Origin: an uncultured Clostridia bacterium
Lineage (GTDB): Bacteria; Bacillota; Clostridia; Christensenellales; Borkfalkiaceae
Reading direction: 5' to 3'
Length of the DNA stretch: 64,000 nucleotides
NCBI GenBank assembly: GCA_947624005.1
Contig: CANQHV010000007.1
Coordinates: forward strand, 2,059-66,058
The translations under genes and the position numbers were made by a program. This document shows positions 1 to 64,000 of this stretch, one piece after another (position 1 is the first letter of the stretch; each line of letters begins with the position of its first letter). Under the pieces are notes generated by a model. That model was not told where the DNA came from and ran no database searches. It was given only the letters and a program-made list of their open reading frames with translations.

Positions 1-68
1 TCGGGATAAAGTTCGACATCCATTTTTTTGCCGTTTTCCATTTCAATCGTAACAATAGGATTTTTCAT
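1..68 (-). CDS. cyclophilin-type peptidyl-prolyl isomerase, 5' fragment (gene continues past the left edge)
   Basis: The reverse complement of 1..68 reads ATG AAA AAT CCT ATT GTT ACG ATT GAA..., giving MKNPIVTIEMENGKKMDVELYP, a typical cyclophilin N-terminus. AAGGAG (rc of 74..79) lies 5 nt upstream of the ATG. Confidence 0.5.
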   Translation of the reverse strand, partial: MKNPIVTIEMENGKKMDVELYP

Positions 69-77
69 TTCAGCTCC

Positions 78-536
78 TTATAAATCTTCGTATTTGTCGA
101 GTTTAACTCCCGCTTCTTCGAAAAGCTGCAAAGAGAAACTGTCGGGATAGCCTTCTTTATATACAACCCTAGTAATTCCCGAGTTTATGATTATTTTCGC
201 GCAGATTACGCAAGGTTGGTGGGTACAGTAAAGCGTGCATCCCTCTACGCTGCAACCTACCCTTGCCGCCTGAATTATCGCATTTTGCTCGGCGTGCACG
301 GCATAACAGACTTCCTGCATCGTGCCGCTTGCGATATTAAGCTTTTTTCGCAGACATTCTTTTTTGTCCACACAACTTTTAATGCCCTGAGGGGCGCCGT
401 TATAGCCCGTAGCTATAATTCTTTTGTTCTTGACGATAACCGCGCCGACGTGTCTGTTTTCCTGATAACAGCTCGACCAGCCGCCAATCTGCTCGGTCAT
501 CTCCATAAATCTTTTATCCCACTTATCCATAGTCAA
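78..536 (-). CDS. comEB: dCMP deaminase (ComEB family)
   Basis: 152-aa ORF with the zinc-ligand motifs HAEQNAI and PCVICAK of the cytidine/deoxycytidylate deaminase fold. Confidence 0.85.
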   Translation of the reverse strand: MTMDKWDKRFMEMTEQIGGWSSCYQENRHVGAVIVKNKRIIATGYNGAPQGIKSCVDKKECLRKKLNIASGTMQEVCYAVHAEQNAIIQAARVGCSVEGCTLYCTHQPCVICAKIIINSGITRVVYKEGYPDSFSLQLFEEAGVKLDKYEDL

Positions 537-600
537 ACCCTTAACCTTGAAGCATTATACCATATTTTAAATAAAAAAGCAATTTTTTAAATTCTTGTGT

Positions 601-629
601 TTGACTTTATTTAACGAAGTTTATAAAAT
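601..629 (+). promoter_or_regulatory. sigma-A type promoter of groES-groEL
   Basis: TTGACT (601..606), 17-nt spacer, TAAAAT (624..629), about 40 nt upstream of the groES ATG. Confidence 0.55.
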
Positions 630-668
630 ATTTGTGACAAAAAAGAATTTTCCGGAGGAAACTTAAAA

Positions 669-953
669 ATGACAATCAAACCTTTATTCGATAAAGTTGT
701 CGTAGAAGGGCTTAAAGCCGAGGAAAAAACAAAAAGCGGGCTTTATCTTACCGCGGCAGCGCAGGAAAAACCCGCGACCTGCGTGGTAATCGCAGTAGGT
801 CCCGGCGGCGTAGTCAACGGCAAAGAAGTCAAAATGCAGGTTAAAGTCGGCGACAAGGTTCTGCTTTCGAAGTACAGCGGAACCGACGTTAAGTTCGACG
901 ATAAAGAATATACGATAATCAGCCAAAGCGACATTTTGGCGATTGTCGAATAA
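669..953 (+). CDS. groES: co-chaperonin GroES
   Basis: 94 aa starting MTIKPLFDKVVV, with ..AVGPG.. and ..KYSGTDVKFD... GGAGGA RBS upstream. Immediately precedes groEL. Confidence 0.97.
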   Translation: MTIKPLFDKVVVEGLKAEEKTKSGLYLTAAAQEKPATCVVIAVGPGGVVNGKEVKMQVKVGDKVLLSKYSGTDVKFDDKEYTIISQSDILAIVE

Positions 954-971
954 TTTTCAGCGAGGTTATAA

Positions 972-2609
<1,638 letters not shown>

Positions 2610-2631
2610 TAAGGAATAAAAATTTGTAATA

Positions 2632-2668
2632 ACGCCCCGCGGCAATCTGCCGCGGGGCGTTGTGTTTG
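2632..2668. terminator. GC-rich hairpin terminator after groEL; also lies downstream of the convergent lipoprotein gene
   Basis: The 13-bp stem acgccccgcggca (2632..2644) pairs with tgccgcggggcgt (2648..2660) around a 3-nt loop. It is followed by tgtgtttg. Confidence 0.7.
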
Positions 2669-2708
2669 CGCGCAATTTTAAAGCTATGCGCACGCTTTTA
2701 TATTGATT

Positions 2709-3686
2709 TTACTTATTTTCAGCCGCCTTTTTTGCCTCTTCCACTCTTTCACATTCAATCTCATAAACTTCCGAGCCGTTGAGCACAACGGGAACCTCTT
2801 TACCTTTTTCATATTTATCGGTATTTACGACAATATCATATACATTCCCACCAGGTACATTCGCTTGATAGGTTATAACATCAGTAACGGCAACATCAAC
2901 ATCTGTTTCAAATGTAAATATTTGTTTAGTATGTTTATTTTTAAGTAATGCATAAAAGTCAAATATATAATACTCTAGATTTTGCCAATTATTAGGTTCT
3001 GTCAATCCCGCGACTATTATTTCATAATCTTCGCCGACCAATTTTTTAGTCATTGCTTCCAGCAATTCGGGATTAGTTTCATAAGTTTCCACACCTTTAT
3101 TGTAATTACGTCCAACAATTTTAAAAAGTGACTTATTTGCTTCTAATATTTCTTCCGAAGTTATTTCATCTATATTATCAGCATGTATTGTTGAAAATCT
3201 ATAAGCATAAGTAGCACCATTTTCATTATTGTTCTTTGCAACACAAGCAAATCGACCGTTGTCAATATATATCGAAATTATCTCAATTAAATCGCGGTCA
3301 GTTTTGTTAATTTCTGCAAGTCGTGTTTTAAGCGCGTCAACAATATCCTGATAGGCGTTTATAAGTTCATTATCGCCGTCGGTATCCCCGTCGGAATCTT
3401 GCCCGCTCTGTTCGCCTTGCTGTTTGTCGTCGGTATTACCGCCGTTACCGTTGTCACCCTTATTATCTTCGCCCGAATCTTTATTGTCGTCTTTATCCTC
3501 CACGTCAGGCTGTTCGTCTTGATTGTCGTCTTTGCTGTCTGATGGAGAATTATTTTCTTCGGTGGTCGGAGTTTGGGGCGTAGTTTTTGACGGGTCGGGC
3601 GTATTTTCGCCGCAAGCCGCAAGCGAAAATAGCATACAAAAAGCCGCAATCAAAGTTAAAATAACGCTTAAAAATCTGAATTTCAT
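2709..3686 (-). CDS. hypothetical lipoprotein with an acidic low-complexity linker
   Basis: Start set at the ATG at 3686, preceded by AGGAGA. Signal peptide MKFRFLSVILTLIAAFCMLFSLAAC has an L-A-A-C lipobox. A D/N/E/G/K-rich linker follows, then a globular C-terminal domain I do not recognise. Confidence 0.7.
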   Translation of the reverse strand: MKFRFLSVILTLIAAFCMLFSLAACGENTPDPSKTTPQTPTTEENNSPSDSKDDNQDEQPDVEDKDDNKDSGEDNKGDNGNGGNTDDKQQGEQSGQDSDGDTDGDNELINAYQDIVDALKTRLAEINKTDRDLIEIISIYIDNGRFACVAKNNNENGATYAYRFSTIHADNIDEITSEEILEANKSLFKIVGRNYNKGVETYETNPELLEAMTKKLVGEDYEIIVAGLTEPNNWQNLEYYIFDFYALLKNKHTKQIFTFETDVDVAVTDVITYQANVPGGNVYDIVVNTDKYEKGKEVPVVLNGSEVYEIECERVEEAKKAAENK

Positions 3687-3706
3687 ACTATCTCCTTTGT
3701 GCGGCG

Positions 3707-3896
3707 TAAAAAAATAAGGTGTGCTCCCGAAAGAGCACACCGCACGGTATCTCTTACGGTTACCACACCTTCAATACAATTTTCGTTAGCCGAAATTTTT
3801 AATATCAAAAGAGATACACAATGCCAGATTGTGTATTTCGACCAACGGGTATGCACAGAGCAAAATGCCTTGCGATTTGTATTGAAAATGTGGTAA
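3707..3896 (-). promoter_or_regulatory. structured 5' leader (riboswitch/attenuator-like, class not recognised) ending in an intrinsic terminator
   Basis: On the minus-strand RNA, rc(3877..3896) pairs with rc(3760..3779) in a 20-bp closing helix with 2 G.U pairs. There is an internal 9-bp hairpin (3814..3822 with 3828..3836). A terminator, ggtgtgctc (3718..3726) paired with gagcacacc (3733..3741), is followed by UUAUUUUUUU and ends about 12 nt before the lipoprotein RBS. Confidence 0.45.
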
Positions 3897-3900
3897 TAAA

Positions 3901-3930
3901 AATATATCACTTCGGGGGTAATTTTGTCAA
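3901..3930 (-). promoter_or_regulatory. sigma-A type promoter driving the leader and lipoprotein gene
   Basis: On the minus strand: TTGACA (rc of 3925..3930), 18-nt spacer, TATATT (rc of 3901..3906). Confidence 0.5.
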
Positions 3931-3963
3931 GCGGCTGACGGAATTATTCGCGGCAAGCAAACA

Positions 3964-3990
3964 GCCGCGGGGCGGAAGTCGCCCCGCGGC
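3964..3990 (-). terminator. GC-rich hairpin, second of two hairpins downstream of the PLP-enzyme gene
   Basis: gccgcggggcg (3964..3974) pairs with cgccccgcggc (3980..3990) around a 5-nt loop. These are the same 11-mers as the arms of the 2632..2660 hairpin, in swapped order. The U-tract is weak. Confidence 0.4.
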
Positions 3991-4007
3991 ATATTAACGC
4001 GCGCCGA

Positions 4008-4042
4008 TATTTAAAATGCGCAGGCTTTATATAGGCCTGCGC
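4008..4042 (-). terminator. intrinsic terminator of the miaB-mutS-mutL-miaA-PLP enzyme operon
   Basis: gcgcaggc (4018..4025) pairs with gcctgcgc (4035..4042), 6 nt after the stop codon. On the minus strand it is followed by AUUUUAAAU. Confidence 0.55.
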
Positions 4043-4048
4043 GAAAAA

Positions 4049-5269
4049 TTATTTTAAAAGTTTGTTTAGTATGCGGGTTAATGCGTATTTGCCGTGTTCA
4101 TAGGTAAGCCCGCCCTGAAAATACGCAATGTACGGCGGTTTGACGGGTCCGTCCGCCGAAAGTTCGATTGACGAACCGCCGACAAACGTGCCCGCCGCCA
4201 TTATTATTTTGTCGTCATACCCCGGCATATCCCACGCCTCGCAATCGACAAAGCCGTCTACGGGCGAAGCGTGCTGTACTTCGCGTATAAAATTTATCAT
4301 TTTTTCCGCGCTGTCGAATTTTATCGCGCGCGTTATGTCGTGCGGCGTTTTATCAAGCGACGGATAATTTTCGTAACCGAGTTCGCCCATAGCCATACCT
4401 ATAAGCAGACTGCTTTTAAGCGCCTGCGCCACGGTGTGCGGCGCCATAAACAGACCTTGATAATAATATTGGTATCCGTACGCGTAAGAACCAACTTCAA
4501 GACCTATCGACGGAGCCGTCAGACGTTTGCCGATAAGATTTATATACTTCTCTTTCCCGCAGATATAACCGCCCGTGGGCGCAAGCCCGCCGCCCGCGTT
4601 TTTTATGAGCGAGCCGACGATAACGTCTGCGCCGACCTCGGTCGGTTCGCGCGTTTCGACAAATTCGCCGTAGCAATTGTCCACAAAAATACAGCCTTTA
4701 AAGCCGTTTTTGCGCAAAAAGTCGCACAAAACGCCTATTTGTTCGCACGAAAGCGCGTCGCGGAGTTCGTACCCCCTCGACCGTTGCACGTAAACCGTTT
4801 TGGGCTTTTCGGCAAGCCGTTCTTTTATCGCTTCAAAGTCGAAATCGCCGTCTATAAGGTCGCAGTATCTGAACGTAATGCCGAAATCTTCAAGCGTGCC
4901 GTCGCCTTTTCCGCTTATTACGCCGCGCAAAGTATCGTAAGGCTGACCCGTTACGCATAAAACAATATCGTTCGGGCGCAAAATGCCGAAAAGCGCCACC
5001 GTAAGCGAGTGCGTGCCCGAAAGCAGGTGCGGCGAAACTATTCCGCTTTCCGCGCCGAACGCGCTTGCGTACAATTTGCCAAGCGTATCCCTGCCCTCGT
5101 CGCCGTAACCGTAACCCGTGGTGCCGTTAAAGTGCCGCGCGGCTACTCGGTGCTCGGAAAAGGCGTTTAAAACCTTTTTCTGATTGAAATGCGCGATATT
5201 TTCTATTTCTTTGAATTTTTCCGAAAGCTTACTTTCGCACTCTTCGATAAATTTTTCGTTATCAGTCAT
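4049..5269 (-). CDS. Cys/Met-metabolism PLP enzyme of the YnbB / 'aluminium resistance protein' (methionine gamma-lyase-like) family
   Basis: 406 aa. The overall sequence resembles the YnbB family that commonly follows miaA(-hfq) in Firmicutes. Overlaps the miaA stop by 8 nt. Confidence 0.7.
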   Translation of the reverse strand: MTDNEKFIEECESKLSEKFKEIENIAHFNQKKVLNAFSEHRVAARHFNGTTGYGYGDEGRDTLGKLYASAFGAESGIVSPHLLSGTHSLTVALFGILRPNDIVLCVTGQPYDTLRGVISGKGDGTLEDFGITFRYCDLIDGDFDFEAIKERLAEKPKTVYVQRSRGYELRDALSCEQIGVLCDFLRKNGFKGCIFVDNCYGEFVETREPTEVGADVIVGSLIKNAGGGLAPTGGYICGKEKYINLIGKRLTAPSIGLEVGSYAYGYQYYYQGLFMAPHTVAQALKSSLLIGMAMGELGYENYPSLDKTPHDITRAIKFDSAEKMINFIREVQHASPVDGFVDCEAWDMPGYDDKIIMAAGTFVGGSSIELSADGPVKPPYIAYFQGGLTYEHGKYALTRILNKLLK

Positions 5270-6161
5270 TTAACAACTCCAAAACTTTGTCTGCGGAAAA
5301 AGATTCGGGTTTAAGCCAAACCAAGTCGGGCAATTTTTTAAAAAACGTAATCTGCCTTTTTGCGTATCTGCGCGTATTTTGCTTGATTATGTCACGCATA
5401 GTACTCTCGTTATCGCCGTTTTTCAAACATTCGACCACTTCTTTATAGCCTATGGCTTGCATACATTGGCAATTTTCAAAACCTTGAAAAATAAGGTTTT
5501 TTACCTCTTCCACAAGCCCCTCTGCAAACATTTTGTCTACCCGCTTATCTATTCGCGCGTATAATTCTTCGCGCGGAAAATCGCAGGCGACGGCAAGATA
5601 GTTGTATTTAGGCACTAATTTATCGTTCTGTTCCGATTTTTTCTTTCCCGTTGCGTCGAATATTTCAAGCGCGCGTATTATGCGCTTTGTATCGTTCATA
5701 TGCAGTTTTTCGGCGGTTTTTTCGTCCTTTTGCCTTAAAATTTCAAAAAGCCGTTCTTTCCCCTGCTCTTCAAGCAATTTTTCGTAGTATTTTCTTATAT
5801 TTTCGTCGGCGCGCGTATGCCCGTAGCCCATATCGAAAAGTATCGAGTTGATATAAAAGCCCGTGCCGCCGCAAACGACGGGAATTTTTCCCTCGCCCTT
5901 TATGCGTTTAATTTCGCGCTCGGCAAGCTGTTCGTAGTCAGAAACGCTGAAATTTTCGCTCGGGTTCAATATATCTATAAGGTTATGCGGAACGCCGCGC
6001 ATTTCGTCCTTTGTCGGCTTTGCCGTGCCGATATTCAAATTTCTGTAAACAAGTTGCGAATCGGCTGAAATCACCTCGGAATTCAGTCTTTCGGCACAAT
6101 CAACCGAAAGCGCCGTCTTGCCCGACGCGGTTGCGCCGCAAATTATCAACAGCTCTTTCAA
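5262..6161 (-). CDS. miaA: tRNA dimethylallyltransferase
   Basis: 299 aa with the P-loop GATASGKT and ..IISADSQLVYR..NIGTAKP... ATGA overlap with mutL. Confidence 0.95.
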   Translation of the reverse strand: MKELLIICGATASGKTALSVDCAERLNSEVISADSQLVYRNLNIGTAKPTKDEMRGVPHNLIDILNPSENFSVSDYEQLAEREIKRIKGEGKIPVVCGGTGFYINSILFDMGYGHTRADENIRKYYEKLLEEQGKERLFEILRQKDEKTAEKLHMNDTKRIIRALEIFDATGKKKSEQNDKLVPKYNYLAVACDFPREELYARIDKRVDKMFAEGLVEEVKNLIFQGFENCQCMQAIGYKEVVECLKNGDNESTMRDIIKQNTRRYAKRQITFFKKLPDLVWLKPESFSADKVLELLND

Positions 6162-8038
6162 TTGACAATCCTTTTGAACATTTTTTCTATCTGTGTTTTC
6201 GAAAGTTTAACGCAAATCGGTCTGCCGTGCGGACATTTAAGCCCCACGTCGCCTTTAAGCATTCTGAACAGCACGTCTACTTCGAGTTCGGTTAGCTCTT
6301 GCCCGCCCTTCACGGCGTGCTTGCAAGCCGTCATTGCGAGTTTGTCTTTTAAAACGTCTTCAAGCTTGATTGACTTAAACGAATCGACGTTTTTAAGCAC
6401 CTCGTCGAAAAATTCTTTTACGTTCATATCGGCAAGGTCCACGGGCACGGCGTCGATTCTGAACGACGACGGACCGAATTCGCTTACCGTAAAGCCGATT
6501 TTTTCGAAAATCTGTAAGTTTTCGCTTAAAAACAGCTTTTCCTGCGTGTTGACGTCCAAAATATACGGCACAATCAAGCCCTGCTGCATTATCTTGCGCT
6601 TTTTAAGGTTTGCGCGCAGGTTGTCGTATAAAAGTCTTTCGTGCGCGGCGTGCTGGTCGATTAAATATACGTCGTCGCCCATTTCGAATATAAGATACGT
6701 ATTGAAAATACTGCCTTTATACTTGCATTTTTCAAATTCTATAAGCCGACTTTCGTAATCCGCGCGCTGTAAACTTTCGTCGTATTCGCGGCGCGCGCGG
6801 TCAAAGCGGTCGGGAGCGTGCGGACTTTCGCCGAGAACAAGCGACTGAATTTCCTGCGCGGGCAGAAACGACGACAAATTGTCCTCGGCAACGGGATTAT
6901 AATACCACTGCTCTTCCTTTTTTTCGGGTTCAGGTTCGGGCGGCTTGGCGACGGCGTTTTCAGCCGCATAAAGCCGCGGCGCGGTATCGCTTTCGCGCAA
7001 AGTCGAACGCATTTCGGGTATTCTTGTACTGTCGACAACGAAATCCGCGGCTTTCGACGTGCCGTCGAGCACGCTTGACACAATTTTATAAACGGCGCCG
7101 AAAACGGCGTTACCGTCGGTAAAGCGCACGTCGGACTTGTTCGGGTGAACGTTGACGTCAACCATATCTTCGGGCACCGTAACGTTTAAAACGTAAAAAG
7201 GATATTGCCTTTTCATTGCGTAACTTGCGTACGCATTCGAAAGCGCGGTCGCAATGGCGTTGTTTATTATGTAACGCCCGTTTAAAAATACCGATTGATA
7301 GGTTTTATTCGGCTTGAAAAAATTCTGATTGCCTATAAAGCCCTCGACTTTTATTCCGTGCCTTTCCGCGCTTATTTTATAACATTCCGCAAGCGTTTTC
7401 GCGCCGTAAACCTGCGCCAAAGCCTCGTCAAGCCCACCGCCGTACGATTGCAAAGCGAGCTTGCCGTCGATAAAATATCTGAACGAAACCGTGGGATTTC
7501 CCAAAATAAAGCGAGTTACAAAGTTTGTAATGTCGCTTTCTTCTTTTTTGTCGGGCTTTAAAAATTTTGCGCGGACGGGCGTATTGTAAAAAAGGTCGCG
7601 CACGGTTATTACGGTGCCGCGTTCGAGCGCGGCAGGCTGAATTTCGCCCACCTTGTCGTCCTCGACGGTAACTTTGCAAGCCTGATTGCCCGCGGTCACC
7701 GAAACAAGTTCGACGCGCGCGATTACCGAAATGCTCGCAAGCGCTTCGCCTCTGAAACCGAGAGTTTTTACCTTTTCAAGGTCGTCTGCCGACGAAATTT
7801 TACTTGTCGCGTGCGGCAAAAAGGCGGTTTTTAAGTCGCTTTTTTCAATTCCCGAACCGTTATCGACGACTTTTATTAACTGCTTCCCGCCTTTTTCTAT
7901 GTAAATTTTGATTTCGGTCGCGCCCGCGTCAAGACTGTTTTCGACAAGTTCTTTTACCGCGGAATAGGGTCTGTCGATAACCTCGCCCGCCGCAATACGG
8001 TTGTAGACTTCGCGCGAAAGTACGTTTATCTTTCCCAC
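6158..8038 (-). CDS. mutL: DNA mismatch repair protein MutL (endonuclease type)
   Basis: 626 aa with an N-terminal GHKL ATPase (AAGEVIDRP, ELVENSLDAG, GFRGEAL). The C-terminal domain carries the endonuclease motif DQHAAHERLLYD. Confidence 0.95.
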   Translation of the reverse strand: MGKINVLSREVYNRIAAGEVIDRPYSAVKELVENSLDAGATEIKIYIEKGGKQLIKVVDNGSGIEKSDLKTAFLPHATSKISSADDLEKVKTLGFRGEALASISVIARVELVSVTAGNQACKVTVEDDKVGEIQPAALERGTVITVRDLFYNTPVRAKFLKPDKKEESDITNFVTRFILGNPTVSFRYFIDGKLALQSYGGGLDEALAQVYGAKTLAECYKISAERHGIKVEGFIGNQNFFKPNKTYQSVFLNGRYIINNAIATALSNAYASYAMKRQYPFYVLNVTVPEDMVDVNVHPNKSDVRFTDGNAVFGAVYKIVSSVLDGTSKAADFVVDSTRIPEMRSTLRESDTAPRLYAAENAVAKPPEPEPEKKEEQWYYNPVAEDNLSSFLPAQEIQSLVLGESPHAPDRFDRARREYDESLQRADYESRLIEFEKCKYKGSIFNTYLIFEMGDDVYLIDQHAAHERLLYDNLRANLKKRKIMQQGLIVPYILDVNTQEKLFLSENLQIFEKIGFTVSEFGPSSFRIDAVPVDLADMNVKEFFDEVLKNVDSFKSIKLEDVLKDKLAMTACKHAVKGGQELTELEVDVLFRMLKGDVGLKCPHGRPICVKLSKTQIEKMFKRIVN

Positions 8039-10599
8039 TTTTTCACCTTTTCGACCAAATCGCCGACAAGCAGAAACGCCTGCATAGGCGACAGATTGTT
8101 CAAGTCAACTTCCGAAAGTATTTTTTCAACTTCGGTAGGCTGTTCTTCCACGACTTCCTCGGCGGGCTTGGGAACGCCGCCGTTTTCTACAAGTTTAAGA
8201 ATTTCCTTTGCCCTGTCGGTTACGGTCGCTGGTACGCCCGCAAGCGAAGCGACTTCGATACCGAAACTTCTGTTTGCGCCGCCGCGCATTATTTTTCGGA
8301 GGAAAACCACCCCGCCGTTTATCTCTTTTACGGCGATTTTATAGTTTTTTACGCCTTGAAGTTTGTTTTCGAGTTCGGTTAGCTCGTGATAGTGCGTAGC
8401 AAACATTGTTTTCGCGCCTATTCTGTTTGTAATGTCCTCGATAACCGCCCACGCGATGCTTAAACCGTCGTAAGTACTCGTGCCGCGCCCAACTTCGTCC
8501 AAAATAAGAAAGCTGTTTTTTGTGGCGTTTCTTAAAATCGAAGCCACCTCTATCATTTCAACCATAAAAGTGCTTTGGTCGGAAATAAGGTTGTCGCTTG
8601 CGCCTACGCGGGTAAAAATTCTGTCCAAAACGGGTATTTGCGCCGCTTTTGCGGGCACAAAAGACCCGAGATGCGCCATTATACAGATAAGCGCGGTCTG
8701 GCGCATATATGTACTTTTGCCCGCCATATTGGGTCCCGTGATTATCATTGTCCGATTTTCGCCTTCGTCTAAAAGCGTATCGTTGGCGATAAATCTTTCG
8801 GACGAAATCTGTTCGATTACGGGGTGCCTGCCCTCGCTTATTTTAAGCGGTTCGCCGCTTGCGACAATCGTGGGGCGGACATAGCGGTTCGATTTGGCAA
8901 TCTCGGCAAAACAGCATAACAAGTCGAGCGCGGCGATTGCCTCGGAAATCTTCTTCAACTTTGCAATATTGTCGGAAAGCACCGATTTTATACTTTCGTA
9001 AAGCTCCGTTTCGAGTTTTACCGACAATTCTTCGCTTGAAAGTATTTTGCTTTCGAGCTCTTTGAGTTCTTCGGTAGAATATCTTTCGGCGTTCGAAAGC
9101 GTTTGGCGGCGTTGATAATGGGTCGGTACTTTGTCTTTAAACGACTTCGAAACCTCGATATAGTAACCGAAAACGCGATTGTATTTTATTTTGAGCGTGC
9201 GTATGTTTGTTACGTCGCGCTCCCTTGCCTCCATTTCGGTAATAAGGCTTGTTCCGCTTTTTTTGATTTTACGCAGTTCGTCAAGTCGCGCGTTATACCC
9301 GTCTTTTATTACCAACCCCTCTTTAAGCGTAGGGGGCGCGTCCTCGGAAATCGCGCTGAAAATAAGCTTGGCGACGTCGGAAAGGTCGAAAAGTCCCGCC
9401 GCGACGTCGCTTAAAATTTTCGAGTTAAAGCCCGAAAGTTTGAATCTTAAATCGGGCAAGTGCGAAAGCGAGCGCGCAAGCGAAATACAGTCGCGCGGAG
9501 TGACGTTGCCGTTGCTTATTCTGCCCGATATCCTTTCAATGTCGCTTATGTCTTTAAGTACGTCGATAACGGCAAGACGGACAACCGTCGCGTTGAACAG
9601 CTCTTCCACCCCGTCAAGGCGATAATTTATGTCGTCCGCCCGTCCGAAAGGCGAAATTACCGAATTTTTCAATAATCTCGCGCCCATAGACGTGCTTGTC
9701 TTGTCAAGCAACCACAAAAGCGAACCGTACTTTTTCCCGCCGCCGATAGATTGAAGTATTTCGAGATTTTTTATCGCCGTCGGGTCTAGTTGCAGGTACT
9801 TTTCGTTGACCGAATACTGCACGTTGTCGATATTTTTAAGAGCGTGCTTTTGCGTTTCTTTAAGATAGTCCAAAAGCGCGCCCGTCGCGCAGATTGCCGC
9901 GCGTTTTTCAGAAATCGGGTATGCGGAAAGCGTTTTTGCATTGAACTGTTCAAGCGTTCTTCTTTCCGCGGCGGCGTAATTGAACGCGGTCGCGGGATAG
10001 CTTGAAAAGTGCGGCAAAATCTGCTTTTTTACTTCCCGCTCGTCTTTCGAGGCAAATATCATTTCGTCGTTTGCGATAATTTCCCTTACTTGAAGATTCG
10101 CCATTTTTTCAATAGCTTTCGCAACGCAGTTTTCGCCGTAAAATTCCGTCGCCGTCAACTGACCCGTCGTAATGTCCGCCCAAACTACCGCAACGCAGTC
10201 GCCCTCTTTGTATACGCAACAAATATAGTTGTTTTCGCGCGAATCGAGCGATTCGTCCGCAATAACCGTACCCGCGGAAACGACCCTTACGACTTCACGC
10301 ATAACCATTCCTTTTGCCGTCGCGGGGTCTTCCATCTGTTCGCATATCGCAACCTTTTTGCCGAGAGAAACAAGTTTGGCTATGTACGTTTCCGCCGCGT
10401 GATAAGGTATGCCGCACATGGGCGCGCGCTCCGTCAGCCCGCAATCTTTGCCCGTCAAGGTCAAATCGAGCAGTTTCGAAGCATCTACCGCGTCGTCGAA
10501 AAACATTTCGTAAAAGTCGCCGAGGCGGTAAAAAACTATGCAGTCTTTGTACTTTTCTTTAACACCGATATAGTGTTGCATCATTGGCGTCAAACCCAT
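8026..10599 (-). CDS. mutS: DNA mismatch repair protein MutS
   Basis: 857 aa with MTPMMQHY, Walker A GPNMAGKST, DEVGRGTSTYDG and THYHEL. Confidence 0.97.
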   Translation of the reverse strand: MGLTPMMQHYIGVKEKYKDCIVFYRLGDFYEMFFDDAVDASKLLDLTLTGKDCGLTERAPMCGIPYHAAETYIAKLVSLGKKVAICEQMEDPATAKGMVMREVVRVVSAGTVIADESLDSRENNYICCVYKEGDCVAVVWADITTGQLTATEFYGENCVAKAIEKMANLQVREIIANDEMIFASKDEREVKKQILPHFSSYPATAFNYAAAERRTLEQFNAKTLSAYPISEKRAAICATGALLDYLKETQKHALKNIDNVQYSVNEKYLQLDPTAIKNLEILQSIGGGKKYGSLLWLLDKTSTSMGARLLKNSVISPFGRADDINYRLDGVEELFNATVVRLAVIDVLKDISDIERISGRISNGNVTPRDCISLARSLSHLPDLRFKLSGFNSKILSDVAAGLFDLSDVAKLIFSAISEDAPPTLKEGLVIKDGYNARLDELRKIKKSGTSLITEMEARERDVTNIRTLKIKYNRVFGYYIEVSKSFKDKVPTHYQRRQTLSNAERYSTEELKELESKILSSEELSVKLETELYESIKSVLSDNIAKLKKISEAIAALDLLCCFAEIAKSNRYVRPTIVASGEPLKISEGRHPVIEQISSERFIANDTLLDEGENRTMIITGPNMAGKSTYMRQTALICIMAHLGSFVPAKAAQIPVLDRIFTRVGASDNLISDQSTFMVEMIEVASILRNATKNSFLILDEVGRGTSTYDGLSIAWAVIEDITNRIGAKTMFATHYHELTELENKLQGVKNYKIAVKEINGGVVFLRKIMRGGANRSFGIEVASLAGVPATVTDRAKEILKLVENGGVPKPAEEVVEEQPTEVEKILSEVDLNNLSPMQAFLLVGDLVEKVKKWER

Positions 10600-10600
10600 T

Positions 10601-11917
10601 TCAGTGCATTAACTCCCCCATCAGCGAAACTCCGTTTGCATCGAAAATTTTTATATCGACAAATTCGCCTATAAGATTTTTATCGCTTTTGAAATAGCCC
10701 ATTCTTCCGTACTCGTCGCGACCGAGATAACATTTTTTCTTTTCATCGTATCCCTCGCACAATATTTCGACTGTCTTTCCGATATATGTTTTAGAAATCT
10801 CGCGAGTCTGCGCGTTTACAAGTTCGACAAGGCGCATAATTCTGTCTTTCGAAACCTCGTCCGAAACCTGATTTTTCATTCTTGCGGCAACCGTCCCCTC
10901 GCGCGGGGAATATACGAAAGTAAACGCAGACGAAAATCCCGCTTCTTTGACAAGGCTTAACGTATTCAGAAATTGTTCTTCCGTTTCGCCCGGGAAACCG
11001 ACAATTATATCGGTTGTTACCGCGCAGTCGGGAACGTATTTTTTCAGAACCGCAAGCTTTTCGAGATAGTCGGAACGCGTGTATTTGCGGTTCATTGCTT
11101 TTAAAATATCGTCGTCGCCGCTTTGCACGGGCAAATGCACAAGGTTGCATATTTTACCGTTGCGCGCGATTACTTTTGCAAGCTCTTCCGAAAAGTCTTT
11201 GGGGTGGCTGGTCATAAACCTCAATCTGAATTTGCCCCCGATATTTGCGACTTTTTCCAAAAGTCCGTAAAAGGGCATACCCGTTTCGGGGTCGCGGTAA
11301 GAGTTTACATTCTGCCCCAAAAGCGTTATTTCTTTATACCCCGCGCGGACAAGTTCCTCCGCCTCTTGTAAAATATCGTCGGCTTTTCTGCTGCGTTCGC
11401 GCCCGCGGACGTACGGCACAATGCAGTAAGTGCAGAAATTGTTACAGCCGTATGTAATATTTATCCAAGCGTTCGGGTAGCTTGTACGCAGAATTTTATC
11501 TTCTTCGCAAATCGGACCCTCACTTTCGTCGATTTCAATTACGGGCTTTTTCGAATGCTGTTTGGCAAAAAGCATATCGCGAAGCCTATTCAGATTGTGC
11601 GTACCGAAAATTATATCGACAAACGGAAATTTTCTGTGCAGAATTTCGGCTTTGCCTATCTGTTGGGGAAGACAGCCGCCCACGGCGATAATCATATCTT
11701 TTTTGCGTGCTTTCAGCTTTTTAAGCATACCGATATTCCCGAAAGCGTGATTTTCGGCGTTTTCGCGTATACAACAAGTATTGAAAACCGCCACGTCCGC
11801 TTGTTCGATATCGTCGCAACTTTCGTAACCGAGGTCGGAAAGAATGCCCGCGATTTTTTCCGATTCGTGGACGTTCATCTGACAGCCGTAAGTTGTTATA
11901 TGGTAAAATTTCGACAT
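10601..11917 (-). CDS. miaB: tRNA-i6A37 methylthiotransferase MiaB
   Basis: TYGCQMN in the N-terminal UPF0004 domain, radical-SAM CNNFCTYCIVP, and a C-terminal TRAM domain. I prefer the ATG at 11917 (MSKFYHITTYGCQMN). The ORF is open up to 11965. Confidence 0.9.
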   Translation of the reverse strand: MSKFYHITTYGCQMNVHESEKIAGILSDLGYESCDDIEQADVAVFNTCCIRENAENHAFGNIGMLKKLKARKKDMIIAVGGCLPQQIGKAEILHRKFPFVDIIFGTHNLNRLRDMLFAKQHSKKPVIEIDESEGPICEEDKILRTSYPNAWINITYGCNNFCTYCIVPYVRGRERSRKADDILQEAEELVRAGYKEITLLGQNVNSYRDPETGMPFYGLLEKVANIGGKFRLRFMTSHPKDFSEELAKVIARNGKICNLVHLPVQSGDDDILKAMNRKYTRSDYLEKLAVLKKYVPDCAVTTDIIVGFPGETEEQFLNTLSLVKEAGFSSAFTFVYSPREGTVAARMKNQVSDEVSKDRIMRLVELVNAQTREISKTYIGKTVEILCEGYDEKKKCYLGRDEYGRMGYFKSDKNLIGEFVDIKIFDANGVSLMGELMH

Positions 11918-12009
11918 ATTAATCTTCTCATAGAAGATTATACAGTTTTTACGAATTTTTTTCAACTTGTTTGCAACAAATATTTAATTTTATAAATACT
12001 AAATTTAAG

Positions 12010-14232
12010 ATGAAAAAGACGTTGAAAGTCCTTGCAATCGTTGCGCTTACATTAATAATACTTTTTTTGTGCCTTTTATTGACGTTCGCGATTATTACGG
12101 GCGGAGCAAAACTTGACGAAAACAAACTTATAAAACCGTCGCAAACGCTTGTTATCTGCGACGAAGACGGAAATCAGATTACCTCCGTTTCTTTGGGCGG
12201 CAAAGAAAGCGTAAAATTGGCGGACCTTGACAAAAATACCGTAAACGCCTTTATCGCTTCGGAAGACAGAACGTTTTATAAGCACGGCGGACTGAACTAT
12301 AAGCGAATGGTTAAAGCGCTGTTCAAAAATATAAAGTCGGGGTCGTTTAAAGAGGGCGCTTCCACCATAAGTCAGCAGTTGATAAAAAATACGCATCTTA
12401 CGGGCGACAAGACGATTAAACGCAAACTGAAAGAAATAAAACTTACTAAACAGCTTGAAAGCAGATATTCCAAAGACGAAATCCTCGAAATGTATCTTAA
12501 TACCATTTATTTCGGGCACAACTGCTACGGTTTGCAAAGCGCGGCGCATTTTTACTTCGATAAGCCCGCAGAAGAACTAACGCTTACCGACAGCGCGACA
12601 ATCGTCGGGCTTTTGGCGTCGCCGAACAACTACTCTCCATTTAAAAATCCCGAAAAGTGCCTGACCCGCAGAAATATCGTTCTTAAAGCTATGCGCGAAT
12701 GCGGTTATATAAGCGAAAATGAGTTCGAAAGCGCAAAAAAAAGCCCTTTGAACGCTGTAAAAGGCGGGTCGGGGCAGTATTACGGTGATTATCTCGACGC
12801 CGTTTTCGACGAAATTGACAATATCGACCTCAATTTTTACAGCCTCGGTAACGGCGATAAAATCGTAACCTACCTTAACTCGGATATGCAGGAATTTATC
12901 GAAAGCCTTGATTACGGGTGCGATAATTCGGTTGTTGTCACTGATAACCGCTCGGGCGGCGTTATCGCATACAAATCGACAATCGGAGGCGCAAAAAGGC
13001 AACCGGGTTCAACTATAAAACCCCTCGTCTGCTACGCTCCCGCAATAGAAGAAAAACAGATTTCGCCTTTTACTAAAATTCCCGACGAAAAAATCGACTA
13101 CAACGGCTATTCACCCGAAAATTTCGATAAAAAATATCACGGTATGGTCACCGTGACCGAGAGTCTTAAAAAAAGTTACAATATTCCCGCCGTAAAAACT
13201 TTAAATGCCTTAACGATTGCAAAAGCCGAAAAATACCTGAATCTTATGGGAATTTCGCTTGAAAACGACGAAAAAAACCTTTCTCTCGCGCTCGGCGGTA
13301 TGAAATACGGTTTAAGCCTTAAAGAACTTACGGATAAATATACCGTTTTTGCCGACGGCGGCATATACAGACCGTCGAGGTTCGTAAAAGAAATAGTTTC
13401 CGACGGCGGTAAAACAATTTACAAGTCCGAAGCGCAAAAAACCCGCGTATTTTCAGACGGCACCGCCTCGCTTATGAACGGAATGCTTGAAGAAACGGCA
13501 AAAACAGGCACGGCAAAAGCGCTTAACTCCCTTAATTTCGACGTAGCGGCAAAAACGGGAACTTGCGGAAACTCGGAAGGCAACACCGACGCCTATGCCG
13601 TCGGCTACACGTCGGAAAATACGGTCGGAGTATGGCTCGGCGACAAAGACAACGCCCGAACTGACGTTACGGGCGGCGGGGAAGCGTGCGACAAACTTTT
13701 AAAAACGCTTGAAAAACTGTATGCGGAAAAAATACCCGCCCCTCTCGATACCGAAAGCGGAACGGCAACTGTAAAAATTGACGCGGGAGAATACGCGGAC
13801 AATAATCGGGTTATTTTGGCTGACGATAACTCACCGCTTTATAACATTTTATCGGTAAAGGTTTTAAAGGGCAACGAGCCTGTCGAAAAATCAAACAAGT
13901 TTTCAAAGCCCCAAATAAAATCGCCTTCGATATCGGTCAAAGATAATACCGTTACGATACAATTATGTCAGGCGATGTACTATTCATATTTGATAAAAAG
14001 GGGGTTAAACGGGCAATTTGAGCAGATTTACGACGGAAAATGGAAAGAAAGCATTTCCGATACGCCGAGCGGCGGAAGATACACTTACACCGTTACTCCC
14101 TACTTCAAATCGGGCGATAAAACCTTTTTCGGCAACGAAGTGGTTTTGCCCGACGTAACGGTAAACGCTTCGGGTTCCTCCCCTCAAGTAAAAATTCCCG
14201 ATATAATAGAAAAAGATTGGTTCGACCTGTAA
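12010..14232 (+). CDS. class A penicillin-binding protein (glycosyltransferase + transpeptidase)
   Basis: N-terminal TM helix, GT51 motifs EDRTFYKHGG and GASTISQQL, transpeptidase STIKP and KTGT. Start chosen at MKKTLKVL (12010). Confidence 0.9.
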   Translation: MKKTLKVLAIVALTLIILFLCLLLTFAIITGGAKLDENKLIKPSQTLVICDEDGNQITSVSLGGKESVKLADLDKNTVNAFIASEDRTFYKHGGLNYKRMVKALFKNIKSGSFKEGASTISQQLIKNTHLTGDKTIKRKLKEIKLTKQLESRYSKDEILEMYLNTIYFGHNCYGLQSAAHFYFDKPAEELTLTDSATIVGLLASPNNYSPFKNPEKCLTRRNIVLKAMRECGYISENEFESAKKSPLNAVKGGSGQYYGDYLDAVFDEIDNIDLNFYSLGNGDKIVTYLNSDMQEFIESLDYGCDNSVVVTDNRSGGVIAYKSTIGGAKRQPGSTIKPLVCYAPAIEEKQISPFTKIPDEKIDYNGYSPENFDKKYHGMVTVTESLKKSYNIPAVKTLNALTIAKAEKYLNLMGISLENDEKNLSLALGGMKYGLSLKELTDKYTVFADGGIYRPSRFVKEIVSDGGKTIYKSEAQKTRVFSDGTASLMNGMLEETAKTGTAKALNSLNFDVAAKTGTCGNSEGNTDAYAVGYTSENTVGVWLGDKDNARTDVTGGGEACDKLLKTLEKLYAEKIPAPLDTESGTATVKIDAGEYADNNRVILADDNSPLYNILSVKVLKGNEPVEKSNKFSKPQIKSPSISVKDNTVTIQLCQAMYYSYLIKRGLNGQFEQIYDGKWKESISDTPSGGRYTYTVTPYFKSGDKTFFGNEVVLPDVTVNASGSSPQVKIPDIIEKDWFDL

Positions 14233-14236
14233 CTTT

Positions 14237-14270
14237 AAAGGCGCGCGAAGAATACGCGCGCCTTTTTATA
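14237..14270. terminator. bidirectional terminator between the PBP gene and thiI
   Basis: aaaggcgcgcg (14237..14247) pairs with cgcgcgccttt (14255..14265). T-run on the plus strand. It directly abuts the thiI stop codon. Confidence 0.75.
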
Positions 14271-15417
14271 TACTCAATATTTCGGAAGTCTTTAACGCCT
14301 CGTCCACAAGATAATCTGCGTCGAGCTTGCTTTCTTCTTCCTCGATGTCTTTACGTTGCGGTCTGATTGCAGGGTGTTTGGGAAGAAATACCGTGCAACA
14401 GTCTTCGAAAGGTTGTATTGAAGTTTCGTACGTTCCTATCTTGCGCGACCTTTCGATAATTTCGTCTTTATCGAAACCGCATAAAGGTCTTAAAACGGGT
14501 AACGTTACAACGCTGTTCGACGAGGTCATACCCTCTATCGTCTGGCTTGCGACCTGCCCGAGGCTTTCGCCCGTTATCAGACACTGTAAACCGTTGCGAA
14601 TTGCAATCTTTTGCGCAATCCTCATCATAAAACGCCTTAAAAGAGTGACCATATACTCGGGATTGCAATTTTTATGAATTTCTTCCTGTATATGAGTTAC
14701 GGACACAATGTAAAGTTTTGTACTGCCCGTGAATTTCGACAAAAGCTTTGTAAGTTCTATAACCTTATCCCGCGCCTGTAAATTGGTATACGGGTAGCTG
14801 TGAAAATGTATGCAGTCCACCTCCATACCTCGGCGCGCTATCATATGTCCAGCCACGGGGCTGTCGATACCGCCCGAAATCAATAAAAGCCCTTTGCCCG
14901 CAGTTCCGACAGGCATACCGCCCGCGCCTTTTATGAATTTACCGAACACGAACGCGGTTCCGTTTTCGCGCAAATCTATATTTATCGTAAATTGCGGATT
15001 ATGGACGTCAACTTTAAGGTTGTGATTGTAATCAAGAAGTCTGCCGCCTATTTCCGCGCTTATTTGCATTGAATTTAAGGGAAAAGTTTTGTCCGCGCGG
15101 TGAGTTTCGATTTTAAATGTTCCCTCGCTTTCGCTTACCTTACATACCGCGGCAAAAATTTTATCTGTGTCGCAAGCCGTTTTAAGACCTACGCTTAAAG
15201 AATGTATGCCGAACACTTTCAGAAGCCGCGAAACTATTGCATCTTCGTCGTCCTCGTCGAAATTTTCTATAAGATATCTTCCGCTTTGCCGCCTAATTTC
15301 GTGTTTGATTCCGCGCAATGATTTTTCGATATTAATACAGAATGCGCGTTCGAAAAATCCGCGGTTATTTCCCTTTAAATGTATTTCGGCATATCTGATT
15401 ATGATTACTTTTTCCAT
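14266..15417 (-). CDS. thiI: tRNA 4-thiouridine synthase ThiI
   Basis: THUMP-type N-terminus (IIRYAEIHLKGNNR) and PP-loop SGGIDSPVA. Start taken at MEKVIIIRY (15417), 1 nt after the preceding stop. No rhodanese domain. Confidence 0.9.
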   Translation of the reverse strand: MEKVIIIRYAEIHLKGNNRGFFERAFCINIEKSLRGIKHEIRRQSGRYLIENFDEDDEDAIVSRLLKVFGIHSLSVGLKTACDTDKIFAAVCKVSESEGTFKIETHRADKTFPLNSMQISAEIGGRLLDYNHNLKVDVHNPQFTINIDLRENGTAFVFGKFIKGAGGMPVGTAGKGLLLISGGIDSPVAGHMIARRGMEVDCIHFHSYPYTNLQARDKVIELTKLLSKFTGSTKLYIVSVTHIQEEIHKNCNPEYMVTLLRRFMMRIAQKIAIRNGLQCLITGESLGQVASQTIEGMTSSNSVVTLPVLRPLCGFDKDEIIERSRKIGTYETSIQPFEDCCTVFLPKHPAIRPQRKDIEEEESKLDADYLVDEALKTSEILSI

Positions 15418-15418
15418 A

Positions 15419-16546
15419 TTATTCCATAATAGATTTTCTGTTTTTTGCTGTAAAATTGAGTATTTCGGCGGCTTTTTGAACTTCTTCAAGGCTGTTTTCG
15501 GGCGAAAAGCTTATTCTCAATACGCCGTCGGCAACACTTTCGGGCTGTCCGCAAGCGAGAATTACGCGCGAATAACGTTTTTTATCGTTTGACGAACACG
15601 CCGCCCCGTTACCTATTACCAACCCCTTGTCGTCGCACTCGTGCACAAGCGTTTCGCCGCGCAAGCCGACTGCGGAAACGGTCAGAATATACGGCGAGCC
15701 GTTTGCGGGGGAAATTATTCTGAAAACGTTTTTATCAAGACTGTCCGAAAGACGTTTTTTCAACTCGGAAACATACGCGAAAGCTTTATCGAGTATTGCG
15801 TAACGTTTAAGCGCCGCAAATTCGAAATCTTTTATCGCAAAAACATTTTCGGTGCCGCTACGTAAACCGCTTTCTTGCCCGCCGCCGAAAATAAACGGCT
15901 TCAAAACCAAATTTTTACGCTTGAACAGCGCGCCGCAACCTTTTATTCCGCCGATTTTATGCGCGCTGACTGAATACAGGTCGATATTCCTCGAAAGAGT
16001 AAACGCGAATTTTCCGAATGCCTGCACGCCGTCGGAATGAAACAGAGTATACTTATTCTTTGCTTTGACCGCGGCGGCTATTTTGTTGATATCGTTAATT
16101 GCGCCCGTTTCGTTGCTTGCGTGAATTACCGACACCAACGAAGTTTTTTCGTCGATAAGCTTTACAAGTTCGTCCGAATTGACCGAACCATCCCGATTGA
16201 GCGGTGCAAACCGTACGTCCAAACCGCGCTGTTTAAGCTCGTTCGCGGCGGCAAAAATCGCCGAATGTTCGCCGAGCGTCGTAACGACGTTCCCGCGTTT
16301 CCCGCCGCAAAACAACGCTTGATTATCCGCTTCGGTGCCACAAGAAGTAAAAATCAGTCCGAAATTTTCGCTGTCGGCTATTGTAGAGATTATATTTTCT
16401 TTTGCCGAAGCAAGCTCCTTGTGTAAATTATAACCTCCCGCGTACACGGCGGAAGGATTATAATAATCGGTATACAGATATTTTTCGGCCTTTTTCAAAC
16501 ATTCCTCGTCGGGTTTGGTTGTCGCCGCATTATCCAAATATATCAT
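15419..16546 (-). CDS. cysteine desulfurase (NifS/IscS family), ThiI partner
   Basis: 375 aa with MIYLDNAATT, the PLP lysine in SAHKIGG and the catalytic Cys in GNGAACSS. Its ATG overlaps the carB-ORF stop as TGATG. Confidence 0.9.
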   Translation of the reverse strand: MIYLDNAATTKPDEECLKKAEKYLYTDYYNPSAVYAGGYNLHKELASAKENIISTIADSENFGLIFTSCGTEADNQALFCGGKRGNVVTTLGEHSAIFAAANELKQRGLDVRFAPLNRDGSVNSDELVKLIDEKTSLVSVIHASNETGAINDINKIAAAVKAKNKYTLFHSDGVQAFGKFAFTLSRNIDLYSVSAHKIGGIKGCGALFKRKNLVLKPFIFGGGQESGLRSGTENVFAIKDFEFAALKRYAILDKAFAYVSELKKRLSDSLDKNVFRIISPANGSPYILTVSAVGLRGETLVHECDDKGLVIGNGAACSSNDKKRYSRVILACGQPESVADGVLRISFSPENSLEEVQKAAEILNFTAKNRKSIME

Positions 16547-19500
16547 CAGATTTCTATAGAACCCTCGTATGAAAGTTTAACCGTGCCGTCAAGTTCGACT
16601 TCGCCCTGCCCGTTAAGTTTTACAAACAAGTCGCCTCCCTTTAATTTGACGGTTATAATTTCGCCTTTTCTGCAACGCCCGTTCTTTATTGCGGCAACCG
16701 CAACCGCCGCCGCAGCCGTGCCGCAGGAAAGAGTTTCGCCGTTGCCTTTCTCCCATACGCGCATTTTCAACGTCAAATCGTTTACGATTCTCGCAAACTC
16801 GACAAACACTCCGTGCGGGAACTTGCCGCTGTCGGTAATTGCCTGCCCTATCGCCTCGATATCTATATCGTCAACCTTGTCGCAGAAAATCACGCAATGC
16901 GGGTTGCCTACGTTTACAAGCGTAATTTCCTGCTCGGTTTCGCCGAATTTAACGGTTTCTGAGATTACTTCGCCGTCGAAAAGCGCGGGAATTTCTTTCC
17001 CGTCGAATTTAGGCTTACCCAAATTTACCGAAACGGAGCTTGCTTTGCCGTTAAACGAGCTTACGCTTAAAGTTTTAACGCCGCTGCACGTTTCGATTGT
17101 CAGAGTATCGCCTTGCGTCAACCTGTTGTCGTAAAGGTATTTTGCAACGCACCTTACGGGGTTTGCCGCAAAGCCGCCGTCGCTTCCGTCGCGGTTAAAC
17201 ACCCTCATTCCCGCGTCGGCGATATCGGATTTTTCAATCATTACTATTCCGTCGCCGCCGATACCGAAATGTCTGTCTGAAAAGTTTATCGCAAGCGATT
17301 CGGGACAGGTTATCTGATTGTCCATATTGTTGAAGAATATGTAATCGTTGCCGCCCGACTGCATTTTGCTGAATCTTAACTTCAACTTTTCCTTTCTTAA
17401 ATGGTTTATATCGACAAGTTCGGTATTGAATTGGTTGTATCTGCCCGCAATTACGTCGGCAAGCGCGTTTGTCGTATCAAGCGAAGTCAAAACGGTTATG
17501 CCGAGCAAAATCGCGTGATGGTGCAAACTCATATAGTTGGTTATGGACTCGATATCGGTTTTGCCCGTATAAACTATGTAGTCTATCTTGCCCTCGTCCA
17601 TAAGTTTGAAAATTTCGTCGTTTGTGGAAAGCCTTGCAACGTCCGTACACTGCAAGCCGAGGCTTCGTATAACGTTTGCCGTACCCTTTGTAGCGTACAG
17701 TGTAAGACCGAGGTCCGCAAACTTTTTGACGATATTTACGATTTCGAATTTATCCTGATCGTTTATCGTAAAGTAGATGCCCGACGGGTGCTGTTTTGTC
17801 GGGTGCTTCATATTGAATCCCGCCGAAACAAGCCCTTTGAACAACGCCTCTTCTATTGTCTTGCCTATTCCCAGAACTTCGCCCGTGGACTTCATTTCGG
17901 GACCGAGTTGCGAGTTTACATTATTTAACTTTTCAAACGAGAAAACGGGCACTTTTACGGCTACATACGGCGAGTTGGGGTAAAGCCCCGTACCGTAACC
18001 GAGCCTTTTGAGTTTTGCGCCCATAAGAATTTTGGTTGCAAGGTCAACCATCGGCACGCCCGTAACTTTTGAAATATAAGGTATGGTGCGCGAAGCCCTC
18101 GGGTTTACTTCGATAACGTAAAGTTCGTTATGGTAAATAAGGTATTGAATGTTTATAAGTCCCTTTGTTTTAAGCGAAATTGCAAGCTTAATCGAAATAT
18201 CGACAACTTTTTTAAGCATAGCGTCGCTTAAATTATAGGGCGGGTAAACCGCAATCGAGTCGCCGCTGTGTACGCCCGCGCGCTCGATATGCTGCATAAT
18301 TCCGGGTATCAGCACGTCTACGCCGTCGGAAATGGCGTCAACTTCAAGCTCGGTGCCCATAAGGTACTTGTCGCACAGAACGGGGTTTTCAATCTTCTGC
18401 GAAAGAATTACGTCCATATATCTTTCGATATCGTTCTGAGTAAAGGCAATCGTCATATTCTGACCGCCGATAACATACGACGGGCGCAAAAGCACGGGAT
18501 AGCCAAGCGTTTCCGCGGCTTTAACCGCCTCTTCCTTGGTCATTACAGTAAGTCCTTTCGGGCGCGCGATAGCGAACTGTTCCAAAAGTTCGTCAAACCT
18601 TTCTCTGTCCTCCGCAAGGTCGACGCTGTCGGCGGGAGTGCCGAGTATTCTTATACCTTTTTTATCGAGATAAGAACACAGTTTTATTGCCGTCTGACCG
18701 CCGAAAGTTATGACTACGCCGTAAGGTTTTTCGATATCTATTACGTTTTGAACGTCCTCGGGCGTAAGCGCTTCGAAATACAGCCTGTCCGCCGTGTCGA
18801 AGTCGGTTGAAACGGTTTCGGGGTTGTTGTTTATTATTATAACCTCGTAACCAAGACGTTTAAGCGCCCAAACGCAGTGAACGGACGAATAATCGAATTC
18901 GATACCCTGTCCTATTCTTATGGGTCCCGAACCGATAACTATAATTCTGCGCTTTGTACTGCGTTGAACAAAAGGCTTTGCTTCGTCGTGTTCTTTTTCG
19001 TCGTAAGTCGAGTAGAAATAAGGCGTTTGAGCCGAAAATTCCGCGCCGCAGGTATCGACCATTTTAAATACGGCGGAACGTTTTGCGGGCAACTTGTTAC
19101 CCGAAATTTTCGCAAGTTCTTTATCGGGGTAGCCGAGTTTTTTGCCGCGGACGTACTCCTCACGCGAAATCGCTTTGCCCGCGATTTCTTTTTCGTAATT
19201 GACAAGATTGAGAAGTTTATTTAAGAACCATTCATCGATTTTGGTTATTTTATAAATTTCGTCTACGGTTATTCCGCGCTTTAACGCCTGAAAGACCACA
19301 AAAAGCCGTTCGTCCGTAACTTCGTACAGTTTTTCGCGGATTTCGTCGTCGGAAAATTCGGCGATTTTAGGCATATTTAACGTAGCGATTGAAATTTCCG
19401 CCCCGCGGACAGCTTTCATTATTGCCATTTCGAAGCTTGTGCCTATCGCCATAACCTCGCCCGTCGCTTTCATTCTCGTGCCGAGGTCGCGTTTTGCGTA

Positions 19501-20598
19501 AAGGAATTTATCGAAAGGCCATTTGGGAAGCTTTACGACGACATAGTCGAGCGTAGGCTCGAAGCAGGCGTAAGTTTTGCCCGTGACGTCGTTTTTGATT
19601 TCGTCGAGAGTATAGCCGAGCGCGATTTTGGTCGCTACCTTTGCTATCGGGTAGCCCGTAGCCTTTGAAGCGAGCGCGGACGAACGCGATACGCGCGGAT
19701 TGACTTCGATTACGGAATATTCGAACGAATCGGGGTTAAGCGCGAACTGACAGTTGCATCCGCCCTCTATTCCGAGTTCGGTTATTATATCGAGCGACGC
19801 GGTGCGCAGCATCTGATATTCCTTGTCCGAAAGCGTTACGGCGGGCGCGATAACTATCGAATCGCCCGTATGTACGCCGACTGGGTCGAAATTCTCCATC
19901 GAGCAGACGGTCAGAACGTTGCCCGCGCCGTCGCGGAGAACCTCGAACTCGATTTCTTTCCAACCGCCGATATATTTTTCTATCAGAACCTGCGTAATGG
20001 GCGATAAAATCAAACCGTTATGCGCTATAAGCCGCAATTCTTCCTCGGTTTTCGCAACGCCGCCGCCCGCGCCGCCCAAAGTATACGCGGGGCGGACTAT
20101 TACAGGGTACCCTATCTTCTTTGCGATTTCAACGCATTCGTCTACGGTATACGCAATGTCGGACGGAACAACGGGCTGATGGATTTTCTGCATCGTTTCT
20201 TTAAACAGCTCTCTGTCCTCGGCTCGGTCGATTGAATCGAGATTTACGCCGATAAGTTTTACGCCGTGTTCCGCCAAAAAGCCCGATTTCGCAAGCTGAC
20301 AGCCGAGCGTCAGACCCGTCTGACCGCCGAGCGAAGCAAGCACGCTGTCGGGCTTTTCCTTGATTATTATTCTTTTTATGGTGTCAACGGTAAGCGGTTC
20401 GAGATAGATTTCGTCCGCAAGCGCGCTGTCCGTCATAATCGTTGCGGGATTGGAGTTGCAAAGTACGACGTTTACGCCCGCGTCTTTAAGAACGCGGCAC
20501 GCTTGCGCGCCGGCATAATCGAATTCCGCCGCCTGACCTATAACTATCGGACCGGAACCTATAACCAAAACCTTTTTAATATCTTCTCTTTTAGGCAT
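16546..20598 (-). CDS. carB: carbamoyl-phosphate synthase large subunit fused in frame to a C-terminal DapF-like (diaminopimelate epimerase fold) domain
   Basis: 1350-aa uninterrupted ORF. Residues 1 to about 1071 are a complete CarB: two ATP-grasp repeats, an oligomerisation domain and an MGS-like domain ending ..VDINHLRKEK. Residues from about 1072 read LKLRFSKMQSGGNDYIFF..GIGGDG..VGNPHCVIF..WEKGNGETLSCGT.., which matches DapF. Confidence 0.9.
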   Translation of the reverse strand: MPKREDIKKVLVIGSGPIVIGQAAEFDYAGAQACRVLKDAGVNVVLCNSNPATIMTDSALADEIYLEPLTVDTIKRIIIKEKPDSVLASLGGQTGLTLGCQLAKSGFLAEHGVKLIGVNLDSIDRAEDRELFKETMQKIHQPVVPSDIAYTVDECVEIAKKIGYPVIVRPAYTLGGAGGGVAKTEEELRLIAHNGLILSPITQVLIEKYIGGWKEIEFEVLRDGAGNVLTVCSMENFDPVGVHTGDSIVIAPAVTLSDKEYQMLRTASLDIITELGIEGGCNCQFALNPDSFEYSVIEVNPRVSRSSALASKATGYPIAKVATKIALGYTLDEIKNDVTGKTYACFEPTLDYVVVKLPKWPFDKFLYAKRDLGTRMKATGEVMAIGTSFEMAIMKAVRGAEISIATLNMPKIAEFSDDEIREKLYEVTDERLFVVFQALKRGITVDEIYKITKIDEWFLNKLLNLVNYEKEIAGKAISREEYVRGKKLGYPDKELAKISGNKLPAKRSAVFKMVDTCGAEFSAQTPYFYSTYDEKEHDEAKPFVQRSTKRRIIVIGSGPIRIGQGIEFDYSSVHCVWALKRLGYEVIIINNNPETVSTDFDTADRLYFEALTPEDVQNVIDIEKPYGVVITFGGQTAIKLCSYLDKKGIRILGTPADSVDLAEDRERFDELLEQFAIARPKGLTVMTKEEAVKAAETLGYPVLLRPSYVIGGQNMTIAFTQNDIERYMDVILSQKIENPVLCDKYLMGTELEVDAISDGVDVLIPGIMQHIERAGVHSGDSIAVYPPYNLSDAMLKKVVDISIKLAISLKTKGLINIQYLIYHNELYVIEVNPRASRTIPYISKVTGVPMVDLATKILMGAKLKRLGYGTGLYPNSPYVAVKVPVFSFEKLNNVNSQLGPEMKSTGEVLGIGKTIEEALFKGLVSAGFNMKHPTKQHPSGIYFTINDQDKFEIVNIVKKFADLGLTLYATKGTANVIRSLGLQCTDVARLSTNDEIFKLMDEGKIDYIVYTGKTDIESITNYMSLHHHAILLGITVLTSLDTTNALADVIAGRYNQFNTELVDINHLRKEKLKLRFSKMQSGGNDYIFFNNMDNQITCPESLAINFSDRHFGIGGDGIVMIEKSDIADAGMRVFNRDGSDGGFAANPVRCVAKYLYDNRLTQGDTLTIETCSGVKTLSVSSFNGKASSVSVNLGKPKFDGKEIPALFDGEVISETVKFGETEQEITLVNVGNPHCVIFCDKVDDIDIEAIGQAITDSGKFPHGVFVEFARIVNDLTLKMRVWEKGNGETLSCGTAAAAVAVAAIKNGRCRKGEIITVKLKGGDLFVKLNGQGEVELDGTVKLSYEGSIEI
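16549..17385 (-). other. DapF-like domain inside the carB ORF (codons 1072-1350)
   Basis: Aligns by eye to DapF along its whole length. NRDGSDGGFAANPVRCVAKY occupies the position of the canonical N.DGSE...CGNG.RC.AKY, with Ala at 17167..17169 where the catalytic Cys is expected. The second catalytic Cys (ETLSCGT) is retained. Confidence 0.8.
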
Positions 20599-21667
20599 TG
20601 TACTTCCCCTCCTTTATGTTTTTAATGAATTTGTCGAAAAGGAAGGACGCGTCCTGCGGTCCGCCGCACGCTTCGGGGTGGAACTGCACGGTGTAAGCGT
20701 TCAATTCGGGATATTCGAACCCCTCGCAGGTGTTGTCGTTCGCGTTGATATAACTTAATTTGCCCACTCCTTCAAGGCTCGACGATATTACTTCATAGCC
20801 GTGGTTCTGGCTCGATATATACACCCTGCCCGTATCGAGATTTTTAACGGGCTGATTTGCGCCGCGGTGTCCGTATTTCATTTTCTTTGTCTTACCGCCC
20901 ATAGCGAGCGCAAACAGCTGATGTCCGAGGCATATTCCGAAAATCGGAAGCTTGCCCGCAAGTTTTTTGATATTTTCGATAATTCCCACGTTTTCGGCAG
21001 GGTCACCGGGACCGTTTGTAAGCATCAGTCCTTGGGGATTCAACGCAAGAATCTGCTCTGCCGTATAAAAGGACGGCACGCGCATACAGTAGCAACCGCG
21101 TTTTACAAGCTCGCGCGAAATATTGTCTTTCGCGCCGAAATCCCACACCGCTACCCTTAAACCGTTGGGGTCGCCGCTGTACTCGACTTCCGTGCAAGTA
21201 ACGCTGTTTACTGCGTTTACAATACGGTATTTTTTAATCTCGTCGAAATTTTCAAGCGGTTTCGAGGTTATAGCGGCGTTCATAACGCCCGTTTCGCGCA
21301 CGATTTTGGTAAGTTCGCGAGTATCTATGCCGTATAAGCCTATTATCCCTTTTTCTTCGAGATATTTTTCAAGCGTTTTTTCGCATCTGAAATTTGACGG
21401 CTCGTCGCACTTTTCCCTGACGATATAGGCGGAAACCCACGGCTTTTTACTCTCCTGATCGGGAGAAATCATGCCGTAATTGCCTATAAGCGGGAAAGTC
21501 TGCGTAACTATCTGTCCATAATAGCTCGGGTCGGTCAACGTTTCGATATAGCCCGTCATACCCGTGGTAAAAACAAGCTCGCCGACGATTTCACCGTCCG
21601 CGCCGAAACGCTTTCCGACGAATTGCTTTCCGTTTTGCAGTGTTAAATAAGCTCTGCCGTTTTTCAT
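20591..21667 (-). CDS. carA: carbamoyl-phosphate synthase small (glutaminase) subunit
   Basis: Catalytic triad context GICLGHQ and ..HPE... Start taken at MKNGRAYLTL (21667). Overlaps carB by 8 nt. Confidence 0.95.
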   Translation of the reverse strand: MKNGRAYLTLQNGKQFVGKRFGADGEIVGELVFTTGMTGYIETLTDPSYYGQIVTQTFPLIGNYGMISPDQESKKPWVSAYIVREKCDEPSNFRCEKTLEKYLEEKGIIGLYGIDTRELTKIVRETGVMNAAITSKPLENFDEIKKYRIVNAVNSVTCTEVEYSGDPNGLRVAVWDFGAKDNISRELVKRGCYCMRVPSFYTAEQILALNPQGLMLTNGPGDPAENVGIIENIKKLAGKLPIFGICLGHQLFALAMGGKTKKMKYGHRGANQPVKNLDTGRVYISSQNHGYEVISSSLEGVGKLSYINANDNTCEGFEYPELNAYTVQFHPEACGGPQDASFLFDKFIKNIKEGKYNA

Positions 21668-21688
21668 AGTAAGTATCAATCCTCGAAA

Positions 21689-22591
21689 TTATTTTAAAAG
21701 TTTAACCATTACGGCCTTTTGCGCGTGAAGTCTGTTTTCCGCCTCGTCGAAAATTTCTTTCGCGTGCGCTTCGAAAACTCCCTCAGTTATCTCTTCTCCG
21801 CGGTGCGCGGGCAGACAGTGCATAACCATAACGTCGTCTTTTGCCGCTTTTATGTTCTTTTCGTTTACCTGATAACCGACAAACGCGTGCTCGCGTTCGT
21901 TCTTTTCTTTCTCCATACCCATCGAAGCCCAGACGTCGGTATAGATTACGTCCGCGCCTTCAAGCGCCTCTTCGACACTTTCGGTTATTTTGAAATCGCC
22001 GTTCGCCGCCGCCCATTCCGAAATTCCCTTGTCGGGTTCGTAACCTTTCGGGCAGGCGATTGTGTAAGACATTTCAAGTTTGATTGCGCCGACCGCAAGG
22101 CTGTTTGCCATATTGTTGCCGTCGCCGATAAACGCCATTTTAAGCCCCTTGAAACTGCCCTTGTATTCGCGGATTGTCATAAGGTCGGCAAGTACCTGAC
22201 AAGGGTGCGCATAGTCGGTAAGACCGTTGATTACGGGGATAGAGCCGTATTTTGCAAGGTCTTCTACTTCTTTTTGGGCAAAAGTACGTATCATTATACC
22301 GTCGAGATAGCGCGAAAGCACGCGGGCGGTATCCTGAACGGGCTCGCCTCTGCCTATCTGCAAATCGTTGCTCGAAAGGAAAAGACCGTATCCGCCGAGT
22401 TCGAAAATGCCCGCCTCGAAAGAAACGCGCGTGCGCGTTGACGCTTTCTGGAAAATCATTCCCAACTTTTTCCCTTCAAGATACTTCTTTATAATACCGT
22501 TGTTGCGTTCGAATTTAAGTTGGTCCGCAAGGTTTAAAATCGAAAGAATATCCTCGCGCGACAAATCCGAAAGTTTTAATAAATGTTTCAT
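21689..22591 (-). CDS. argF: ornithine carbamoyltransferase
   Basis: 300 aa with STRTR, the HPCQ context and HCLPAHRGEE. Confidence 0.95.
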   Translation of the reverse strand: MKHLLKLSDLSREDILSILNLADQLKFERNNGIIKKYLEGKKLGMIFQKASTRTRVSFEAGIFELGGYGLFLSSNDLQIGRGEPVQDTARVLSRYLDGIMIRTFAQKEVEDLAKYGSIPVINGLTDYAHPCQVLADLMTIREYKGSFKGLKMAFIGDGNNMANSLAVGAIKLEMSYTIACPKGYEPDKGISEWAAANGDFKITESVEEALEGADVIYTDVWASMGMEKEKNEREHAFVGYQVNEKNIKAAKDDVMVMHCLPAHRGEEITEGVFEAHAKEIFDEAENRLHAQKAVMVKLLK

Positions 22592-23754
22592 TCAGAAATC
22601 ACCTCATTCAAAATTTTCAAAGCCTCGTCCATTTCGGGTTTGGTTATAATCAACGGCGGCAAAAGCCTTACCCTTTTATGCGCCGTCAGAACTATAAGTC
22701 CTCTGTCGAGGCATTTCTGCGCAATCTCGCGCGCAGGTTTGGTCGTGCCTATACCTATCATAAGCCCCTTACCCGTAACTTCCGTAACGTTTTTGATACG
22801 TTTGATATTTTCGGTAAGGTATGCGCCTTTCCCCTGCACTTCAAGCAAAAGCGCGTCGTCTATACGGTTTATTATACTGTAAGCTCCCGCGCAAGCCACG
22901 GGGTTGCCGCCGAAAGTCGAACCGTGGTCGCCCGCCGAAAGCGTATATTCGGTTTTACCGAACATCATACACGCGCCAATCGGAAGCCCGCCGCCGAGCG
23001 CTTTCGCCGTCGTAACGATATCGGGTTCAAGACCGTAAGCCATATAAGAATACAGATACCCCGTTCTGCCGTTGCCCGTCTGCACTTCGTCTATAATCAA
23101 AAGAATATCGCGTTCTTTACAGAATTTTTCAAGATTTTTCAGAAAATCTCCGTCGAGAACATTCACTCCGCTTTCGCCCTGAATTGTTTCAACCATAACG
23201 GCGCAGGTTTTATCGGTATAACACTTTAATATGCCGTCCATAGTCGGCTCGGCGTATTTAAAGCCGTCCACAAAAGGCGCAAACTTTGTATGGAAAGCGT
23301 CTTGCCCCGTCGCTGAAAGAGTCGCAATGGTTCTGCCGTGGAAGGATTCTTTCAACGTGATTATTTCGTATCTTCCCTCGCCGTATTTGTCGTAAGAATA
23401 CTTGCGCGCGGTCTTTATAGCGCATTCGTTGGCTTCGGCTCCGCTGTTCGAAAAGAAAACCTTTTTCGCGCCCGTGCGCTCGCACAGTAGTTTTGCAAGT
23501 TTTACCTGCGGTTCGGCATAATAAAGGTTGCAAACGTGCTGAATACGGTTGATTTGTTCCACAACCGCGTCTTTCCACTCTTCGTCGTTTATTCCGAAAG
23601 CGTTTACGCCTATGCCCGTGGCAAAGTCCAGATACTTTTTGCCGTCCGAACCTATAAGCGTGCAACCGTTTCCGTCGGTTATCGCGACGTTGAAACGCGC
23701 GTAAGTATTTGCAACGTACAATTTATCGTCTGTAAATATATCAATTTTGCCCAT
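22588..23754 (-). CDS. argD: acetylornithine aminotransferase
   Basis: 388 aa class-III aminotransferase with SNSGAEANE, DEVQTG and the PLP lysine in TTAKALGGG. ATGA overlap with argF. Confidence 0.9.
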   Translation of the reverse strand: MGKIDIFTDDKLYVANTYARFNVAITDGNGCTLIGSDGKKYLDFATGIGVNAFGINDEEWKDAVVEQINRIQHVCNLYYAEPQVKLAKLLCERTGAKKVFFSNSGAEANECAIKTARKYSYDKYGEGRYEIITLKESFHGRTIATLSATGQDAFHTKFAPFVDGFKYAEPTMDGILKCYTDKTCAVMVETIQGESGVNVLDGDFLKNLEKFCKERDILLIIDEVQTGNGRTGYLYSYMAYGLEPDIVTTAKALGGGLPIGACMMFGKTEYTLSAGDHGSTFGGNPVACAGAYSIINRIDDALLLEVQGKGAYLTENIKRIKNVTEVTGKGLMIGIGTTKPAREIAQKCLDRGLIVLTAHKRVRLLPPLIITKPEMDEALKILNEVISE

Positions 23755-23771
23755 TAAAGCACCTCTTTACT

Positions 23772-23803
23772 AAAAGAAAGACTGATTAAAAAATTAATCA
23801 GTC
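23772..23803 (-). terminator. A+T-rich hairpin plus U-tract inside the arg operon (argB/argD junction); possible partial terminator
   Basis: On the minus-strand RNA: GACUGAUUAA-UUUU-UUAAUCAGUC, a perfect 10-bp stem (23780..23789 with 23794..23803), followed by UUUCUUUU and then the argD RBS AAAGAGG. Confidence 0.4.
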
Positions 23804-23805
23804 AA

Positions 23806-24651
23806 TCAAAGGAACATCGTTCCGCTGCCCTCGTCGGATAATATTTCAACTAAAATGGAATGGGAAACCCTGCCGTCCGTGATAAACACTTTTTTCACGC
23901 CGCGACGTATTGCTTCTTTGCAACATTCTATTTTCGGAATCATACCGCCTGAAATAATTCCCTGTTTTATAAGCGCAGGTATATCGGAAACGTATACCTT
24001 TTTGATAAGACTGTCGGGGTCGTCCTTGTTCTCCATAAGACCTTTTATATCGGTCATAAGTATAAGACCCTCTGCGTCAAGCGCACCTGCGATTGCCGCC
24101 GCCGCAGTGTCCGCATTAACGTTATAAATATTTCCGTCGTCGTCGCAACCGACCGTGGAAATGACGGGGATATAGCCCTTATCGAGTAAATCGATAATTA
24201 TCTGCGGGTCGATACGGGTGACTTTTCCCACAAAGCCGAGGGCTTCGTCCTGCTTTTCGCATTGAAGAAAATGCCCGTCCTGTCCGCAGATACCGATTGC
24301 TTTTCCCTCGTTTCTTTCAAGAAGGTCAACAAGCGATTTGTTTACTTTACCCGCAAGCACCATTCTTACTATTTCCGCCGTTTCTTCGTCGGTATATCTT
24401 AAACCGTTGACGAATTTCGACTCTTTGCCCATCTTTTTAAGCGTGTCGGAAATCTCGGGACCGCCGCCGTGAACAAGCACGACTTTGATTCCGAGCAAAC
24501 GGAGCGCGACGAGATCGCGCATTACGGACGATTTCAATTTTTCGTCTATCATAGCGTTCCCGCCGTATTTTACGACAAGTATTTTATTGAAATATTTTTT
24601 AATATAAGGTATTGCCTCTATTAAAAATTCGGCTTGTTCTATCTGATCCAT
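23806..24651 (-). CDS. argB: acetylglutamate kinase
   Basis: 281 aa with VVKYGGNAM, VLVHGGGP and the amino-acid kinase fold. Confidence 0.95.
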   Translation of the reverse strand: MDQIEQAEFLIEAIPYIKKYFNKILVVKYGGNAMIDEKLKSSVMRDLVALRLLGIKVVLVHGGGPEISDTLKKMGKESKFVNGLRYTDEETAEIVRMVLAGKVNKSLVDLLERNEGKAIGICGQDGHFLQCEKQDEALGFVGKVTRIDPQIIIDLLDKGYIPVISTVGCDDDGNIYNVNADTAAAAIAGALDAEGLILMTDIKGLMENKDDPDSLIKKVYVSDIPALIKQGIISGGMIPKIECCKEAIRRGVKKVFITDGRVSHSILVEILSDEGSGTMFL

Positions 24652-25869
24652 TTAAGTTCTGTAATCTCCGTTGATTTTTACGTAGTCGTAAGTCAAATCG
24701 CAACCCCACGCCGCCGCTTTGCACGCGCCGAGTTTTAAGTCGATATTAATTTTGATTTCGTCTTCCGATAAAAGCTTTTTTGCAAAATCTTCGTCGAAAT
24801 CCACGCCGTAACCGTCGCGGCAGACAAGAAGTTTGCCGACTTTCGAGGCGAACTCGACGTCAATAGATAAGGGATTGATTTTTTCGCCCGAATAACCTAT
24901 TGCGCACAGCACCCTGCCCCAATTGGCGTCGGCGCCGAACATCGCCGCCTTTACAAGCGAGGATTTTATTACCGTTTTTGCGACGGTTTTAGCCATTTTA
25001 ACGGTTTTTGCGCCGCGAACGTTACATTCAATAAGCTTTGTCGCACCCTCGCCGTCTTTTGCAATCATTTTCGAAAGTTTGACGGAGCAATGACGGAGCG
25101 CACGGCAGAAAGCCTTGAAATCTTTGCCGTCCTTTGTTATTTTTTCATTCCCAGCAAGCCCGTTTGCCATAATACAGCAAGTATCGTTCGTCGATTGGTC
25201 GCCGTCCACGCTTACCATATTGAACGACGATTTAACATCGGCGGAAAGAGCCGCGCGAAGCATTTCGGGGCTTATCGCCACGTCGCTTGTAAAAAATATC
25301 AGATTTGTCGCCATATTCGGACAAACCATACCGACGCCCTTCGCTATGCCGCCTATTCTGCACTTCACGCCGTTCAAATCAAACTCGACCGCAACCGACT
25401 TTTTAACCGTATCGGTTGTCATTATAGCCTCGTTCGCGTCCTCGGAGTTATTGCCGAGCGCGGCGTAAAGTCCGTCTATGCCCTGTTCCATCGGGTCGAG
25501 GGTCATTTTCATACCGATAACGCCCGTGGAAGCGACAATTACGTCCTCGGCTTTAATGCCGCTTACCCTTTCGACAAGCGCACACATACCCTCGGCAAGC
25601 TCGATACCGTTGGAATTGCAGGTATTGGCATTGCCGCTGTTGCAAATTATAGCCTGCGCCACGCCGTTTTCGAGGTTGCGTTTGGTAACCACAACGGGCG
25701 CGCCCTTTACAAGGTTGCTTGTATAAACGCCCGCAGCCGAAGCTTTGACTTCGCTGACAATAAGCGCAAGGTCTTTTTTTGTTCTGTTTTTTCTCAAACC
25801 GCAGTGAATCCCCGCGGCTTTGAAACCTTTGGGTGCGCAAACGCCGCCCGAAATTTCAATTATACTCAT
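24652..25869 (-). CDS. argJ: bifunctional ornithine acetyltransferase / N-acetylglutamate synthase
   Basis: 405 aa with the autoprocessing site context CPNMATN and the C-terminal ..DLTYDYVKINGDYRT. Confidence 0.95.
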   Translation of the reverse strand: MSIIEISGGVCAPKGFKAAGIHCGLRKNRTKKDLALIVSEVKASAAGVYTSNLVKGAPVVVTKRNLENGVAQAIICNSGNANTCNSNGIELAEGMCALVERVSGIKAEDVIVASTGVIGMKMTLDPMEQGIDGLYAALGNNSEDANEAIMTTDTVKKSVAVEFDLNGVKCRIGGIAKGVGMVCPNMATNLIFFTSDVAISPEMLRAALSADVKSSFNMVSVDGDQSTNDTCCIMANGLAGNEKITKDGKDFKAFCRALRHCSVKLSKMIAKDGEGATKLIECNVRGAKTVKMAKTVAKTVIKSSLVKAAMFGADANWGRVLCAIGYSGEKINPLSIDVEFASKVGKLLVCRDGYGVDFDEDFAKKLLSEDEIKINIDLKLGACKAAAWGCDLTYDYVKINGDYRT

Positions 25870-25875
25870 TTCTTC

Positions 25876-26808
25876 CTAAATCAGCGAATAAGTTTCGTCC
25901 AGACCGAGCATTATGTTCATATTCTGAACAGCCGCGCCCGAAGCCCCCTTTCCGAGGTTGTCCAAAACGCTTGCCATAAAAATCTGCTCGTCGTTTCCGC
26001 TGACGTAAATTTTCAGATAGTTGGTTCCCGCAAGTTCGTTGGCGGGTATAAATGCGGGAGTATCGTCTTCGGAAGCCACTTTTATAAAATTCTGCGACGC
26101 ATAGTACTCTGCAAAATACTCTCTTATCGATTTTACGTCGTATTTTTTAGCCAAAAGCTTCCTGTAAACGGGTACGGTAACGCACATTCCGCAATAGAAA
26201 TCGCAAATTTCGGGAATGAACAAGGGCTTTACGGAAAGCCCGCATTCCTTTACCATTTCGGGCAAATGCTTATGCGAAAGAGTTACGGCATACTGCCTCG
26301 GCGAATCCAACGCCTTATCCCGTTCGGTATTTTCATAGACCGCAATGGTCTTTTTGCCTGCGCCCGAATACCCAGAAACGCCGTGCGCCGCAAACGGATA
26401 GTCAGGCGCAGCTATACCGCCTTTGACAAGCGGAGCGACAAGCGATATAAAACCCGTCGCATAGCACCCGGGGTTAGCCACCCGCTTCGCCTTTGATATG
26501 CGTTCTCTCCTTTCCCGTGAAAGTTCGGGAAGCCCGTATACCCAATCGTGGTCTGTTCTGTGAGCCGTCGAAGCGTCTATTACGCGCACGTCGGGATTAT
26601 CTATAAGCGAAACAGCCTCTTTTGCGGCGGCGTCGGGAAGACACAAAAAGCAAATATCGGCAGAATTCAGGCATTTTTTTCTGAATTCGGGAATTTTTCG
26701 CTGTTCTTCGGGAAGGGTTATGATATTTACGTCGCCGCGCTTTTCAAGCCGTTCGTAAATCTGTAAACCCGTCGTACCCTCTTTCCCGTCTATAAAAACG
26801 TTGTACAT
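25876..26808 (-). CDS. argC: N-acetyl-gamma-glutamyl-phosphate reductase (short type)
   Basis: 310 aa with the catalytic Cys in NPGCYAT and the C-terminal DNLGKGASGAAVQNMN. Confidence 0.93.
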   Translation of the reverse strand: MYNVFIDGKEGTTGLQIYERLEKRGDVNIITLPEEQRKIPEFRKKCLNSADICFLCLPDAAAKEAVSLIDNPDVRVIDASTAHRTDHDWVYGLPELSRERRERISKAKRVANPGCYATGFISLVAPLVKGGIAAPDYPFAAHGVSGYSGAGKKTIAVYENTERDKALDSPRQYAVTLSHKHLPEMVKECGLSVKPLFIPEICDFYCGMCVTVPVYRKLLAKKYDVKSIREYFAEYYASQNFIKVASEDDTPAFIPANELAGTNYLKIYVSGNDEQIFMASVLDNLGKGASGAAVQNMNIMLGLDETYSLI

Positions 26809-28028
26809 TATTTTAATTTTTTGCTGTCGAGAAGAGCCTTAACCTTGATGGGAAGTCCGAAAAGATTTATAAAGCCCTGCGAATCCATCTGATTATAGCA
26901 ATCGTCCTCGCCGAACGTCGCGATATCTTCGCTGTACAGCGAATACGGCGACGTGATACCGGCATTAATTACGTTACCCTTGTAAATTTTAAGTTTTACG
27001 TCGCCCGTCACGGTTTCCTGCGTTTTATTCACAAACGCGTCCAAAGCTTCGCGAAGAGGCGTAAACCACTGTCCGTCGTAAACCATTTCTCCGTACTTTA
27101 CGGCGATAAGCTGTTTATAATGTTGAGTAGCCTTATCGAGGCAAATCGATTCGAGAAGTTCGTGCGCGGCATACAAAATCGTACCGCCGGGCGTTTCGTA
27201 TACGCCCCTCGACTTCATTCCGACAAGTCTGTTTTCAACGAGGTCAACAAGACCTACGCCGTTTGCGCCGCCGACTTCGTTGAGTTTGCCGATAAGCGAA
27301 ACGCTATCCATCTTTTTGCCGTCGATAGCCGTCGGGATTCCCTTTTCAAAGCTGATTGTAATGTAAGTTGCCTTATCGGGAGCTTTCCACGGCGACACGC
27401 CAAGCTCGCAGATTTTATCGTAGTCGGGTTCGTTGGCGGGATTTTCGAGGTCAAGCCCTTCGTGCGACAGGTGCCAAAGGTTCTTGTCTTTGGAATAGTT
27501 GGTTTCCCTGTTTATTTTAAGGGGAATGTTATGCGCTTCGGCATAGTCAATCTCTTCGTCGCGGCTCTTTATTTTCCAGATACGCCAAGGGGCGATAATC
27601 TGCATTTCGGGAGCAAACGCCTTGATTGTAAGTTCGAAACGGACCTGGTCGTTACCTTTGCCCGTGCAACCGTGGCAAATCGCGTCCGCGCCCTCCTTTT
27701 TGGCGATTTCGACTATTCTTTTCGCGATTATGGGGCGCGCGAAAGAAGTGCCGAGAAGATACTTGTTCTCGTAAACCGCGCCCGCTTTCATCGTGGGGTA
27801 AATATAATCTTCGATAAATTCTTTTTTAAGGTCGAGAACGTAAAGCTTCGACGCCCCCGTCTTAATCGCCTTTTCTTCAAGCCCGTCAAGCTCCGTCGTC
27901 TGACCGACATCGCCCGAAACAGCGATAACTTCGCAGTTATCGTAGTTTTCTTTAAGCCAAGGTATGATAATCGATGTGTCAAGTCCGCCCGAATAGGCAA
28001 GGACTACTTTTTTGATTTTCTTTTCCAA
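26808..28028 (-). CDS. argG: argininosuccinate synthase
   Basis: 406 aa with AYSGGLDTS and [14 protein letters not shown]. Apparent TTG start 7 nt after AAGGA. Its TAA stop overlaps the argC ATG as TAATG. Confidence 0.95.
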
Positions 28029-28083
28029 AGTTTATATCCTTCTCGTTAAGGTATTTTCGGACGTTTTCCGCCCGACCTGAAAA

Positions 28084-28113
28084 ATTATACAATAATATAT
28101 AATATCAAGTCAA
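28084..28113 (-). promoter_or_regulatory. sigma-A type promoter of the arg operon
   Basis: On the minus strand: TTGACT (rc of 28108..28113), 18-nt spacer, TATAAT (rc of 28084..28089). Confidence 0.5.
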
Positions 28114-28154
28114 GCAAATTACGCCGCAATTTAACTTCAAATTAAACAATTTTT

Positions 28155-28222
28155 TGCATAAAATTGTATAAATGTATTCATTATGCATAATTATACAAAA
28201 ATGCAACCGAATAATGCATAAA
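28155..28222 (-). promoter_or_regulatory. candidate ArgR/AhrC operator array (ARG-box-like TGCATA repeats)
   Basis: Four (T/A)TGCA(T/A)A cores fall within 70 nt. ttatgcataattatacaa (28181..28198) matches the palindrome AATGCATAATTATGCATT at 14 of 18 positions by hand alignment. It sits upstream of a complete arginine operon. Confidence 0.4.
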
Positions 28223-28227
28223 CCAAA

Positions 28228-28866
28228 TCAGTACAGCGTGGTAAGAAAATCATACAAACTCATTCTGTCGCGCAAGGCTTTATAGTCGGGCAAACATTCG
28301 CCGACAAGTTTCCAGAATGCGTGCGAATGATTATGGCAGATTGTGTGACACAGCTCGTGTACAATGACGTAAGTCTGCAATTCGCGTGGCAGCATAAACA
28401 ATAAAAAATTGAAAATAAGGTTATTTTTCGCGTCGCAGCAGCCCCACCTGCCTTTATAACTTTTTACCGAAACGCTTGCGGGAGTTGTTTTTGTCTTTTC
28501 GGCGAGCGTTTTTACTTCGTCCGACAGCCTGCCGTAAAAATGCGCCTCGTAAGTTTTTTCGACGTCGCGCAATGATTTCAAATGAACGCAGTCGGAAAAA
28601 ATGCCGTTTTTATCGCCTATAAAAAGCGGCAAGGGTTTGCCGTCCACAAGTATGCTTTTATAGTCGATTATATCGCCGTTGCGGCTGAATTTAAGCGAGT
28701 TGCCGCGGACGACTTTTTCTATCCACCGCTCTTTGCTGTCAACAAATTCGGCAATCTGTTCGGTATGCATAGACCATGGCGCGCGCACGGTAATCTGATT
28801 ATCGACGGAAATGCTTATTGCAACCGACTTTCTCGCACTGCGGATTATTACATATTTATACTTCAT
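28228..28866 (-). CDS. YgjP-like metallopeptidase (DUF45 / M48-like, HExxH)
   Basis: 212 aa with ..YKGRWGCC.. and VIVHELCHTICHNHSHAFW, the family signature. Confidence 0.8.
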   Translation of the reverse strand: MKYKYVIIRSARKSVAISISVDNQITVRAPWSMHTEQIAEFVDSKERWIEKVVRGNSLKFSRNGDIIDYKSILVDGKPLPLFIGDKNGIFSDCVHLKSLRDVEKTYEAHFYGRLSDEVKTLAEKTKTTPASVSVKSYKGRWGCCDAKNNLIFNFLLFMLPRELQTYVIVHELCHTICHNHSHAFWKLVGECLPDYKALRDRMSLYDFLTTLY

Positions 28867-29587
28867 CGAGATAAAGCCTCATCTGCACTCGCAGTTCGTC
28901 GCCGACAAGCCCTTCGACAAGCCAAACCCCGTCGCAGAATTTCCGAACAAACTGCAAATTTTCGCCGTATTTACACTGTTTGACATAGGTTATCTGCACG
29001 TTTTTGATATATTTGCCTTTGAGTTCGTCAACCGAGAAAACGTCCATAAGGAAATCGGCGTATTTAGTGTTGTTCAGATGGTTGTAATGGTCGTAATCGG
29101 AATACGAAACGCGGCGGGAATAAATATTTTCGCCGTCGCTGACGCGCGGAATTTTCCAGCCGACAAATTCAACCGCACGGTTTGTATTGTAATCGTCGAA
29201 AGCGTTGTCGCCGAAAAACGCCGTCGTGGGCAGCATCGAAAAATTTTCCGTGCTTATCATACACCAACGGGTTGTTACAACTCCCACCTTTTCGCCGTTG
29301 CAGTAAAGTTCGAAATCACGGAAGAACGTAAGACGTTTGGGCGGCAAGGGCCACGTACGGACTTCGAGCGTTTCGCCGAGCTTTATGTTGCGTTTTGTTT
29401 CTATATACCAATTTACAATTATAAAGCCGATATGTTTGGGCGTCAAAGCGTCGTAACCGAAACCCAATTCGTCGGCGGAAAGACATGCAGATTCCTGCAA
29501 AAAACCGAGCAACGACGAAAGTTTCAGGTTATCGAAAACGTCTACGTCGGTATATTTCAATTCATACGTTTTTATATGCTGATACAT
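28856..29587 (-). CDS. acyl-ACP thioesterase
   Basis: Double hot-dog architecture. The N-terminus YELKYTDVDVFDNLKLSSLLGFLQE is typical of FatA/B-like bacterial thioesterases. Start taken at MYQHIK (29587), preceded by GGAGGTG. Confidence 0.75.
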   Translation of the reverse strand: MYQHIKTYELKYTDVDVFDNLKLSSLLGFLQESACLSADELGFGYDALTPKHIGFIIVNWYIETKRNIKLGETLEVRTWPLPPKRLTFFRDFELYCNGEKVGVVTTRWCMISTENFSMLPTTAFFGDNAFDDYNTNRAVEFVGWKIPRVSDGENIYSRRVSYSDYDHYNHLNNTKYADFLMDVFSVDELKGKYIKNVQITYVKQCKYGENLQFVRKFCDGVWLVEGLVGDELRVQMRLYLDEV

Positions 29588-29698
29588 GTTCACCTCCGCA
29601 CTTGACAATATTTTATCACTATGGCGCGAAATTGTCTATTATTTTGAGTAAATTGGGGCGATTATGTGTGACATAGTACTTTTTATTTGCTCAAAACG

Positions 29699-29727
29699 TT
29701 GACATATATTGTATATTATGGTATACT
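29699..29727 (+). promoter_or_regulatory. sigma-A type promoter of the padR-like gene
   Basis: TTGACA (29699..29704), 17-nt spacer, TATACT (29722..29727). The inverted repeat GTATA-6-TATAC (29711..29726) overlaps the -10 box. Confidence 0.6.
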
Positions 29728-29756
29728 GAATACAACTTACGGAGGAAAAACGTAAA

Positions 29757-31154
29757 ATGGACGAAGAAAAAGAGGAAAAAGGCTCTACTATAAGTTCGGA
29801 CCTTATTCGCGGTCATATAAACACGATAATTTTGCGTACTTTGTACGACCGCGACAAATACGGCTACGAAATTATAGAGGAAATCGAAGCTAACAGCCAC
29901 GGTCAATACACGCTTAAACAACCTACGCTTTACAGCGCGTTGAAAAGGCTTGAATCGCAAGGTTACATAAACGCTTATTGGAAAACCGACGAAGTTTCTT
30001 TGGGCGGCAGAAGAAAATATTACACCCTTACCGACAGCGGCAGGGAAATTACCGAAAAAAATCAAGCCGAATGGGAATATTCGAGGACGATTATAGACAG
30101 TCTTATTTCCGACCGTTCGTTTGATTTTTCAAACCCCGCCCCCACTCCCGTCGATTTCAATATTTTAAAACAGACGACGTCGCGGGTGCCCGTAATCAAA
30201 TCGGAAGATGAAGAAAAGACGGAGGAACGCGACGGGCAAGCCGCCGAAACGGTCGTTTCCGAAACAGCTACGGAGGAAAAAGACGTAAATACTACCGAGG
30301 GCGAAAGTTCGGTTACTACCTTAAGTTCCGAACAAACCGTAAGCGAAGAAACTGCGGTTGTGACCGAAACGGCTGAATTTTCCGATACAACCGAGGAACA
30401 GAAAAGGATTCAACACGAAAATTACCTTAAACTTATTTCCGAACCCGTTCCTCCCCCCGTCCGCGAAACCGAGTCTATGCCGTCCGCAGACGAAATCGAC
30501 ACTCAACGTTTAATATACAACAATAAACCCGAAACCGAGCGCGATTACAGAAATCTTGTCAATAATCTGTTTGTGAGGACGGTTGACAGAGTTCCCTCAT
30601 CGCCCAAACAGAATCCCGCCGTACAAACGCAACCCGTTACCTCGGCGGAAGCTCCCAAAACCGCTACGGTGCGCGTAAGCGGCGCAAGCGTTGCCTCGAA
30701 CTCGGACGGTTTCTCGGTCAATACAAACGATTACGCCGTTACGGGAACGCGCAGAAACCGCTACAACCGCGGTAACGCGTTGTTTATAAGCTCTCTTATC
30801 GTAGGCGCGGTTATGCTGTTTATTACGATTATGAGCGCGGCGTTTACAAAGCAGCTTAAAGTCAATTGGACTTACCCCGTCGTTATAGCGGCAATCGCGG
30901 TAACGCAATGCCTTATCTTCTTTGTTCTGCGCTATACCGACATAGGAAAAAACAACAGACGACCCGTAAACAACTCGTATCTTGCGGCTTGTATCGTGGT
31001 GACCGCCGTTGCGATTTTGGTCATTGTTATAGTTTCGGTGCTTATAACTAATTTCAATTCCGCGGGCGAAGTAATGGCAAAGCTTGTAATTCCCTCGTTT
31101 GTAGCTTTGAATATAACCGTTTTCGGCGTTACATTCTATCTTTTAAGCAAATAA
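29757..31154 (+). CDS. PadR-family winged-helix regulator fused to a long disordered linker and four C-terminal transmembrane helices
   Basis: Residues about 10-105 are PadR-like (GHINTIILRTLYDRDKYGYEI..LKQPTLYSALKRLESQGYI..RRKYYTLTDSGRE). An approximately 200-aa T/E/S/P-rich region follows. Four hydrophobic segments then run from LFISSLIVGAVMLFITIMSAAF to VIPSFVALNITVFGVTFYLL. Confidence 0.8.
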   Translation: MDEEKEEKGSTISSDLIRGHINTIILRTLYDRDKYGYEIIEEIEANSHGQYTLKQPTLYSALKRLESQGYINAYWKTDEVSLGGRRKYYTLTDSGREITEKNQAEWEYSRTIIDSLISDRSFDFSNPAPTPVDFNILKQTTSRVPVIKSEDEEKTEERDGQAAETVVSETATEEKDVNTTEGESSVTTLSSEQTVSEETAVVTETAEFSDTTEEQKRIQHENYLKLISEPVPPPVRETESMPSADEIDTQRLIYNNKPETERDYRNLVNNLFVRTVDRVPSSPKQNPAVQTQPVTSAEAPKTATVRVSGASVASNSDGFSVNTNDYAVTGTRRNRYNRGNALFISSLIVGAVMLFITIMSAAFTKQLKVNWTYPVVIAAIAVTQCLIFFVLRYTDIGKNNRRPVNNSYLAACIVVTAVAILVIVIVSVLITNFNSAGEVMAKLVIPSFVALNITVFGVTFYLLSK

Positions 31155-31155
31155 T

Positions 31156-31629
31156 ATGAAAATTCTTTTAATAGTCGAATCCCACCACCGTCAAAATACC
31201 TTAAAGGTCGCCGAAGCGATTGCAGAGGCAGCGCCCGTGACAATAGCCGAGCTTAAAGATATCGCAAGTTATAATCCCGAACAGTATGACATAATCGGGT
31301 TCGGCAGCGGTATTTATGCGGGCAAATTTGATAAAAAACTTATAAAATATGCCGAAAAAGATTTTAACGTTAAAAAACCGTGCTTTGTAATAAGTACAAG
31401 CGGCACGGGAAAATACGAAAAATACAACGCGGCCTTTATTAAATTGCTTACCGATAAAGGTTGCGAGGTTTTGGGCAGTTTCGGTTGCAAAGGCTTTTGT
31501 AAGTGGTTTATATTCGCCATTGTCGGCGGCATAGCCAAAGGCAAGCCCGATATCGAAGATTTTTCGGCGGCTCAAAGCTTTATCGAAGACGTTATGCGTA
31601 AAGCCGAAAACGCGAAAACAGCCGATTGA
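31156..31629 (+). CDS. flavodoxin-like protein
   Basis: 157 aa with MKILLIVESHH...GFGSGIYAGKF. Short flavodoxin-fold family. Starts 1 nt after the padR-like stop codon. Confidence 0.65.
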   Translation: MKILLIVESHHRQNTLKVAEAIAEAAPVTIAELKDIASYNPEQYDIIGFGSGIYAGKFDKKLIKYAEKDFNVKKPCFVISTSGTGKYEKYNAAFIKLLTDKGCEVLGSFGCKGFCKWFIFAIVGGIAKGKPDIEDFSAAQSFIEDVMRKAENAKTAD

Positions 31630-31659
31630 TTATCGGAAACAAAACAGATTAATAAACTA

Positions 31660-31690
31660 CTGCCCGCGATTGTAAATCGCGGGCAGTTTT
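31660..31690 (+). terminator. intrinsic terminator after the flavodoxin-like gene
   Basis: ctgcccgcgat (31660..31670) pairs with atcgcgggcag (31676..31686), followed by TTTT. Confidence 0.8.
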
Positions 31691-31721
31691 AAGCCCCTTT
31701 GCCGTCGTAGCAAAGGGGCTT
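31691..31721 (-). terminator. hairpin downstream of rny; with the adjacent hairpin it forms a bidirectional terminator pair
   Basis: aagcccctttgc (31691..31702) pairs with gcaaaggggctt (31710..31721), 18 nt after the rny stop. There is no clean U-tract on the minus strand. Confidence 0.5.
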
Positions 31722-31739
31722 AAATTTATATTGATTTGT

Positions 31740-33353
31740 TTATTTAGCGTATTCGCTTGCTCTGAATTCCCGTATAACGTTGACTTTTATCTGACCGGGA
31801 TATTCGAGTTCCGCCTCGATTTTCTTTGCGATATCTTTGGCAAGGAACATTGTTTGCGCATCGTCTACAACTTCGGGTTTGACTATTACGCGCACCTCTC
31901 TTCCCGCCTGAATCGCATAGCATTTATCGACGCCGTTGAAGTTAGAAGCAATCGATTCAAGCTTTTCAAGACGTTTTACATAGTTTGTGCCCGTTTCACG
32001 CCTTGCGCCGGGTCTTGAACCAGAAATCGCGTCAGCCGCGGCTACAAGCACGGCTTCGACCGTTTTAGGCTCGATATCGCCGTGGTGAGCGGCAATGGCG
32101 TTTATAACGTTCTGGCTCTCTCTGTACTTCTTGGCGATATCCGCGCCGAGCTGTATGTGCGTGCCCTCTTGCTCGTGGTCAACCGCTTTACCTATATCGT
32201 GCAGAAGCCCCGCGCGCTTAGCGAGATTTACGTCAAGCCCGAGTTCTTGCGCCATAAGCCCAGCAAGTTGGGCTACTTCGATAGAATGCCTGTATACGTT
32301 CTGACCGTAGCTCGTTCTGTATTTAAGTCTGCCGAGGAGCTTGATAATTTCGGGATGAAGTCCGAAAATGCCTACCTCGAACATTGCGCTTTCGCCCGCC
32401 GCCTTGATTTCGGCGTCCATTTCCTTTTTGACTTTTTCGACGGTTTCTTCTATCCTTGCGGGGTGTATTCTGCCGTCGGAAATAAGTTTTTCAAGCGAAA
32501 GTCTTGCAATTTCACGCCTTATTGGGTCAAATCCCGAAAGAATGACAACCTCGGGCGTGTCGTCGATTATAAGTTCTATACCCGTTGCATTTTCGATTGC
32601 GCGGATATTTCTGCCCTCGCGCCCTATTAAGCGCGCCTTCATATCGTCGCTGGGCAACGGTACGACCGAAACGGTAATTTCCGATGTGTGTTCGCTTGCG
32701 CAACGCTGTATTGCAAGCGAAACGATTTTCTTTGCTTCCGCCGTTGCCTCTTCTTTTGCCGTTTGCTCGATATTCCTTACCTGCAATGCGACGTCGTGGC
32801 GGGTTTCGTCCAAAATTTCGTCCGAAAGCAATTTTTTTGCTTCGTCTTTGGTCAACTGCGCAACTTTTTCGAGTTCTTCTATCATCAATTCGTGCTGATG
32901 ATTGATTTTTTCCTGTGTGCGCTTTATGTCCTGCTCTTTATTTTGCAGAGATTTAATCTGCTGATCCAAAGCTTCGTTCTTCTTCGTAAGGGCGTCCTCT
33001 TTTTTGTCGAGGTTATCTTCTCTTTGCAAAAGCCTTTGCTCTTGCTTTTGTAGTTCCGCTTTTTTCTCGCGCGTTTCCCTTTCGAATTCGTTTCTGAGTT
33101 GCAGTTCCTGTTCCTTTGCCTCTAATAATGCCTCTTTTTTAAGTGCTTTACATTCCAAAGATGCGTCTTCAATCATCTTTCTTGTGCGTTCGCTTACTTC
33201 ACCGAGTCTTTTTTCCGTGCTTTTTTTACTGAAAAAAATACCGCAGAATATACCGACACCGAGCGCAATAAGAATGCCGACGGAAAGTCCGACAGACACC
33301 CCTATAAGTGCGCCGTTTGCAAGAAACAGGGTGCTTAACAGAGATGTGTTCAT
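31740..33353 (-). CDS. rny: ribonuclease Y
   Basis: 537 aa with an N-terminal TM helix, a coiled-coil region, a KH domain ([10 protein letters not shown]) and an HD domain (LLHDIGKA). Confidence 0.96.
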
Positions 33354-33427
33354 GTAAGCCTCCTGTATTAAGATATTAAATATATACGATACCGCAATTC
33401 AATCGCGGCAGTTTATATCCGTTTATT

Positions 33428-33456
33428 ATTTTACAACATATTGTCGCGGTTGTCAA
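33428..33456 (-). promoter_or_regulatory. sigma-A type promoter of rny
   Basis: On the minus strand: TTGACA (rc of 33451..33456), 17-nt spacer, TAAAAT (rc of 33428..33433). Confidence 0.6.
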
Positions 33457-33474
33457 TTTATTGGCAGACTAACT

Positions 33475-35385
33475 TTATTTTATATTTTCAAGCCAGACTG
33501 CGGCAACCGCGTCGGACGGCATACGCCAATCGCCGCGCGGCGAAAGCGTTACCGACCCCACTTTTACGCCGTCGGGTATGCACGAACGTTTGAATTGCTG
33601 TGCAAAAAAGCGACGGTAGAAATTTTTAAGCCACTTCGAAATTTCTTCTTCCGAAAACTCGCCTTTAAAAGTTTTGTTTGCGATAAACTGCACCTTTTCG
33701 GGTTCGAATCCCCAACGGACGGCGTAATATAAGAAAAAGTCGTGCAGAATATAAGGTCCGATAAGGTCCTCGGTTTTCTGCGAGATTTTTCCGCTTTTAT
33801 CGGGCGGAAGCAGTTCGGGGCTTATTTCGGTGTTCAGAATATCGTATAAAACGGTTTTCGCTTGCCCGCCGAGCCTGTCCGCCTCGTATTTAACAAGGTG
33901 TTTTACAAGTGTTTTGGGAACCGAGCAGTTTACACCGTACATACTCATATGGTCGCCGTTATAGGTTGCCCAACCGAGCGCAAGTTCGCTTAAATCGCCC
34001 GTACCTATGACCATGCCGCCCGTTTTGTTCGCCAAATCCATTAAAATCAGCGTACGCGTGCGCGCCTGCGCGTTTTCGTAAGTGACGTCAAGTTCGTCTT
34101 TATCGTGACCTATGTCCTTAAAATGCCGCAATACGCTGTCGGTTATGGGAATCACCTTCGCCGTCGCGCCGAGCGCGGAAATAAGCTCGGACGAATTGTT
34201 TTTCGTCTTGCCCGTCGTGCCGAAACCGGGCATCGAAACGCAAATTATGTCTTTTGTATCTTTTTTTAACGCTTTGAAAGCGCGCGCCGTCACCAAAAAA
34301 GCAAGCGCGGAATCAAGCCCGCCCGATATCCCTATGACAGCAGTCTTCGACCGCGTATGTTTAATTCTTTTTTCAAGCCCCTTTGCCTGAATCGAAAGTA
34401 TAAGTTCGGTGCGTTCCGCAAGCGCGCCGTTATCGTCGGGAACAAACGGAAGCCGAGGAAAACGGCGGGTAATTTCGCCCTCTTTGTCGTCCGTTCTGAA
34501 AGATATTTCTCTGTAACCCGAATTATCGTCGCCTGCAAAAAAGCCCGTGGAAATTCTTCTTCTTTCGCCCGACAGCATTTTTACGTCGATTTCCGAAACT
34601 GTAAGGCAATTTTCGAAAAGTTTGCTCTCGTTTAAAATTCTGCCGTTTTCGGCGATAAGATTATGCCCCGAAAAGACCATATCGGTAGTGCTTTCGCCGT
34701 CGCCCGCGTCGCTGTAAACGTAGCCCGAAACAAGCTTTGCCGACTGCATTTTAATAAGGTCGCGCCTGTAATCCGCCTTGCCTACCGTTTCGTCGCTGCA
34801 AGAAAGATTGACTATAATATTCGCGCCCGCTTTGGCGTGATATACCGACGGGGAATCGGGCGCCCATAAATCTTCGCAAAGTTCGCACGCCACGCTGAAA
34901 TCGGGGTTATTTTCGGCTCTGAAAATAAGTTTACTGCCGAAAGGCGCTTTTTTGCCGCATAAAATAACCTCGCCGCACTCTTTTGGCGCGGGAGAAAAAT
35001 GTCTGCGCTCGTAAAATTCTCCGTAGTTAGGCAGAAAAGTTTTGGAAACTACCCCCAGAATATTTCCGTCCAAAACCGCCACCGCGCAATTAAACAACTT
35101 GCCGCCGTAAATTACGGGCGCGCCGACAAAAACAAGAGTATTTACTCCCTTTGTGGATTTTACGATTTCGGAAAGCCCGTCTTGGACGGCGTTTAAAAGC
35201 GCGCTTTGATTAAATAAATCGCCGCAGGTATAACCGCACACGCAGAGTTCGGGAAATACGGCAAGCTGCACGCCCGCCGCATTACATTTTTCTATATCGG
35301 AAATTATATTCCGACAATTGTATTCGACGTCGGCAACCCTAATATCGGGAGTTGCCGCGCAAACTTTGATAAAACCGTATTGCAT
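33475..35385 (-). CDS. nadE: glutamine-dependent NAD+ synthetase (nitrilase-like domain + NAD synthetase domain)
   Basis: 636 aa with an N-terminal CN-hydrolase domain (FPEL..CGY, CEDLW) and a C-terminal PP-loop SGGLDSA. Its ATG overlaps the recA stop as TGATG. Confidence 0.92.
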   Translation of the reverse strand: MQYGFIKVCAATPDIRVADVEYNCRNIISDIEKCNAAGVQLAVFPELCVCGYTCGDLFNQSALLNAVQDGLSEIVKSTKGVNTLVFVGAPVIYGGKLFNCAVAVLDGNILGVVSKTFLPNYGEFYERRHFSPAPKECGEVILCGKKAPFGSKLIFRAENNPDFSVACELCEDLWAPDSPSVYHAKAGANIIVNLSCSDETVGKADYRRDLIKMQSAKLVSGYVYSDAGDGESTTDMVFSGHNLIAENGRILNESKLFENCLTVSEIDVKMLSGERRRISTGFFAGDDNSGYREISFRTDDKEGEITRRFPRLPFVPDDNGALAERTELILSIQAKGLEKRIKHTRSKTAVIGISGGLDSALAFLVTARAFKALKKDTKDIICVSMPGFGTTGKTKNNSSELISALGATAKVIPITDSVLRHFKDIGHDKDELDVTYENAQARTRTLILMDLANKTGGMVIGTGDLSELALGWATYNGDHMSMYGVNCSVPKTLVKHLVKYEADRLGGQAKTVLYDILNTEISPELLPPDKSGKISQKTEDLIGPYILHDFFLYYAVRWGFEPEKVQFIANKTFKGEFSEEEISKWLKNFYRRFFAQQFKRSCIPDGVKVGSVTLSPRGDWRMPSDAVAAVWLENIK

Positions 35386-36386
35386 CAGTTTGAAGTACGT
35401 TCCTTATGAGCCTTTCTGATAAGCGTTTCGAGTTCTTTTGCCGCTTCGGCGTTTTGTTTTAAGTATTCGCGCATTTTTTCGCGACCTTGCGCGACTTTTT
35501 CGTCCTTGAAATTGAACCACGCGCCGCTTTTTGTCAAAATGCCGTATTCAAGACCGAGGTCTATAAGGCAACCTTCCTGCGAAATACCCTCGCCGTAAAT
35601 TATATCGAATTCGGCGACTTTGAAAGGAGGCGCAACCTTGTTTTTTACAACCTTGCATTTGGCGCGATTGCCTATTATCTCGCCCTCGTCTTTAAGCGCG
35701 TCTGCCTTTCTTATATCGAGGCGGACAGAAGCAAAATATTTAAGAGCTTTACCGCCGGGGGTCGTTTCGGGGTTGCCGAACATTATTCCGACTTTCTCGC
35801 GCAATTGGTTAATGAATATAACGCAGGTTTTCGAGCGGTTGGTTATCGCGGTAAGCTTTCTGAGCGCCTGCGACATAAGTCTTGCCAAAAGTCCGACATG
35901 CGTATCGCCCATATCGCCCTCTATTTCGGCTTTGGGCGTAAGCGCGGCAACCGAGTCAACTACTATAACGTCAACCGCCGACGAGCGCACAAGCGATTCG
36001 CATATATCAAGGGCCTGTTCGCCCGTATCGGGTTGCGAAAGGTACAATTCGTTTATATTGACGCCGAGTTTAGCCGCATACTGCGCGTCGAGGGCGTGTT
36101 CCGCGTCGATAAAAGCCGCCACGCCTCCCGCTTTCTGCGTTTCGGCAATTATATGCAACGCAACGGTGGTTTTACCCGAAGACTCGGGTCCGAAAATTTC
36201 GAGAATCCTGCCGCGCGGCACGCCGCCGACGCCCAAAGCAAGGTCAAGCGAAAGACAGCCCGTTGTTATAACTTCGATATCGGTGTTTACGTTGTAATCT
36301 CCGAGCTTCATTATCGCGCCCTTGCCGTACTGCTTTTCAATCATTGCAACGGTAGAATTCAACGCTTTGAGTTTTTCTTCGTTCAT
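35385..36386 (-). CDS. recA: recombinase RecA
   Basis: 333 aa with [18 protein letters not shown] and VVDSVAAL. Confidence 0.98.
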
Positions 36387-36400
36387 ATCTTACTCCTAAA

Positions 36401-37468
36401 TTATTTTAACTGTTTGTAAGTCAAAAACAGCGCAAGATTTATCGCCGTATTTGTTATTTCGTCCCTGCTCCCCTTTAAATTGTATTGGAACACGGAGATT
36501 TGTTCCGCCGTACCGACGGCAATATATATAAGCCCTACGGGTTTGGCGGTATTGTCCGATTTAGGACCCGCAATACCCGTCGTCGCTATACTTACGTCGC
36601 AATTGCCCGTCTGTAAAAGCCCGTCCGCCATCTGGTACGCCGTTTCTTTCGAAACCGCGCCGTTTTGTATAAGCGTAAGTTCTTTGACGTGCAGTCTTTC
36701 GCGTTTCGAGTCGTTCGAATAGGTATTAAGCCCCTCGTAAAACACTTCGCTGACGCCGGGAACTTCGACAAGCTTTTTGCAAACGCCGCCGCCCGTAAAC
36801 GATTCGGCTACGCTTATTCTCATTCTTCTTAACTTTAAAAGCTGAAAAAGCCTTTGCGCAAGCGTAACATCCTCCATTGCGTAAACGTAGTCGTTCAGCG
36901 TGGTCAAAAGAGACCTTATAACTGCGTCAACGCTCATTTTGGGGGTTTGTTCGGAATATATAATGCGGATTGTACATTCGCCGTACTGCTCGCTTACTTC
37001 GAAATTTACGTCCGCAAGTCCGCTGGCGGCGTTTATCGCGTAAGCAATCTCTTCCGAGCTTGCGCCGACGGTTTTGACATAGGCGCAGTCAAATTTAAGA
37101 TTATATCTTCTGTCCATGATATCTATTATTTCGGGACAGTGAAGTTTATTTTCACCGTCCGAAAACAAAAGATATACGTAAACTTTATCACCTTTAAGCA
37201 CGCCGCGTTCGTCAAATTCGCAACCCGTAAGATTTTCTAAAAAGCTTCGGATTGTTCCGTCCATAACCGCGGGGCAGTGTATAAGCAGGTTGTCGTACCG
37301 CTCCGCTCCGTCCGTAAGCGCGGCTACGATTTCGTCGGACGAATCGTATGCGATAAGACTGACCTTATCGAAATGAAATCCCGCCGCGGAAAAAGCGTCT
37401 AAAATCGCGCCCACTTCCGCGCTGTTATTGATTTTTTTGTTTCTCATCGAAACGAGGCAATTAGGCAT
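36401..37468 (-). CDS. cinA: CinA-family protein: C-terminal PncC (NMN amidohydrolase) domain with a non-canonical N-terminal domain
   Basis: The C-terminal ~160 aa matches the CinA/PncC domain (AESFTGGG..EGLNTYSN..TGIAGP..KPVGL). I could not align the N-terminal ~190 aa with the usual MoCF-type CinA N-domain (no ..IIAVGTELL.. start). Confidence 0.7.
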   Translation of the reverse strand: MPNCLVSMRNKKINNSAEVGAILDAFSAAGFHFDKVSLIAYDSSDEIVAALTDGAERYDNLLIHCPAVMDGTIRSFLENLTGCEFDERGVLKGDKVYVYLLFSDGENKLHCPEIIDIMDRRYNLKFDCAYVKTVGASSEEIAYAINAASGLADVNFEVSEQYGECTIRIIYSEQTPKMSVDAVIRSLLTTLNDYVYAMEDVTLAQRLFQLLKLRRMRISVAESFTGGGVCKKLVEVPGVSEVFYEGLNTYSNDSKRERLHVKELTLIQNGAVSKETAYQMADGLLQTGNCDVSIATTGIAGPKSDNTAKPVGLIYIAVGTAEQISVFQYNLKGSRDEITNTAINLALFLTYKQLK

Positions 37469-37470
37469 AG

Positions 37471-38139
37471 TTATTTTTTAAGAACCTCTTTGTTTTTTAC
37501 GAGGTAATAGACGCCCGAAATTATCGTAAGTATTACCGCAAGCGCAAAAAACGACAAACCGACATAGTAGAAAATCTTCGTTGCAAGCCCCGTGGTAAGC
37601 TCGGCAAGCCCCGCGTAAAAAATCAGAATTATTACAGCCGCGTCTTGCGTACAGGTCTTGTATTTGCCTATTTTGTCTGCGGCTATAACAAGCCCCGAGC
37701 TTGCGGCGACCATTCTGAAACCGCTTATGATTATTTCGCGGGCGAGGATTACCGCCACCCCGCAACCCGCCACGATATTCACCCAATCGCCCTGAAAGCC
37801 GTAAAAGATTTCGGGACGGGCAAGCAGCAGACACAGCGCGGACAAAACAAGCACCTTATCCGCAATCGGGTCCAAAAATTTACCTAAATTAGTCACAAGA
37901 CCGTATTTTCTTGCTATTTTGCCGTCGAAAAGGTCGGTAAGGCTTGCGACTGCAAACACCGCAAGCGCGATAAAATAGTGTGAAGTAAAGTCCACGCAAA
38001 AAAGAACTATAAATACGGGTATCATAACCATTCTCGAAATCGTAAGCTTATTGGGAAGGTTCATAACGCCCTTACCTGCGGCAATTTTATAACCGCGGGT
38101 ATTTTTTATGTCTTCGTTTTGTTTTTGTTCTTCGCTCAT
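37471..38139 (-). CDS. pgsA: CDP-diacylglycerol--glycerol-3-phosphate 3-phosphatidyltransferase
   Basis: CDP-alcohol phosphatidyltransferase motif DLFDGKIARKYGLVTNLGKFLDPIADK, with multiple TM helices. ATGA overlap with rimO. Confidence 0.92.
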   Translation of the reverse strand: MSEEQKQNEDIKNTRGYKIAAGKGVMNLPNKLTISRMVMIPVFIVLFCVDFTSHYFIALAVFAVASLTDLFDGKIARKYGLVTNLGKFLDPIADKVLVLSALCLLLARPEIFYGFQGDWVNIVAGCGVAVILAREIIISGFRMVAASSGLVIAADKIGKYKTCTQDAAVIILIFYAGLAELTTGLATKIFYYVGLSFFALAVILTIISGVYYLVKNKEVLKK

Positions 38140-39470
38140 TTCACATAGTCCTCCGTAGTTCCGAATAAATCGTAACAGTCGGCGTGCTGAATTTTAACAT
38201 CGTAATATTCGCCTTGCATCGCGTGCGGCGCGTTGAAATAAACCTTTCCGTCGATATCGGGAGCGGAAAAATACGCCCGCCCGATAAAACAGTTTTTATT
38301 GTAATCTATTCCGTCGCATAAAACGCGCAATTTTTTGCCGACAAAGCCGCTTAAAATCTCGGCGGAAATACTTTGCTGAACGGCATAAAGTTTTCTGACG
38401 CGCTTTTTCTTTTCGGAATAGGGCAATTGACCTTTAAGCTTGTACGCGGGCGTATCGGGTTCGCGCGAATACGCGAAAAACCCGCAGTTATTAAGCCTTG
38501 CCTCTTTTAAAAAGCCGCACAGCCCCTCCGCTTCTTCCTCGGTTTCGCCCGGAAAACCCGATATAAAGGTCGAACGTATGGCAATCTGCGGTATTTCGTT
38601 GCGGAGTTTTTCCACAAGACCGAGATATTCCGCCCTCGACCCATTTCTGTTCATAAGTTTTAAAATTCTGTCTTCGCTGTGCTGAAAAGGAATATCGACG
38701 TATTTTATAATTTTCGGATTGTCGCGTATTTCCTCGATAAGCCCGTCGTCAATCATATCGGGGTAGCAGTATAATAATCTTACGCTTTTAATGTTGACAA
38801 GTTCTGTCAGCTTTTGCAAAAAAGTCCGTAATTTTTTTTCGCCGTATAAATCAATGCCGTAACGCGTTATGTCCTGCGCAACCAAAATGAGTTCGGAAAT
38901 TTCGCCCAGCTCCTCCGCTTCGGTTAACAGCTCGTCCATAGGCGCGCTTTTGTATGCGCCGCGGATTTTGGGTATAAGACAATAAGTACACCTGTTATCG
39001 CAACCGTCTGCAATTTTAAGGTAGGCGTAATGCTCGGGCGTAGTCAGAACGCGCGACGCGCCGCAAGCGCCGTTGCCGCTGTTTACGTAATTCACCCGCT
39101 CGCCGCCGTACGATTTTTCCAACGCGTTGAAAAAATTCCCGTAATCGTTTACGCCGAGAAAAACGTCGGCTTCAGTAAGAGCGGAAAAAGTTTCGTCAAT
39201 AAACTTCTGCGGCAAACAGCCGCAAAGCACAAGTTTTTCAAGGTTTTTGCTTTTGTATGCGGCAAACTCCAACGCGGTTTCAATCGACTCTTTTCGCGAT
39301 TCGTTCAAAAACGCGCAGGTGTTGATTACAAGAACCTGCGCCTCGTTTATATCCGAAGTCACAGTACAACCCGCCGATTTAATTATTGACAACAGTTTTT
39401 CCGAGTCAACCCTGTTTTTATCGCAACCGAGCGATATAAGCCCGAATTTTTTTCGGGTGAAATCAATCAT
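38136..39470 (-). CDS. rimO: ribosomal protein S12 methylthiotransferase RimO
   Basis: SLGCDKNRVDSE, radical-SAM CDNRCTYCLIP and a TRAM domain. I prefer the ATG at 39470 (ATGATTGA overlap with the ftsK stop). The ORF is open to a GTG at 39479. Confidence 0.9.
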   Translation of the reverse strand: MIDFTRKKFGLISLGCDKNRVDSEKLLSIIKSAGCTVTSDINEAQVLVINTCAFLNESRKESIETALEFAAYKSKNLEKLVLCGCLPQKFIDETFSALTEADVFLGVNDYGNFFNALEKSYGGERVNYVNSGNGACGASRVLTTPEHYAYLKIADGCDNRCTYCLIPKIRGAYKSAPMDELLTEAEELGEISELILVAQDITRYGIDLYGEKKLRTFLQKLTELVNIKSVRLLYCYPDMIDDGLIEEIRDNPKIIKYVDIPFQHSEDRILKLMNRNGSRAEYLGLVEKLRNEIPQIAIRSTFISGFPGETEEEAEGLCGFLKEARLNNCGFFAYSREPDTPAYKLKGQLPYSEKKKRVRKLYAVQQSISAEILSGFVGKKLRVLCDGIDYNKNCFIGRAYFSAPDIDGKVYFNAPHAMQGEYYDVKIQHADCYDLFGTTEDYVK

Positions 39471-42400
39471 CAATGTCACCGTAGGTGTTTATAAATTCTT
39501 CCTTGGACATAAGGACTTTTCTCGGTTTGGACCCCTCGGACTGAGTGACGTAATTCATATTTTCCATCCAGTCGATAATTTTGCAAGCCTTTATGTAACC
39601 TACGGGAAAACGCCGCTGAATCATCGAAACGGACGCCTGATTTGAAGTAACGCAATATTTAAGCGCCTTTATAAAGGTTTCGTCTATCTTCATATCGCCG
39701 CCCTCGCTTCCCTCTCCGCCGTCGCCGACGGGATTTGCGGCAGGCTCTTCTTCGACCTTGTTTATGAAGTCGGAAACGCTTTGGTCGAAGTAAGTTTCGT
39801 TATTGGCTTTGATAAAGTCGGTGACAGCCTGCACTTCGTGCGTGTCGATAAAGCAACCCTGTATTCTCGCAAGGTCGGGATTGTCTGCCGAACGGAAATA
39901 CATATCGCCCTTGCCGAGCAATTTTTCCGCACCGCCGATATCGAAAATGGTACGCGAATCGTCGAAAGAGTTGACTTTGAAGCCTATACGCGTAGGCAGG
40001 TTAGATTTGATAAGACCCGTAATGCAGTCAACCGACGGGCGCTGGGTTGCCAAAATAAGGTGAATACCGCACGCGCGCGCCTTCTGCACAAGTTTTATAA
40101 TTCTGCTTTCGATATCTTTTTTGGCTTGAAGCATCAAATCGCCGAACTCGTCGAGGACGATGACGATTTTTGGAAGCTTTTCTTCGCCGTCTGGCAGATG
40201 CGCGTTGTATTCGTCGAGATTTTTGGTCGCCACGCCGCGCTCGGTCATTTCCTTGAAAAGCGTGTATCTGCGCTCCATTTCCTTATTAGCCCAATTCAAC
40301 GCTTTGATGGCTTTATCGACGTCGTACAGAATTTCGTTTATCATAAGGTGGGGCAGTTTATCGTAAGAAATAAATTCAACCTGTTTGGGGTCCACAAGTA
40401 TTAGGCGCAGTTCCTCGGGACCGTACTTATACAAAAGACTGATAAGAAGCGCGCTGAGGCATATACTTTTACCGCTGCCCGTAGTACCCGCTACCAAAAG
40501 GTGCGGCATTTTTGTTATATCGGGGCAAACGACTTCGCCCTCTACGTTTTTGCCGAGCGCAAACGACAGGCTGTTTGTCTTGGCGTTTATAAATTTGGGA
40601 CTTGCAAGAATGGATTTAAGCCCCACAATACTGCGGTTGTTGTTCGGAACTTCGATAGACAGCGCGCCTTTCGAATAATTCAAATAGACGTTTACGTTGT
40701 CCTTTAAAAGCGACATTGCCAAAGCGTCGCGGTAATTAAGCGCGCGCTTTATGTTGGTTTTGTCGGCGATTATAACGTCGTAACGCGTAATTGCGGGTCC
40801 TATGACGACGTTTGCGACTTCGCTTGTTATTTTAAAGCGTTCAAGCGTTTCGACGATTGTACGCTTGTTGTCGTCGATTTCTCCCGTGTTCACATTGTTG
40901 TTTTCGGGATAGTCGTCCAAAAGGTCGAGGGTCGGGCGCACGTATTTTTTCCAAACGTGTTTGGGCTTTTCCTCTTCGACCTCTTCTTTGGCGGCGGGCG
41001 CGGGAGCAGGCTCTACGCGGCGAAGGTCGCGCGTATCGCGCCTGTCTGTATTCAAAGGCGACGGCTCGGGCGTACGCGGTACGCTCGGGCGCGTAGGCGC
41101 TGTATTGTCGGGCGTTCTCGTCGAGAACAGATTGTCGCCCGAAAACATATCGTCTTCGTCGTCGGCTTCCTCGCTCATTTCCGCGCGGTCTGTATTCTGA
41201 ACGCGGTCTATATTCTGAATGCGGTCTGCGCTATCGGCGCGTTCGCCGCGCGAAAGCCGCGAAGTATCTGGATTGACCCTGTTTTCGCTTGCGCGGGGAT
41301 TTTCCGCGTTGAAAATGCTGAAAAGGCTCGACCTGCCCGTTTCGCGCGGTTCGTCGTCCCTTATAACCTGACCGTAGCGGCTCTCTTCGGGCTTTTCGGG
41401 AGCGCGGCTGTCCGTAAACCCGACTTTCGTTTGCTCGTCGGATTCGGGTTCGGCTATATCTTCCACGTCGTTTTCCGTTTCGTCGGAAATGCTTTCGGGA
41501 ACCTGTTCGGGTTCAATCTCTTCGAAACGTTCGGAATTGCGAATACTTTGGGAATAGCTTTCCTCTTCCCTTGCGGGCGGCGCAGGCTCGGCGGGTTCTT
41601 GCAAGGCGTTGCCGTTACCCGTAAAAGTGGGCGCGCCGTTTAAATTGTCTATCGGTTTTTCGCCGAATACATAGTTCGAGGGCATCGATTGCGCGGGAGA
41701 ATTTAAAATCTGTTCCTGATAACTTTCGGAATACGTCTGCGTTTCGCGTTGCGCGGGTTTGTTGCCGCTCGAAAAACTTGCGAGATAATCGTTTTGGTTT
41801 TCAACGGGGTGATTGAAATACGAACTTTCGTTGAAAATCATATTCCGACGGTAACTTTCGGCGGCAAATTCGCCGTTTTCAAACAGAATTTTTCTGCCGA
41901 GATTTTTCTGCGAAAATCTGTCGTTGTCCTCTTCGGGTTGCACGGGCGCGGCCTCTCCGTATTGCGGTTGCTGTACATACTGCGACTGTTGCGGCTGTAC
42001 GGCTTGCGTATACTGCTGCCCGTCGCGGGGATATTGCGGCTGTTCCGCCTGCGCTTCTGCCGTTTCGGCGGGTTGCGCGGTTACGGCAACCTCTTCTTCG
42101 GCAGAGCCGACGTCCGCCGAAACTTCGTCCGTTACGACGATTTCGCCCGCGCGCACGCGCTTTTTGGGGCGGCGGACGACGTAAAACACGAGATAACAGC
42201 TTGCAAGAAAGAGTATGGTATAAATCACATACGCGCCGACGAATGTCGTCAGTTTGGCGACGGGATACACAAATATTGCGGAAATTACTCCGCCGAAAGT
42301 ATAACCCGAAATACCGTTTTGCGCGTTTTTATAGCAGTCAGAAATATACGCGCCATAACTGCCGAGCGTATACCCGCGGGTGGAAACCGCGTGGAAAAGC

Positions 42401-42726
42401 ATAAAAAACAAGAATACGGAAAGCGCAACCGACAGAGCGACGGAAACCCTTACTTTGAACATTTTTTCGAAAACGAGTTTAAAACCGAGGCAAGCAAAAG
42501 CCGCAATAAGCAAAAACGAGCCGTAGCCGAAAGTTCCGTACATAAACGTACAGATTGACCTGCCAAGCCCCGCAAAAACTCCGCTGCCCGTGACCAACGT
42601 CAATAAGACGATACCGCAGAAAAGCAATATCGTCATACCGAAAGTTTCGCGTGTGAAAATCAGGGAAGAATTAAACCCATTCCCTTTTTTCGATTCATTT
42701 TTCCCGTCGTTTACGTCGTTCTTCAC
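39463..42726 (-). CDS. ftsK: DNA translocase FtsK/SpoIIIE
   Basis: 1087 aa with an N-terminal multi-TM domain, a ~400-aa low-complexity linker, a motor domain with Walker A GTTGSGKS and a C-terminal winged-helix gamma domain. GTG start 6 nt after GGAGA. Confidence 0.93.
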   Translation of the reverse strand: MKNDVNDGKNESKKGNGFNSSLIFTRETFGMTILLFCGIVLLTLVTGSGVFAGLGRSICTFMYGTFGYGSFLLIAAFACLGFKLVFEKMFKVRVSVALSVALSVFLFFMLFHAVSTRGYTLGSYGAYISDCYKNAQNGISGYTFGGVISAIFVYPVAKLTTFVGAYVIYTILFLASCYLVFYVVRRPKKRVRAGEIVVTDEVSADVGSAEEEVAVTAQPAETAEAQAEQPQYPRDGQQYTQAVQPQQSQYVQQPQYGEAAPVQPEEDNDRFSQKNLGRKILFENGEFAAESYRRNMIFNESSYFNHPVENQNDYLASFSSGNKPAQRETQTYSESYQEQILNSPAQSMPSNYVFGEKPIDNLNGAPTFTGNGNALQEPAEPAPPAREEESYSQSIRNSERFEEIEPEQVPESISDETENDVEDIAEPESDEQTKVGFTDSRAPEKPEESRYGQVIRDDEPRETGRSSLFSIFNAENPRASENRVNPDTSRLSRGERADSADRIQNIDRVQNTDRAEMSEEADDEDDMFSGDNLFSTRTPDNTAPTRPSVPRTPEPSPLNTDRRDTRDLRRVEPAPAPAAKEEVEEEKPKHVWKKYVRPTLDLLDDYPENNNVNTGEIDDNKRTIVETLERFKITSEVANVVIGPAITRYDVIIADKTNIKRALNYRDALAMSLLKDNVNVYLNYSKGALSIEVPNNNRSIVGLKSILASPKFINAKTNSLSFALGKNVEGEVVCPDITKMPHLLVAGTTGSGKSICLSALLISLLYKYGPEELRLILVDPKQVEFISYDKLPHLMINEILYDVDKAIKALNWANKEMERRYTLFKEMTERGVATKNLDEYNAHLPDGEEKLPKIVIVLDEFGDLMLQAKKDIESRIIKLVQKARACGIHLILATQRPSVDCITGLIKSNLPTRIGFKVNSFDDSRTIFDIGGAEKLLGKGDMYFRSADNPDLARIQGCFIDTHEVQAVTDFIKANNETYFDQSVSDFINKVEEEPAANPVGDGGEGSEGGDMKIDETFIKALKYCVTSNQASVSMIQRRFPVGYIKACKIIDWMENMNYVTQSEGSKPRKVLMSKEEFINTYGDIDD

Positions 42727-42837
42727 CGTCTTTCTCCGCTAAATCGCAAAAATCGTATTTTTTCATTTTTATTATATCATTTTCAATCGGAAATAACAAC
42801 AAAATCACGCTAAAAAAATCAACTTTTATATATTTAT

Positions 42838-42868
42838 ATATAAAAAGGCGGACCCGTTCGGGTCCGCC
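42838..42868 (-). terminator. intrinsic terminator of ilvC
   Basis: ggcggaccc (42847..42855) pairs with gggtccgcc (42860..42868). On the minus strand it is followed by UUUUUAUAUAUA. Confidence 0.85.
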
Positions 42869-42884
42869 CTCAATTTCCGATATA

Positions 42885-43976
<1,092 letters not shown>

Positions 43977-44014
43977 GTAATATTAAATTTTATCAAAAAA
44001 AATCTGCAAAAAAA

Positions 44015-44043
44015 TTGCAAATACGCGCGAAAGCAATTATAAT
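44015..44043 (+). promoter_or_regulatory. sigma-A type promoter of the DUF815 ATPase gene
   Basis: TTGCAA (44015..44020), 17-nt spacer, TATAAT (44038..44043). Confidence 0.6.
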
Positions 44044-44070
44044 TAAATAAAAAACCCGAGGAGCGTTAAA

Positions 44071-45237
44071 ATGCCTTATTTCGGTTTACGGAACCTGACC
44101 GTTTTACGGGGAATACTTCGCGACGACGTGGTATCGTCGCTTAACGGCTGTCTGATAAGCGGAAGCGATATCGACCGTTCGGTCTTTTTGCACTCGCTTT
44201 ATCTGTGCGGCGGCGAAAACAATCTTACCGAATATATACAGAATGTTATTTTATATGACGAAAACCCCGTTTCGGTTGCCTTTGCCAACAAAAAAACGCC
44301 CTCGGACTATCTTCTGAAAGCGTATAAAGGCGACCTCGGCCGTATTTTCGGCGCGATAAACGCAGTCGCGCCTTTCGGCGAATTTTCTATAGGTTGCTTT
44401 TCGGCTCCGTTTTCCGCCGACGCGGACGAAACGGTCAAAAATCTTTCGGAGTTCTATTCGCGGTTCGGTTACGGCAAATTTATAAACAACGCGGCTTTCA
44501 ACTTCGAAAACGGCGAGCTTGTTCCCATTAAAAATACCGCCGATATTTCGCTTTCCGAACTCAAAAATTACGAAACGGAAAAAAATATCATCGAAAGCAA
44601 TATCGTAAATTTTTTACACGGACTTCCCTACTCGCATATGCTTTTGTACGGCGACAGAGGCACGGGCAAATCGTCAACCGTCCACGCGATGCTTAAAAAA
44701 TATTTCCCGTCGGGTTTGAGGATTATAGAAATAAACAAAGAGAATATGTTGCAGATTCCGAAAATCAGGCAGCATATTCTCGCCAATCCTCTTAAATTCA
44801 TAATTTTTATCGACGATTTGTCGCTTAACGAAAACGACGATAAAATTTCGGCTTTGAAAGCAAGCCTCGAAGGTTCGGTTTCCGCGGCGACCGACAATAC
44901 TATGATTGTCGCGACTTCCAACCGCCGCCATATCGTTAAAGAAAGCTTTTCCGACCGCGACAACTCGGTTCACGCCGCCGACTCGATTCAGGAACAACTT
45001 TCGCTTTCGGACAGATTCGGCATAACCGTTATGTTTTCGACTACCGACAAACAGAACTACCTTTCGATAGTTTCGCAGCTCGCCGCCGACGTTAAACTTA
45101 AACTTCCAACTGACGAACTTTTGTCGCTCGCCGAAAAATGGGCCATTGTAAAAGGCGGCAGGTCGCCGAGGCGCGCAAAGCAGTTTGTAGACCTTGCTTT
45201 TTCGTGCGAAGTCAAGGGCGAGCCGATAGATTTCTGA
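44071..45237 (+). CDS. AAA-type ATP-binding protein (DUF815 family)
   Basis: 388 aa with Walker A YGDRGTGKSS and Walker B-like IIFIDDL. Confidence 0.7.
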   Translation: MPYFGLRNLTVLRGILRDDVVSSLNGCLISGSDIDRSVFLHSLYLCGGENNLTEYIQNVILYDENPVSVAFANKKTPSDYLLKAYKGDLGRIFGAINAVAPFGEFSIGCFSAPFSADADETVKNLSEFYSRFGYGKFINNAAFNFENGELVPIKNTADISLSELKNYETEKNIIESNIVNFLHGLPYSHMLLYGDRGTGKSSTVHAMLKKYFPSGLRIIEINKENMLQIPKIRQHILANPLKFIIFIDDLSLNENDDKISALKASLEGSVSAATDNTMIVATSNRRHIVKESFSDRDNSVHAADSIQEQLSLSDRFGITVMFSTTDKQNYLSIVSQLAADVKLKLPTDELLSLAEKWAIVKGGRSPRRAKQFVDLAFSCEVKGEPIDF

Positions 45238-46549
45238 CGATATTTTTTGCTATATCGTATATATCTCCCGCCCCGAGGAAGATTACCGTATCCCCCTCCG
45301 TTGCTCTCGAAATAAAATTCACTATATCCCGCTCGCATTCGCCGTAGCGGGATTTTTTTATTGCGTTCGAAAGCGTAAGCGCGCTTCCAGCGTCGTCAAA
45401 ATACTCGCGCGCGGCGTAAGTTCTGTAAATAAGCAGATTGTTCTGCATAGACAGCGCCCTTACAAATTGTTTGAAAAGATTTTTGGTTCTTGAATAAGTA
45501 TGCGGCTGAAAGACAATAAACAATCTGCCGCGCGTAATCTTGCGCGCCGTGCGCAAGGTGGCGCGTATTTCCGTCGGGTGATGGGCGTAATCGGCAAAAT
45601 AATTTACGCCGCCTATGTAGCCTATCTTTTCGAATCTGCGCTCTACGCCGCAGAAATCCGCAAGCCCCGCGGCTATATCGCAAAAGTCTATTCCTGCGCT
45701 TCGCGCAACCGCTATCGCCGCGAGCGCGTTTAAAATATTGTGCTTGCCGTAGACGTTAAGTCTTACGTTGCCGAGCATATTGTCGCCCTCGTAAGCCGAA
45801 AATGAATATATACCCGCTATATTTTTGATATTGCGTGCGTTAAAACGGGCGTTTTTATCGTAACCGAAAGTTATACCGCCCTCCACCGCGCCGTCCTTGT
45901 AAAGCGAAACGGCGATATCCGCGCCGTCCGCAAATTCCGCGTATGCGCGTTTCAATTTTTCGGCGTTGCCGTAACATTCGAGGTGGTCGGCGTCGCTGTT
46001 CAACACCACGGCGATATGCGGTTTTAAAAGCAAAAAGTTCTTTTTGTATTCGCACGCTTCGGTAATAAAATAATCGTCGCCGCAGTAGTACGAATTGGAA
46101 AAAGCGCAGTCGTTTCCGCCGATATGCGCGCAGAACTTCTTCTTCGCCGCCGAAAAAATATGGGCGAGCATCGATGTACAGGTGGTTTTGCCGTGACAGC
46201 CCGAAACCGCAATTACCGTACCGAAAGTCCGACTGACTTCATACAAAAGCTGACCGCGCGAAATTACGGGTTTTCCGAGTTCCACCGCCTCGCACAGTTG
46301 CCTGTCGTTTTCGCGCACCGCGTCGGTATAGACTATAAGGTCGAAATCTTTTACGCTACCCCTTTCGTCGCCCGTTTCGACGGCTATCCCGAGCGATTGC
46401 AGCGAGCGCGTAAAAACGCTTTCGCATATGTCGCTTCCCGCTACCGTTTTCCCCGTAATTTTAAGATATTTTGCAAGGGCGGACATACTTACTCCGCCTA
46501 TTCCGATAAAATAAATTTTATCGTATTTTGACGTAAAAACAGCGTGCAT
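45212..46549 (-). CDS. murC: UDP-N-acetylmuramate--L-alanine ligase
   Basis: [26 protein letters not shown] and the Mur ligase middle and C-terminal domains. Start taken at [14 protein letters not shown] (46549). Confidence 0.92.
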
Positions 46550-46633
46550 AATACATTTTATTATGAAAAATGTAGAAATAGCACGAAATTTCCGCATAAA
46601 TTACAATTTAAATCAAAATTATTTTATTTAGCG

Positions 46634-46662
46634 TTGAAATTTTTCACCTTTTATTGTAAAAT
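46634..46662 (+). promoter_or_regulatory. sigma-A type promoter of spoVG
   Basis: TTGAAA (46634..46639), 17-nt spacer, TAAAAT (46657..46662). Confidence 0.6.
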
Positions 46663-46693
46663 CATTTTAGTAGTATTATCTAGGTGGTGTTTT

Positions 46694-46957
46694 ATGGAAA
46701 TCACAGATGTACGAATCAGATTAGTTAACAAGGAGGACAATAAACTTAAAGCAGTAGCATCCGTTACTATCGATAATTGTTTTGTTATACACGATATAAA
46801 AATTATCGAATCTGCGGAGGGCGAGTTTATTGCGATGCCCAGCAGAAAAACTAATGATGGTGAATATAAGGATATTGCGCATCCACTTAACACCGCGACC
46901 CGAGAACTTTTTAAAACAGCTATCCTTACGGCTTACACTGATGAACTTAAAAAATAA
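46694..46957 (+). CDS. spoVG: SpoVG family regulator
   Basis: 87 aa, [39 protein letters not shown]...FIAMPSRK, the hallmark SpoVG sequence. AGGTGGTG RBS. Confidence 0.93.
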
Positions 46958-47002
46958 GACCATTGGTTTTCCGTTAGTTAAATAATACTGAATTCTGCAA
47001 AA

Positions 47003-47034
47003 GAAAATACGCACTCGTCCGAGTGCGTATTTTC
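47003..47034. terminator. bidirectional terminator between spoVG and ftsZ
   Basis: gaaaatacgcactc (47003..47016) pairs with gagtgcgtattttc (47021..47034) around a 4-nt loop. U-runs are available on both strands. Confidence 0.8.
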
Positions 47035-47052
47035 TATATAACCGAATAAATC

Positions 47053-48462
47053 TTAATTGTTATCTCTGCGTTTACCGAGATTGCGTATCATCTGCGCAAA
47101 CTTGGGCACATTGCGTTCGGAACGGTCTATCCCCTCTTCTTCAACGGGTTGAACAGGCTGAACAGGCTGTTGATACTGCTGTTGCGCAGGCGGTACAGGT
47201 TGCGGTTGAACGGGCTGCGCCGTTTGTATAGGTTGAACGGGTTGAACGGGCTGAATAGGTTGCTGATACTGCTGTTGCGCTGGTTGAGCATACTGTTGCG
47301 GGCGTTCGGTATTCTGACGGCTGTAATAAGGTTCGGAAACGCTCATTCTTTTGGGCGCGTTACCGTAATTCTGCGTGGTGTAGAGCGCGCCGCTGTTATA
47401 CGCGCGCTGTTGCTGTTGCTCGTCGTTTTTATTGTCGTACCCGGGGAATCCCGTGGCTATGACTGTAATCTCTACCTCGTCGTGAACGTTGGGGTCGATT
47501 CTTGCGCCGAATATTATGTTCGCCGACGCGTCCACGACGCTCTTGACAAGTTCCGCCGCGTCGGCAACCTCGTCAAACGTCAAATCGGTGCCGCCGACGA
47601 CGTTTAAAATAACGCCGCGCGCGCCCTCGATTGTAGTTTCGAGGAGCGGGCAGTTGACTGCCACCCTTACCGCCTCGATTATTCTGTTATCGCCCTTTGC
47701 AACGCCTACTCCGAGGTGCGCCACGCCCTTATCTTTGAGAATGGTGCGGACGTCTGCAAAGTCGAGATTGATAAGCGAGGGGTTGACTATAAGTTCGGCA
47801 ATCCCCTTTATGCCCTGTTTTAAAATTTCGTCCGCCACACGCAAAGCTTCGGTCATAGGCGTGTTTTTAGCCACGACCGTTTTGATTTTGTCGTTGGGGA
47901 TAATTATAAGTGTATCGACGTATTTTTTAAGGTTATCAAGACCCTTTGCGGTATTTTCGCCGCGCTTTCTGCCCTCGAAACTGAAAGGTTCGGTAACGAC
48001 CGCGACCGTAAGGATTTTCATTTCCCTTGCGATTTGCGCGATTACGGGCGCCGCGCCCGTACCCGTGCCGCCGCCCATACCAGCGGTTATAAACAGAAGG
48101 TCGGTGCCTTTAATGGCTTCGGTAAGCGCTTCCTTGCTTTCTTCAGCCGCCATTCTGCCGACGTCGGGTTCCGCGCCCGCGCCCAAGCCTTTCGTAAGCG
48201 ACGCGCCTATCTGTATTTTATTTTCGCACGGCGAAAGAGCGAGAATCTGGCTGTCGGTATTAACTACGTAATACTCCGCACAATTGATTTTCGCTTCAAG
48301 CATACGGTTTACCGCATTGTTACCTGCGCCGCCGACGCCTATAACCTTGATTTTCGCCCTGCCCGAAATAGCATTGTTATTCTGTTGGGGCGCGCTCTGT
48401 TGAGGTTCGTTCCCCGAGCCGTAACCCGAACCGTAGCCGCCTGACTGATAATCGTTGAACAT
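47053..48462 (-). CDS. ftsZ: cell division GTPase FtsZ with low-complexity N- and C-terminal extensions
   Basis: 469 aa with IKVIGVGGAGNNAVNRM and GGTGTGAAP. Strong GGAGG RBS 7 nt before the ATG at 48462. The Q/P-rich linker ends in a basic VPKFAQMIRNLGKRR peptide. Confidence 0.97.
   Translation of the reverse strand: MFNDYQSGGYGSGYGSGNEPQQSAPQQNNNAISGRAKIKVIGVGGAGNNAVNRMLEAKINCAEYYVVNTDSQILALSPCENKIQIGASLTKGLGAGAEPDVGRMAAEESKEALTEAIKGTDLLFITAGMGGGTGTGAAPVIAQIAREMKILTVAVVTEPFSFEGRKRGENTAKGLDNLKKYVDTLIIIPNDKIKTVVAKNTPMTEALRVADEILKQGIKGIAELIVNPSLINLDFADVRTILKDKGVAHLGVGVAKGDNRIIEAVRVAVNCPLLETTIEGARGVILNVVGGTDLTFDEVADAAELVKSVVDASANIIFGARIDPNVHDEVEITVIATGFPGYDNKNDEQQQQRAYNSGALYTTQNYGNAPKRMSVSEPYYSRQNTERPQQYAQPAQQQYQQPIQPVQPVQPIQTAQPVQPQPVPPAQQQYQQPVQPVQPVEEEGIDRSERNVPKFAQMIRNLGKRRDNN
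47144..47290 (-). repeat. coding tandem and dispersed repeats in the ftsZ linker (Q-P-V/I units)
   Basis: Imperfect 9-nt units (ggttgaacg / ggctgaaca) are present. A 23-nt direct repeat occurs at 47165..47187 and 47258..47280, with 21 of 23 identical. Both copies encode AQQQYQQP. Confidence 0.8.
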
Positions 48463-48482
48463 ATGTAAACCTCCGTAACCCT

Positions 48483-49604
48483 CTATTGTAATATATCGTT
48501 TAAAGCAATATCGAGCAGGCTGAACAGCGAGCCGAACTGCGGTTTATCGTAGTATGGAACGCGCGGCGACGCGATTTCGACCGTTTTGACAAGACGGTTC
48601 GAAATATGTTCCGCCGTACCCCTTATGACCTTTACTCCCTCGCCCGTCAGAAGAAGAGGTTTGCCCTCTAAATTGCGGTCGGTGAAATTCTGTCTGCATT
48701 CTTCGATGGTTTCGCATATACCGTCAAGACCTTCGCGGATTTTATCGCGCAATAACATAGTCGAAAATCCGTAAATTTTGCCTTCGTACATACACTCTTC
48801 GAGGCTTGTAAGCGTTTCTTTCGCGTTTAAGTTCACTGCGGACAAAAACGACGAAGCCACGTCGAACGGTATATCGAGTTCCCCCATAAGAAAGGCGGCA
48901 ATATGCCCTATGCCGAGCGAAAACGATTCGGAATACAAAAGCCCGTTTCCGCAAACGACGCTGTAAGTAGACGATATATACCCCAAATCGAACAGCACGG
49001 CGCATTCGTCCCTTTTTTCGGGCTCGACAAGATACATACAATTTGCGTGGTTCGATGGAATCAGATTTATATCTTCGACGTCGGGGAACTGCCTGAAAAG
49101 CCGCTTTATAATCTGAATGAATTTATCGTCGCATTTGTAAAAACAGAATTTGCCTTGCAGACTGTCGCTTACCGCGCCCAAGGGGTTTATGACTTTGCGC
49201 TTGTCCGAAAGAACGTAGTAAAGACAACTGCGGCGTATGACGGGGTAATTTTTATCCGCGGGCGGAACGGACATTTCTTCCAAAGCGCGCAAATCTTTTG
49301 CGTTGATTTTTTTTGCGGTGTTGAACGAAATAACCTTGTCCACCACTTCGAGCTTCAAAAACTCGCCGGGGACTCCGACGAAAAATTCCCTTACTCCGCC
49401 CATTGCGGTAAGGGTGCTTTTAATCACGTCGCTTGCGGCGTTATAAAAACTCTGCTCGTCCAAAAGTTCGCCCTCGGCAAAACCTTCGTATTTTGCGCTG
49501 TATTTGCTTTTGATTATGAAGGTATTGTTGACGCCCCTCTCTCCTACCGCCGCTGTCATTTCCGACGAACGGATATCGAGAACCGCAACGCTTTTTTTAC
49601 GCAT
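48483..49604 (-). CDS. ftsA: FtsA-like actin-fold cell division protein (divergent, short)
   Basis: 373 aa directly upstream of ftsZ. It is collinear with FtsA, including the SHS2 (1C) region. The phosphate-loop positions read LDIRSS, DLGYISS and LTGEGV in place of the usual DIGTS, DIGGG(S/T)T and TGGG. Confidence 0.65.
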   Translation of the reverse strand: MRKKSVAVLDIRSSEMTAAVGERGVNNTFIIKSKYSAKYEGFAEGELLDEQSFYNAASDVIKSTLTAMGGVREFFVGVPGEFLKLEVVDKVISFNTAKKINAKDLRALEEMSVPPADKNYPVIRRSCLYYVLSDKRKVINPLGAVSDSLQGKFCFYKCDDKFIQIIKRLFRQFPDVEDINLIPSNHANCMYLVEPEKRDECAVLFDLGYISSTYSVVCGNGLLYSESFSLGIGHIAAFLMGELDIPFDVASSFLSAVNLNAKETLTSLEECMYEGKIYGFSTMLLRDKIREGLDGICETIEECRQNFTDRNLEGKPLLLTGEGVKVIRGTAEHISNRLVKTVEIASPRVPYYDKPQFGSLFSLLDIALNDILQ

Positions 49605-49643
49605 AACGCGCGCCTTCCCCCGTTGTATTTCTTAATATGTACT

Positions 49644-49672
49644 ATTATATAATACTACTGTAAGATTGTCAA
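49644..49672 (-). promoter_or_regulatory. consensus sigma-A promoter of ftsA-ftsZ
   Basis: On the minus strand: TTGACA (rc of 49667..49672), exactly 17 nt, TATAAT (rc of 49644..49649). Confidence 0.7.
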
Positions 49673-49683
49673 CTGGATAGAAC

Positions 49684-49713
49684 AAAAAAGCGACCCAGAA
49701 AGGTCGCTTTTTT
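49684..49713. terminator. bidirectional intrinsic terminator between ftsQ and ftsA
   Basis: aaaaaagcgacc (49684..49695) pairs with ggtcgctttttt (49702..49713). The A and T runs give a U-tract on either strand. Confidence 0.85.
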
Positions 49714-49749
49714 ATCGTTTAATCGGGCAATATGCGCGCACCAATGACT

Positions 49750-50571
49750 TTAAGGCTCGTAATGCGCCCCCGCCGAACCGTTAGTTTCGATTTCGACGGC
49801 AACAACCGTTCCTTTAAGCTTTTTTTCGGGCGTAAGATTATGATAAACTTTGTGCGCTTCGTATATTTTTTCAGTAAGCAGATTTTCGAATCTGACTATC
49901 TGCACGGAAACGCCCGTACGCATATTGAAAGTTATTTTGTTGTGATATTCCTGTATGTCGGTATTGCGGTCGAACTCTATGCTTTCGACTATGTAGCGGA
50001 GCGAGGCGAATTCCGAACGGAAAAACGCGCAGATAACCGCAATTTCGGATATATCGTCGGCGGAAAGTTTTCTGCCGTCGGGCGCGAGTAACAAAACGTT
50101 GGGTATACCGTCGTTTGCGTTATTCAGCGACGCGGACTCGCCGAGGTAAACCCCGTCCTCGTCGTACACGGTATATTGCTCTTCTCCCGTGCGGACGGCA
50201 AACGTATCCATACGTTTTTTAAGGACGAGATTTAACGTGCAAGGCATTTTTTTACGCATTTCGACAAGGGTATAACCGCTGTCGGAAAGCGCGTTCATAA
50301 CGTCTTTTTTGCTTACCGAAGAAAGCAAACGCCCGTCGAACTTTTCAAGCGAGGCTTTACATACGTCGTAATCGGCTTTGTAGAGTCCGTAATCGACAGC
50401 CGCAGTTATGTCGTCCACTTCGTTGCCGTTTCCGTCGAGCGAAAGTTCGTAGTAAGTCGAAAGGGATATGTTTATATTCCTTACGGAGTACACGATACCC
50501 AGCCCCACCGCGATTGCGACGAGCAACAAAAGTACCAATACGGTTGCAGTTATCTTTCTTATGTACTTCAT
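49750..50571 (-). CDS. ftsQ: FtsQ/DivIB-like cell division protein
   Basis: Short cytoplasmic N-terminus, a single TM helix (ITATVLVLLLLVAIAVGLGIVY), a POTRA-like region and the expected position in the dcw cluster. Sequence similarity was judged only by architecture. Confidence 0.55.
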   Translation of the reverse strand: MKYIRKITATVLVLLLLVAIAVGLGIVYSVRNINISLSTYYELSLDGNGNEVDDITAAVDYGLYKADYDVCKASLEKFDGRLLSSVSKKDVMNALSDSGYTLVEMRKKMPCTLNLVLKKRMDTFAVRTGEEQYTVYDEDGVYLGESASLNNANDGIPNVLLLAPDGRKLSADDISEIAVICAFFRSEFASLRYIVESIEFDRNTDIQEYHNKITFNMRTGVSVQIVRFENLLTEKIYEAHKVYHNLTPEKKLKGTVVAVEIETNGSAGAHYEP

Positions 50572-50572
50572 A

Positions 50573-51829
50573 CTAAACAACTATTCTTACGATATCGCCG
50601 CCGAGGGCGCGGAGTTTGAATTCAAACGCGCCGTAACCCCTGTCTATGTGCGAAATATCGAGAACTTCGCTTCTTCCCTCCGCCGCAAGAGCGGCGAGTA
50701 CGAGAGCCGCCCCGCCGCGCAAATCGTGCGCTATTACGGTAGCTCCTTTGAATTTTTCTACGCCTCTGACAAACGCGCTGCGGTTTATAACTGTTATATC
50801 CGCACCCATTTTCCGAAGTTCGGGAACGTATTTGAAACGCGTTTCGAACAGATTTTCCGTAATTATCGACTGACCTTTGCAGATACAGCTGAGAGCGGTT
50901 ATCTGCGCCTGTAAGTCCGTAGGAAACCCGGGATAGGGTTGCGTTTCGATACTTTTTACGGAAGTAAGGCGCTTTCCGCTTTGCAATATTATTTTATCAC
51001 CGTTTGCATATATTTTGCAACCGTTTTCCCGCAATTTATGTAAAAGCGAACTCAAATTTTCGGGGCATACGCGTTCAAGTTCGACTTCGCCGCCGCACAT
51101 TGCCGCCGCGACGAGAAAAGTCCCCGCTTCTATTCTGTCGGGAATGGGCACAAACTCGCCGCCCGAAAGCTTTTCAACGCCCTCGACAACCACCGTTCCG
51201 CTGCCCGCACCCGACACGCGCGCGCCTATGCAGTTCAAAAACCGTTGCAGGTCCTCTATTTCGGGTTCGCGCGCCGCGTTTTTTATTATTGTTTCGCCCT
51301 CCGCTTTGACCGCGGCAAGCATAATGTTTTCTGTCGCGCCTACGGACGGACAATCAAGCATAATTTCGTTGCCCGACAGCTTGTCACACTTACAAAGAAT
51401 ATAGCCGTTGCTTTCGGTTATATCCACGCCCAATCTCTTCAATCCCGTAAGGTGCAAATCGACGGGTCTTAACCCTATATCGCACCCTCCTGGGTATGCG
51501 ATTTTAGCCGATTTGAAACGCGATATGACCGAGCCCAAAAGGAACACGGACGACCTTAACTCGTGAGCAAGCGCGCTCGGTATCTCGAAACAGTCCGCGG
51601 ACGAACTGTTTATTATCAGATTTTCGCCTTGGAAAACAGCCTTGCAACCCAAACACGAAAGAATTTTGACCATATTTTTAACGTCCGTAATATGCGGAAC
51701 GTTTTTTATACAGACTTCTTCGTCCGTCAGAACGGCGGCGGCAAGGATGGGCAGTACGGAATTTTTCGCCGTCTGAATGGCAACTTTTCCGTACAGCCTG
51801 TTTCCTCCGTTTATAATGTATTTTTCCAT
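50573..51829 (-). CDS. murA: UDP-N-acetylglucosamine 1-carboxyvinyltransferase
   Basis: 418 aa with KNSVLPILAA and the active-site Cys in YPGGCDIGLRPVDLH. Confidence 0.95.
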   Translation of the reverse strand: MEKYIINGGNRLYGKVAIQTAKNSVLPILAAAVLTDEEVCIKNVPHITDVKNMVKILSCLGCKAVFQGENLIINSSSADCFEIPSALAHELRSSVFLLGSVISRFKSAKIAYPGGCDIGLRPVDLHLTGLKRLGVDITESNGYILCKCDKLSGNEIMLDCPSVGATENIMLAAVKAEGETIIKNAAREPEIEDLQRFLNCIGARVSGAGSGTVVVEGVEKLSGGEFVPIPDRIEAGTFLVAAAMCGGEVELERVCPENLSSLLHKLRENGCKIYANGDKIILQSGKRLTSVKSIETQPYPGFPTDLQAQITALSCICKGQSIITENLFETRFKYVPELRKMGADITVINRSAFVRGVEKFKGATVIAHDLRGGAALVLAALAAEGRSEVLDISHIDRGYGAFEFKLRALGGDIVRIVV

Positions 51830-51884
51830 ATTTTAACTCCGAGTATGAAATATACTCCATTATATGGAAAAATCGGCGGCTATG

Positions 51885-52997
51885 TTAATTGCGGCGCGAT
51901 ATGTTGAACAGCACGCCGACGGACGCCATCGTAATAATAAGCGAGGTGTTTCCGCTCGATATAAGCGGCAACGGAAGCCCAGTCGGAGGGATTGCGCCGC
52001 TTACGACAAGCGCGTTTATTGCGACCTGTATACCGTAAACGAGCGTAAACCCGCACGCAAGCAGAAAACCGAACCTGTCGCGGCAATTTTTTGCTATTTT
52101 AAAACCGCGCACGATTATAAAAGCGCAGCAGGCGAAGAATATAACCAACCCGACGAAGCCAAGTTCTTCCCCCATTATCGAAAGAATAAAATCGCTTTCG
52201 GCAAACGGCAGAAATCTGTATTTTTGCGTGGAATTGAAAAGCCCCTGTCCGAAAATTCCGCCGTTGCCGAGAGCGTAAAGCGACTGTATAAGCTGATATC
52301 CCTCGTCTTTGGGCGAAGCCCACGGGTCGAGAAACGCGGAAAGACGTTGAAGTCTGTACGGTTCCAGAATTATCAGTACGGGAACCGCGGCTATGCACGG
52401 AACAAGTATGACGGCAAACGTTTTCGCATTTGCGCCGCTTAAAAAGACGAGCGCAAGCATAAGAATACCGAGGCACATCGTTATAGACATATTCGGCTCG
52501 ATTATTATAAGCACGCAGAAAACTATGCCGACGGCAAGCACGGGCAGAACGCCGCGTACCGTCTTTACTTTTTCGGAATTGCGCGCGAAATATGCCGCAA
52601 CGAACAGCGCGTAAGCGTATTTCGCTATCTCGGACGGCTGTACGGTAATCGGTCCGAAACCTATCCAGCGGGTTGCACCGTAGTTCGTGATACCCACGCC
52701 CGGCACAAATACCGCAATAAGGAGGACTGCGGCGATTATTATCGCGGGATATTTTAACTTTATAAGCTTTTCATACGGCAGAAAGCACATACCTATCATT
52801 GCCGCCGTACCGACGGCAACGCCGAAAAGCTGTTTTTTTACAAAGTAAAGGCTGTCGCCGTATTGCACTTCGCCGACGTAAGACGAAGCCGAATAAATCA
52901 TAACGCAACCGAAACACGCCATTAAAAATACGCATATTAAAAGCGGGACGTCGCCCGCTTTCTTCTTACGATTCCAATCAGGGGTTAAAGGTTTCAT
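51885..52997 (-). CDS. ftsW: SEDS-family peptidoglycan polymerase (FtsW/SpoVE)
   Basis: 370 aa polytopic membrane protein with IYSASS.. and ..QPSEIAK.., lying between murD and murA. Confidence 0.88.
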   Translation of the reverse strand: MKPLTPDWNRKKKAGDVPLLICVFLMACFGCVMIYSASSYVGEVQYGDSLYFVKKQLFGVAVGTAAMIGMCFLPYEKLIKLKYPAIIIAAVLLIAVFVPGVGITNYGATRWIGFGPITVQPSEIAKYAYALFVAAYFARNSEKVKTVRGVLPVLAVGIVFCVLIIIEPNMSITMCLGILMLALVFLSGANAKTFAVILVPCIAAVPVLIILEPYRLQRLSAFLDPWASPKDEGYQLIQSLYALGNGGIFGQGLFNSTQKYRFLPFAESDFILSIMGEELGFVGLVIFFACCAFIIVRGFKIAKNCRDRFGFLLACGFTLVYGIQVAINALVVSGAIPPTGLPLPLISSGNTSLIITMASVGVLFNISRRN

Positions 52998-54336
52998 TTA
53001 TGCCTTCCACCAATTTTCTGAATGCGTCGCCCCTTTCTTCGTAGTTCGCGAAGGCGTCGAAACTCGAACTTGCGGGGCTTAACAACACGTTATGTCCGGG
53101 TTTTGCGATAAATTCGGCAAGATATACCGCTGCCTCGAACTCGGAACACAGCGAAAAGCTCAAAAATCCGCTTTTTACCGCCGCGGACATAATTTTGAAA
53201 CGGTTTTCACCGAACATAATCGCGTGTATTATCTTTGTCTGCTTCAATTTTTCAAACAGCGGAACGTAATCGTAGCCCTTATCCTTGCCGCCCAACAGAA
53301 TTACGGTCGGCGCGGTCATACTCTGCGCGGCTTTTACCGTCGCGTCCACGTTTGTACCCTTGCTGTCGTTTATGTAAGTTACGCCGTTTACTTCGCGTAT
53401 TTTTTCTATTCTGTGTTTTACGCCTTTGAACGCGCAGATTGCCTCCGCCGCCGTGCGCTTGTCTATGCCGAGTATACGCGAAACGGCTACCGCGGCAAGG
53501 GCGTTGTAAATGTTATGCACGCCGCCGACCGTCATATTTTCGATATCGAAATATCTGTCGCCGTTGAAATACACCGAGCCGTCCTCGAAATACGCGCCGT
53601 CAACCTTGTTTTTAAGCGAAAAATATATGACTTTCGCTTTGGTGTTCTGCGCAAACCCGCGCACTATCTCGTCGTCGTAGTTTAAAACGGCGTATTCGCT
53701 TTCGCGCAGATTTCTTAACAGCTTGCCCTTTAAAAATATGTAATTTTCCATATTATAATGGCGATTTAAATGGTCTTCGGTTACGTTTGTAATTACCGCG
53801 ACGTGCGGTCTTAAGCTTGAAAGTGTTTCGAGCTGAAAAGACGAAATTTCAATAACTGCGAAATCACCGAAGCCGAGATTTTCGACCTCCTTTACAAGCG
53901 GATTGCCGATATTCCCGCACTCTACGCTGTTTTTGCCCGCGGCTTTCAAAACGGAGTTAATCATAGAAACCGTCGTGGTTTTACCGTTTGTACCCGTAAC
54001 CGCAACCGCAGTCGCGCGCAGATACAGCGCGCCGAGTTCTTCTTCGCCTATTATGCTTTTTCCCTGTTTTCTGAACGCGATGGGTATAGGCGTGTCTATG
54101 GGGATACCGGGGCTTAAAACAAGCACATTGCACCGCGCGACCGCCTCTTCCACGCCGCTTGCCGAAATTTTATGCGCGCCGAGGTCGCACAGTCTGTTTA
54201 CCACCTCGTCCACGTTTTCGTTTTCGACGTCGTCGTAAAGGTACACTTCCGCTCCGCGGGCAAGCAAAAAGCGGGCGCTTGCCTCACCCGATTTAGACAT
54301 GCCCGCTACCAAAAACTTCTGATTTGCAAAAAACAT
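52978..54336 (-). CDS. murD: UDP-N-acetylmuramoylalanine--D-glutamate ligase
   Basis: 452 aa with VAGMSKSG, the P-loop GTNGKTTT and the Mur ligase C-domain. Confidence 0.94.
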   Translation of the reverse strand: MFFANQKFLVAGMSKSGEASARFLLARGAEVYLYDDVENENVDEVVNRLCDLGAHKISASGVEEAVARCNVLVLSPGIPIDTPIPIAFRKQGKSIIGEEELGALYLRATAVAVTGTNGKTTTVSMINSVLKAAGKNSVECGNIGNPLVKEVENLGFGDFAVIEISSFQLETLSSLRPHVAVITNVTEDHLNRHYNMENYIFLKGKLLRNLRESEYAVLNYDDEIVRGFAQNTKAKVIYFSLKNKVDGAYFEDGSVYFNGDRYFDIENMTVGGVHNIYNALAAVAVSRILGIDKRTAAEAICAFKGVKHRIEKIREVNGVTYINDSKGTNVDATVKAAQSMTAPTVILLGGKDKGYDYVPLFEKLKQTKIIHAIMFGENRFKIMSAAVKSGFLSFSLCSEFEAAVYLAEFIAKPGHNVLLSPASSSFDAFANYEERGDAFRKLVEGINETFNP

Positions 54337-54342
54337 TTTTCC

Positions 54343-55287
54343 TCACACAAATATCAACGAAATTATTCCGACGAAGGCTGTGAGTATGAAATAAGCGTAA
54401 GAAATTTTACACTCCGAAAACCCCTTCATCTGAAAATGATGATGAATCGGAGCCATCAGAAACACCCGACGCCTTGTCCGTTTATAGTATATTACCTGCA
54501 CTATAACGGATATTCCCGAAATCACGAACATTATCCCGAGAACGGGAATATATAAGGCGTTGCCCGAAAATACCGAAAGACACGCTATAAGTCCGCCCAA
54601 AGCGAGCGAACCCGTATCGCCCATAAATATGGACGCGCGGTTAGTATTGAAAATCAGAAACGCGGCTATCGCGCCGACCGCTATAAAACATACGGGCGAA
54701 TAGCTTACTCCCTGCAAATACAGCATTATGCCCAAAAACAGCAGATACGCGCAGCTTGTACCGCCCGCAAGCCCGTCCAGACCGTCCGTAAGGTTTACGC
54801 AATTTACCGTTGCGATGAATATAAAAATCACAAGCGGAATTATCCCCCACTTTATGTCGGCTTCAAGCCCGCCCGCAAAAGGGATTTTGATTTTCGTCAA
54901 CCCGTTGATATAGCAATATACCGCCGCCACGGCGGCAATCGCAAGTTGGAAAAATATTTTCTGATAGGGTTTAAGCCCCTCGTTTTCCTTTCTGTAAATC
55001 TTTAAAAAATCGTCCAAAAAGCCTACCACCGTAAACCCCGCCGTTATGGCGAGCGTAAGGTTAACTTCGCCCGTAAAAAGCCCGCATACGCAAAGCGAAA
55101 CAATAATTATGGCGGCAATAAAGGCAAGCCCGCCCATCGTGGGCGTGCCGCCTTTGTTTTTATGCTCTTTTACATACCCGAGTATATACTGCCCCGCTTT
55201 CAGCCGCCGCAATATAGGCAGAATAAGAAGCGTAAGCGCAACCGTTGCGGCAAAAGCCGCCGCAACGCCTATCAGAATCGCATTCAT
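54343..55287 (-). CDS. mraY: phospho-N-acetylmuramoyl-pentapeptide transferase
   Basis: 314 aa with GTPTMGG, NLTDGLDGLA and APIHHHF. Confidence 0.96.
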   Translation of the reverse strand: MNAILIGVAAAFAATVALTLLILPILRRLKAGQYILGYVKEHKNKGGTPTMGGLAFIAAIIIVSLCVCGLFTGEVNLTLAITAGFTVVGFLDDFLKIYRKENEGLKPYQKIFFQLAIAAVAAVYCYINGLTKIKIPFAGGLEADIKWGIIPLVIFIFIATVNCVNLTDGLDGLAGGTSCAYLLFLGIMLYLQGVSYSPVCFIAVGAIAAFLIFNTNRASIFMGDTGSLALGGLIACLSVFSGNALYIPVLGIMFVISGISVIVQVIYYKRTRRRVFLMAPIHHHFQMKGFSECKISYAYFILTAFVGIISLIFV

Positions 55288-56724
55288 TCAGCTTATAATC
55301 TTTTTTATTACCGTATTGTCATCGTAACTGTGTTTTATACCCATTATCTCCTGATAATGTTCTCCGCCTTTGCCCGCGACAAGAAGAATATCCCCCTCGC
55401 CAAGCATTCTTATGGCGTATTCGGTAGCCGTATCGCGTTCGGTAACCGTAACGTAATCCACGCCCTTATCCTTTACCCCCTGCTCGATTTCGCAGATTAT
55501 ATCGTAAGGGTCTTCGTACCTCGGATTGTCCGACGTGATAATAATAAAATCGGCATATTTGGCGGCGACTTCGCCCATTATGGGGCGTTTGGTCTTATCT
55601 CTGTTCCCGCCGCACCCGAAAAGGCAATAAAGCTTACCCTTGCATAGTTTTTTCAACGCTTGCAGACTTTTTTCCAAGCCATCGGGCGTATGCGCGAAAT
55701 CCACGAAAATCTGCCCGCCGTTGTACGTCGCCGAGCGTTCAAGACGTCCCGAAACCTTTTCGAGCGAAGCAAGTCCGTTTGCTATAAACTCGGTTTTTAT
55801 TCCCGCCGCTTTTGCCGCGGCCGCCGCGCCCATCGCGTTATAAACGTTGTGGCGGGCGGGGAGTTTCAGGTTTATTTCGTATAGCTCGTCAAACAGGTTT
55901 ATCACAAACGAACTGCCGTCTATTCTTTCGTCGATATCCACCGCAAACACGTCGGCGGGGTTTTCCAAACCGTAACTTATTGCGTTATTCAGTTCGCCAT
56001 ACAGACTTTTACCGAGGTTGTCGTCGGAATTGAGAACAGCATAGCGGCATCTGCCGTTTTTGAAAAGCAACCGCTTGCTTTTGGAATATTCCTCCATACC
56101 GTTGAAAAAATCGAGGTGGTCCTGCGTACAGTTTGTAAGTATGCCAACTTCAAACGAAAGCCCGCCAATTTTGTCGTAATACAGCGCGTGGGCAGAGGCT
56201 TCCATAAATACCCATTCCACTCCCGCGGCAACCATATCCGCAAATACGCTGTGCATATACACGGGGTCGGGCGTAGTCAGCTCGGGCGCGATAAATCTGC
56301 CGCCGTACGTTATCCCCAACGTGCCTATTATCCCCGTTTTTTTGCCGGCGGCGCGGAAAATACTGTCAAGCATATAGGTTGTCGTCGTTTTGCCGTTGGT
56401 GCCCGTGACCGCTATAAGTTTAAGCTTTTTATCGGCGAAGCCGTAAAACGCGCGCGCGGCGGGCGCAATCTGCTCTCTTCCGCTTTTTACTATTATTTGC
56501 GGCAGTTTGCAGTTTAATTCCCGTTCGCATACGATTGCGGCGGCTCCGCCGTCAACTATTTCGTCTATAACGGAGTGCGTGTCGAATTTTCCGCCTTCGT
56601 AGCAAATAAACAAATCGCCCGATTTTACTTTTCTGCTATCCGTGCATACGCCGCTTATCTCGACGTCGGTCATACCGATTGTCTTTTCGTAACGTAAGTT
56701 TTTTACAATCGTTTCAAGTTTCAT
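55288..56724 (-). CDS. murE: UDP-N-acetylmuramoyl-L-alanyl-D-glutamate--2,6-diaminopimelate ligase
   Basis: 478 aa with GTNGKTTTT and the DNPR motif (SDNPRYEDP) associated with meso-DAP specificity. Confidence 0.93.
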   Translation of the reverse strand: MKLETIVKNLRYEKTIGMTDVEISGVCTDSRKVKSGDLFICYEGGKFDTHSVIDEIVDGGAAAIVCERELNCKLPQIIVKSGREQIAPAARAFYGFADKKLKLIAVTGTNGKTTTTYMLDSIFRAAGKKTGIIGTLGITYGGRFIAPELTTPDPVYMHSVFADMVAAGVEWVFMEASAHALYYDKIGGLSFEVGILTNCTQDHLDFFNGMEEYSKSKRLLFKNGRCRYAVLNSDDNLGKSLYGELNNAISYGLENPADVFAVDIDERIDGSSFVINLFDELYEINLKLPARHNVYNAMGAAAAAKAAGIKTEFIANGLASLEKVSGRLERSATYNGGQIFVDFAHTPDGLEKSLQALKKLCKGKLYCLFGCGGNRDKTKRPIMGEVAAKYADFIIITSDNPRYEDPYDIICEIEQGVKDKGVDYVTVTERDTATEYAIRMLGEGDILLVAGKGGEHYQEIMGIKHSYDDNTVIKKIIS

Positions 56725-56725
56725 T

Positions 56726-58414
56726 TCACTCGTACCTTTGAATATTTTTAATTTTTATGATATCTCTGAAAATTTCGCCCGCGACGGGCGCCGCCACGGT
56801 ACTGCCGTAATAAACGCCCTGCGGCTCGTCTACGATTACAAGGGCGAGATATTCGGGCTTATTCGCGGGGAAAAAGCCGCAAAACGACGACACGTATTTA
56901 CCTTGCGCGACGTGACCGTCCTCGTATTTTTGCGCCGTGCCCGTCTTGCCGCCGACCTTATAGCCCTCTATATACGCTTTTTTGCCGCTACCGTCCTTAA
57001 CGACGCCTTCGAGCATTTGCGCAAGCTTTTCGGAAGCTTCTTCGCTTATCGTTCTGTTTTTAACGACGGCTGGCAATTCCTCGACGGTTTTGCCGTCGGA
57101 CGACACTATCGACTTAACAAGCCTCGGAACATAATAATTACCGCCGTTTACCGCCGCGGCAATCGCGCATGCAAGCTGAACGCCCGTTACCGCGACCGTC
57201 TGCCCGAACCCGATTCTTGCAAGGTCGCAATCTCTTACCGCCGTTTCGGGAACAAGCATACCGACGGCTTCGCCGTTGAAATCAAGCCCCGTGACGTTGC
57301 CGAAACCGAAAGCGTTAAGATATTTATAAAAAGTTTCTTCGCCGAGCGAAAGCGCAATATCCGTAAAACACGGGTTACAGCTGTTGTTAAGCGCGTCGGC
57401 GAGGGTCTGATGACTGTGTTTGCCGTTGGCGTGGTCAGACCAGCACTTTATCTTCGTGCCGTCTACTATTCTCGTTCTGCTGCCGTTAAAAACATACGAA
57501 TCCGAATACGCGGACTTATTCCCCCGCAAATATTCTTCGATATTCGCCGCCGCGGTGATTACTTTGAACGTCGAACCGGGTTCGTAAATATCGCATACTA
57601 AAGTGTTGCGGGAAAGCGAGTTTAAAGTTTCGGTATCGTCGCGCGGCACCTCGTTGAGGTTGTACGACGGGTAGTTAGCCATAGCCAGAATTTCGAAATT
57701 GCGGGGATTGAGGACTATGCAGGAAACGGATTTCGCACCAGACGAGGCGTAAACGCTTTTCAGATTTTCCTCGACGGATAGCTGAATATCCATATCCACC
57801 GTAAGTTTTAAGCCGTCGCCGTCCTTTGCTTCGCTGTAAACCACCACCGAATTTTCGCGTTCGACCCCTACTATATCGGTAGAATAGCTTATTTCGCCGT
57901 TTTTGCCCTCTAAAACGTTGTTGTAATATTTTTCTATGCCCGAAAGCCCCAGCCCGTCGTTCGAAGTAAAGCCGAGAACCTGACAAAGCGCGTCGTCGTA
58001 TGCGTAACTTCGGGTATTGTCGCGGGAATAATACACGCCAGAAAGGTTATGCGCAGCAAGGCTTTCAACGCTTTCTTTTGCCGTTTGGCGGGCAACCGTT
58101 ATTTCCGAAACCTTGCCGTTTTTTATTTTTTCAAGCAGAGAATCGGCGTCCACGCCGAACAGATTGGAAAGCGTACTTGCCGTAAGTTCGGCGTTTCCGA
58201 CCGCATTCGGGCGCAGAAACACGCTGTATGTATTTTTATTGCCCGCAATAAGCTTGCCGTTTCGGTCGAAAATTTCGCCGCGCGCGGCGACGACGGGTAT
58301 TTCGCGGTTCCACTGGTCGCTTGCAAGGCGCGTAAGTTTTTTGCTCCAAACAACCTGAACGTAAAACAGCCTTGCGATTATCAGACAAAAAATAAAGGTT
58401 ATTGCCAATCCCAT
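56726..58414 (-). CDS. class B penicillin-binding protein (FtsI/PBP2B/SpoVD type)
   Basis: N-terminal TM helix, dimerisation domain, and transpeptidase motifs STFK and KTGTA. ATG at 58414 is 9 nt after AAGAGG. No PASTA domains are evident. Confidence 0.9.
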   Translation of the reverse strand: MGLAITFIFCLIIARLFYVQVVWSKKLTRLASDQWNREIPVVAARGEIFDRNGKLIAGNKNTYSVFLRPNAVGNAELTASTLSNLFGVDADSLLEKIKNGKVSEITVARQTAKESVESLAAHNLSGVYYSRDNTRSYAYDDALCQVLGFTSNDGLGLSGIEKYYNNVLEGKNGEISYSTDIVGVERENSVVVYSEAKDGDGLKLTVDMDIQLSVEENLKSVYASSGAKSVSCIVLNPRNFEILAMANYPSYNLNEVPRDDTETLNSLSRNTLVCDIYEPGSTFKVITAAANIEEYLRGNKSAYSDSYVFNGSRTRIVDGTKIKCWSDHANGKHSHQTLADALNNSCNPCFTDIALSLGEETFYKYLNAFGFGNVTGLDFNGEAVGMLVPETAVRDCDLARIGFGQTVAVTGVQLACAIAAAVNGGNYYVPRLVKSIVSSDGKTVEELPAVVKNRTISEEASEKLAQMLEGVVKDGSGKKAYIEGYKVGGKTGTAQKYEDGHVAQGKYVSSFCGFFPANKPEYLALVIVDEPQGVYYGSTVAAPVAGEIFRDIIKIKNIQRYE

Positions 58415-58484
58415 TGACAATAACCTCTTTTGTAAAACCGTTAAGGAAAAACCCGATTTATTGATTTTTTTTATATTAGACTCC

Positions 58485-59198
58485 TTATATTCTGGGAACC
58501 ATACCGCTTACATACTGCTGTACGATTTCAGCTTCGCGCTCGATATAGTCGCTTATCTGATTGTTTACGTTGTTTGCCGCGGTTTTTACGTCCGACAACG
58601 TCGATTGAAGAGAGTTTAAATCGCCGTTAAGACCGGAAATAATCGTGGAGTTGATTATAATAAGCGCGAGAAGCGCCAATACAACGCCGACTACCACTGC
58701 TATGACTATTTTCTCCTTTTTGGACAAACCAGAACGCTTTTCCGCGCTCGTGTTTTCGATTTTACCCTCTTCAACTGATGTTTTCAGACCTGCGGTCCTA
58801 TATTGAATCGTGGTAGGAGTAGGACGAAGGTCCTCGTTTTCCTCCTCCTCGTCTTCAATCTGAGAAATTTGCGCCGTTTCGGCTTTCATATTTATCGGGC
58901 TGTCAGCGCGGAAAATATCCGCGTCGGCGCGCGCCCCCTGCACAAGGTAGGGCTGTACGGGCGCAACCTCGGGCTGCGCTACGGGTGCAACTACCGCGAC
59001 AGGTTCTTGTACGGTTTCCTGCATTTTTTCGGCACGGAAATCGTTTAAATCCGCTTCGGGGTCCATTAATTTTGCATATATCTGCTTTATCCTTGCGTTA
59101 TGTATCTGATCGCTTGTCATCTGCGGCGTGAAGTAAGATTGCTGTTGCTCTTCTTCCGCTGCGACTTTTCTTTCAAGAACCGGCGCTGCTACTGACAT
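58485..59198 (-). CDS. FtsL-position bitopic membrane protein with a long cytoplasmic N-terminal region
   Basis: Lies between rsmH and the class B PBP. It has a single TM helix (IVIAVVVGVVLALLALIIIN) followed by a ~60-aa coiled-coil-like ectodomain. Start at MSVAAPV (59198) follows AAGGAGA. Confidence 0.5.
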   Translation of the reverse strand: MSVAAPVLERKVAAEEEQQQSYFTPQMTSDQIHNARIKQIYAKLMDPEADLNDFRAEKMQETVQEPVAVVAPVAQPEVAPVQPYLVQGARADADIFRADSPINMKAETAQISQIEDEEEENEDLRPTPTTIQYRTAGLKTSVEEGKIENTSAEKRSGLSKKEKIVIAVVVGVVLALLALIIINSTIISGLNGDLNSLQSTLSDVKTAANNVNNQISDYIEREAEIVQQYVSGMVPRI

Positions 59199-59217
59199 AC
59201 ATTTCTCCTTATGCAAA

Positions 59218-60159
59218 TTAGATAATTTTTTCCGCTATTCTGAGTTTTGCACACTTCGAACGCGAGTTTATTGTCATTTCTTTCAAGCTTGCCACGATAG
59301 GCTTCTTTGTAAGAATTTCAATCTCTTTTTTCTTACCGCAAACGCAAACGGGCAAACTTTTGTCGCATATGCAGTCGCATTCAAGCATTCTGAACGCGTT
59401 TTTAACTATTCTGTCTTCAAGCGAATGGAAAGTTAAAATCACTATCCTGCCGCCCTTTTTAAGTTTGCGCGTTAATCCCGTTATGCAATCGTACAACCCG
59501 TCCAACTCTCCGTTTACCGCGATTCTTATCGCCTGAAAGCTTTTTCTTGCGGCGGGTCCGTTGCTTTGAAACTTTTTGGGAATACTGTTTTCGATTATAT
59601 CTACAAACTCGCCGCATGTGGTTATACGCGCTTTTCCGCGCGATTTAACCAGATTTGCGGCAATTTCGGAGGCGAATTTTTCTTCCCCGTACTCTTTGAG
59701 TATTTTCGCTATTCTTTCACGGGGAAATTCGTTTAAAATTATCTCTGCCGTAAGCGGATTGTTCTTGTCCATCCGCATATCGAGAGGCGCCGACGGTTTC
59801 ATATACGAAAACCCGCGCTCTTCGTTGTCGATCTGGTAGCTCGAAACACCGAAATCAAGTATCGCGCCGTCAAGGCTTTCGCAATTTTCGCTTTTCAGCA
59901 CATTCCCGAAATTCTTGTAATCCGATTTATATATGGCGAATCTGCCCTCGAACTCCGCAAGCGTCTTTTTTGCCGCCGCTATCGCGTCGTCGTCAAGGTC
60001 GGTTGCGATGAGCCTGCCCGTAGGAGCCGTTCTTTTAAGTATTTCGTACGAGTGTCCGCCGCCGCCTACCGTTCCGTCGAAATATGTTCCGCCGTCTTTC
60101 AGGTTTAAGCCCTGCATACACTCTTCGAGCATTACGGGAATATGAGCAAATTCTTTCAT
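59218..60159 (-). CDS. rsmH: 16S rRNA (cytosine1402-N4)-methyltransferase
   Basis: 313 aa with HIPVMLEE, DGTVGGGGHS and the DLGVSS-like DFGVSSYQ. Confidence 0.96.
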   Translation of the reverse strand: MKEFAHIPVMLEECMQGLNLKDGGTYFDGTVGGGGHSYEILKRTAPTGRLIATDLDDDAIAAAKKTLAEFEGRFAIYKSDYKNFGNVLKSENCESLDGAILDFGVSSYQIDNEERGFSYMKPSAPLDMRMDKNNPLTAEIILNEFPRERIAKILKEYGEEKFASEIAANLVKSRGKARITTCGEFVDIIENSIPKKFQSNGPAARKSFQAIRIAVNGELDGLYDCITGLTRKLKKGGRIVILTFHSLEDRIVKNAFRMLECDCICDKSLPVCVCGKKKEIEILTKKPIVASLKEMTINSRSKCAKLRIAEKII

Positions 60160-60587
60160 TATATGTCAAGCGTGGAGAAATTGAAGTCGAAATCTTCGTT
60201 TTCGAAGTACTTGTCGTAAACTTCTTTCGCCCAGATTTCGATACGCTCGCCCGTACCTAATATTTTAATATCCTTTTTGATATGGGCGTAATCCCTCAAT
60301 ACGGGCGAAAGCACCGTTCTGCCTTGCGCGTCCTCTTCTATCGGTTCGATGGACTTTGTAAACGAACGCAGACCCTTTTGCCTTTCCGAATCGCCCATTT
60401 TGATTGCTTTGATTTTTTCTATCTTGTCCTCCACCGTCGATTGCGGTAAAACGAAAAGACACCCGTCGGTGCCCTTGGAGATAAATAATTTCTCTCCCGA
60501 TGGAACCGCGTCTTTCAACTTGCGGGGAATCCTTATTCTGTTTTTATCGTCGAGCTGGTGATTGTATTCGCCCGTCAGAAAAAACAT
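60159..60587 (-). CDS. mraZ: transcriptional regulator MraZ
   Basis: 142 aa, MFFLTGEYNHQLDDKNRIRIP, with duplicated SpoVT/AbrB-like halves (DxxxR motifs). Confidence 0.95.
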   Translation of the reverse strand: MFFLTGEYNHQLDDKNRIRIPRKLKDAVPSGEKLFISKGTDGCLFVLPQSTVEDKIEKIKAIKMGDSERQKGLRSFTKSIEPIEEDAQGRTVLSPVLRDYAHIKKDIKILGTGERIEIWAKEVYDKYFENEDFDFNFSTLDI

Positions 60588-60617
60588 ATTTTTTACCTTC
60601 GTCAGTGTTGTAAATAT

Positions 60618-60653
60618 ACTATATCACACAGTTTGACCACTGTCAACCACTTT
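60618..60653 (-). promoter_or_regulatory. Pmra promoter with overlapping MraZ-box direct repeats
   Basis: The minus strand reads AAAGTGGTTGACAGTGGTCAAACTGTGTGATATAGT. TTGACA (rc of 60641..60646), 17-nt spacer, TATAGT (rc of 60618..60623). GTGG/GTGG/TGTG cores recur with a 10-nt period (60647..60650, 60637..60640, 60627..60630). Confidence 0.65.
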
Positions 60654-60695
60654 TTGAAAAATTTTTAAAAAATTTGCTAAAAATGTTCTTTTACG

Positions 60696-61472
60696 CTATC
60701 GTTTAAGCGCGAAGTAATTGGCGCCTTCCTTTATCAAAAACTTTAAAATAGTGCGATTTTTGACCGTATTACCGCCGAAAAAGCTAATTTTTCGGCAAGT
60801 GGTCGCGCAGTGGCTCTCAATCCCAAAAATTTTGGCAACGTGGTTAGCCGTCCCTATTATTCCGTCGAAAATTTTGCACCCGTAACGTTTCTTTATGAAA
60901 TTTTTTACGTATGCGTAGTGCGTACAACCGAGTACCACCTCGTCCGCTTTCACGTTCGGCAAAAGGTCGGAAACGGCTTTTTCGTCCAGAGAAAATATAT
61001 TGTTTTCTATATAAGCCGCAAGCTCGCGGCATTGAAACACGCGCGTTCTGTCGCGGCCGAAACGCTTTACAAGCTCTTCCACCGCGCCGCTTTCCGCGGT
61101 CGCTTTCGTGGCGAGGACAATACATTCACCCTCTGCCGCGGCAGGCTTTACTGCGGGTTGGATACCTATTATTTTAAAGGGATATCTTTCGCGCAGACGG
61201 TCGATACAAAGCGCGGTTACGGTGTTGCACGCCACCACCGCCGCCGCGGGCGATAGCCTTTGCATTTTGTTGAAAACGCCGCAGGTCAAGCCGAACAATT
61301 CGTCTTGTGTCATATTGCCGTAGGGCACGCGGTAATTGTCGGCAAAATACGCAAAATTTTCGTGCGGTAATCTGCGCATACATTCATATAACAAATTCAG
61401 ACCGCCTATGCCGCTGTCGAAAACGCATATGGGCGGTTTTGCGCACGCCTCGCACACCATACGGTATATCAT
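60696..61472 (-). CDS. murI: glutamate racemase
   Basis: 258 aa with VFDSGIGGL and the catalytic Cys motifs VACNT and LGCTHY. Confidence 0.92.
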   Translation of the reverse strand: MIYRMVCEACAKPPICVFDSGIGGLNLLYECMRRLPHENFAYFADNYRVPYGNMTQDELFGLTCGVFNKMQRLSPAAAVVACNTVTALCIDRLRERYPFKIIGIQPAVKPAAAEGECIVLATKATAESGAVEELVKRFGRDRTRVFQCRELAAYIENNIFSLDEKAVSDLLPNVKADEVVLGCTHYAYVKNFIKKRYGCKIFDGIIGTANHVAKIFGIESHCATTCRKISFFGGNTVKNRTILKFLIKEGANYFALKR

Positions 61473-61604
61473 ATTACGTTTGCCAAAAATATATTAAAAA
61501 ATTTGGCAAATAGCCTAAAAACAGTTTACAAAAAGGCTTTTTTATGATAAAATTACACAAGAATTTAAGCGATTAAGTCAATAAGGTATTTAAGGAGATT
61601 TCAA

Positions 61605-61868
61605 ATGCCCAATATAAAGTCAGCTAAAAAGCGCGTACTCGTAATCGACAAAAAAACCGAAATCAATAAGGCTGTAAAGTCCGAAATGAAAACCGAGATA
61701 AAGAAGTTTCTCGCGGTTGTCGAAAGCGGCGACAAGACTGCGGCACAAGCTATGTTCCCCACCACCTGCTCTGTAATCGACAGCGCCGCTTCGAAGGGCG
61801 TTATCAAAAAGAACACGGCGGCAAACAAGAAGTCGGGACTTGCCAAAAAACTTAACGCAATGGCGTAA
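61605..61868 (+). CDS. rpsT: 30S ribosomal protein S20
   Basis: 87 aa starting MPNIKSAKKRV. Basic and alpha-helical. AAGGAG RBS. Confidence 0.95.
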   Translation: MPNIKSAKKRVLVIDKKTEINKAVKSEMKTEIKKFLAVVESGDKTAAQAMFPTTCSVIDSAASKGVIKKNTAANKKSGLAKKLNAMA

Positions 61869-61888
61869 GTTTTGTTATAGCGTAATTT

Positions 61889-61921
61889 AAGGGAGTTGCA
61901 AACGCAACTCCCTTTGTTCTT
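61889..61921 (+). terminator. intrinsic terminator of rpsT
   Basis: aagggagttgc (61889..61899) pairs with gcaactccctt (61904..61914), followed by tgttcttt. Confidence 0.8.
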
Positions 61922-61940
61922 TACATTGAACCGCATACAG

Positions 61941-61991
61941 ATAAAAAATAATCCGAACCGCGCGCAATAAAGCCGTTAGGTTCGGATTATT
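61941..61991 (-). terminator. terminator downstream of tRNA-Arg
   Basis: aataatccgaacc (61947..61959) pairs with ggttcggattatt (61979..61991). On the minus strand it is followed by UUUUUUAU. Confidence 0.65.
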
Positions 61992-61996
61992 CCGTT

Positions 61997-62071
61997 TGGT
62001 ACTCCCGCCGGGAATTGAACCCGAAACTGCCCCTTAGGAGGGGGCTGTTATATCCGTTTAACTACGGAAGC
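61997..62071 (-). tRNA. tRNA-Arg (anticodon CCU)
   Basis: Hand-folded cloverleaf on the minus strand: GCTTCCG TA GTTA AACGGATA TAAC A GCCCC CTCCTAA GGGGC AGTT TCGGG TTCAATT CCCGG CGGGAGT A CCA. That is 75 nt with an encoded CCA, an A in the D-loop, and a G1.U72 wobble. Confidence 0.85.
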
Positions 62072-62095
62072 CCGATAATTTCAAATTACTTTGAT

Positions 62096-62124
62096 ATAAT
62101 ACACCAATAAGTTGAAAATTGCAA
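62096..62124 (-). promoter_or_regulatory. sigma-A type promoter of the tRNA-Arg gene
   Basis: On the minus strand: TTGCAA (62119..62124), 17-nt spacer, TATTAT (rc of 62096..62101), about 25 nt upstream of the tRNA 5' end. Confidence 0.55.
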
Positions 62125-62164
62125 TTAAATTTCGCGCCGCGCACAAAACATACGGGCGCAAAAT

Positions 62165-62497
62165 TCAATTTTTATCTTTTATTATATTATAGGTAATATG
62201 GTACGCGATAAAAAACACGAGGCTTAAAACAACCGAAATAAGGCACGCGAAAGCCACCCATTCGGGTTCGCCCGAAATGCACGAAATAAGTACGAATACT
62301 ACGATATTGCTTAAAAACGCGCCGCTCCACGACAAAAACCAATACAGCGGTTTTCTGGTGCCGCGCCACTTCGCCACCTCCATTTCGATTCGCTTCTTTT
62401 TAATCCATACGACGTACAAATCGAAAATTATTATCGCGTCGATTACGATAAGGCAACCGAGTGAAACAAGAAATATCATTAAAGTTTCGCTATCCAT
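62165..62497 (-). CDS. hypothetical small membrane protein (3 predicted TM segments)
   Basis: 110-aa ORF with hydrophobic stretches IFLVSLGCLIVIDAIIIFDLYVV, LSNIVVFVLISCI and AFACLISVVLSLVFFIAY. It lies 19 nt downstream of the flavodiiron gene. No family recognised. Confidence 0.45.
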   Translation of the reverse strand: MDSETLMIFLVSLGCLIVIDAIIIFDLYVVWIKKKRIEMEVAKWRGTRKPLYWFLSWSGAFLSNIVVFVLISCISGEPEWVAFACLISVVLSLVFFIAYHITYNIIKDKN

Positions 62498-62516
62498 AGT
62501 TTAACACCCTTTTGTT

Positions 62517-63665
62517 TCATTTGCTCATTTCGTCGGCAAGGACTTTAAGCGCGGCAAGGCTTTCGTCGTTTAAAGCTGAACGGATTTTAACGTCCGTTTC
62601 GGCAAAAGTTATGTTTTTGCATTTTTCGAATTTCGCGCGGATTAATTTCGCCGCCACGGGCGCCCAAGTTCCGTTTTCGATTATTCCGATTTTGCGGTTT
62701 TTGTAGTTACGTTCGACAAGGCAGTCGATAAATTCGCGCATCGCGGGGAAAATTTCGCCGTTATAAGTCGTAGTCGCAAGCGCAAGCTTTGAAAGCTGGA
62801 ACGCCGAAGCAACGCACTGCGACCAATCCGAACGCGCCAAATCGCAGATAGAAACGGTTACGTTGCGGTCTTTAAGCTCTTCGTAGAGTTTTTCCGCCGC
62901 CGCCTTCGTATGACCGTAAACGGAAGTATACGCGATTAAAACGCCGTCAACTTCGGGCGTATAGCTCGACCACAGATTGTATTTTTCTATATAATAGCCT
63001 AAATTCTCGCGCAAAACGGGTCCGTGCAGAGGGAAAATCGCACGGATTTCGTATGCAGAAAGCTTTTTCAAAAGCCCCTGAACCTGCAAGCCGTATTTGC
63101 CGACGATACCGAAGTAATATCTTCTCGCCTCGCTATCCCACTTGTCTTCGACGTCGAGCGTGCCGAACTTTCCGAAAGCGTCCGCCGAGAAAAGAACTTT
63201 GTCCGTTTCGTCGTAGGTAACCATAACTTCGGGCCAATGGACCATAGGCGCGAAAACGAATTTAAGTTTCGTTTTGCCGAGCGAAAGTTCTTCGCCGTCG
63301 GTAACGACAAGTCTGCGCCCCTCGAACGCCGTACCGAAATATTCCGAAAGCATAACGAAGGTTTTGTCGTTTCCGACAAGCGTCGCATCGGGATACTTTT
63401 CCGCAAACGCGAAAATACTTGCCGAATGGTCGGGCTCCATATGGTTGATTATAAGATACGCGGGCTTTTTGTCGCCGAGCACGGCGGCAATGTTTTTAAG
63501 CCAGACGTCGGCAAAGCCGCCGTCCACACCGTCCGTGACCGCGCTTTTTTCGTCAATTATCACGTAAGAATTGTAGCTTACACCCTCGGGCACGACATAC
63601 ATTCCCTCGAAAAGGTCAATATCCCTGTCGTTTACTCCCACATAGCGTATATTTTCGAAAGTCAT
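62517..63665 (-). CDS. flavodiiron protein (FprA-type; metallo-beta-lactamase-like diiron domain + flavodoxin domain)
   Basis: 382 aa with the diiron ligand motif HMEPDHS and a C-terminal flavodoxin-like domain (IAYTSVYGHTK..). Confidence 0.88.
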   Translation of the reverse strand: MTFENIRYVGVNDRDIDLFEGMYVVPEGVSYNSYVIIDEKSAVTDGVDGGFADVWLKNIAAVLGDKKPAYLIINHMEPDHSASIFAFAEKYPDATLVGNDKTFVMLSEYFGTAFEGRRLVVTDGEELSLGKTKLKFVFAPMVHWPEVMVTYDETDKVLFSADAFGKFGTLDVEDKWDSEARRYYFGIVGKYGLQVQGLLKKLSAYEIRAIFPLHGPVLRENLGYYIEKYNLWSSYTPEVDGVLIAYTSVYGHTKAAAEKLYEELKDRNVTVSICDLARSDWSQCVASAFQLSKLALATTTYNGEIFPAMREFIDCLVERNYKNRKIGIIENGTWAPVAAKLIRAKFEKCKNITFAETDVKIRSALNDESLAALKVLADEMSK

Positions 63666-63674
63666 ATATTACCT

Positions 63675-64000
63675 CTATTTTACGGGCAAATAGCCGCCCG
63701 CCATTAACAGACAAACACTTAAAAATATAGTCAGAATCGAACAAAGGCTTGTCCATACGACAAGTTGCGTGGCAAGCTGTTCGTCGTTTTTCATTTCTCC
63801 AGCCATTATCGCGCTCGATACCGCTACGGGCGAACCGAACAGTGCGACAAGCGCGGGAAACTCCGCCTGACCGAAGTTGACGACGCCCGTGAACTCGGTT
63901 AAAAGCACGGCAACCCCTACGCCTATAACGGGCGCGATTACAATACGCCAGCTTGTGCCCACTATTATTTCTTTAAGCATTCCCTTTACCGCCGAGAACT
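63675..64000 (-). CDS. AEC (auxin efflux carrier) family transporter, 3' part only (continues past the right edge)
   Basis: The C-terminal TM segments ..FGSPVAVSSAIMAGEMKNDEQLATQLVVWTSL.. resemble the conserved end of AEC-family permeases. The reading frame is open to the window edge. Confidence 0.55.
   Translation of the reverse strand, partial: FSAVKGMLKEIIVGTSWRIVIAPVIGVGVAVLLTEFTGVVNFGQAEFPALVALFGSPVAVSSAIMAGEMKNDEQLATQLVVWTSLCSILTIFLSVCLLMAGGYLPVK

Follow-up and report, generated by a model that had tools for sequence, protein, structure and literature searches.

Does the DNA ahead of a predicted lipoprotein gene in an uncultured gut bacterium encode a structured RNA that controls the gene and, if so, what kind of control element is it? 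This question is raised by one locus in the window, by which we mean the whole stretch of DNA that was analysed, 64,000 nucleotides in length; unlabelled positions count from its first letter.

The structured leader and its helices

The structured leader upstream of the lipoprotein gene is real, and its features lie at the positions listed in Table 1. The leader is 189 nt long, and the minus strand from 3930 to 3708 holds its promoter, the leader itself and an intrinsic terminator, the U tract of which ends 9 nt ahead of the ribosome-binding site (RBS) AAAGGAG. No Pfam domain was found in the 325-aa lipoprotein. The leader promoter is of the sigma-70 type, near consensus and the top promoter-like site between 2500 and 5500. 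Two terminator hairpins lie behind the upstream gene, which encodes a methionine-gamma-lyase-like enzyme (PF06838) and stops at 4049, and we therefore infer that the leader has a promoter of its own. Transcript initiation is predicted at about 3897-3893 from spacing only. The sequencing runs that matched the window were rabbit gut DNA metagenomes, with no RNA run among those listed; without transcript data, the start site, a terminated species and read-through all remain predictions.

Table 1 Positions of the promoter, leader elements and regulated gene in the window copy
Feature	Positions	Strand	Remarks
-35 box TTGACA	3925..3930	minus	read from the sequence; equivalent boxes precede other copies; 18-nt spacer between TTGACA (3930-3925) and TATATT (3906-3901)
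Extended -10 box TG-a-TATATT	3901..3909	minus	11/12 promoter positions matched, TG present
P1 5' strand UUACCACAUUUUCAAUACAA, 5' end of the leader	3877..3896	minus	helix kept with unrelated sequences in divergent copies
Side hairpin at the junction above P1	3854..3874	minus	minimum-free-energy fold; this copy and orthologue L017 only, not family-wide
P1b 5' strand	3835..3847	minus	pairs with 3796-3784; minimum-free-energy fold
P2 hairpin AUACACAAU-CUGGC-AUUGUGUAU	3814..3836	minus	6/7 modelled pairs changed on both sides
X1, proposed anti-antiterminator strand GGCAUUGUGUAUCUCUU, apical region	3809..3825	minus	pairs with 3755-3742
P1b 3' strand	3784..3796	minus	overlaps the UUUCG-GCUAA-CGAAA hairpin
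P1 3' strand UUGUAUUGAAGGUGUGGUAA	3760..3779	minus	pairs with 3896-3877
24-nt switch block GGUGUGGUAACCGUAAGAGAUACC	3746..3769	minus	pairs upstream (P1 5' strand and X1) or downstream (terminator sequence)
X', AAGAGAUACC followed by GUGC	3742..3755	minus	partner of X1; in the alternative state, 5' strand and loop of the inner antiterminator hairpin
Antiterminator, alternative fold	3718..3769	minus	GGUGUG:CACACC, CCG of the linker:CGG of the terminator loop, X':terminator 5' arm
Intrinsic terminator	3708..3741	minus	hairpin GGUGUGCUC-UUUCGG-GAGCACACC at 3741-3718, then UUAUUUUUUU with the U tract at 3717-3708; -16.5 kcal/mol; compensatory changes at 9/9 pairs
RBS and start codon of the lipoprotein gene	3684..3698	minus	AAAGGAG at 3698-3692, ATG at 3686-3684
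Regulated gene	2709..3686	minus	325-aa lipoprotein, lipobox LAAC, acidic low-complexity linker

Folding of the minus strand from 3905 to 3700 (206 nt) with RNAfold gave -76.7 kcal/mol, compared with -42.6 ± 4.3 kcal/mol for 200 dinucleotide shuffles (z = -7.95), none of which equalled the native fold. The two strands of the 20-bp helix P1 are 90% complementary, and the two exceptions are U.G pairs on the minus strand. P1b was seen to be altered on both strands in the orthologue L017 when the sequences were read by eye.

A preliminary description of this locus, made from the sequence alone, had proposed most of these features. Its TTGACA-18-TATATT promoter held, as did the claim that the leader has its own promoter, which is also supported by the start of the P1 5' strand 5-8 nt past a -10 box in 35/36 relatives. 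The 20-bp helix with two G.U pairs on the minus strand held as well, and the 9-bp hairpin with a CUGGC loop is P2, at 3836-3814. The terminator was confirmed, with its distance to the RBS corrected to 9 nt from the proposed 12 or so. A small UUUCG-GCUAA-CGAAA hairpin held only in part: it is present in the sequence, but its 3' portion belongs to P1b in the minimum-free-energy fold and it is not a conserved element. That description missed this lack of conservation, as well as the multi-copy family and the long-range X1:X' pairing reported below.

The claim that the functional molecule is a minus-strand RNA also held. Across copies of the leader, the P1 domain folds better in the sense than in the antisense orientation in 34/35 cases (means of -52.8 and -44.0 kcal/mol, respectively), and it contains 182 G.U pairs on the sense strand versus 63 on the antisense strand. 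The two U.G pairs, formed by ACAUU with GGUGU, recur in every consensus copy. From this strand bias in folding and G.U pairing we conclude that the constraint acts on RNA.

A multi-copy family with four covarying helices

The leader is one member of a multi-copy and, as far as we could establish, undescribed family of leader RNAs or RNA switches. A BLAST search with a 236-nt query against the genome assembly that contains the window (1.22 Mb, 18 contigs, 77% complete) found nine other places at 72-95% identity, and nhmmer confirmed 10 copies in this genome. A broader covariance model added two more (C1:230962-231109 and C3:108014-108160), for a total of 12; both have the family layout with quite different helix sequences. 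Summed contig depth in metagenomes was 10- to 40-fold higher over the conserved blocks, as expected for a repeat. Weak nhmmer matches at three contig ends belonged to an unrelated repeat and are not leaders, and a match to the X1 pattern at C9:1547 was rejected since the leader architecture was absent.

The copies that we compared share one order of elements. A sigma-70-type promoter comes first, then 5'-UACCACAU and a rod that varies between copies; CACAAU-loop-GGCAUUGUGUAUCUCUU follows and, after another variable segment, GGUGUGGUAACCGUAAGAGAUACC-(A/G)UGC. The terminator and its U tract come next, ahead of the RBS and gene. The conserved blocks are 5'-UACCACAU, GGCAUUGUGUAUCUCU, the switch block and the terminator, and the rod between them varies in both sequence and length, the leader interior spanning from about 100 to about 220 nt. 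Nine of the copies in this genome share the same X1 and the same X'. Two leaders (C13:20257-20394 and C5:23476-23594) are without a gene; a second promoter and leader come next. A YUGAAUAW bulge following P1 seemed to be present in many copies; it was dropped as a motif after its AAUA equivalents were found paired inside P1 in the window copy and in copy C13a.

Covariation supports four helices: P1 at the 5' end of the transcript, P2, the long-range pairing X1:X' (GGCAUUGUGUAUCUCUU with AAGAGAUACC-NUGC) and the terminator. The alignment used here (A3, 36 sequences) was fitted to the model and its copies are related, so the shuffle statistics overstate the support. For P2, the X1:X' core and the terminator taken together, 93.4% of cells in A3 are paired, compared with 35-56% when the partners are slid by 1-3 columns, and 22/23 pairs are changed at both positions. 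Such double changes were counted in 138 cells, against 31 ± 6 in shuffled alignments, and this count was reached in none of 500 shuffles.

The X1:X' pairing has a 9-pair core in which 92% of cells are paired and 8/9 pairs are changed on both sides; its duplex energy in the window copy is -14.0 kcal/mol. Changed pairs can be read directly from the alignment in L023 (UGCACUUU with AAAGUGCA), L029 (AUGUCUU with AAGACAU), L036 (GUAUCCUU with AAGGGUAC), L044 (GUGUUUCU with GGGAAACAC) and the same-genome copy C5:23250 (ACCUUUUUGG with CCAAAAGGU). The helix extends as GCAU:AUGC, replaced by GCAA:UUGC in L020, L035 and C5:23250, which brings it to 13 pairs with 88% of cells paired. The U of GCAU (column 33) shows covariation with its partner in P2 as well, suggesting that P2 and the extension of X1:X' are alternatives. 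In divergent copies, such as L023 and the same-genome copy C3:108014-108160, X1, X' and the 5' arm of the terminator change together.

In 35/36 copies, P1 pairs the beginning of the leader, 5-8 nt past the -10 box, with the segment immediately ahead of the switch-block linker, with a mean of 15.6 contiguous pairs. Other species retain the helix with sequences that are unrelated (GCUUAAUACCUGAA with UUCAGGUAUUAAGC, for instance). The strong sequence conservation of the blocks among paralogues can be explained by each nucleotide having two alternative partners; read this way, the leader illustrates how nucleotides with two partners are frozen in sequence while helices with a single partner drift.

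The distribution of the family was analysed with two models, R1 built from the ten same-genome copies and R2 from 36 diverse hits. R1 matched in 13/24 other species of the genus and, in a family-wide draw, in 22/151 genomes belonging to 8/23 genera; it found no match in 16 other families, each sampled by one genome. R2 located copies in four other families of the order as well, with the GGC loop, X1, UGUGGUAAC, X' and the terminator. An exact pattern scan of 185,579 species genomes returned 67 loci, 64 of which were confirmed by the model; pattern matches in Flavipsychrobacter and in a gammaproteobacterial metagenome-assembled genome (MAG) were not. In total, the analysis located roughly 150 copies. 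Public records bearing the motif are labelled uncultured Clostridia bacterium (rabbit 'Lapin' MAGs), uncultured Christensenella sp. and Candidatus Borkfalkiaceae bacterium (mouse), and the sources are rabbit and mouse gut.

Alternative pairing, the proposed switch and its rivals

The switch block can pair with the terminator sequence as well as upstream. When the segment that begins with GGUGUG at 3769 and closes with the terminator hairpin at 3718 is folded in isolation, it forms one long hairpin of -26.0 kcal/mol and not the terminator (-16.5 kcal/mol). The isolated segment adopts this antiterminator as its minimum-free-energy fold in 26/35 copies; the antiterminator keeps at least 4 outer pairs in 34/35 and is more stable than the terminator alone in 30/33 unique copies; it is poor in a few (L035, L025 and L044). 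Cognate switch blocks average -22.8 kcal/mol, and non-cognate ones, borrowed from copies whose terminator differs, -16.2 kcal/mol. When only the inner antiterminator is scored, in a fixed register, 15 cells are changed on both sides, a value matched by 19/500 shuffles and thus only weakly supportive; its per-sequence energies give a clearer result, with a mean z of -2.3 against shuffled arms. The preliminary suggestion that a second GGUGUG might compete for the CACACC of the terminator therefore held, this pairing forming the outer helix of the long antiterminator hairpin, which divergent copies also retain. Its further claim that lipoprotein expression requires read-through is supported by retention of the terminator, with compensatory changes at every pair, even though transcription itself has not been shown.

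With P1 retained in the full leader of the window copy, the best nested fold containing the terminator (OFF) and the best one containing the inner antiterminator (ON) lie 0.8 kcal/mol apart, and in about half of the 35 copies the gap is no more than about 1.2 kcal/mol. Given this near-balance, and an X1:X' helix of -14.0 kcal/mol that nested folds exclude, X1:X' can decide the outcome. Three generic hallmarks of an attenuator are present: a G+C-rich hairpin with a U tract between promoter and RBS, a mutually exclusive antiterminator, and an upstream element that sequesters it. It is therefore likely, in the absence of transcript data, that the region is a cis-acting transcription attenuator composed of a terminator, an antiterminator and an anti-antiterminator.

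We propose that the switch would work as follows. The sigma-70-type promoter would start the 189-nt leader, the first nucleotides of which would form the long helix P1. At the apex of the rod, the pyrimidine-rich X1 would be displayed beside hairpin P2, and the 24-nt switch block, directly 3' of P1, would then have two mutually exclusive partners. In the putative OFF state, the 5' half of the block would lie in P1 and its 3' half (X') on X1, forming a pseudoknot-like long-range helix; the 5' arm of the terminator would be left with only its own 3' arm, and termination would occur at 3717-3708, before the RBS. In the putative ON state, X1 would be occupied or hidden, so that X' would take the terminator 5' arm, the next segment to emerge, and form the antiterminator. 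Opening of the base of P1 would add GGUGUG:CACACC, and the polymerase would continue into the surface-protein gene. Transcription would produce X1 and P1 ahead of the terminator, and X1:X' outweighs the inner antiterminator in stability; termination is therefore inferred to be the likely default. The geometry places a condition on the OFF state: a fully formed straight rod would put X1 20-30 bp from X', with a linker of about 5 nt, and we therefore infer that the rod must bend back, at an internal loop or junction, for X1:X' and P1 to coexist.

Induction would require an as yet unidentified factor that occupies or hides X1 and the apical region; the input could be a protein, a small ligand or a physical cue. 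On balance we lean towards a protein or some other factor acting on the apical region, rather than a small ligand, because nearly every nucleotide changes together with its partner between subtypes, even within one genome. Among candidate proteins, the leader's own genome (77% complete) encodes one NusG homologue, and hence no LoaP-like paralogue, and no CAT_RBD (BglG-type) domain was found in it. An ANTAR search of the same genome gave no match, but its controls were also not detected.

A rival reading at the level of DNA is that of an inverton, a phase-variable segment bounded by 20-bp inverted repeats, or of an inverted-repeat element that spreads as a mobile unit. Known invertons share several traits with this locus, namely an inverted repeat and a position before the surface-protein genes of gut bacteria, and the 20-bp repeat is indeed present in many copies ahead of such genes in a gut bacterium; moreover, inversion would make X1 a copy of X'. 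Against this, the mismatches between the arms are G.U on the sense strand, with the strand bias in folding and pair counts given above, and the same two U.G pairs occur in all consensus copies, which points to constraint on RNA. In contigs from four independent metagenome samples, both inverted-repeat arms were crossed in the reference orientation, with no strand-switch joints; contigs hide rare variants, and rare forms are therefore not excluded. BLAST found no copy with an inverted interior in the genome, and no recombinase gene flanks the locus. Together these observations all but exclude the inverton reading. Another rival is a small-molecule OFF riboswitch. Its aptamer would be built from P1, the apical region and the X1:X' pseudoknot, and stabilisation of this aptamer by a metabolite or second messenger would lead to termination ahead of surface-protein genes. 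c-di-GMP riboswitches control adhesin genes in other Clostridia, which makes c-di-GMP one candidate ligand. In favour of this reading are the classical architecture, with the P1 3' strand and the pseudoknot strand doubling as an antiterminator strand, the many copies per genome ahead of surface proteins, and the presence of 2-3 GGDEF proteins in the 77% complete genome without a c-di-GMP-I or -II riboswitch. No universally conserved unpaired core that might serve as a ligand pocket was seen when the consensus type was compared with C5:23250, C1:230962 and C3:108014, however; the supposed aptamer interior varies from about 100 to about 220 nt, and conservation of the blocks can be explained by their two alternative partners. 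We consider a riboswitch unlikely.

Two further rivals are less likely than the riboswitch. X' followed by NUG could be a decoy RBS that mimics a Shine-Dalgarno sequence and start codon, so that a ribosome or 30S subunit would cover the terminator 5' arm and cause read-through, with X1 as an anti-Shine-Dalgarno strand. In the window copy, AAGAGAUACC-GUG does look like an RBS region, for instance the AAGGAGAUACC-AUG ahead of L017's gene; in most subtypes, judged by eye, AUG, GUG or UUG lies 4-7 nt beyond a purine-rich X', and in copies C7, C8 and C1 a 20-codon frame closes with a UGA that overlaps the main AUG. This frame is not conserved, however: it has 5 codons in C12 and runs out of frame into the gene in C11a, C11b and L017, and the start codon is absent in L034, L042, L043 and L023. 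NUGC is already accounted for by its pairing with GCAN of the P2 loop, with compensatory changes, and an RNA-only antiterminator exists and covaries; a decoy RBS is thus very unlikely. Equally improbable is that the leaders act in trans, as stable terminated RNAs of 150-270 nt that carry X1 in a loop and pair with X' or the RBS of other members or of other mRNAs, so that the surface-protein genes would be regulated across loci. The identity of X1 and X' in nine copies and the two gene-less leaders speak for it. On the other side, cis pairing is always available and faster; X1 is no more complementary to the RBS regions of leader genes than to a background set of 468 such regions (percentile ranks 0.05-0.69), and no antisense partner of X1 was found elsewhere in the genome.

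Two smaller ideas were also rejected: a leader peptide or uORF as a conserved feature, as neither frame nor stop is kept, and X1 as a translational lock on the RBS of its own gene, for which complementarity did not exceed that background.

Comparison with known systems is consistent with the attenuator reading being new at the level of the family and not of the mechanism. The preliminary description had matched the leader to no known riboswitch class and considered its T-box likeness superficial; both statements held. Of the checks it had named, an Rfam search was run and matched no family, and the covariation check in relatives found the helices conserved and covarying. Searches with Rfam 15 found nothing at the gathering score in the window, nor over the leaders in 20 loci with divergent copies. 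The best hit in 3600-4100, and the only one at E ≤ 10, was sbrA, which matched the terminator only (E = 0.027; 22.6 bits against a gathering score of 45). Full-text searches (conserved words, Borkfalkiaceae, Christensenell* with structured RNA, and structured-RNA surveys) returned no description of this leader RNA. It is therefore likely that the leader represents a new family of a known type of mechanism, the transcription attenuator.

By analogy, its logic is closest to that of terminator-type OFF riboswitch platforms and of three-layer attenuators such as those controlled by PyrR. SAM-I, FMN and related riboswitches are terminator-type OFF platforms. Like them, the leader is a 5' element with its own promoter in which the antiterminator draws its 5' strand from the 3' side of the closing helix P1 and from a strand of a pseudoknot, in competition with an intrinsic terminator. 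Unlike them, it has no Rfam match, no universal ligand-pocket nucleotides that we could see and no known ligand, its interior is a rod of very variable length, and it occurs in 10-12 copies per 1.2-Mb assembly ahead of surface-protein genes. The Bacillus pyr attenuators depend on PyrR and comprise an anti-antiterminator, an antiterminator and a terminator. The leader shares these three layers and the sequestration of the antiterminator strand by an upstream element, leading to termination. It differs in lacking, by eye, a motif like the PyrR-binding loop, in preceding surface-protein and not pyrimidine genes, and in having as its anti-antiterminator a long-range loop-to-tail pairing held by a 20-bp rod.

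The T-box (RF00230) resembles the leader in its long 5' rod, a conserved UGGUA block just before the terminator and antiterminator, its occurrence in Firmicutes and its multiple copies. RF00230 gave no match in 3600-4100 even at E ≤ 10. In contrast to the T-box, the UGGUA of the leader is not free for tRNA, being inside P1 and paired with the leader's own 5' UACCA; other copies have GCAAC, GGCGAC or GAGCAAG in its place, with a matching 5' strand, and the genes encode lipoproteins and large surface proteins rather than aminoacyl-tRNA synthetases or amino-acid functions. The c-di-GMP-I and -II riboswitches found before clostridial adhesin and pilus genes are likewise multi-copy terminator leaders, with a pseudoknot in class II. 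Neither c-di-GMP-I (RF01051) nor c-di-GMP-II (RF01786) matched in the window or the whole genome (E ≤ 0.01).

Surface-protein genes behind the leaders

The association of the family with surface-protein genes, including those for BspA-type LRR lipoproteins and giant MBG/DUF6273 proteins, is shown by the genes downstream, and the order of promoter, leader, terminator, RBS and gene is constant. Among 100 leaders from many genomes, 82 directly precede an ORF. The products of 74 of these 82 ORFs start with a hydrophobic signal or membrane segment, 46 have a lipobox, and 5 begin with a zinc ribbon. At least three protein families, unrelated to one another, are represented downstream in the window's own genome: the window lipoprotein; BspA-type LRR_5 proteins of 403, 1162 and >747 aa, the last with an N-terminal zinc ribbon; and giant DUF6273 and MBG proteins of 1103, >1280 and 1760 aa. 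Scanning of ten further downstream proteins identified LRR_5 in six and DUF6273 in one, and no domain in the other three.

Uncultured Christensenellales-like Clostridia are common inhabitants of the gut and, to our knowledge, how they control their surface has not been established. The leader precedes a large share of their predicted adhesin-like proteins, with up to a dozen copies in a small genome. We infer from this that the family probably defines a regulon and a single control point for attachment to host or particles. A bolder reading, which is possible and no more, is that these leaders form a sensory RNA class of their own, acting as riboswitches or bound by an RNA-binding regulator devoted to them. 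If so, one shared pseudoknot-gated attenuator would turn the entire adhesin-like surface repertoire of Christensenellales-type gut bacteria on or off in answer to one signal, and the variable length of the rod would set a threshold specific to each gene. For RNA biology, the family provides a well-supported orphan structured RNA, with four covarying helices and a proposed three-state switch, that is directly testable.

As a separate observation, a few copies precede genes of other kinds, for example C3:108014.

Tandem leaders and the genes they precede

Two tandem arrangements of the leader, the attenuator RNA, were identified in the window's own genome (loci L011 and L012). The first unit of each tandem comprises a complete promoter, leader and terminator without a gene. 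A second promoter and leader starts 100-350 nt downstream of this unit and is followed by a giant surface-protein gene. In the tandem on contig C5, the second leader belongs to a divergent subtype in which every helix is changed.

The leader regulon is not purely composed of surface proteins, since leader copies L020 (genome G005) and L035 (genome G014) precede a gene for a 79-aa membrane protein (MVIANIISYVLVLIGALNWGLYG...) that is not adhesin-like, and the own-genome copy at C3:108014 lies upstream of a gene encoding a cytoplasmic-looking protein. The leader-regulated lipoprotein of the window carries an acidic, low-complexity linker (~90 aa, rich in D/E/N/G/K) C-terminal to the lipobox. No Pfam domain was found in this lipoprotein, and its C-terminal 220 aa are uncharacterised.

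Positions of leader-associated features and repeats (C, contigs of the window's own genome; L, leader loci across genomes)
Feature	Position or loci	Strand	Remark
Tandem pair 1	C13:20257-20394, then C13:20746-20874		Own genome
Tandem pair 2	C5:23476-23594, then C5:23252-23370		Own genome
Lipoprotein gene	Window 2709-3686	-	Leader-regulated
Conserved leader blocks	Window 3708-3775, 3810-3843
Post-terminator stretch	L050, L052, L053, L058, L064, L072, L077, L108, L109		Terminator-to-ORF gap ~110-130 nt
Post-terminator stretch	L065, L071, L076, L079, L089, L095		No ORF called
Contig-end repeat groups	C3, C10, C11, C16, C17; C1, C12, C18; C8, C13, C15, C17		Own genome

A conserved stretch beyond the terminator

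Several other species have an additional conserved stretch 3' of the leader terminator, upstream of the giant-protein ORF. Its approximate order is ACCACGUCAUCUGA, a GC hairpin and CAGAGAACCUCUCUUAAGCUUGCC, and it contains a CUCUCUU resembling X1, the pyrimidine-rich apical strand of the leader. This stretch might represent a second regulatory module.

Assembly breakage and other repeats

Contig depth, summed at the conserved leader blocks, was 10-40x the flanking value in four gut metagenome assemblies. Numerous short contigs break at these blocks; the leader repeat therefore fragments assemblies. Leader copy numbers counted in MAGs are probably underestimates.

At least three further repeat families are located at contig ends of the own genome, none of them related to the leader. 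These families are probably multi-copy elements, such as insertion sequences, that interrupted assembly. One of these families includes ...ggtgaattatcataacaagtgcaacgggtgagggtaaaaaag...

Follow-up and report, generated by a model that had tools for sequence, protein, structure and literature searches.

CarB with an appended DapF-type domain lacking the first catalytic cysteine in the arginine operon of a Clostridia bacterium

The fusion gene and its neighbourhood

The window analysed here, a 64-kb stretch of DNA from an uncultured gut Clostridia bacterium, contains an arginine operon in which carB continues into a dapF-like sequence. The genes and domains concerned are as follows.

15419..16546, minus strand: nifS-like class-V aminotransferase gene, whose ATG shares one base with the TGA of the fusion gene (TGATG)
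16546..20598, minus strand: carB::dapF-like fusion gene, a single open reading frame of 1350 codons plus the TGA stop
16549..17385, minus strand: complete DapF-type domain with its two sub-domains, residues 1072-1350
17386..20598, minus strand: CarB portion, residues 1-1071, with two ATP-grasp halves, the oligomerisation domain and the MGS-like allosteric domain
17386..17448, minus strand: C-terminal tail of CarB plus the linker, residues 1051-1071 (..NQFNTELVDINHLRKEK), predicted to be flexible despite a conserved sequence
17488..17745, minus strand: core of the MGS-like allosteric domain, residues 952-1037 (PF02142, 41.7 bits), directly upstream of the linker
20591..21679, minus strand: carA, the CPSase small subunit, overlapping the carB start by 8 nt
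21689..28028, minus strand: rest of the arginine operon, upstream (argF, argD, argB, argJ, argC, argG)

The earlier note, made from the sequence alone, had described a complete CarB running without a stop into a DapF-like domain, and both the list of open reading frames, with one frame of 1350 aa across 16546..20598 (-), and the profile matches agree with it. The CarB part was matched by NF003671 over residues 1-1051 (1441 bits, cutoff 599), by TIGR01369 (1407 bits) and by Pfam CPSase_L_D1/D2/D3 and MGS. Compared with E. coli CarB (1jdb/1bxr), residues 1-1071 form an ordinary full-length CarB, adjacent to carA in an arginine operon, with three nucleotide-effector phosphate ligands kept (K954, T974 and T977) and K993 replaced by R; E892, which we take to be an ornithine ligand in E. 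coli CarB, is Val. The difference lies in the extra 279 residues after the allosteric domain, which are a bona fide DapF-fold domain. The profile search proposed for this part gave TIGR00652 over residues 1075-1348, scoring 233 bits against the entire protein and 238.5 bits against the tail by itself (cutoff 114.65), and two Pfam DAP_epimerase matches, and B. anthracis DapF (2otn) was matched in the PDB with E=6e-60. The comparison of an AlphaFold-type model with DapF structures, also proposed, gave a TM(target) of 0.86-0.89 for the AF2 model of the domain against DapF crystal structures; PhzF and T3LHyp dehydratase were matched by Foldseek with lower scores.

The junction reads ..NTELVDINHLRKEK|LKLRFSKMQSGGND.. 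(17344..17427), and no stop codon or frameshift was found there in the sequence. Its motif NTELVDIN is conserved in all CarB::DapF fusions. The MGS-like core was modelled with a pLDDT of about 85-90, and the DapF domain was not confidently docked onto CarB in the AF2 model (pTM 0.67 overall, linker pLDDT about 60). The order argF-argD-argB-argJ-argC-argG is the same in the loci L001 and L002; the nifS-like gene follows the fusion only in L005-L011, a lineage-specific linkage.

Catalytic thiols and ligand pocket

The following motifs of the DapF-type domain, with canonical positions given in DapF numbering, bear on its chemistry.

17158..17172, minus strand: FAANP in place of the SCGNG catalytic turn, with Ala1144 at the Cys73 position, G74->A and G76->P
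16714..16725, minus strand: CGTA with the second catalytic cysteine kept (Cys1292, equivalent to Cys217) and G220->A
16897..16908, minus strand: GNPH motif (N157 and H159 equivalents), retained
16804..16806, minus strand: Phe1265 at the position of Asn190, a ligand of the DAP distal carboxylate (alignment)
16747..16752, minus strand: Glu1283-Lys1284 at the Glu208-Arg209 positions, R209->K (alignment)
17296..17313, minus strand: ITCPES motif, residues 1096-1101, with polar residues near-invariant only in the Cys73-less clade
16567..16569, minus strand: Tyr1344 at the position of E. coli DapF Tyr268, a dimer-interface aromatic that is Y or F in all groups

The replacement of the first catalytic cysteine by Ala (GCG, 17167..17169), as read earlier from the letters, was borne out by the PDB alignment, in which 'dgsdggFAANPvrcvaky' of the window stands opposite 'dgsegkSCGNGlrcvaky' of 2otn. 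The second catalytic cysteine (TGC, 16723..16725) was likewise correctly reported as retained in a CGTG turn changed to CGTA. Compared with canonical DapF (TIGR00652 / PF01678; 2otn, 1gqz, 9mro and others), which it resembles in its full-length profile match and two-domain fold, the domain keeps Cys217, His159, N11, N64, N75, N157, E208, GNPH, GET.CGT and the interface aromatic. However, besides Ala at Cys73, all three helix-cap glycines (74, 76 and 220) and both distal-carboxylate ligands of DAP (N190, R209) are replaced, and the domain is joined covalently to CarB, changes more quickly in sequence and has gained invariant polar residues. Cys-to-Ala mutation abolishes the epimerase activity of DapF. 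Judged from this mutant behaviour and the known two-base mechanism, a canonical two-base DAP epimerase is very unlikely here, because the first thiol is missing while the second is kept.

In about 149 related sequences the Cys73 position holds Ala, Gly or Ser; of these Cys73-less sequences, which as group members are phylogenetically non-independent, 145/149 retain Cys217 and 148/149 retain His159. AANP is fixed in the subgroup of the window protein, where the replacement residues are also fixed to a high degree (F/Y190 100%, K209 86%, A74 97%, P76 89%, A220 94%); position 190 is N in 100% of all other groups. Mean column entropy is 0.41 for the 16 pocket columns and 1.05 for the whole domain, and N11, N64, N75, E213, G218 and T219 are 94-100% conserved even in this subgroup, in which the canonical invariants G210, E180, P158, E208, T99 and C79 are eroded. 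In the broader 'AGN' group, the DAP ligands N64, N75, N157, H159, N190, E208, R209 and T219 are each 97-100% conserved. New invariant polar positions (ITCPES, E51, R199, T245, K247, D252) are restricted to the Cys-less groups; T26, C27 and S30 of ITCPES are 79-100% conserved there but vary both among stand-alone DapFs and among fused ones that retain Cys.

Distribution and evolutionary history

The CarB::DapF architecture is conserved across many species, at least about 50 reference species. When it was searched for in other genomes, as had been suggested, about 50/80 reference-genome loci had a single frame of about 1342-1450 aa, among them those of isolates (L026, L044) and of a closed HiFi chromosome (L038). 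In literature searches no paper was found on this architecture or on any such appendage on bacterial CarB. An artefact of sequencing or assembly, such as an overlooked stop, a frameshift, or 1-nt indels in the T and A runs that offset each other, as could be hinted at by a shifted frame reading ..tgc ggc aa.. (Cys-Gly), is effectively refuted by the identical 1350-aa protein on 7 independently assembled contigs, by the replaced Cys73 and fixed AANP in relatives, and by the isolates and the closed chromosome.

The fusion had been explained by the loss of the stop codon upstream of a separate dapF. Its presence in so many species, isolates and a closed chromosome included, speaks against a local read-through; the fusion is ancient and not the product of a recent stop-codon loss. 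Both the TTG (17383..17385) and, ahead of it, AAAGGAAAAG do occur in the sequence, but neither is conserved as a start signal: the TTG codon of Leu1072 is CTG, TTA, TTA and CTC in the closest relatives, L005, L006, L009 and L010, and the purine run taken for a Shine-Dalgarno sequence encodes Lys-Glu-Lys. ATG stands at this position in L022, L027, L035 and L064, and the Met of several Cys-retaining fusions plausibly marks the ancestral DapF start.

Fusion and thiol loss are separate events: many fusions keep CGNG. The Cys-retaining fusions of Ruminococcus-like genomes (L022, L026, L038, L039 and others) are clearly homologous, share the architecture and the junction, and likely represent the ancestral state. 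Unlike the window protein, they keep CGNG, CGTG and all DAP ligands and are presumably bifunctional; they have no ITCPES-type invariants and lie in ANTAR / glutamine-amidotransferase clusters (pyrG, nadE, purF), not in arginine operons as the Cys73-less clade does. argF lies upstream in about 20/32 of the Cys-less fusions vs 0/18 of the Cys-retaining ones. Cys73 is kept in all 34 stand-alone copies sampled (34/34), and its losses, which appear to have happened independently in several lineages, nearly all affect copies that are fused to CarB or lie next to carB. The exception is L090/P0102, a free-standing DapF in the usual dapF context with AGNC (Ala73, Cys76); Cys occurs at position 76 in 11 sequences.

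The order seen in the comparative data runs from stand-alone copies through fusions with both cysteines and a nested Cys73-less clade to the AANP tip, the most derived of that clade, which also has N190F, R209K, G74A, G76P and G220A and to which the window protein belongs. From this order, a dapF that stood alone in a cluster of glutamine-amidotransferase genes would have been joined to the 3' end of carB, giving an early fusion with both catalytic cysteines; in one large lineage, now in arginine operons, Cys73 would have changed to Ala, Gly or Ser, and in the sub-lineage of the window the pocket would have been further remodelled (G74A, G76P, G220A, N190F/Y, R209K).

The ratio of dN in the DapF domain to dN in the catalytic part of CarB is 3.7-4.6 in the subgroup of the window vs 1.5-2.3 in Cys-retaining fusions. 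Between the window and L005 the dN/dS of the domain is 0.16, with dS near saturation. The domain evolves about four times faster than CarB, under purifying but relaxed selection. Every Cys-less fusion keeps it without internal stops, in dozens of species at 50-75% identity, the shortest being L035, where it stops about 25 residues early; in L013-L015 the DapF-like domain is even better conserved than the allosteric domain of CarB itself.

Possible functions of the fused domain

With a genuine DapF fold, one thiol missing and one kept, the two readings offered by the earlier note, a pseudoenzyme or ligand-binding module and a one-base enzyme, are both still live. We lean, with about even confidence, to a DapF-derived accessory or regulatory module of the arginine-operon CPSase, without epimerase activity and kept under selection. 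The domain would sit on a flexible linker of about 20 residues right after the MGS-like allosteric domain, with a conserved small-molecule pocket containing one thiol (Cys1292) and His1234; invariant polar residues have been newly gained in the domain. Most likely a small amino-acid-type ligand would be bound without turnover, and CPSase activity or assembly could be modulated by the opening and closing that is typical of DapF, by DapF-type dimerisation, or by both; this dimerisation would sit beside the dimer interface of the regulatory domains, as E. coli CPSase forms (alpha-beta)2 dimers via these domains (PMC6245113). No physiological logic is evident for a link between DAP-like ligands and the arginine-pathway CPSase.

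Catalytically disabled paralogues can become regulatory modules, as HisZ, a pseudoenzyme regulatory subunit, illustrates, although it is a separate subunit and derived from a tRNA synthetase. E. coli DapF, which dimerises via Tyr268 (PMC6061791), has a non-catalytic regulatory role in which it binds and conformationally stabilises RppH independently of epimerase chemistry (PMC4227774, PMC6061791); unlike the window domain, it is a fully active epimerase on a separate polypeptide, with a partner unrelated to CPSase. The eukaryotic CAD protein shows that CPSase tolerates large C-terminal fusions there too, but CAD joins enzymes of the same pathway, all still active (PMC8442968).

It is possible, though we consider it rather unlikely, that the domain has remained catalytic and carries out one-base chemistry on an altered substrate. 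Following the example of single-Cys proteins with PLP-independent racemase folds, Cys1292 with His1234 would abstract or donate a single proton, perhaps in an elimination or dehydration, in a stereospecific proton exchange or in an isomerisation. The near-invariance of Cys217 and His159 without Cys73 goes beyond the obvious needs of ligand binding and fits a surviving one-base role, as do the conserved N11, N64, N75, E213, G218 and T219, the restriction of position 73 to small residues, the fixed, non-random pocket substitutions, the new invariant Cys, Glu, Arg, Lys and Asp that arise together with thiol loss, and the lower-scoring structural matches to PhzF and T3LHyp dehydratase. A precedent is found in proline-racemase-like proteins, which comprise Cys-Cys racemases/epimerases, Cys-Thr trans-3-hydroxy-L-proline dehydratases and a Ser-Cys type of unknown function; a Thr->Cys change turns the dehydratase into an epimerase (PMC3958920). 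As in the window domain, one symmetric catalytic Cys is replaced in the dehydratase and the other conserved, so that a single replacement can yield one-base chemistry and not a dead protein. However, the dehydratase belongs to another family of the superfamily, has Thr and not Ala, is free-standing and has a known substrate and pathway. Moreover, E208 (61%), G210, P158 (56%) and N157 (81%) are eroding in the subgroup of the window, and dN there is roughly double the value in Cys-retaining fusions, neither of which would be expected of a finely tuned new active site. An arginine operon also offers no evident substrate or pathway need. In L050 the fused domain is kept full length without both cysteines and His159, and at least some lineages thus retain it for a non-catalytic reason.

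That the domain still serves as the DAP epimerase of the cell, with the missing base supplied by a cavity water or a relocated thiol (such as Cys1098 of ITCPES or, elsewhere in the family, a Cys at position 76), seems improbable. A need for meso-DAP is indicated by murE (55288..56724, minus strand), in which the DNPR motif reported earlier was found at residue 399 (55519..55530); this motif is associated with meso-DAP-adding MurE. No second dapF was found in the window or in the roughly 10 kb to its left; on the right, the look-up gave a contig of only 5.4 kb. The conserved DAP ligands of the 'AGN' group and the near-invariant new Cys of ITCPES, confined to the Cys-less clade, also fit this possibility, and the canonical-looking L090/P0102 together with the 11 Cys76 sequences suggests that thiol relocation may be tolerated. 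The window protein, however, has Pro at position 76, and ITCPES, judged by strand and helix order, would lie where the outer helix begins, at the end of domain I and well away from the cleft. The loss of two distal-carboxylate ligands and of the helix-cap glycines makes DAP binding itself doubtful, and the inactivity of the Cys-to-Ala mutants also counts against epimerisation. Non-homologous epimerases (DapF2) are on record, as is growth independent of DapF, so that meso-DAP can also be reached by other routes; in E. coli, a dapF mutant grows without any defect (10.1101/2024.10.14.618325).

A functionless relic, at most a passive structural appendage just undeleted so far, is a most improbable reading: the faster evolution, the eroded invariants and the thoroughly degenerate L050 copy would suit it, but the domain persists without internal stops in all Cys-less fusions, its dN/dS is low, its pocket columns are the most conserved, new invariant residues have been gained, and in L013-L015 it surpasses the allosteric domain in conservation.

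A canonical DapF enzyme can coexist with the fused domain, as in two other genomes: a stand-alone dapF lies 1.8 kb downstream of the fused copy in L044, a Neglectibacter isolate, and a canonical dapF adjoins the degenerate copy in L050. Should the present genome encode no other DapF homologue, the fused domain would be expected to have some epimerase activity.

The fused gene and its occurrence

In the ORF listing of the window the gene is a single uninterrupted frame, in which CarB (residues 1-1071) is followed by a DapF-type domain (residues 1072-1350).

16546..20598, minus strand: carB::dapF-like fusion, 1350 codons
20591..21679: carA, the partner gene adjoining carB, overlapping the carB start by 8 nt (20591-20598)
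17344..17427: junction DNA, NTELVDINHLRKEK-LKLRFSKMQSGGND, without a stop codon or frameshift
17167..17169: codon (GCG) of Ala1144
16723..16725: codon of Cys1292
16544-16548: TGATG, with one base common to the TGA of the fusion and the ATG of a downstream nifS-like gene
60696-61472, minus strand: 258-aa Asp/Glu-racemase-family protein near the dcw cluster, probably MurI, which would give the window a second PLP-independent racemase fold of the two-thiol kind

Equivalog profiles for CarB match residues 1-1051 (NF003671, 1441 bits against a cutoff of 599; TIGR01369, 1407 bits), and this part is complete in Pfam, i.e., the two ATP-grasp halves, the oligomerisation domain and the MGS-like allosteric domain are all present. 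The CarB nucleotide-effector ligands K954, T974 and T977 are kept and K993 is replaced by Arg. The DapF equivalog profile TIGR00652 matches residues 1075-1348, from profile position 2 to 268 of 270, with 233 bits in context and 238.5 bits for the tail alone (cutoff 114.65), and PF01678 (DAP_epimerase) is found as two repeats in the tail (155 bits), the same twofold occurrence as in real DapFs. The coordinates and motifs in the earlier note, including the DNPR motif of MurE, were all correct. A functional start at the internal TTG, with its putative Shine-Dalgarno sequence, was dropped as a candidate, the codon not being kept as a start among close relatives.

The ~100 top-ranking database relatives of the tail combine a CarB C-terminus with DapF, share the junction motif and have Ala or Gly at the position of Cys73 (H. 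influenzae DapF numbering), and most of them end at contig ends. When reference genomes were sampled at one per species, a single CarB::DapF frame of ~1342-1450 aa was present at about 50 of the 80 best loci, the carriers including the isolates Ruminococcaceae AM07-15 and Neglectibacter caecimuris as well as a closed HiFi chromosome. The nearest relatives of the window's fusion come from uncultured Clostridia or Christensenellales-type MAGs, among them locus L005 (75% identity) and L010 (Ca. Coproplasma avicola). A census in a 50%-clustered protein library gave nothing usable because the fusions collapse there into CarB clusters, and literature searches turned up neither a description of a CarB-DapF fusion nor one of a pseudoenzyme derived from DapF. 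Other multi-domain DapF proteins were also retrieved, with DapF at the C-terminus (P0166, P0179 and P0223, ~687-692 aa) or at the N-terminus (P0252, 776 aa), besides P0240 (742 aa), P0200 (1046 aa) and a 693-aa DapF-containing frame at L079 5978-8059.

Catalytic residues, pocket and constraint

In the pairwise alignment with 2otn, the B. anthracis DapF crystal sequence (E = 6e-60), the query DGSDGGFAANPVRCVAKY stands opposite DGSEGKSCGNGLRCVAKY, and at the second catalytic motif ETLSCGTAAAA stands opposite VTQACGTGACA. By its place in this alignment, Ala1144 in FAANP occupies the position of the first catalytic Cys (Cys73, CGNG), which is missing. The second (Cys217, motif CG[ST]G) is kept as Cys1292 in CGTA, where the Gly after Thr has become Ala. 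The H. influenzae DapF sequence served as numbering ruler, and its catalytic positions agree with the 2otn alignment. The substitutions listed in the earlier note were right as far as they went, and the replacements N190F (Phe1265), R209K (Lys1284), G74A, G76P and G220A extend that list. N64 and N157 are present; in the H. influenzae inhibitor complexes, these two together with N190 and R209 bind the distal L-centre of DAP. A Cys at position 9 ('KMQSCGND') was rejected as a compensating thiol: it is shared by canonical stand-alone relatives, and the window itself carries Gly at this position.

In the AF2 model of residues 891-1350 (mean pLDDT 82.7; pTM 0.67) the DapF part, mostly at 85-97, forms two similar alpha/beta sub-domains, i.e., the DapF fold, with Foldseek TM(target) of 0.86-0.89 against the DapF crystal structures 2otn, 8qzy, 9mro and 5ha4. 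The linker (about residues 1051-1070) has a pLDDT of around 60, and for the MGS+DapF segment no fixed docking on CarB was predicted, the inter-domain geometry not being confident. E. coli DapF requires the aromatic residue Tyr268 to dimerise (PMC6061791); every group has Y or F at the corresponding position, with Tyr1344 in the window.

Of the 149 sequences without Cys73, 145 keep Cys217 and 148 keep His159. In the 'AGN' group (107 sequences), which is otherwise intact in the pocket, N64, N75, N157, H159, N190, E208, R209 and T219 are each 97-100% conserved, and among the DAP-contacting residues Cys73 is lost and N11 is Asp in 25%. Asp at this substrate-binding position is seen, e.g., in P0049, P0052, P0057, P0084 and P0091 (QGTGDD / GSGDD), where it would set a carboxylate near the place at which the absent thiol would act. 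The 'AANP' group (36 sequences), the more derived subgroup to which the window belongs, has fixed replacements (F/Y190 100%, K209 86%, A74 97%, P76 89%, A220 94%) and eroded canonical invariants (G210, E180, P158 56%, E208 61%, N157 81%, T99 and C79). The 16 pocket columns are far more conserved than the domain as a whole, with a mean column entropy of 0.41 vs 1.05. Moreover, several polar positions, i.e., ITCPES (1096-1101) and E51, R199, T245, K247 and D252 (tail numbering), are near-invariant only in the Cys-less groups; being conserved neither in Cys-retaining fusions nor in free-standing DapFs, they track thiol loss and not fusion. Judging by how strands and helices follow one another, ITCPES and E51 probably lie at the far end of sub-domain I from the catalytic cleft.

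Since dS was near saturation, dN was compared between regions of the same gene.

Table. dN(DapF domain)/dN(CarB catalytic part) in fused genes
Window's subgroup: 3.7-4.6
'AGN' pair L008-L011: 3.2
Cys-retaining fusions: 1.5-2.3

Between the window and L005, with dS near saturation, the DapF-like part had a dN/dS of 0.16 and CarB one of 0.04. The constraint on the DapF-like part is relaxed about two-fold, yet it is clearly purifying. The domain is kept essentially full-length in every lineage examined, with L035 ending ~25 residues early, and about 149 sequences combine loss of Cys73 with such retention. In L013-L015 the attached domain is even better conserved than the allosteric domain of CarB itself (46-50% identity between species), and the CarB nucleotide-effector ligands (K954 and K993 equivalents) are replaced there, in contrast to the window, where they are largely kept.

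Order of events and genomic context

Fusion and thiol loss are separate events. Canonical CGNG and CGTG and all DAP ligands are kept in the fusions L022, L023, L026, L029, L036-L039, L042, L049, L058 and L064. In the neighbour-joining tree of the DapF domains, free-standing canonical DapFs were basal, followed by the Cys-retaining fusions and by one large nested clade with Ala, Gly, Ser or Thr at position 73, whose most derived tip was the 'AANP / F190 / K209 / CGTA' group, i.e., the window, L005, L006, L009, L010 and about 30 metagenomic proteins. Other lineages are best read as having degenerated independently (L047, L050 and L043/L046/L053): Cys217 is lost in L047, and in the Spirochaete-labelled L043, L046 and L053 Cys73 is gone without the other clade markers. 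Fusions in MAGs labelled as non-Clostridia, namely L020 (Selenomonadaceae), L043 and L053 (Treponema) and L046 (Spirochaetaceae), could reflect either mis-binning or a fused gene acquired horizontally; the Spirochaete-labelled copies are without ITCPES-type markers.

Cys73 was kept in 34/34 free-standing DapFs sampled, the only count that is unbiased for stand-alone loci because these were retrieved with a pattern containing Cys217. Free-standing Cys73-less genes are rare, and the only genuinely independent one is L090 2103-2942 (P0102), a canonical-looking gene in the usual ANTAR-dapF context with Ala at position 73 and Cys at position 76 (AGNC). Three other candidates were rejected: L091 is actually fused, L087 (4850-5060, P0075) has a single in-frame TAG in the linker ('ASRYN*QNTENVDIN'), and L088 (1-894, P0046) is a split gene in which a shortened carB ends in 'DIIADLEQALG*' and the Cys-less DapF-like gene follows 10 nt later. 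L087 and L088 are therefore read as secondary splits of the fusion. AGNC also occurs in P0055, P0068, P0077, P0078, P0083, P0092, P0099, P0107, P0115 and L018, which suggests that the catalytic thiol may have shifted by one helical turn in some of these lineages. A different interruption was seen in L001 (9953-9955, NCBI MAG GCA_949300505.1) and L002, where a single in-frame TGA in carB takes the exact place of a conserved Gly codon ('KKIGY*TGLYPNSPY' vs 'RLGYGTGLYPNSPY' in the window), so that gene calling yields two pieces, one of 868 aa and one of 467 aa (MGS+DapF). Nonsense mutation, error and recoding/read-through are all conceivable causes; a recurrent TGA splitting carB was not upheld, as P0021/L089 has a frame disruption different from the TGA of L001.

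Canonical dapF genes occur beside the fusion in two loci. In L044, from the Neglectibacter caecimuris isolate, the fusion (2989-7071) is accompanied by a canonical free-standing dapF 1.8 kb downstream (8841-9716). In L050, an Acutalibacter MAG, canonical dapF (6822-7703) lies immediately downstream of a fused copy (4276-6171) in which neither catalytic Cys nor His159 remains (MSASGIRC, GNPS, TAGGAS) but which is still full length; this copy is judged thoroughly non-catalytic from its motifs. Non-homologous DAP epimerases (DapF2) occur in Firmicutes, and E. coli without dapF grows normally (10.1101/2024.10.14.618325). On the evidence of these side-by-side copies, DapF2 and the viable E. coli mutant, the fused domain would be dispensable for epimerisation. 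The 64-kb window, ~10 kb of left flank and a 5.4-kb contig on the right were searched for a further dapF and for dap, lys or ddh genes, and none was found.

The fusion of the window ends a complete arginine operon, argG-argC-argJ-argB-argD-argF-carA-carB::dapF*. An argF gene lies upstream of carA in about 20/32 Cys-less fusions vs 0/18 Cys-retaining ones, which adjoin an ANTAR regulator and pyrG, nadE or purF. Examples of such layouts are ANTAR-carA-carB::dapF-pyrG in L022, nadE downstream in L026 and purF nearby in L038; canonical dapF is found as glnA-ANTAR-dapF-guaA in L003 and GXGXG-ANTAR-dapF in L090. The ancestral context appears to be a nitrogen/glutamine-amidotransferase cluster, an unexpected environment for dapF, a gene of lysine and cell-wall synthesis. 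A functional tie to the translationally coupled nifS-thiI downstream was rejected; the linkage is confined to the window's immediate lineage and therefore supports no functional inference.

Possible function of the attached domain

Because Cys73 is missing and the distal-carboxylate site is rebuilt, normal DAP epimerase function of the window's domain is very unlikely under the established two-base mechanism. The sequence comparisons argue for a retained but changed function tied to CarB: the catalytic Cys was lost repeatedly and almost wholly in fused or carB-adjacent copies, canonical dapF coexists where this is observable, the domain is full-length under purifying selection, and the pocket is still conserved, with replacement residues fixed and polar residues newly invariant. 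For the same reasons a functionless relic is given very little credence.

The reading favoured here, held with middling confidence, is that of a pocket-bearing regulatory or assembly module of CarB. The attached domain sits right after the allosteric domain of CarB, and in E. coli CPSase (alpha-beta)2 dimers form via the regulatory domains (PMC6245113). DapF itself is dimeric and closes on its ligand, and a non-catalytic regulatory role has been documented for it (PMC6061791).

The main rival, a one-thiol enzyme with new chemistry, is possible and rather less likely. It has in its favour the almost absolute conservation of Cys217 and His159 and the Cys-Thr precedent among proline-racemase-like enzymes (PMC3958920). 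As in one-base members of that group (e.g., T3LHyp dehydratase), a single Cys of the symmetric pair has been exchanged, its counterpart staying conserved. The window protein has no Pro_racemase profile match and the replacement is Ala, not Thr, and the likeness is mechanistic only. That water or a relocated thiol sustains some residual epimerase activity is improbable, slightly less so than the relic. A sequencing or assembly artefact is negligible, as 7 contigs assembled independently of each other (ENA, Logan, NCBI) encode the identical 1350-aa protein; similarly, compensating 1-nt indels or a homopolymer error at FAANP, first suspected because the shifted frame reads Cys-Gly, were rejected on this identity and on the family-wide conservation of the position as Ala, Gly or Ser.

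The known kinds nearest to a regulatory or assembly module of CarB, or to its rival, would be a CPSase accessory domain and a two-base racemase fold turned pseudoenzyme or one-base enzyme. We tentatively suggest that the Cys73-less CarB-attached domains (about 150 sequences from dozens of gut Clostridia species) may represent an unrecognised functional class, either a ligand-gated allosteric module or a one-thiol enzyme family. In the former case an amino-acid signal, DAP-like in 'AGN' and something else in 'AANP', would be coupled to carbamoyl-phosphate synthesis; in the latter there would be a new one-thiol family within the DapF fold.

Automated database labels for these fusions read 'diaminopimelate epimerase, partial' or 'carB', and metabolic reconstructions may therefore wrongly assign the DapF step to these organisms or overlook the need for another route to meso-DAP. 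CPSase is a textbook allosteric enzyme, and a conserved extra domain at the regulatory end of this enzyme, carried by many of the Clostridia that abound in gut and rumen, would imply a way of regulating or assembling it that has not been described. The hypothesis lends itself to direct tests, and the interest comes chiefly from the whole evolutionary series surviving in living genomes, from the free-standing enzyme through the presumably bifunctional fusion and the loss of one thiol with the pocket intact to the remodelled pocket, a natural experiment in the passage from enzyme to pseudoenzyme or to new enzyme with all intermediates still present.
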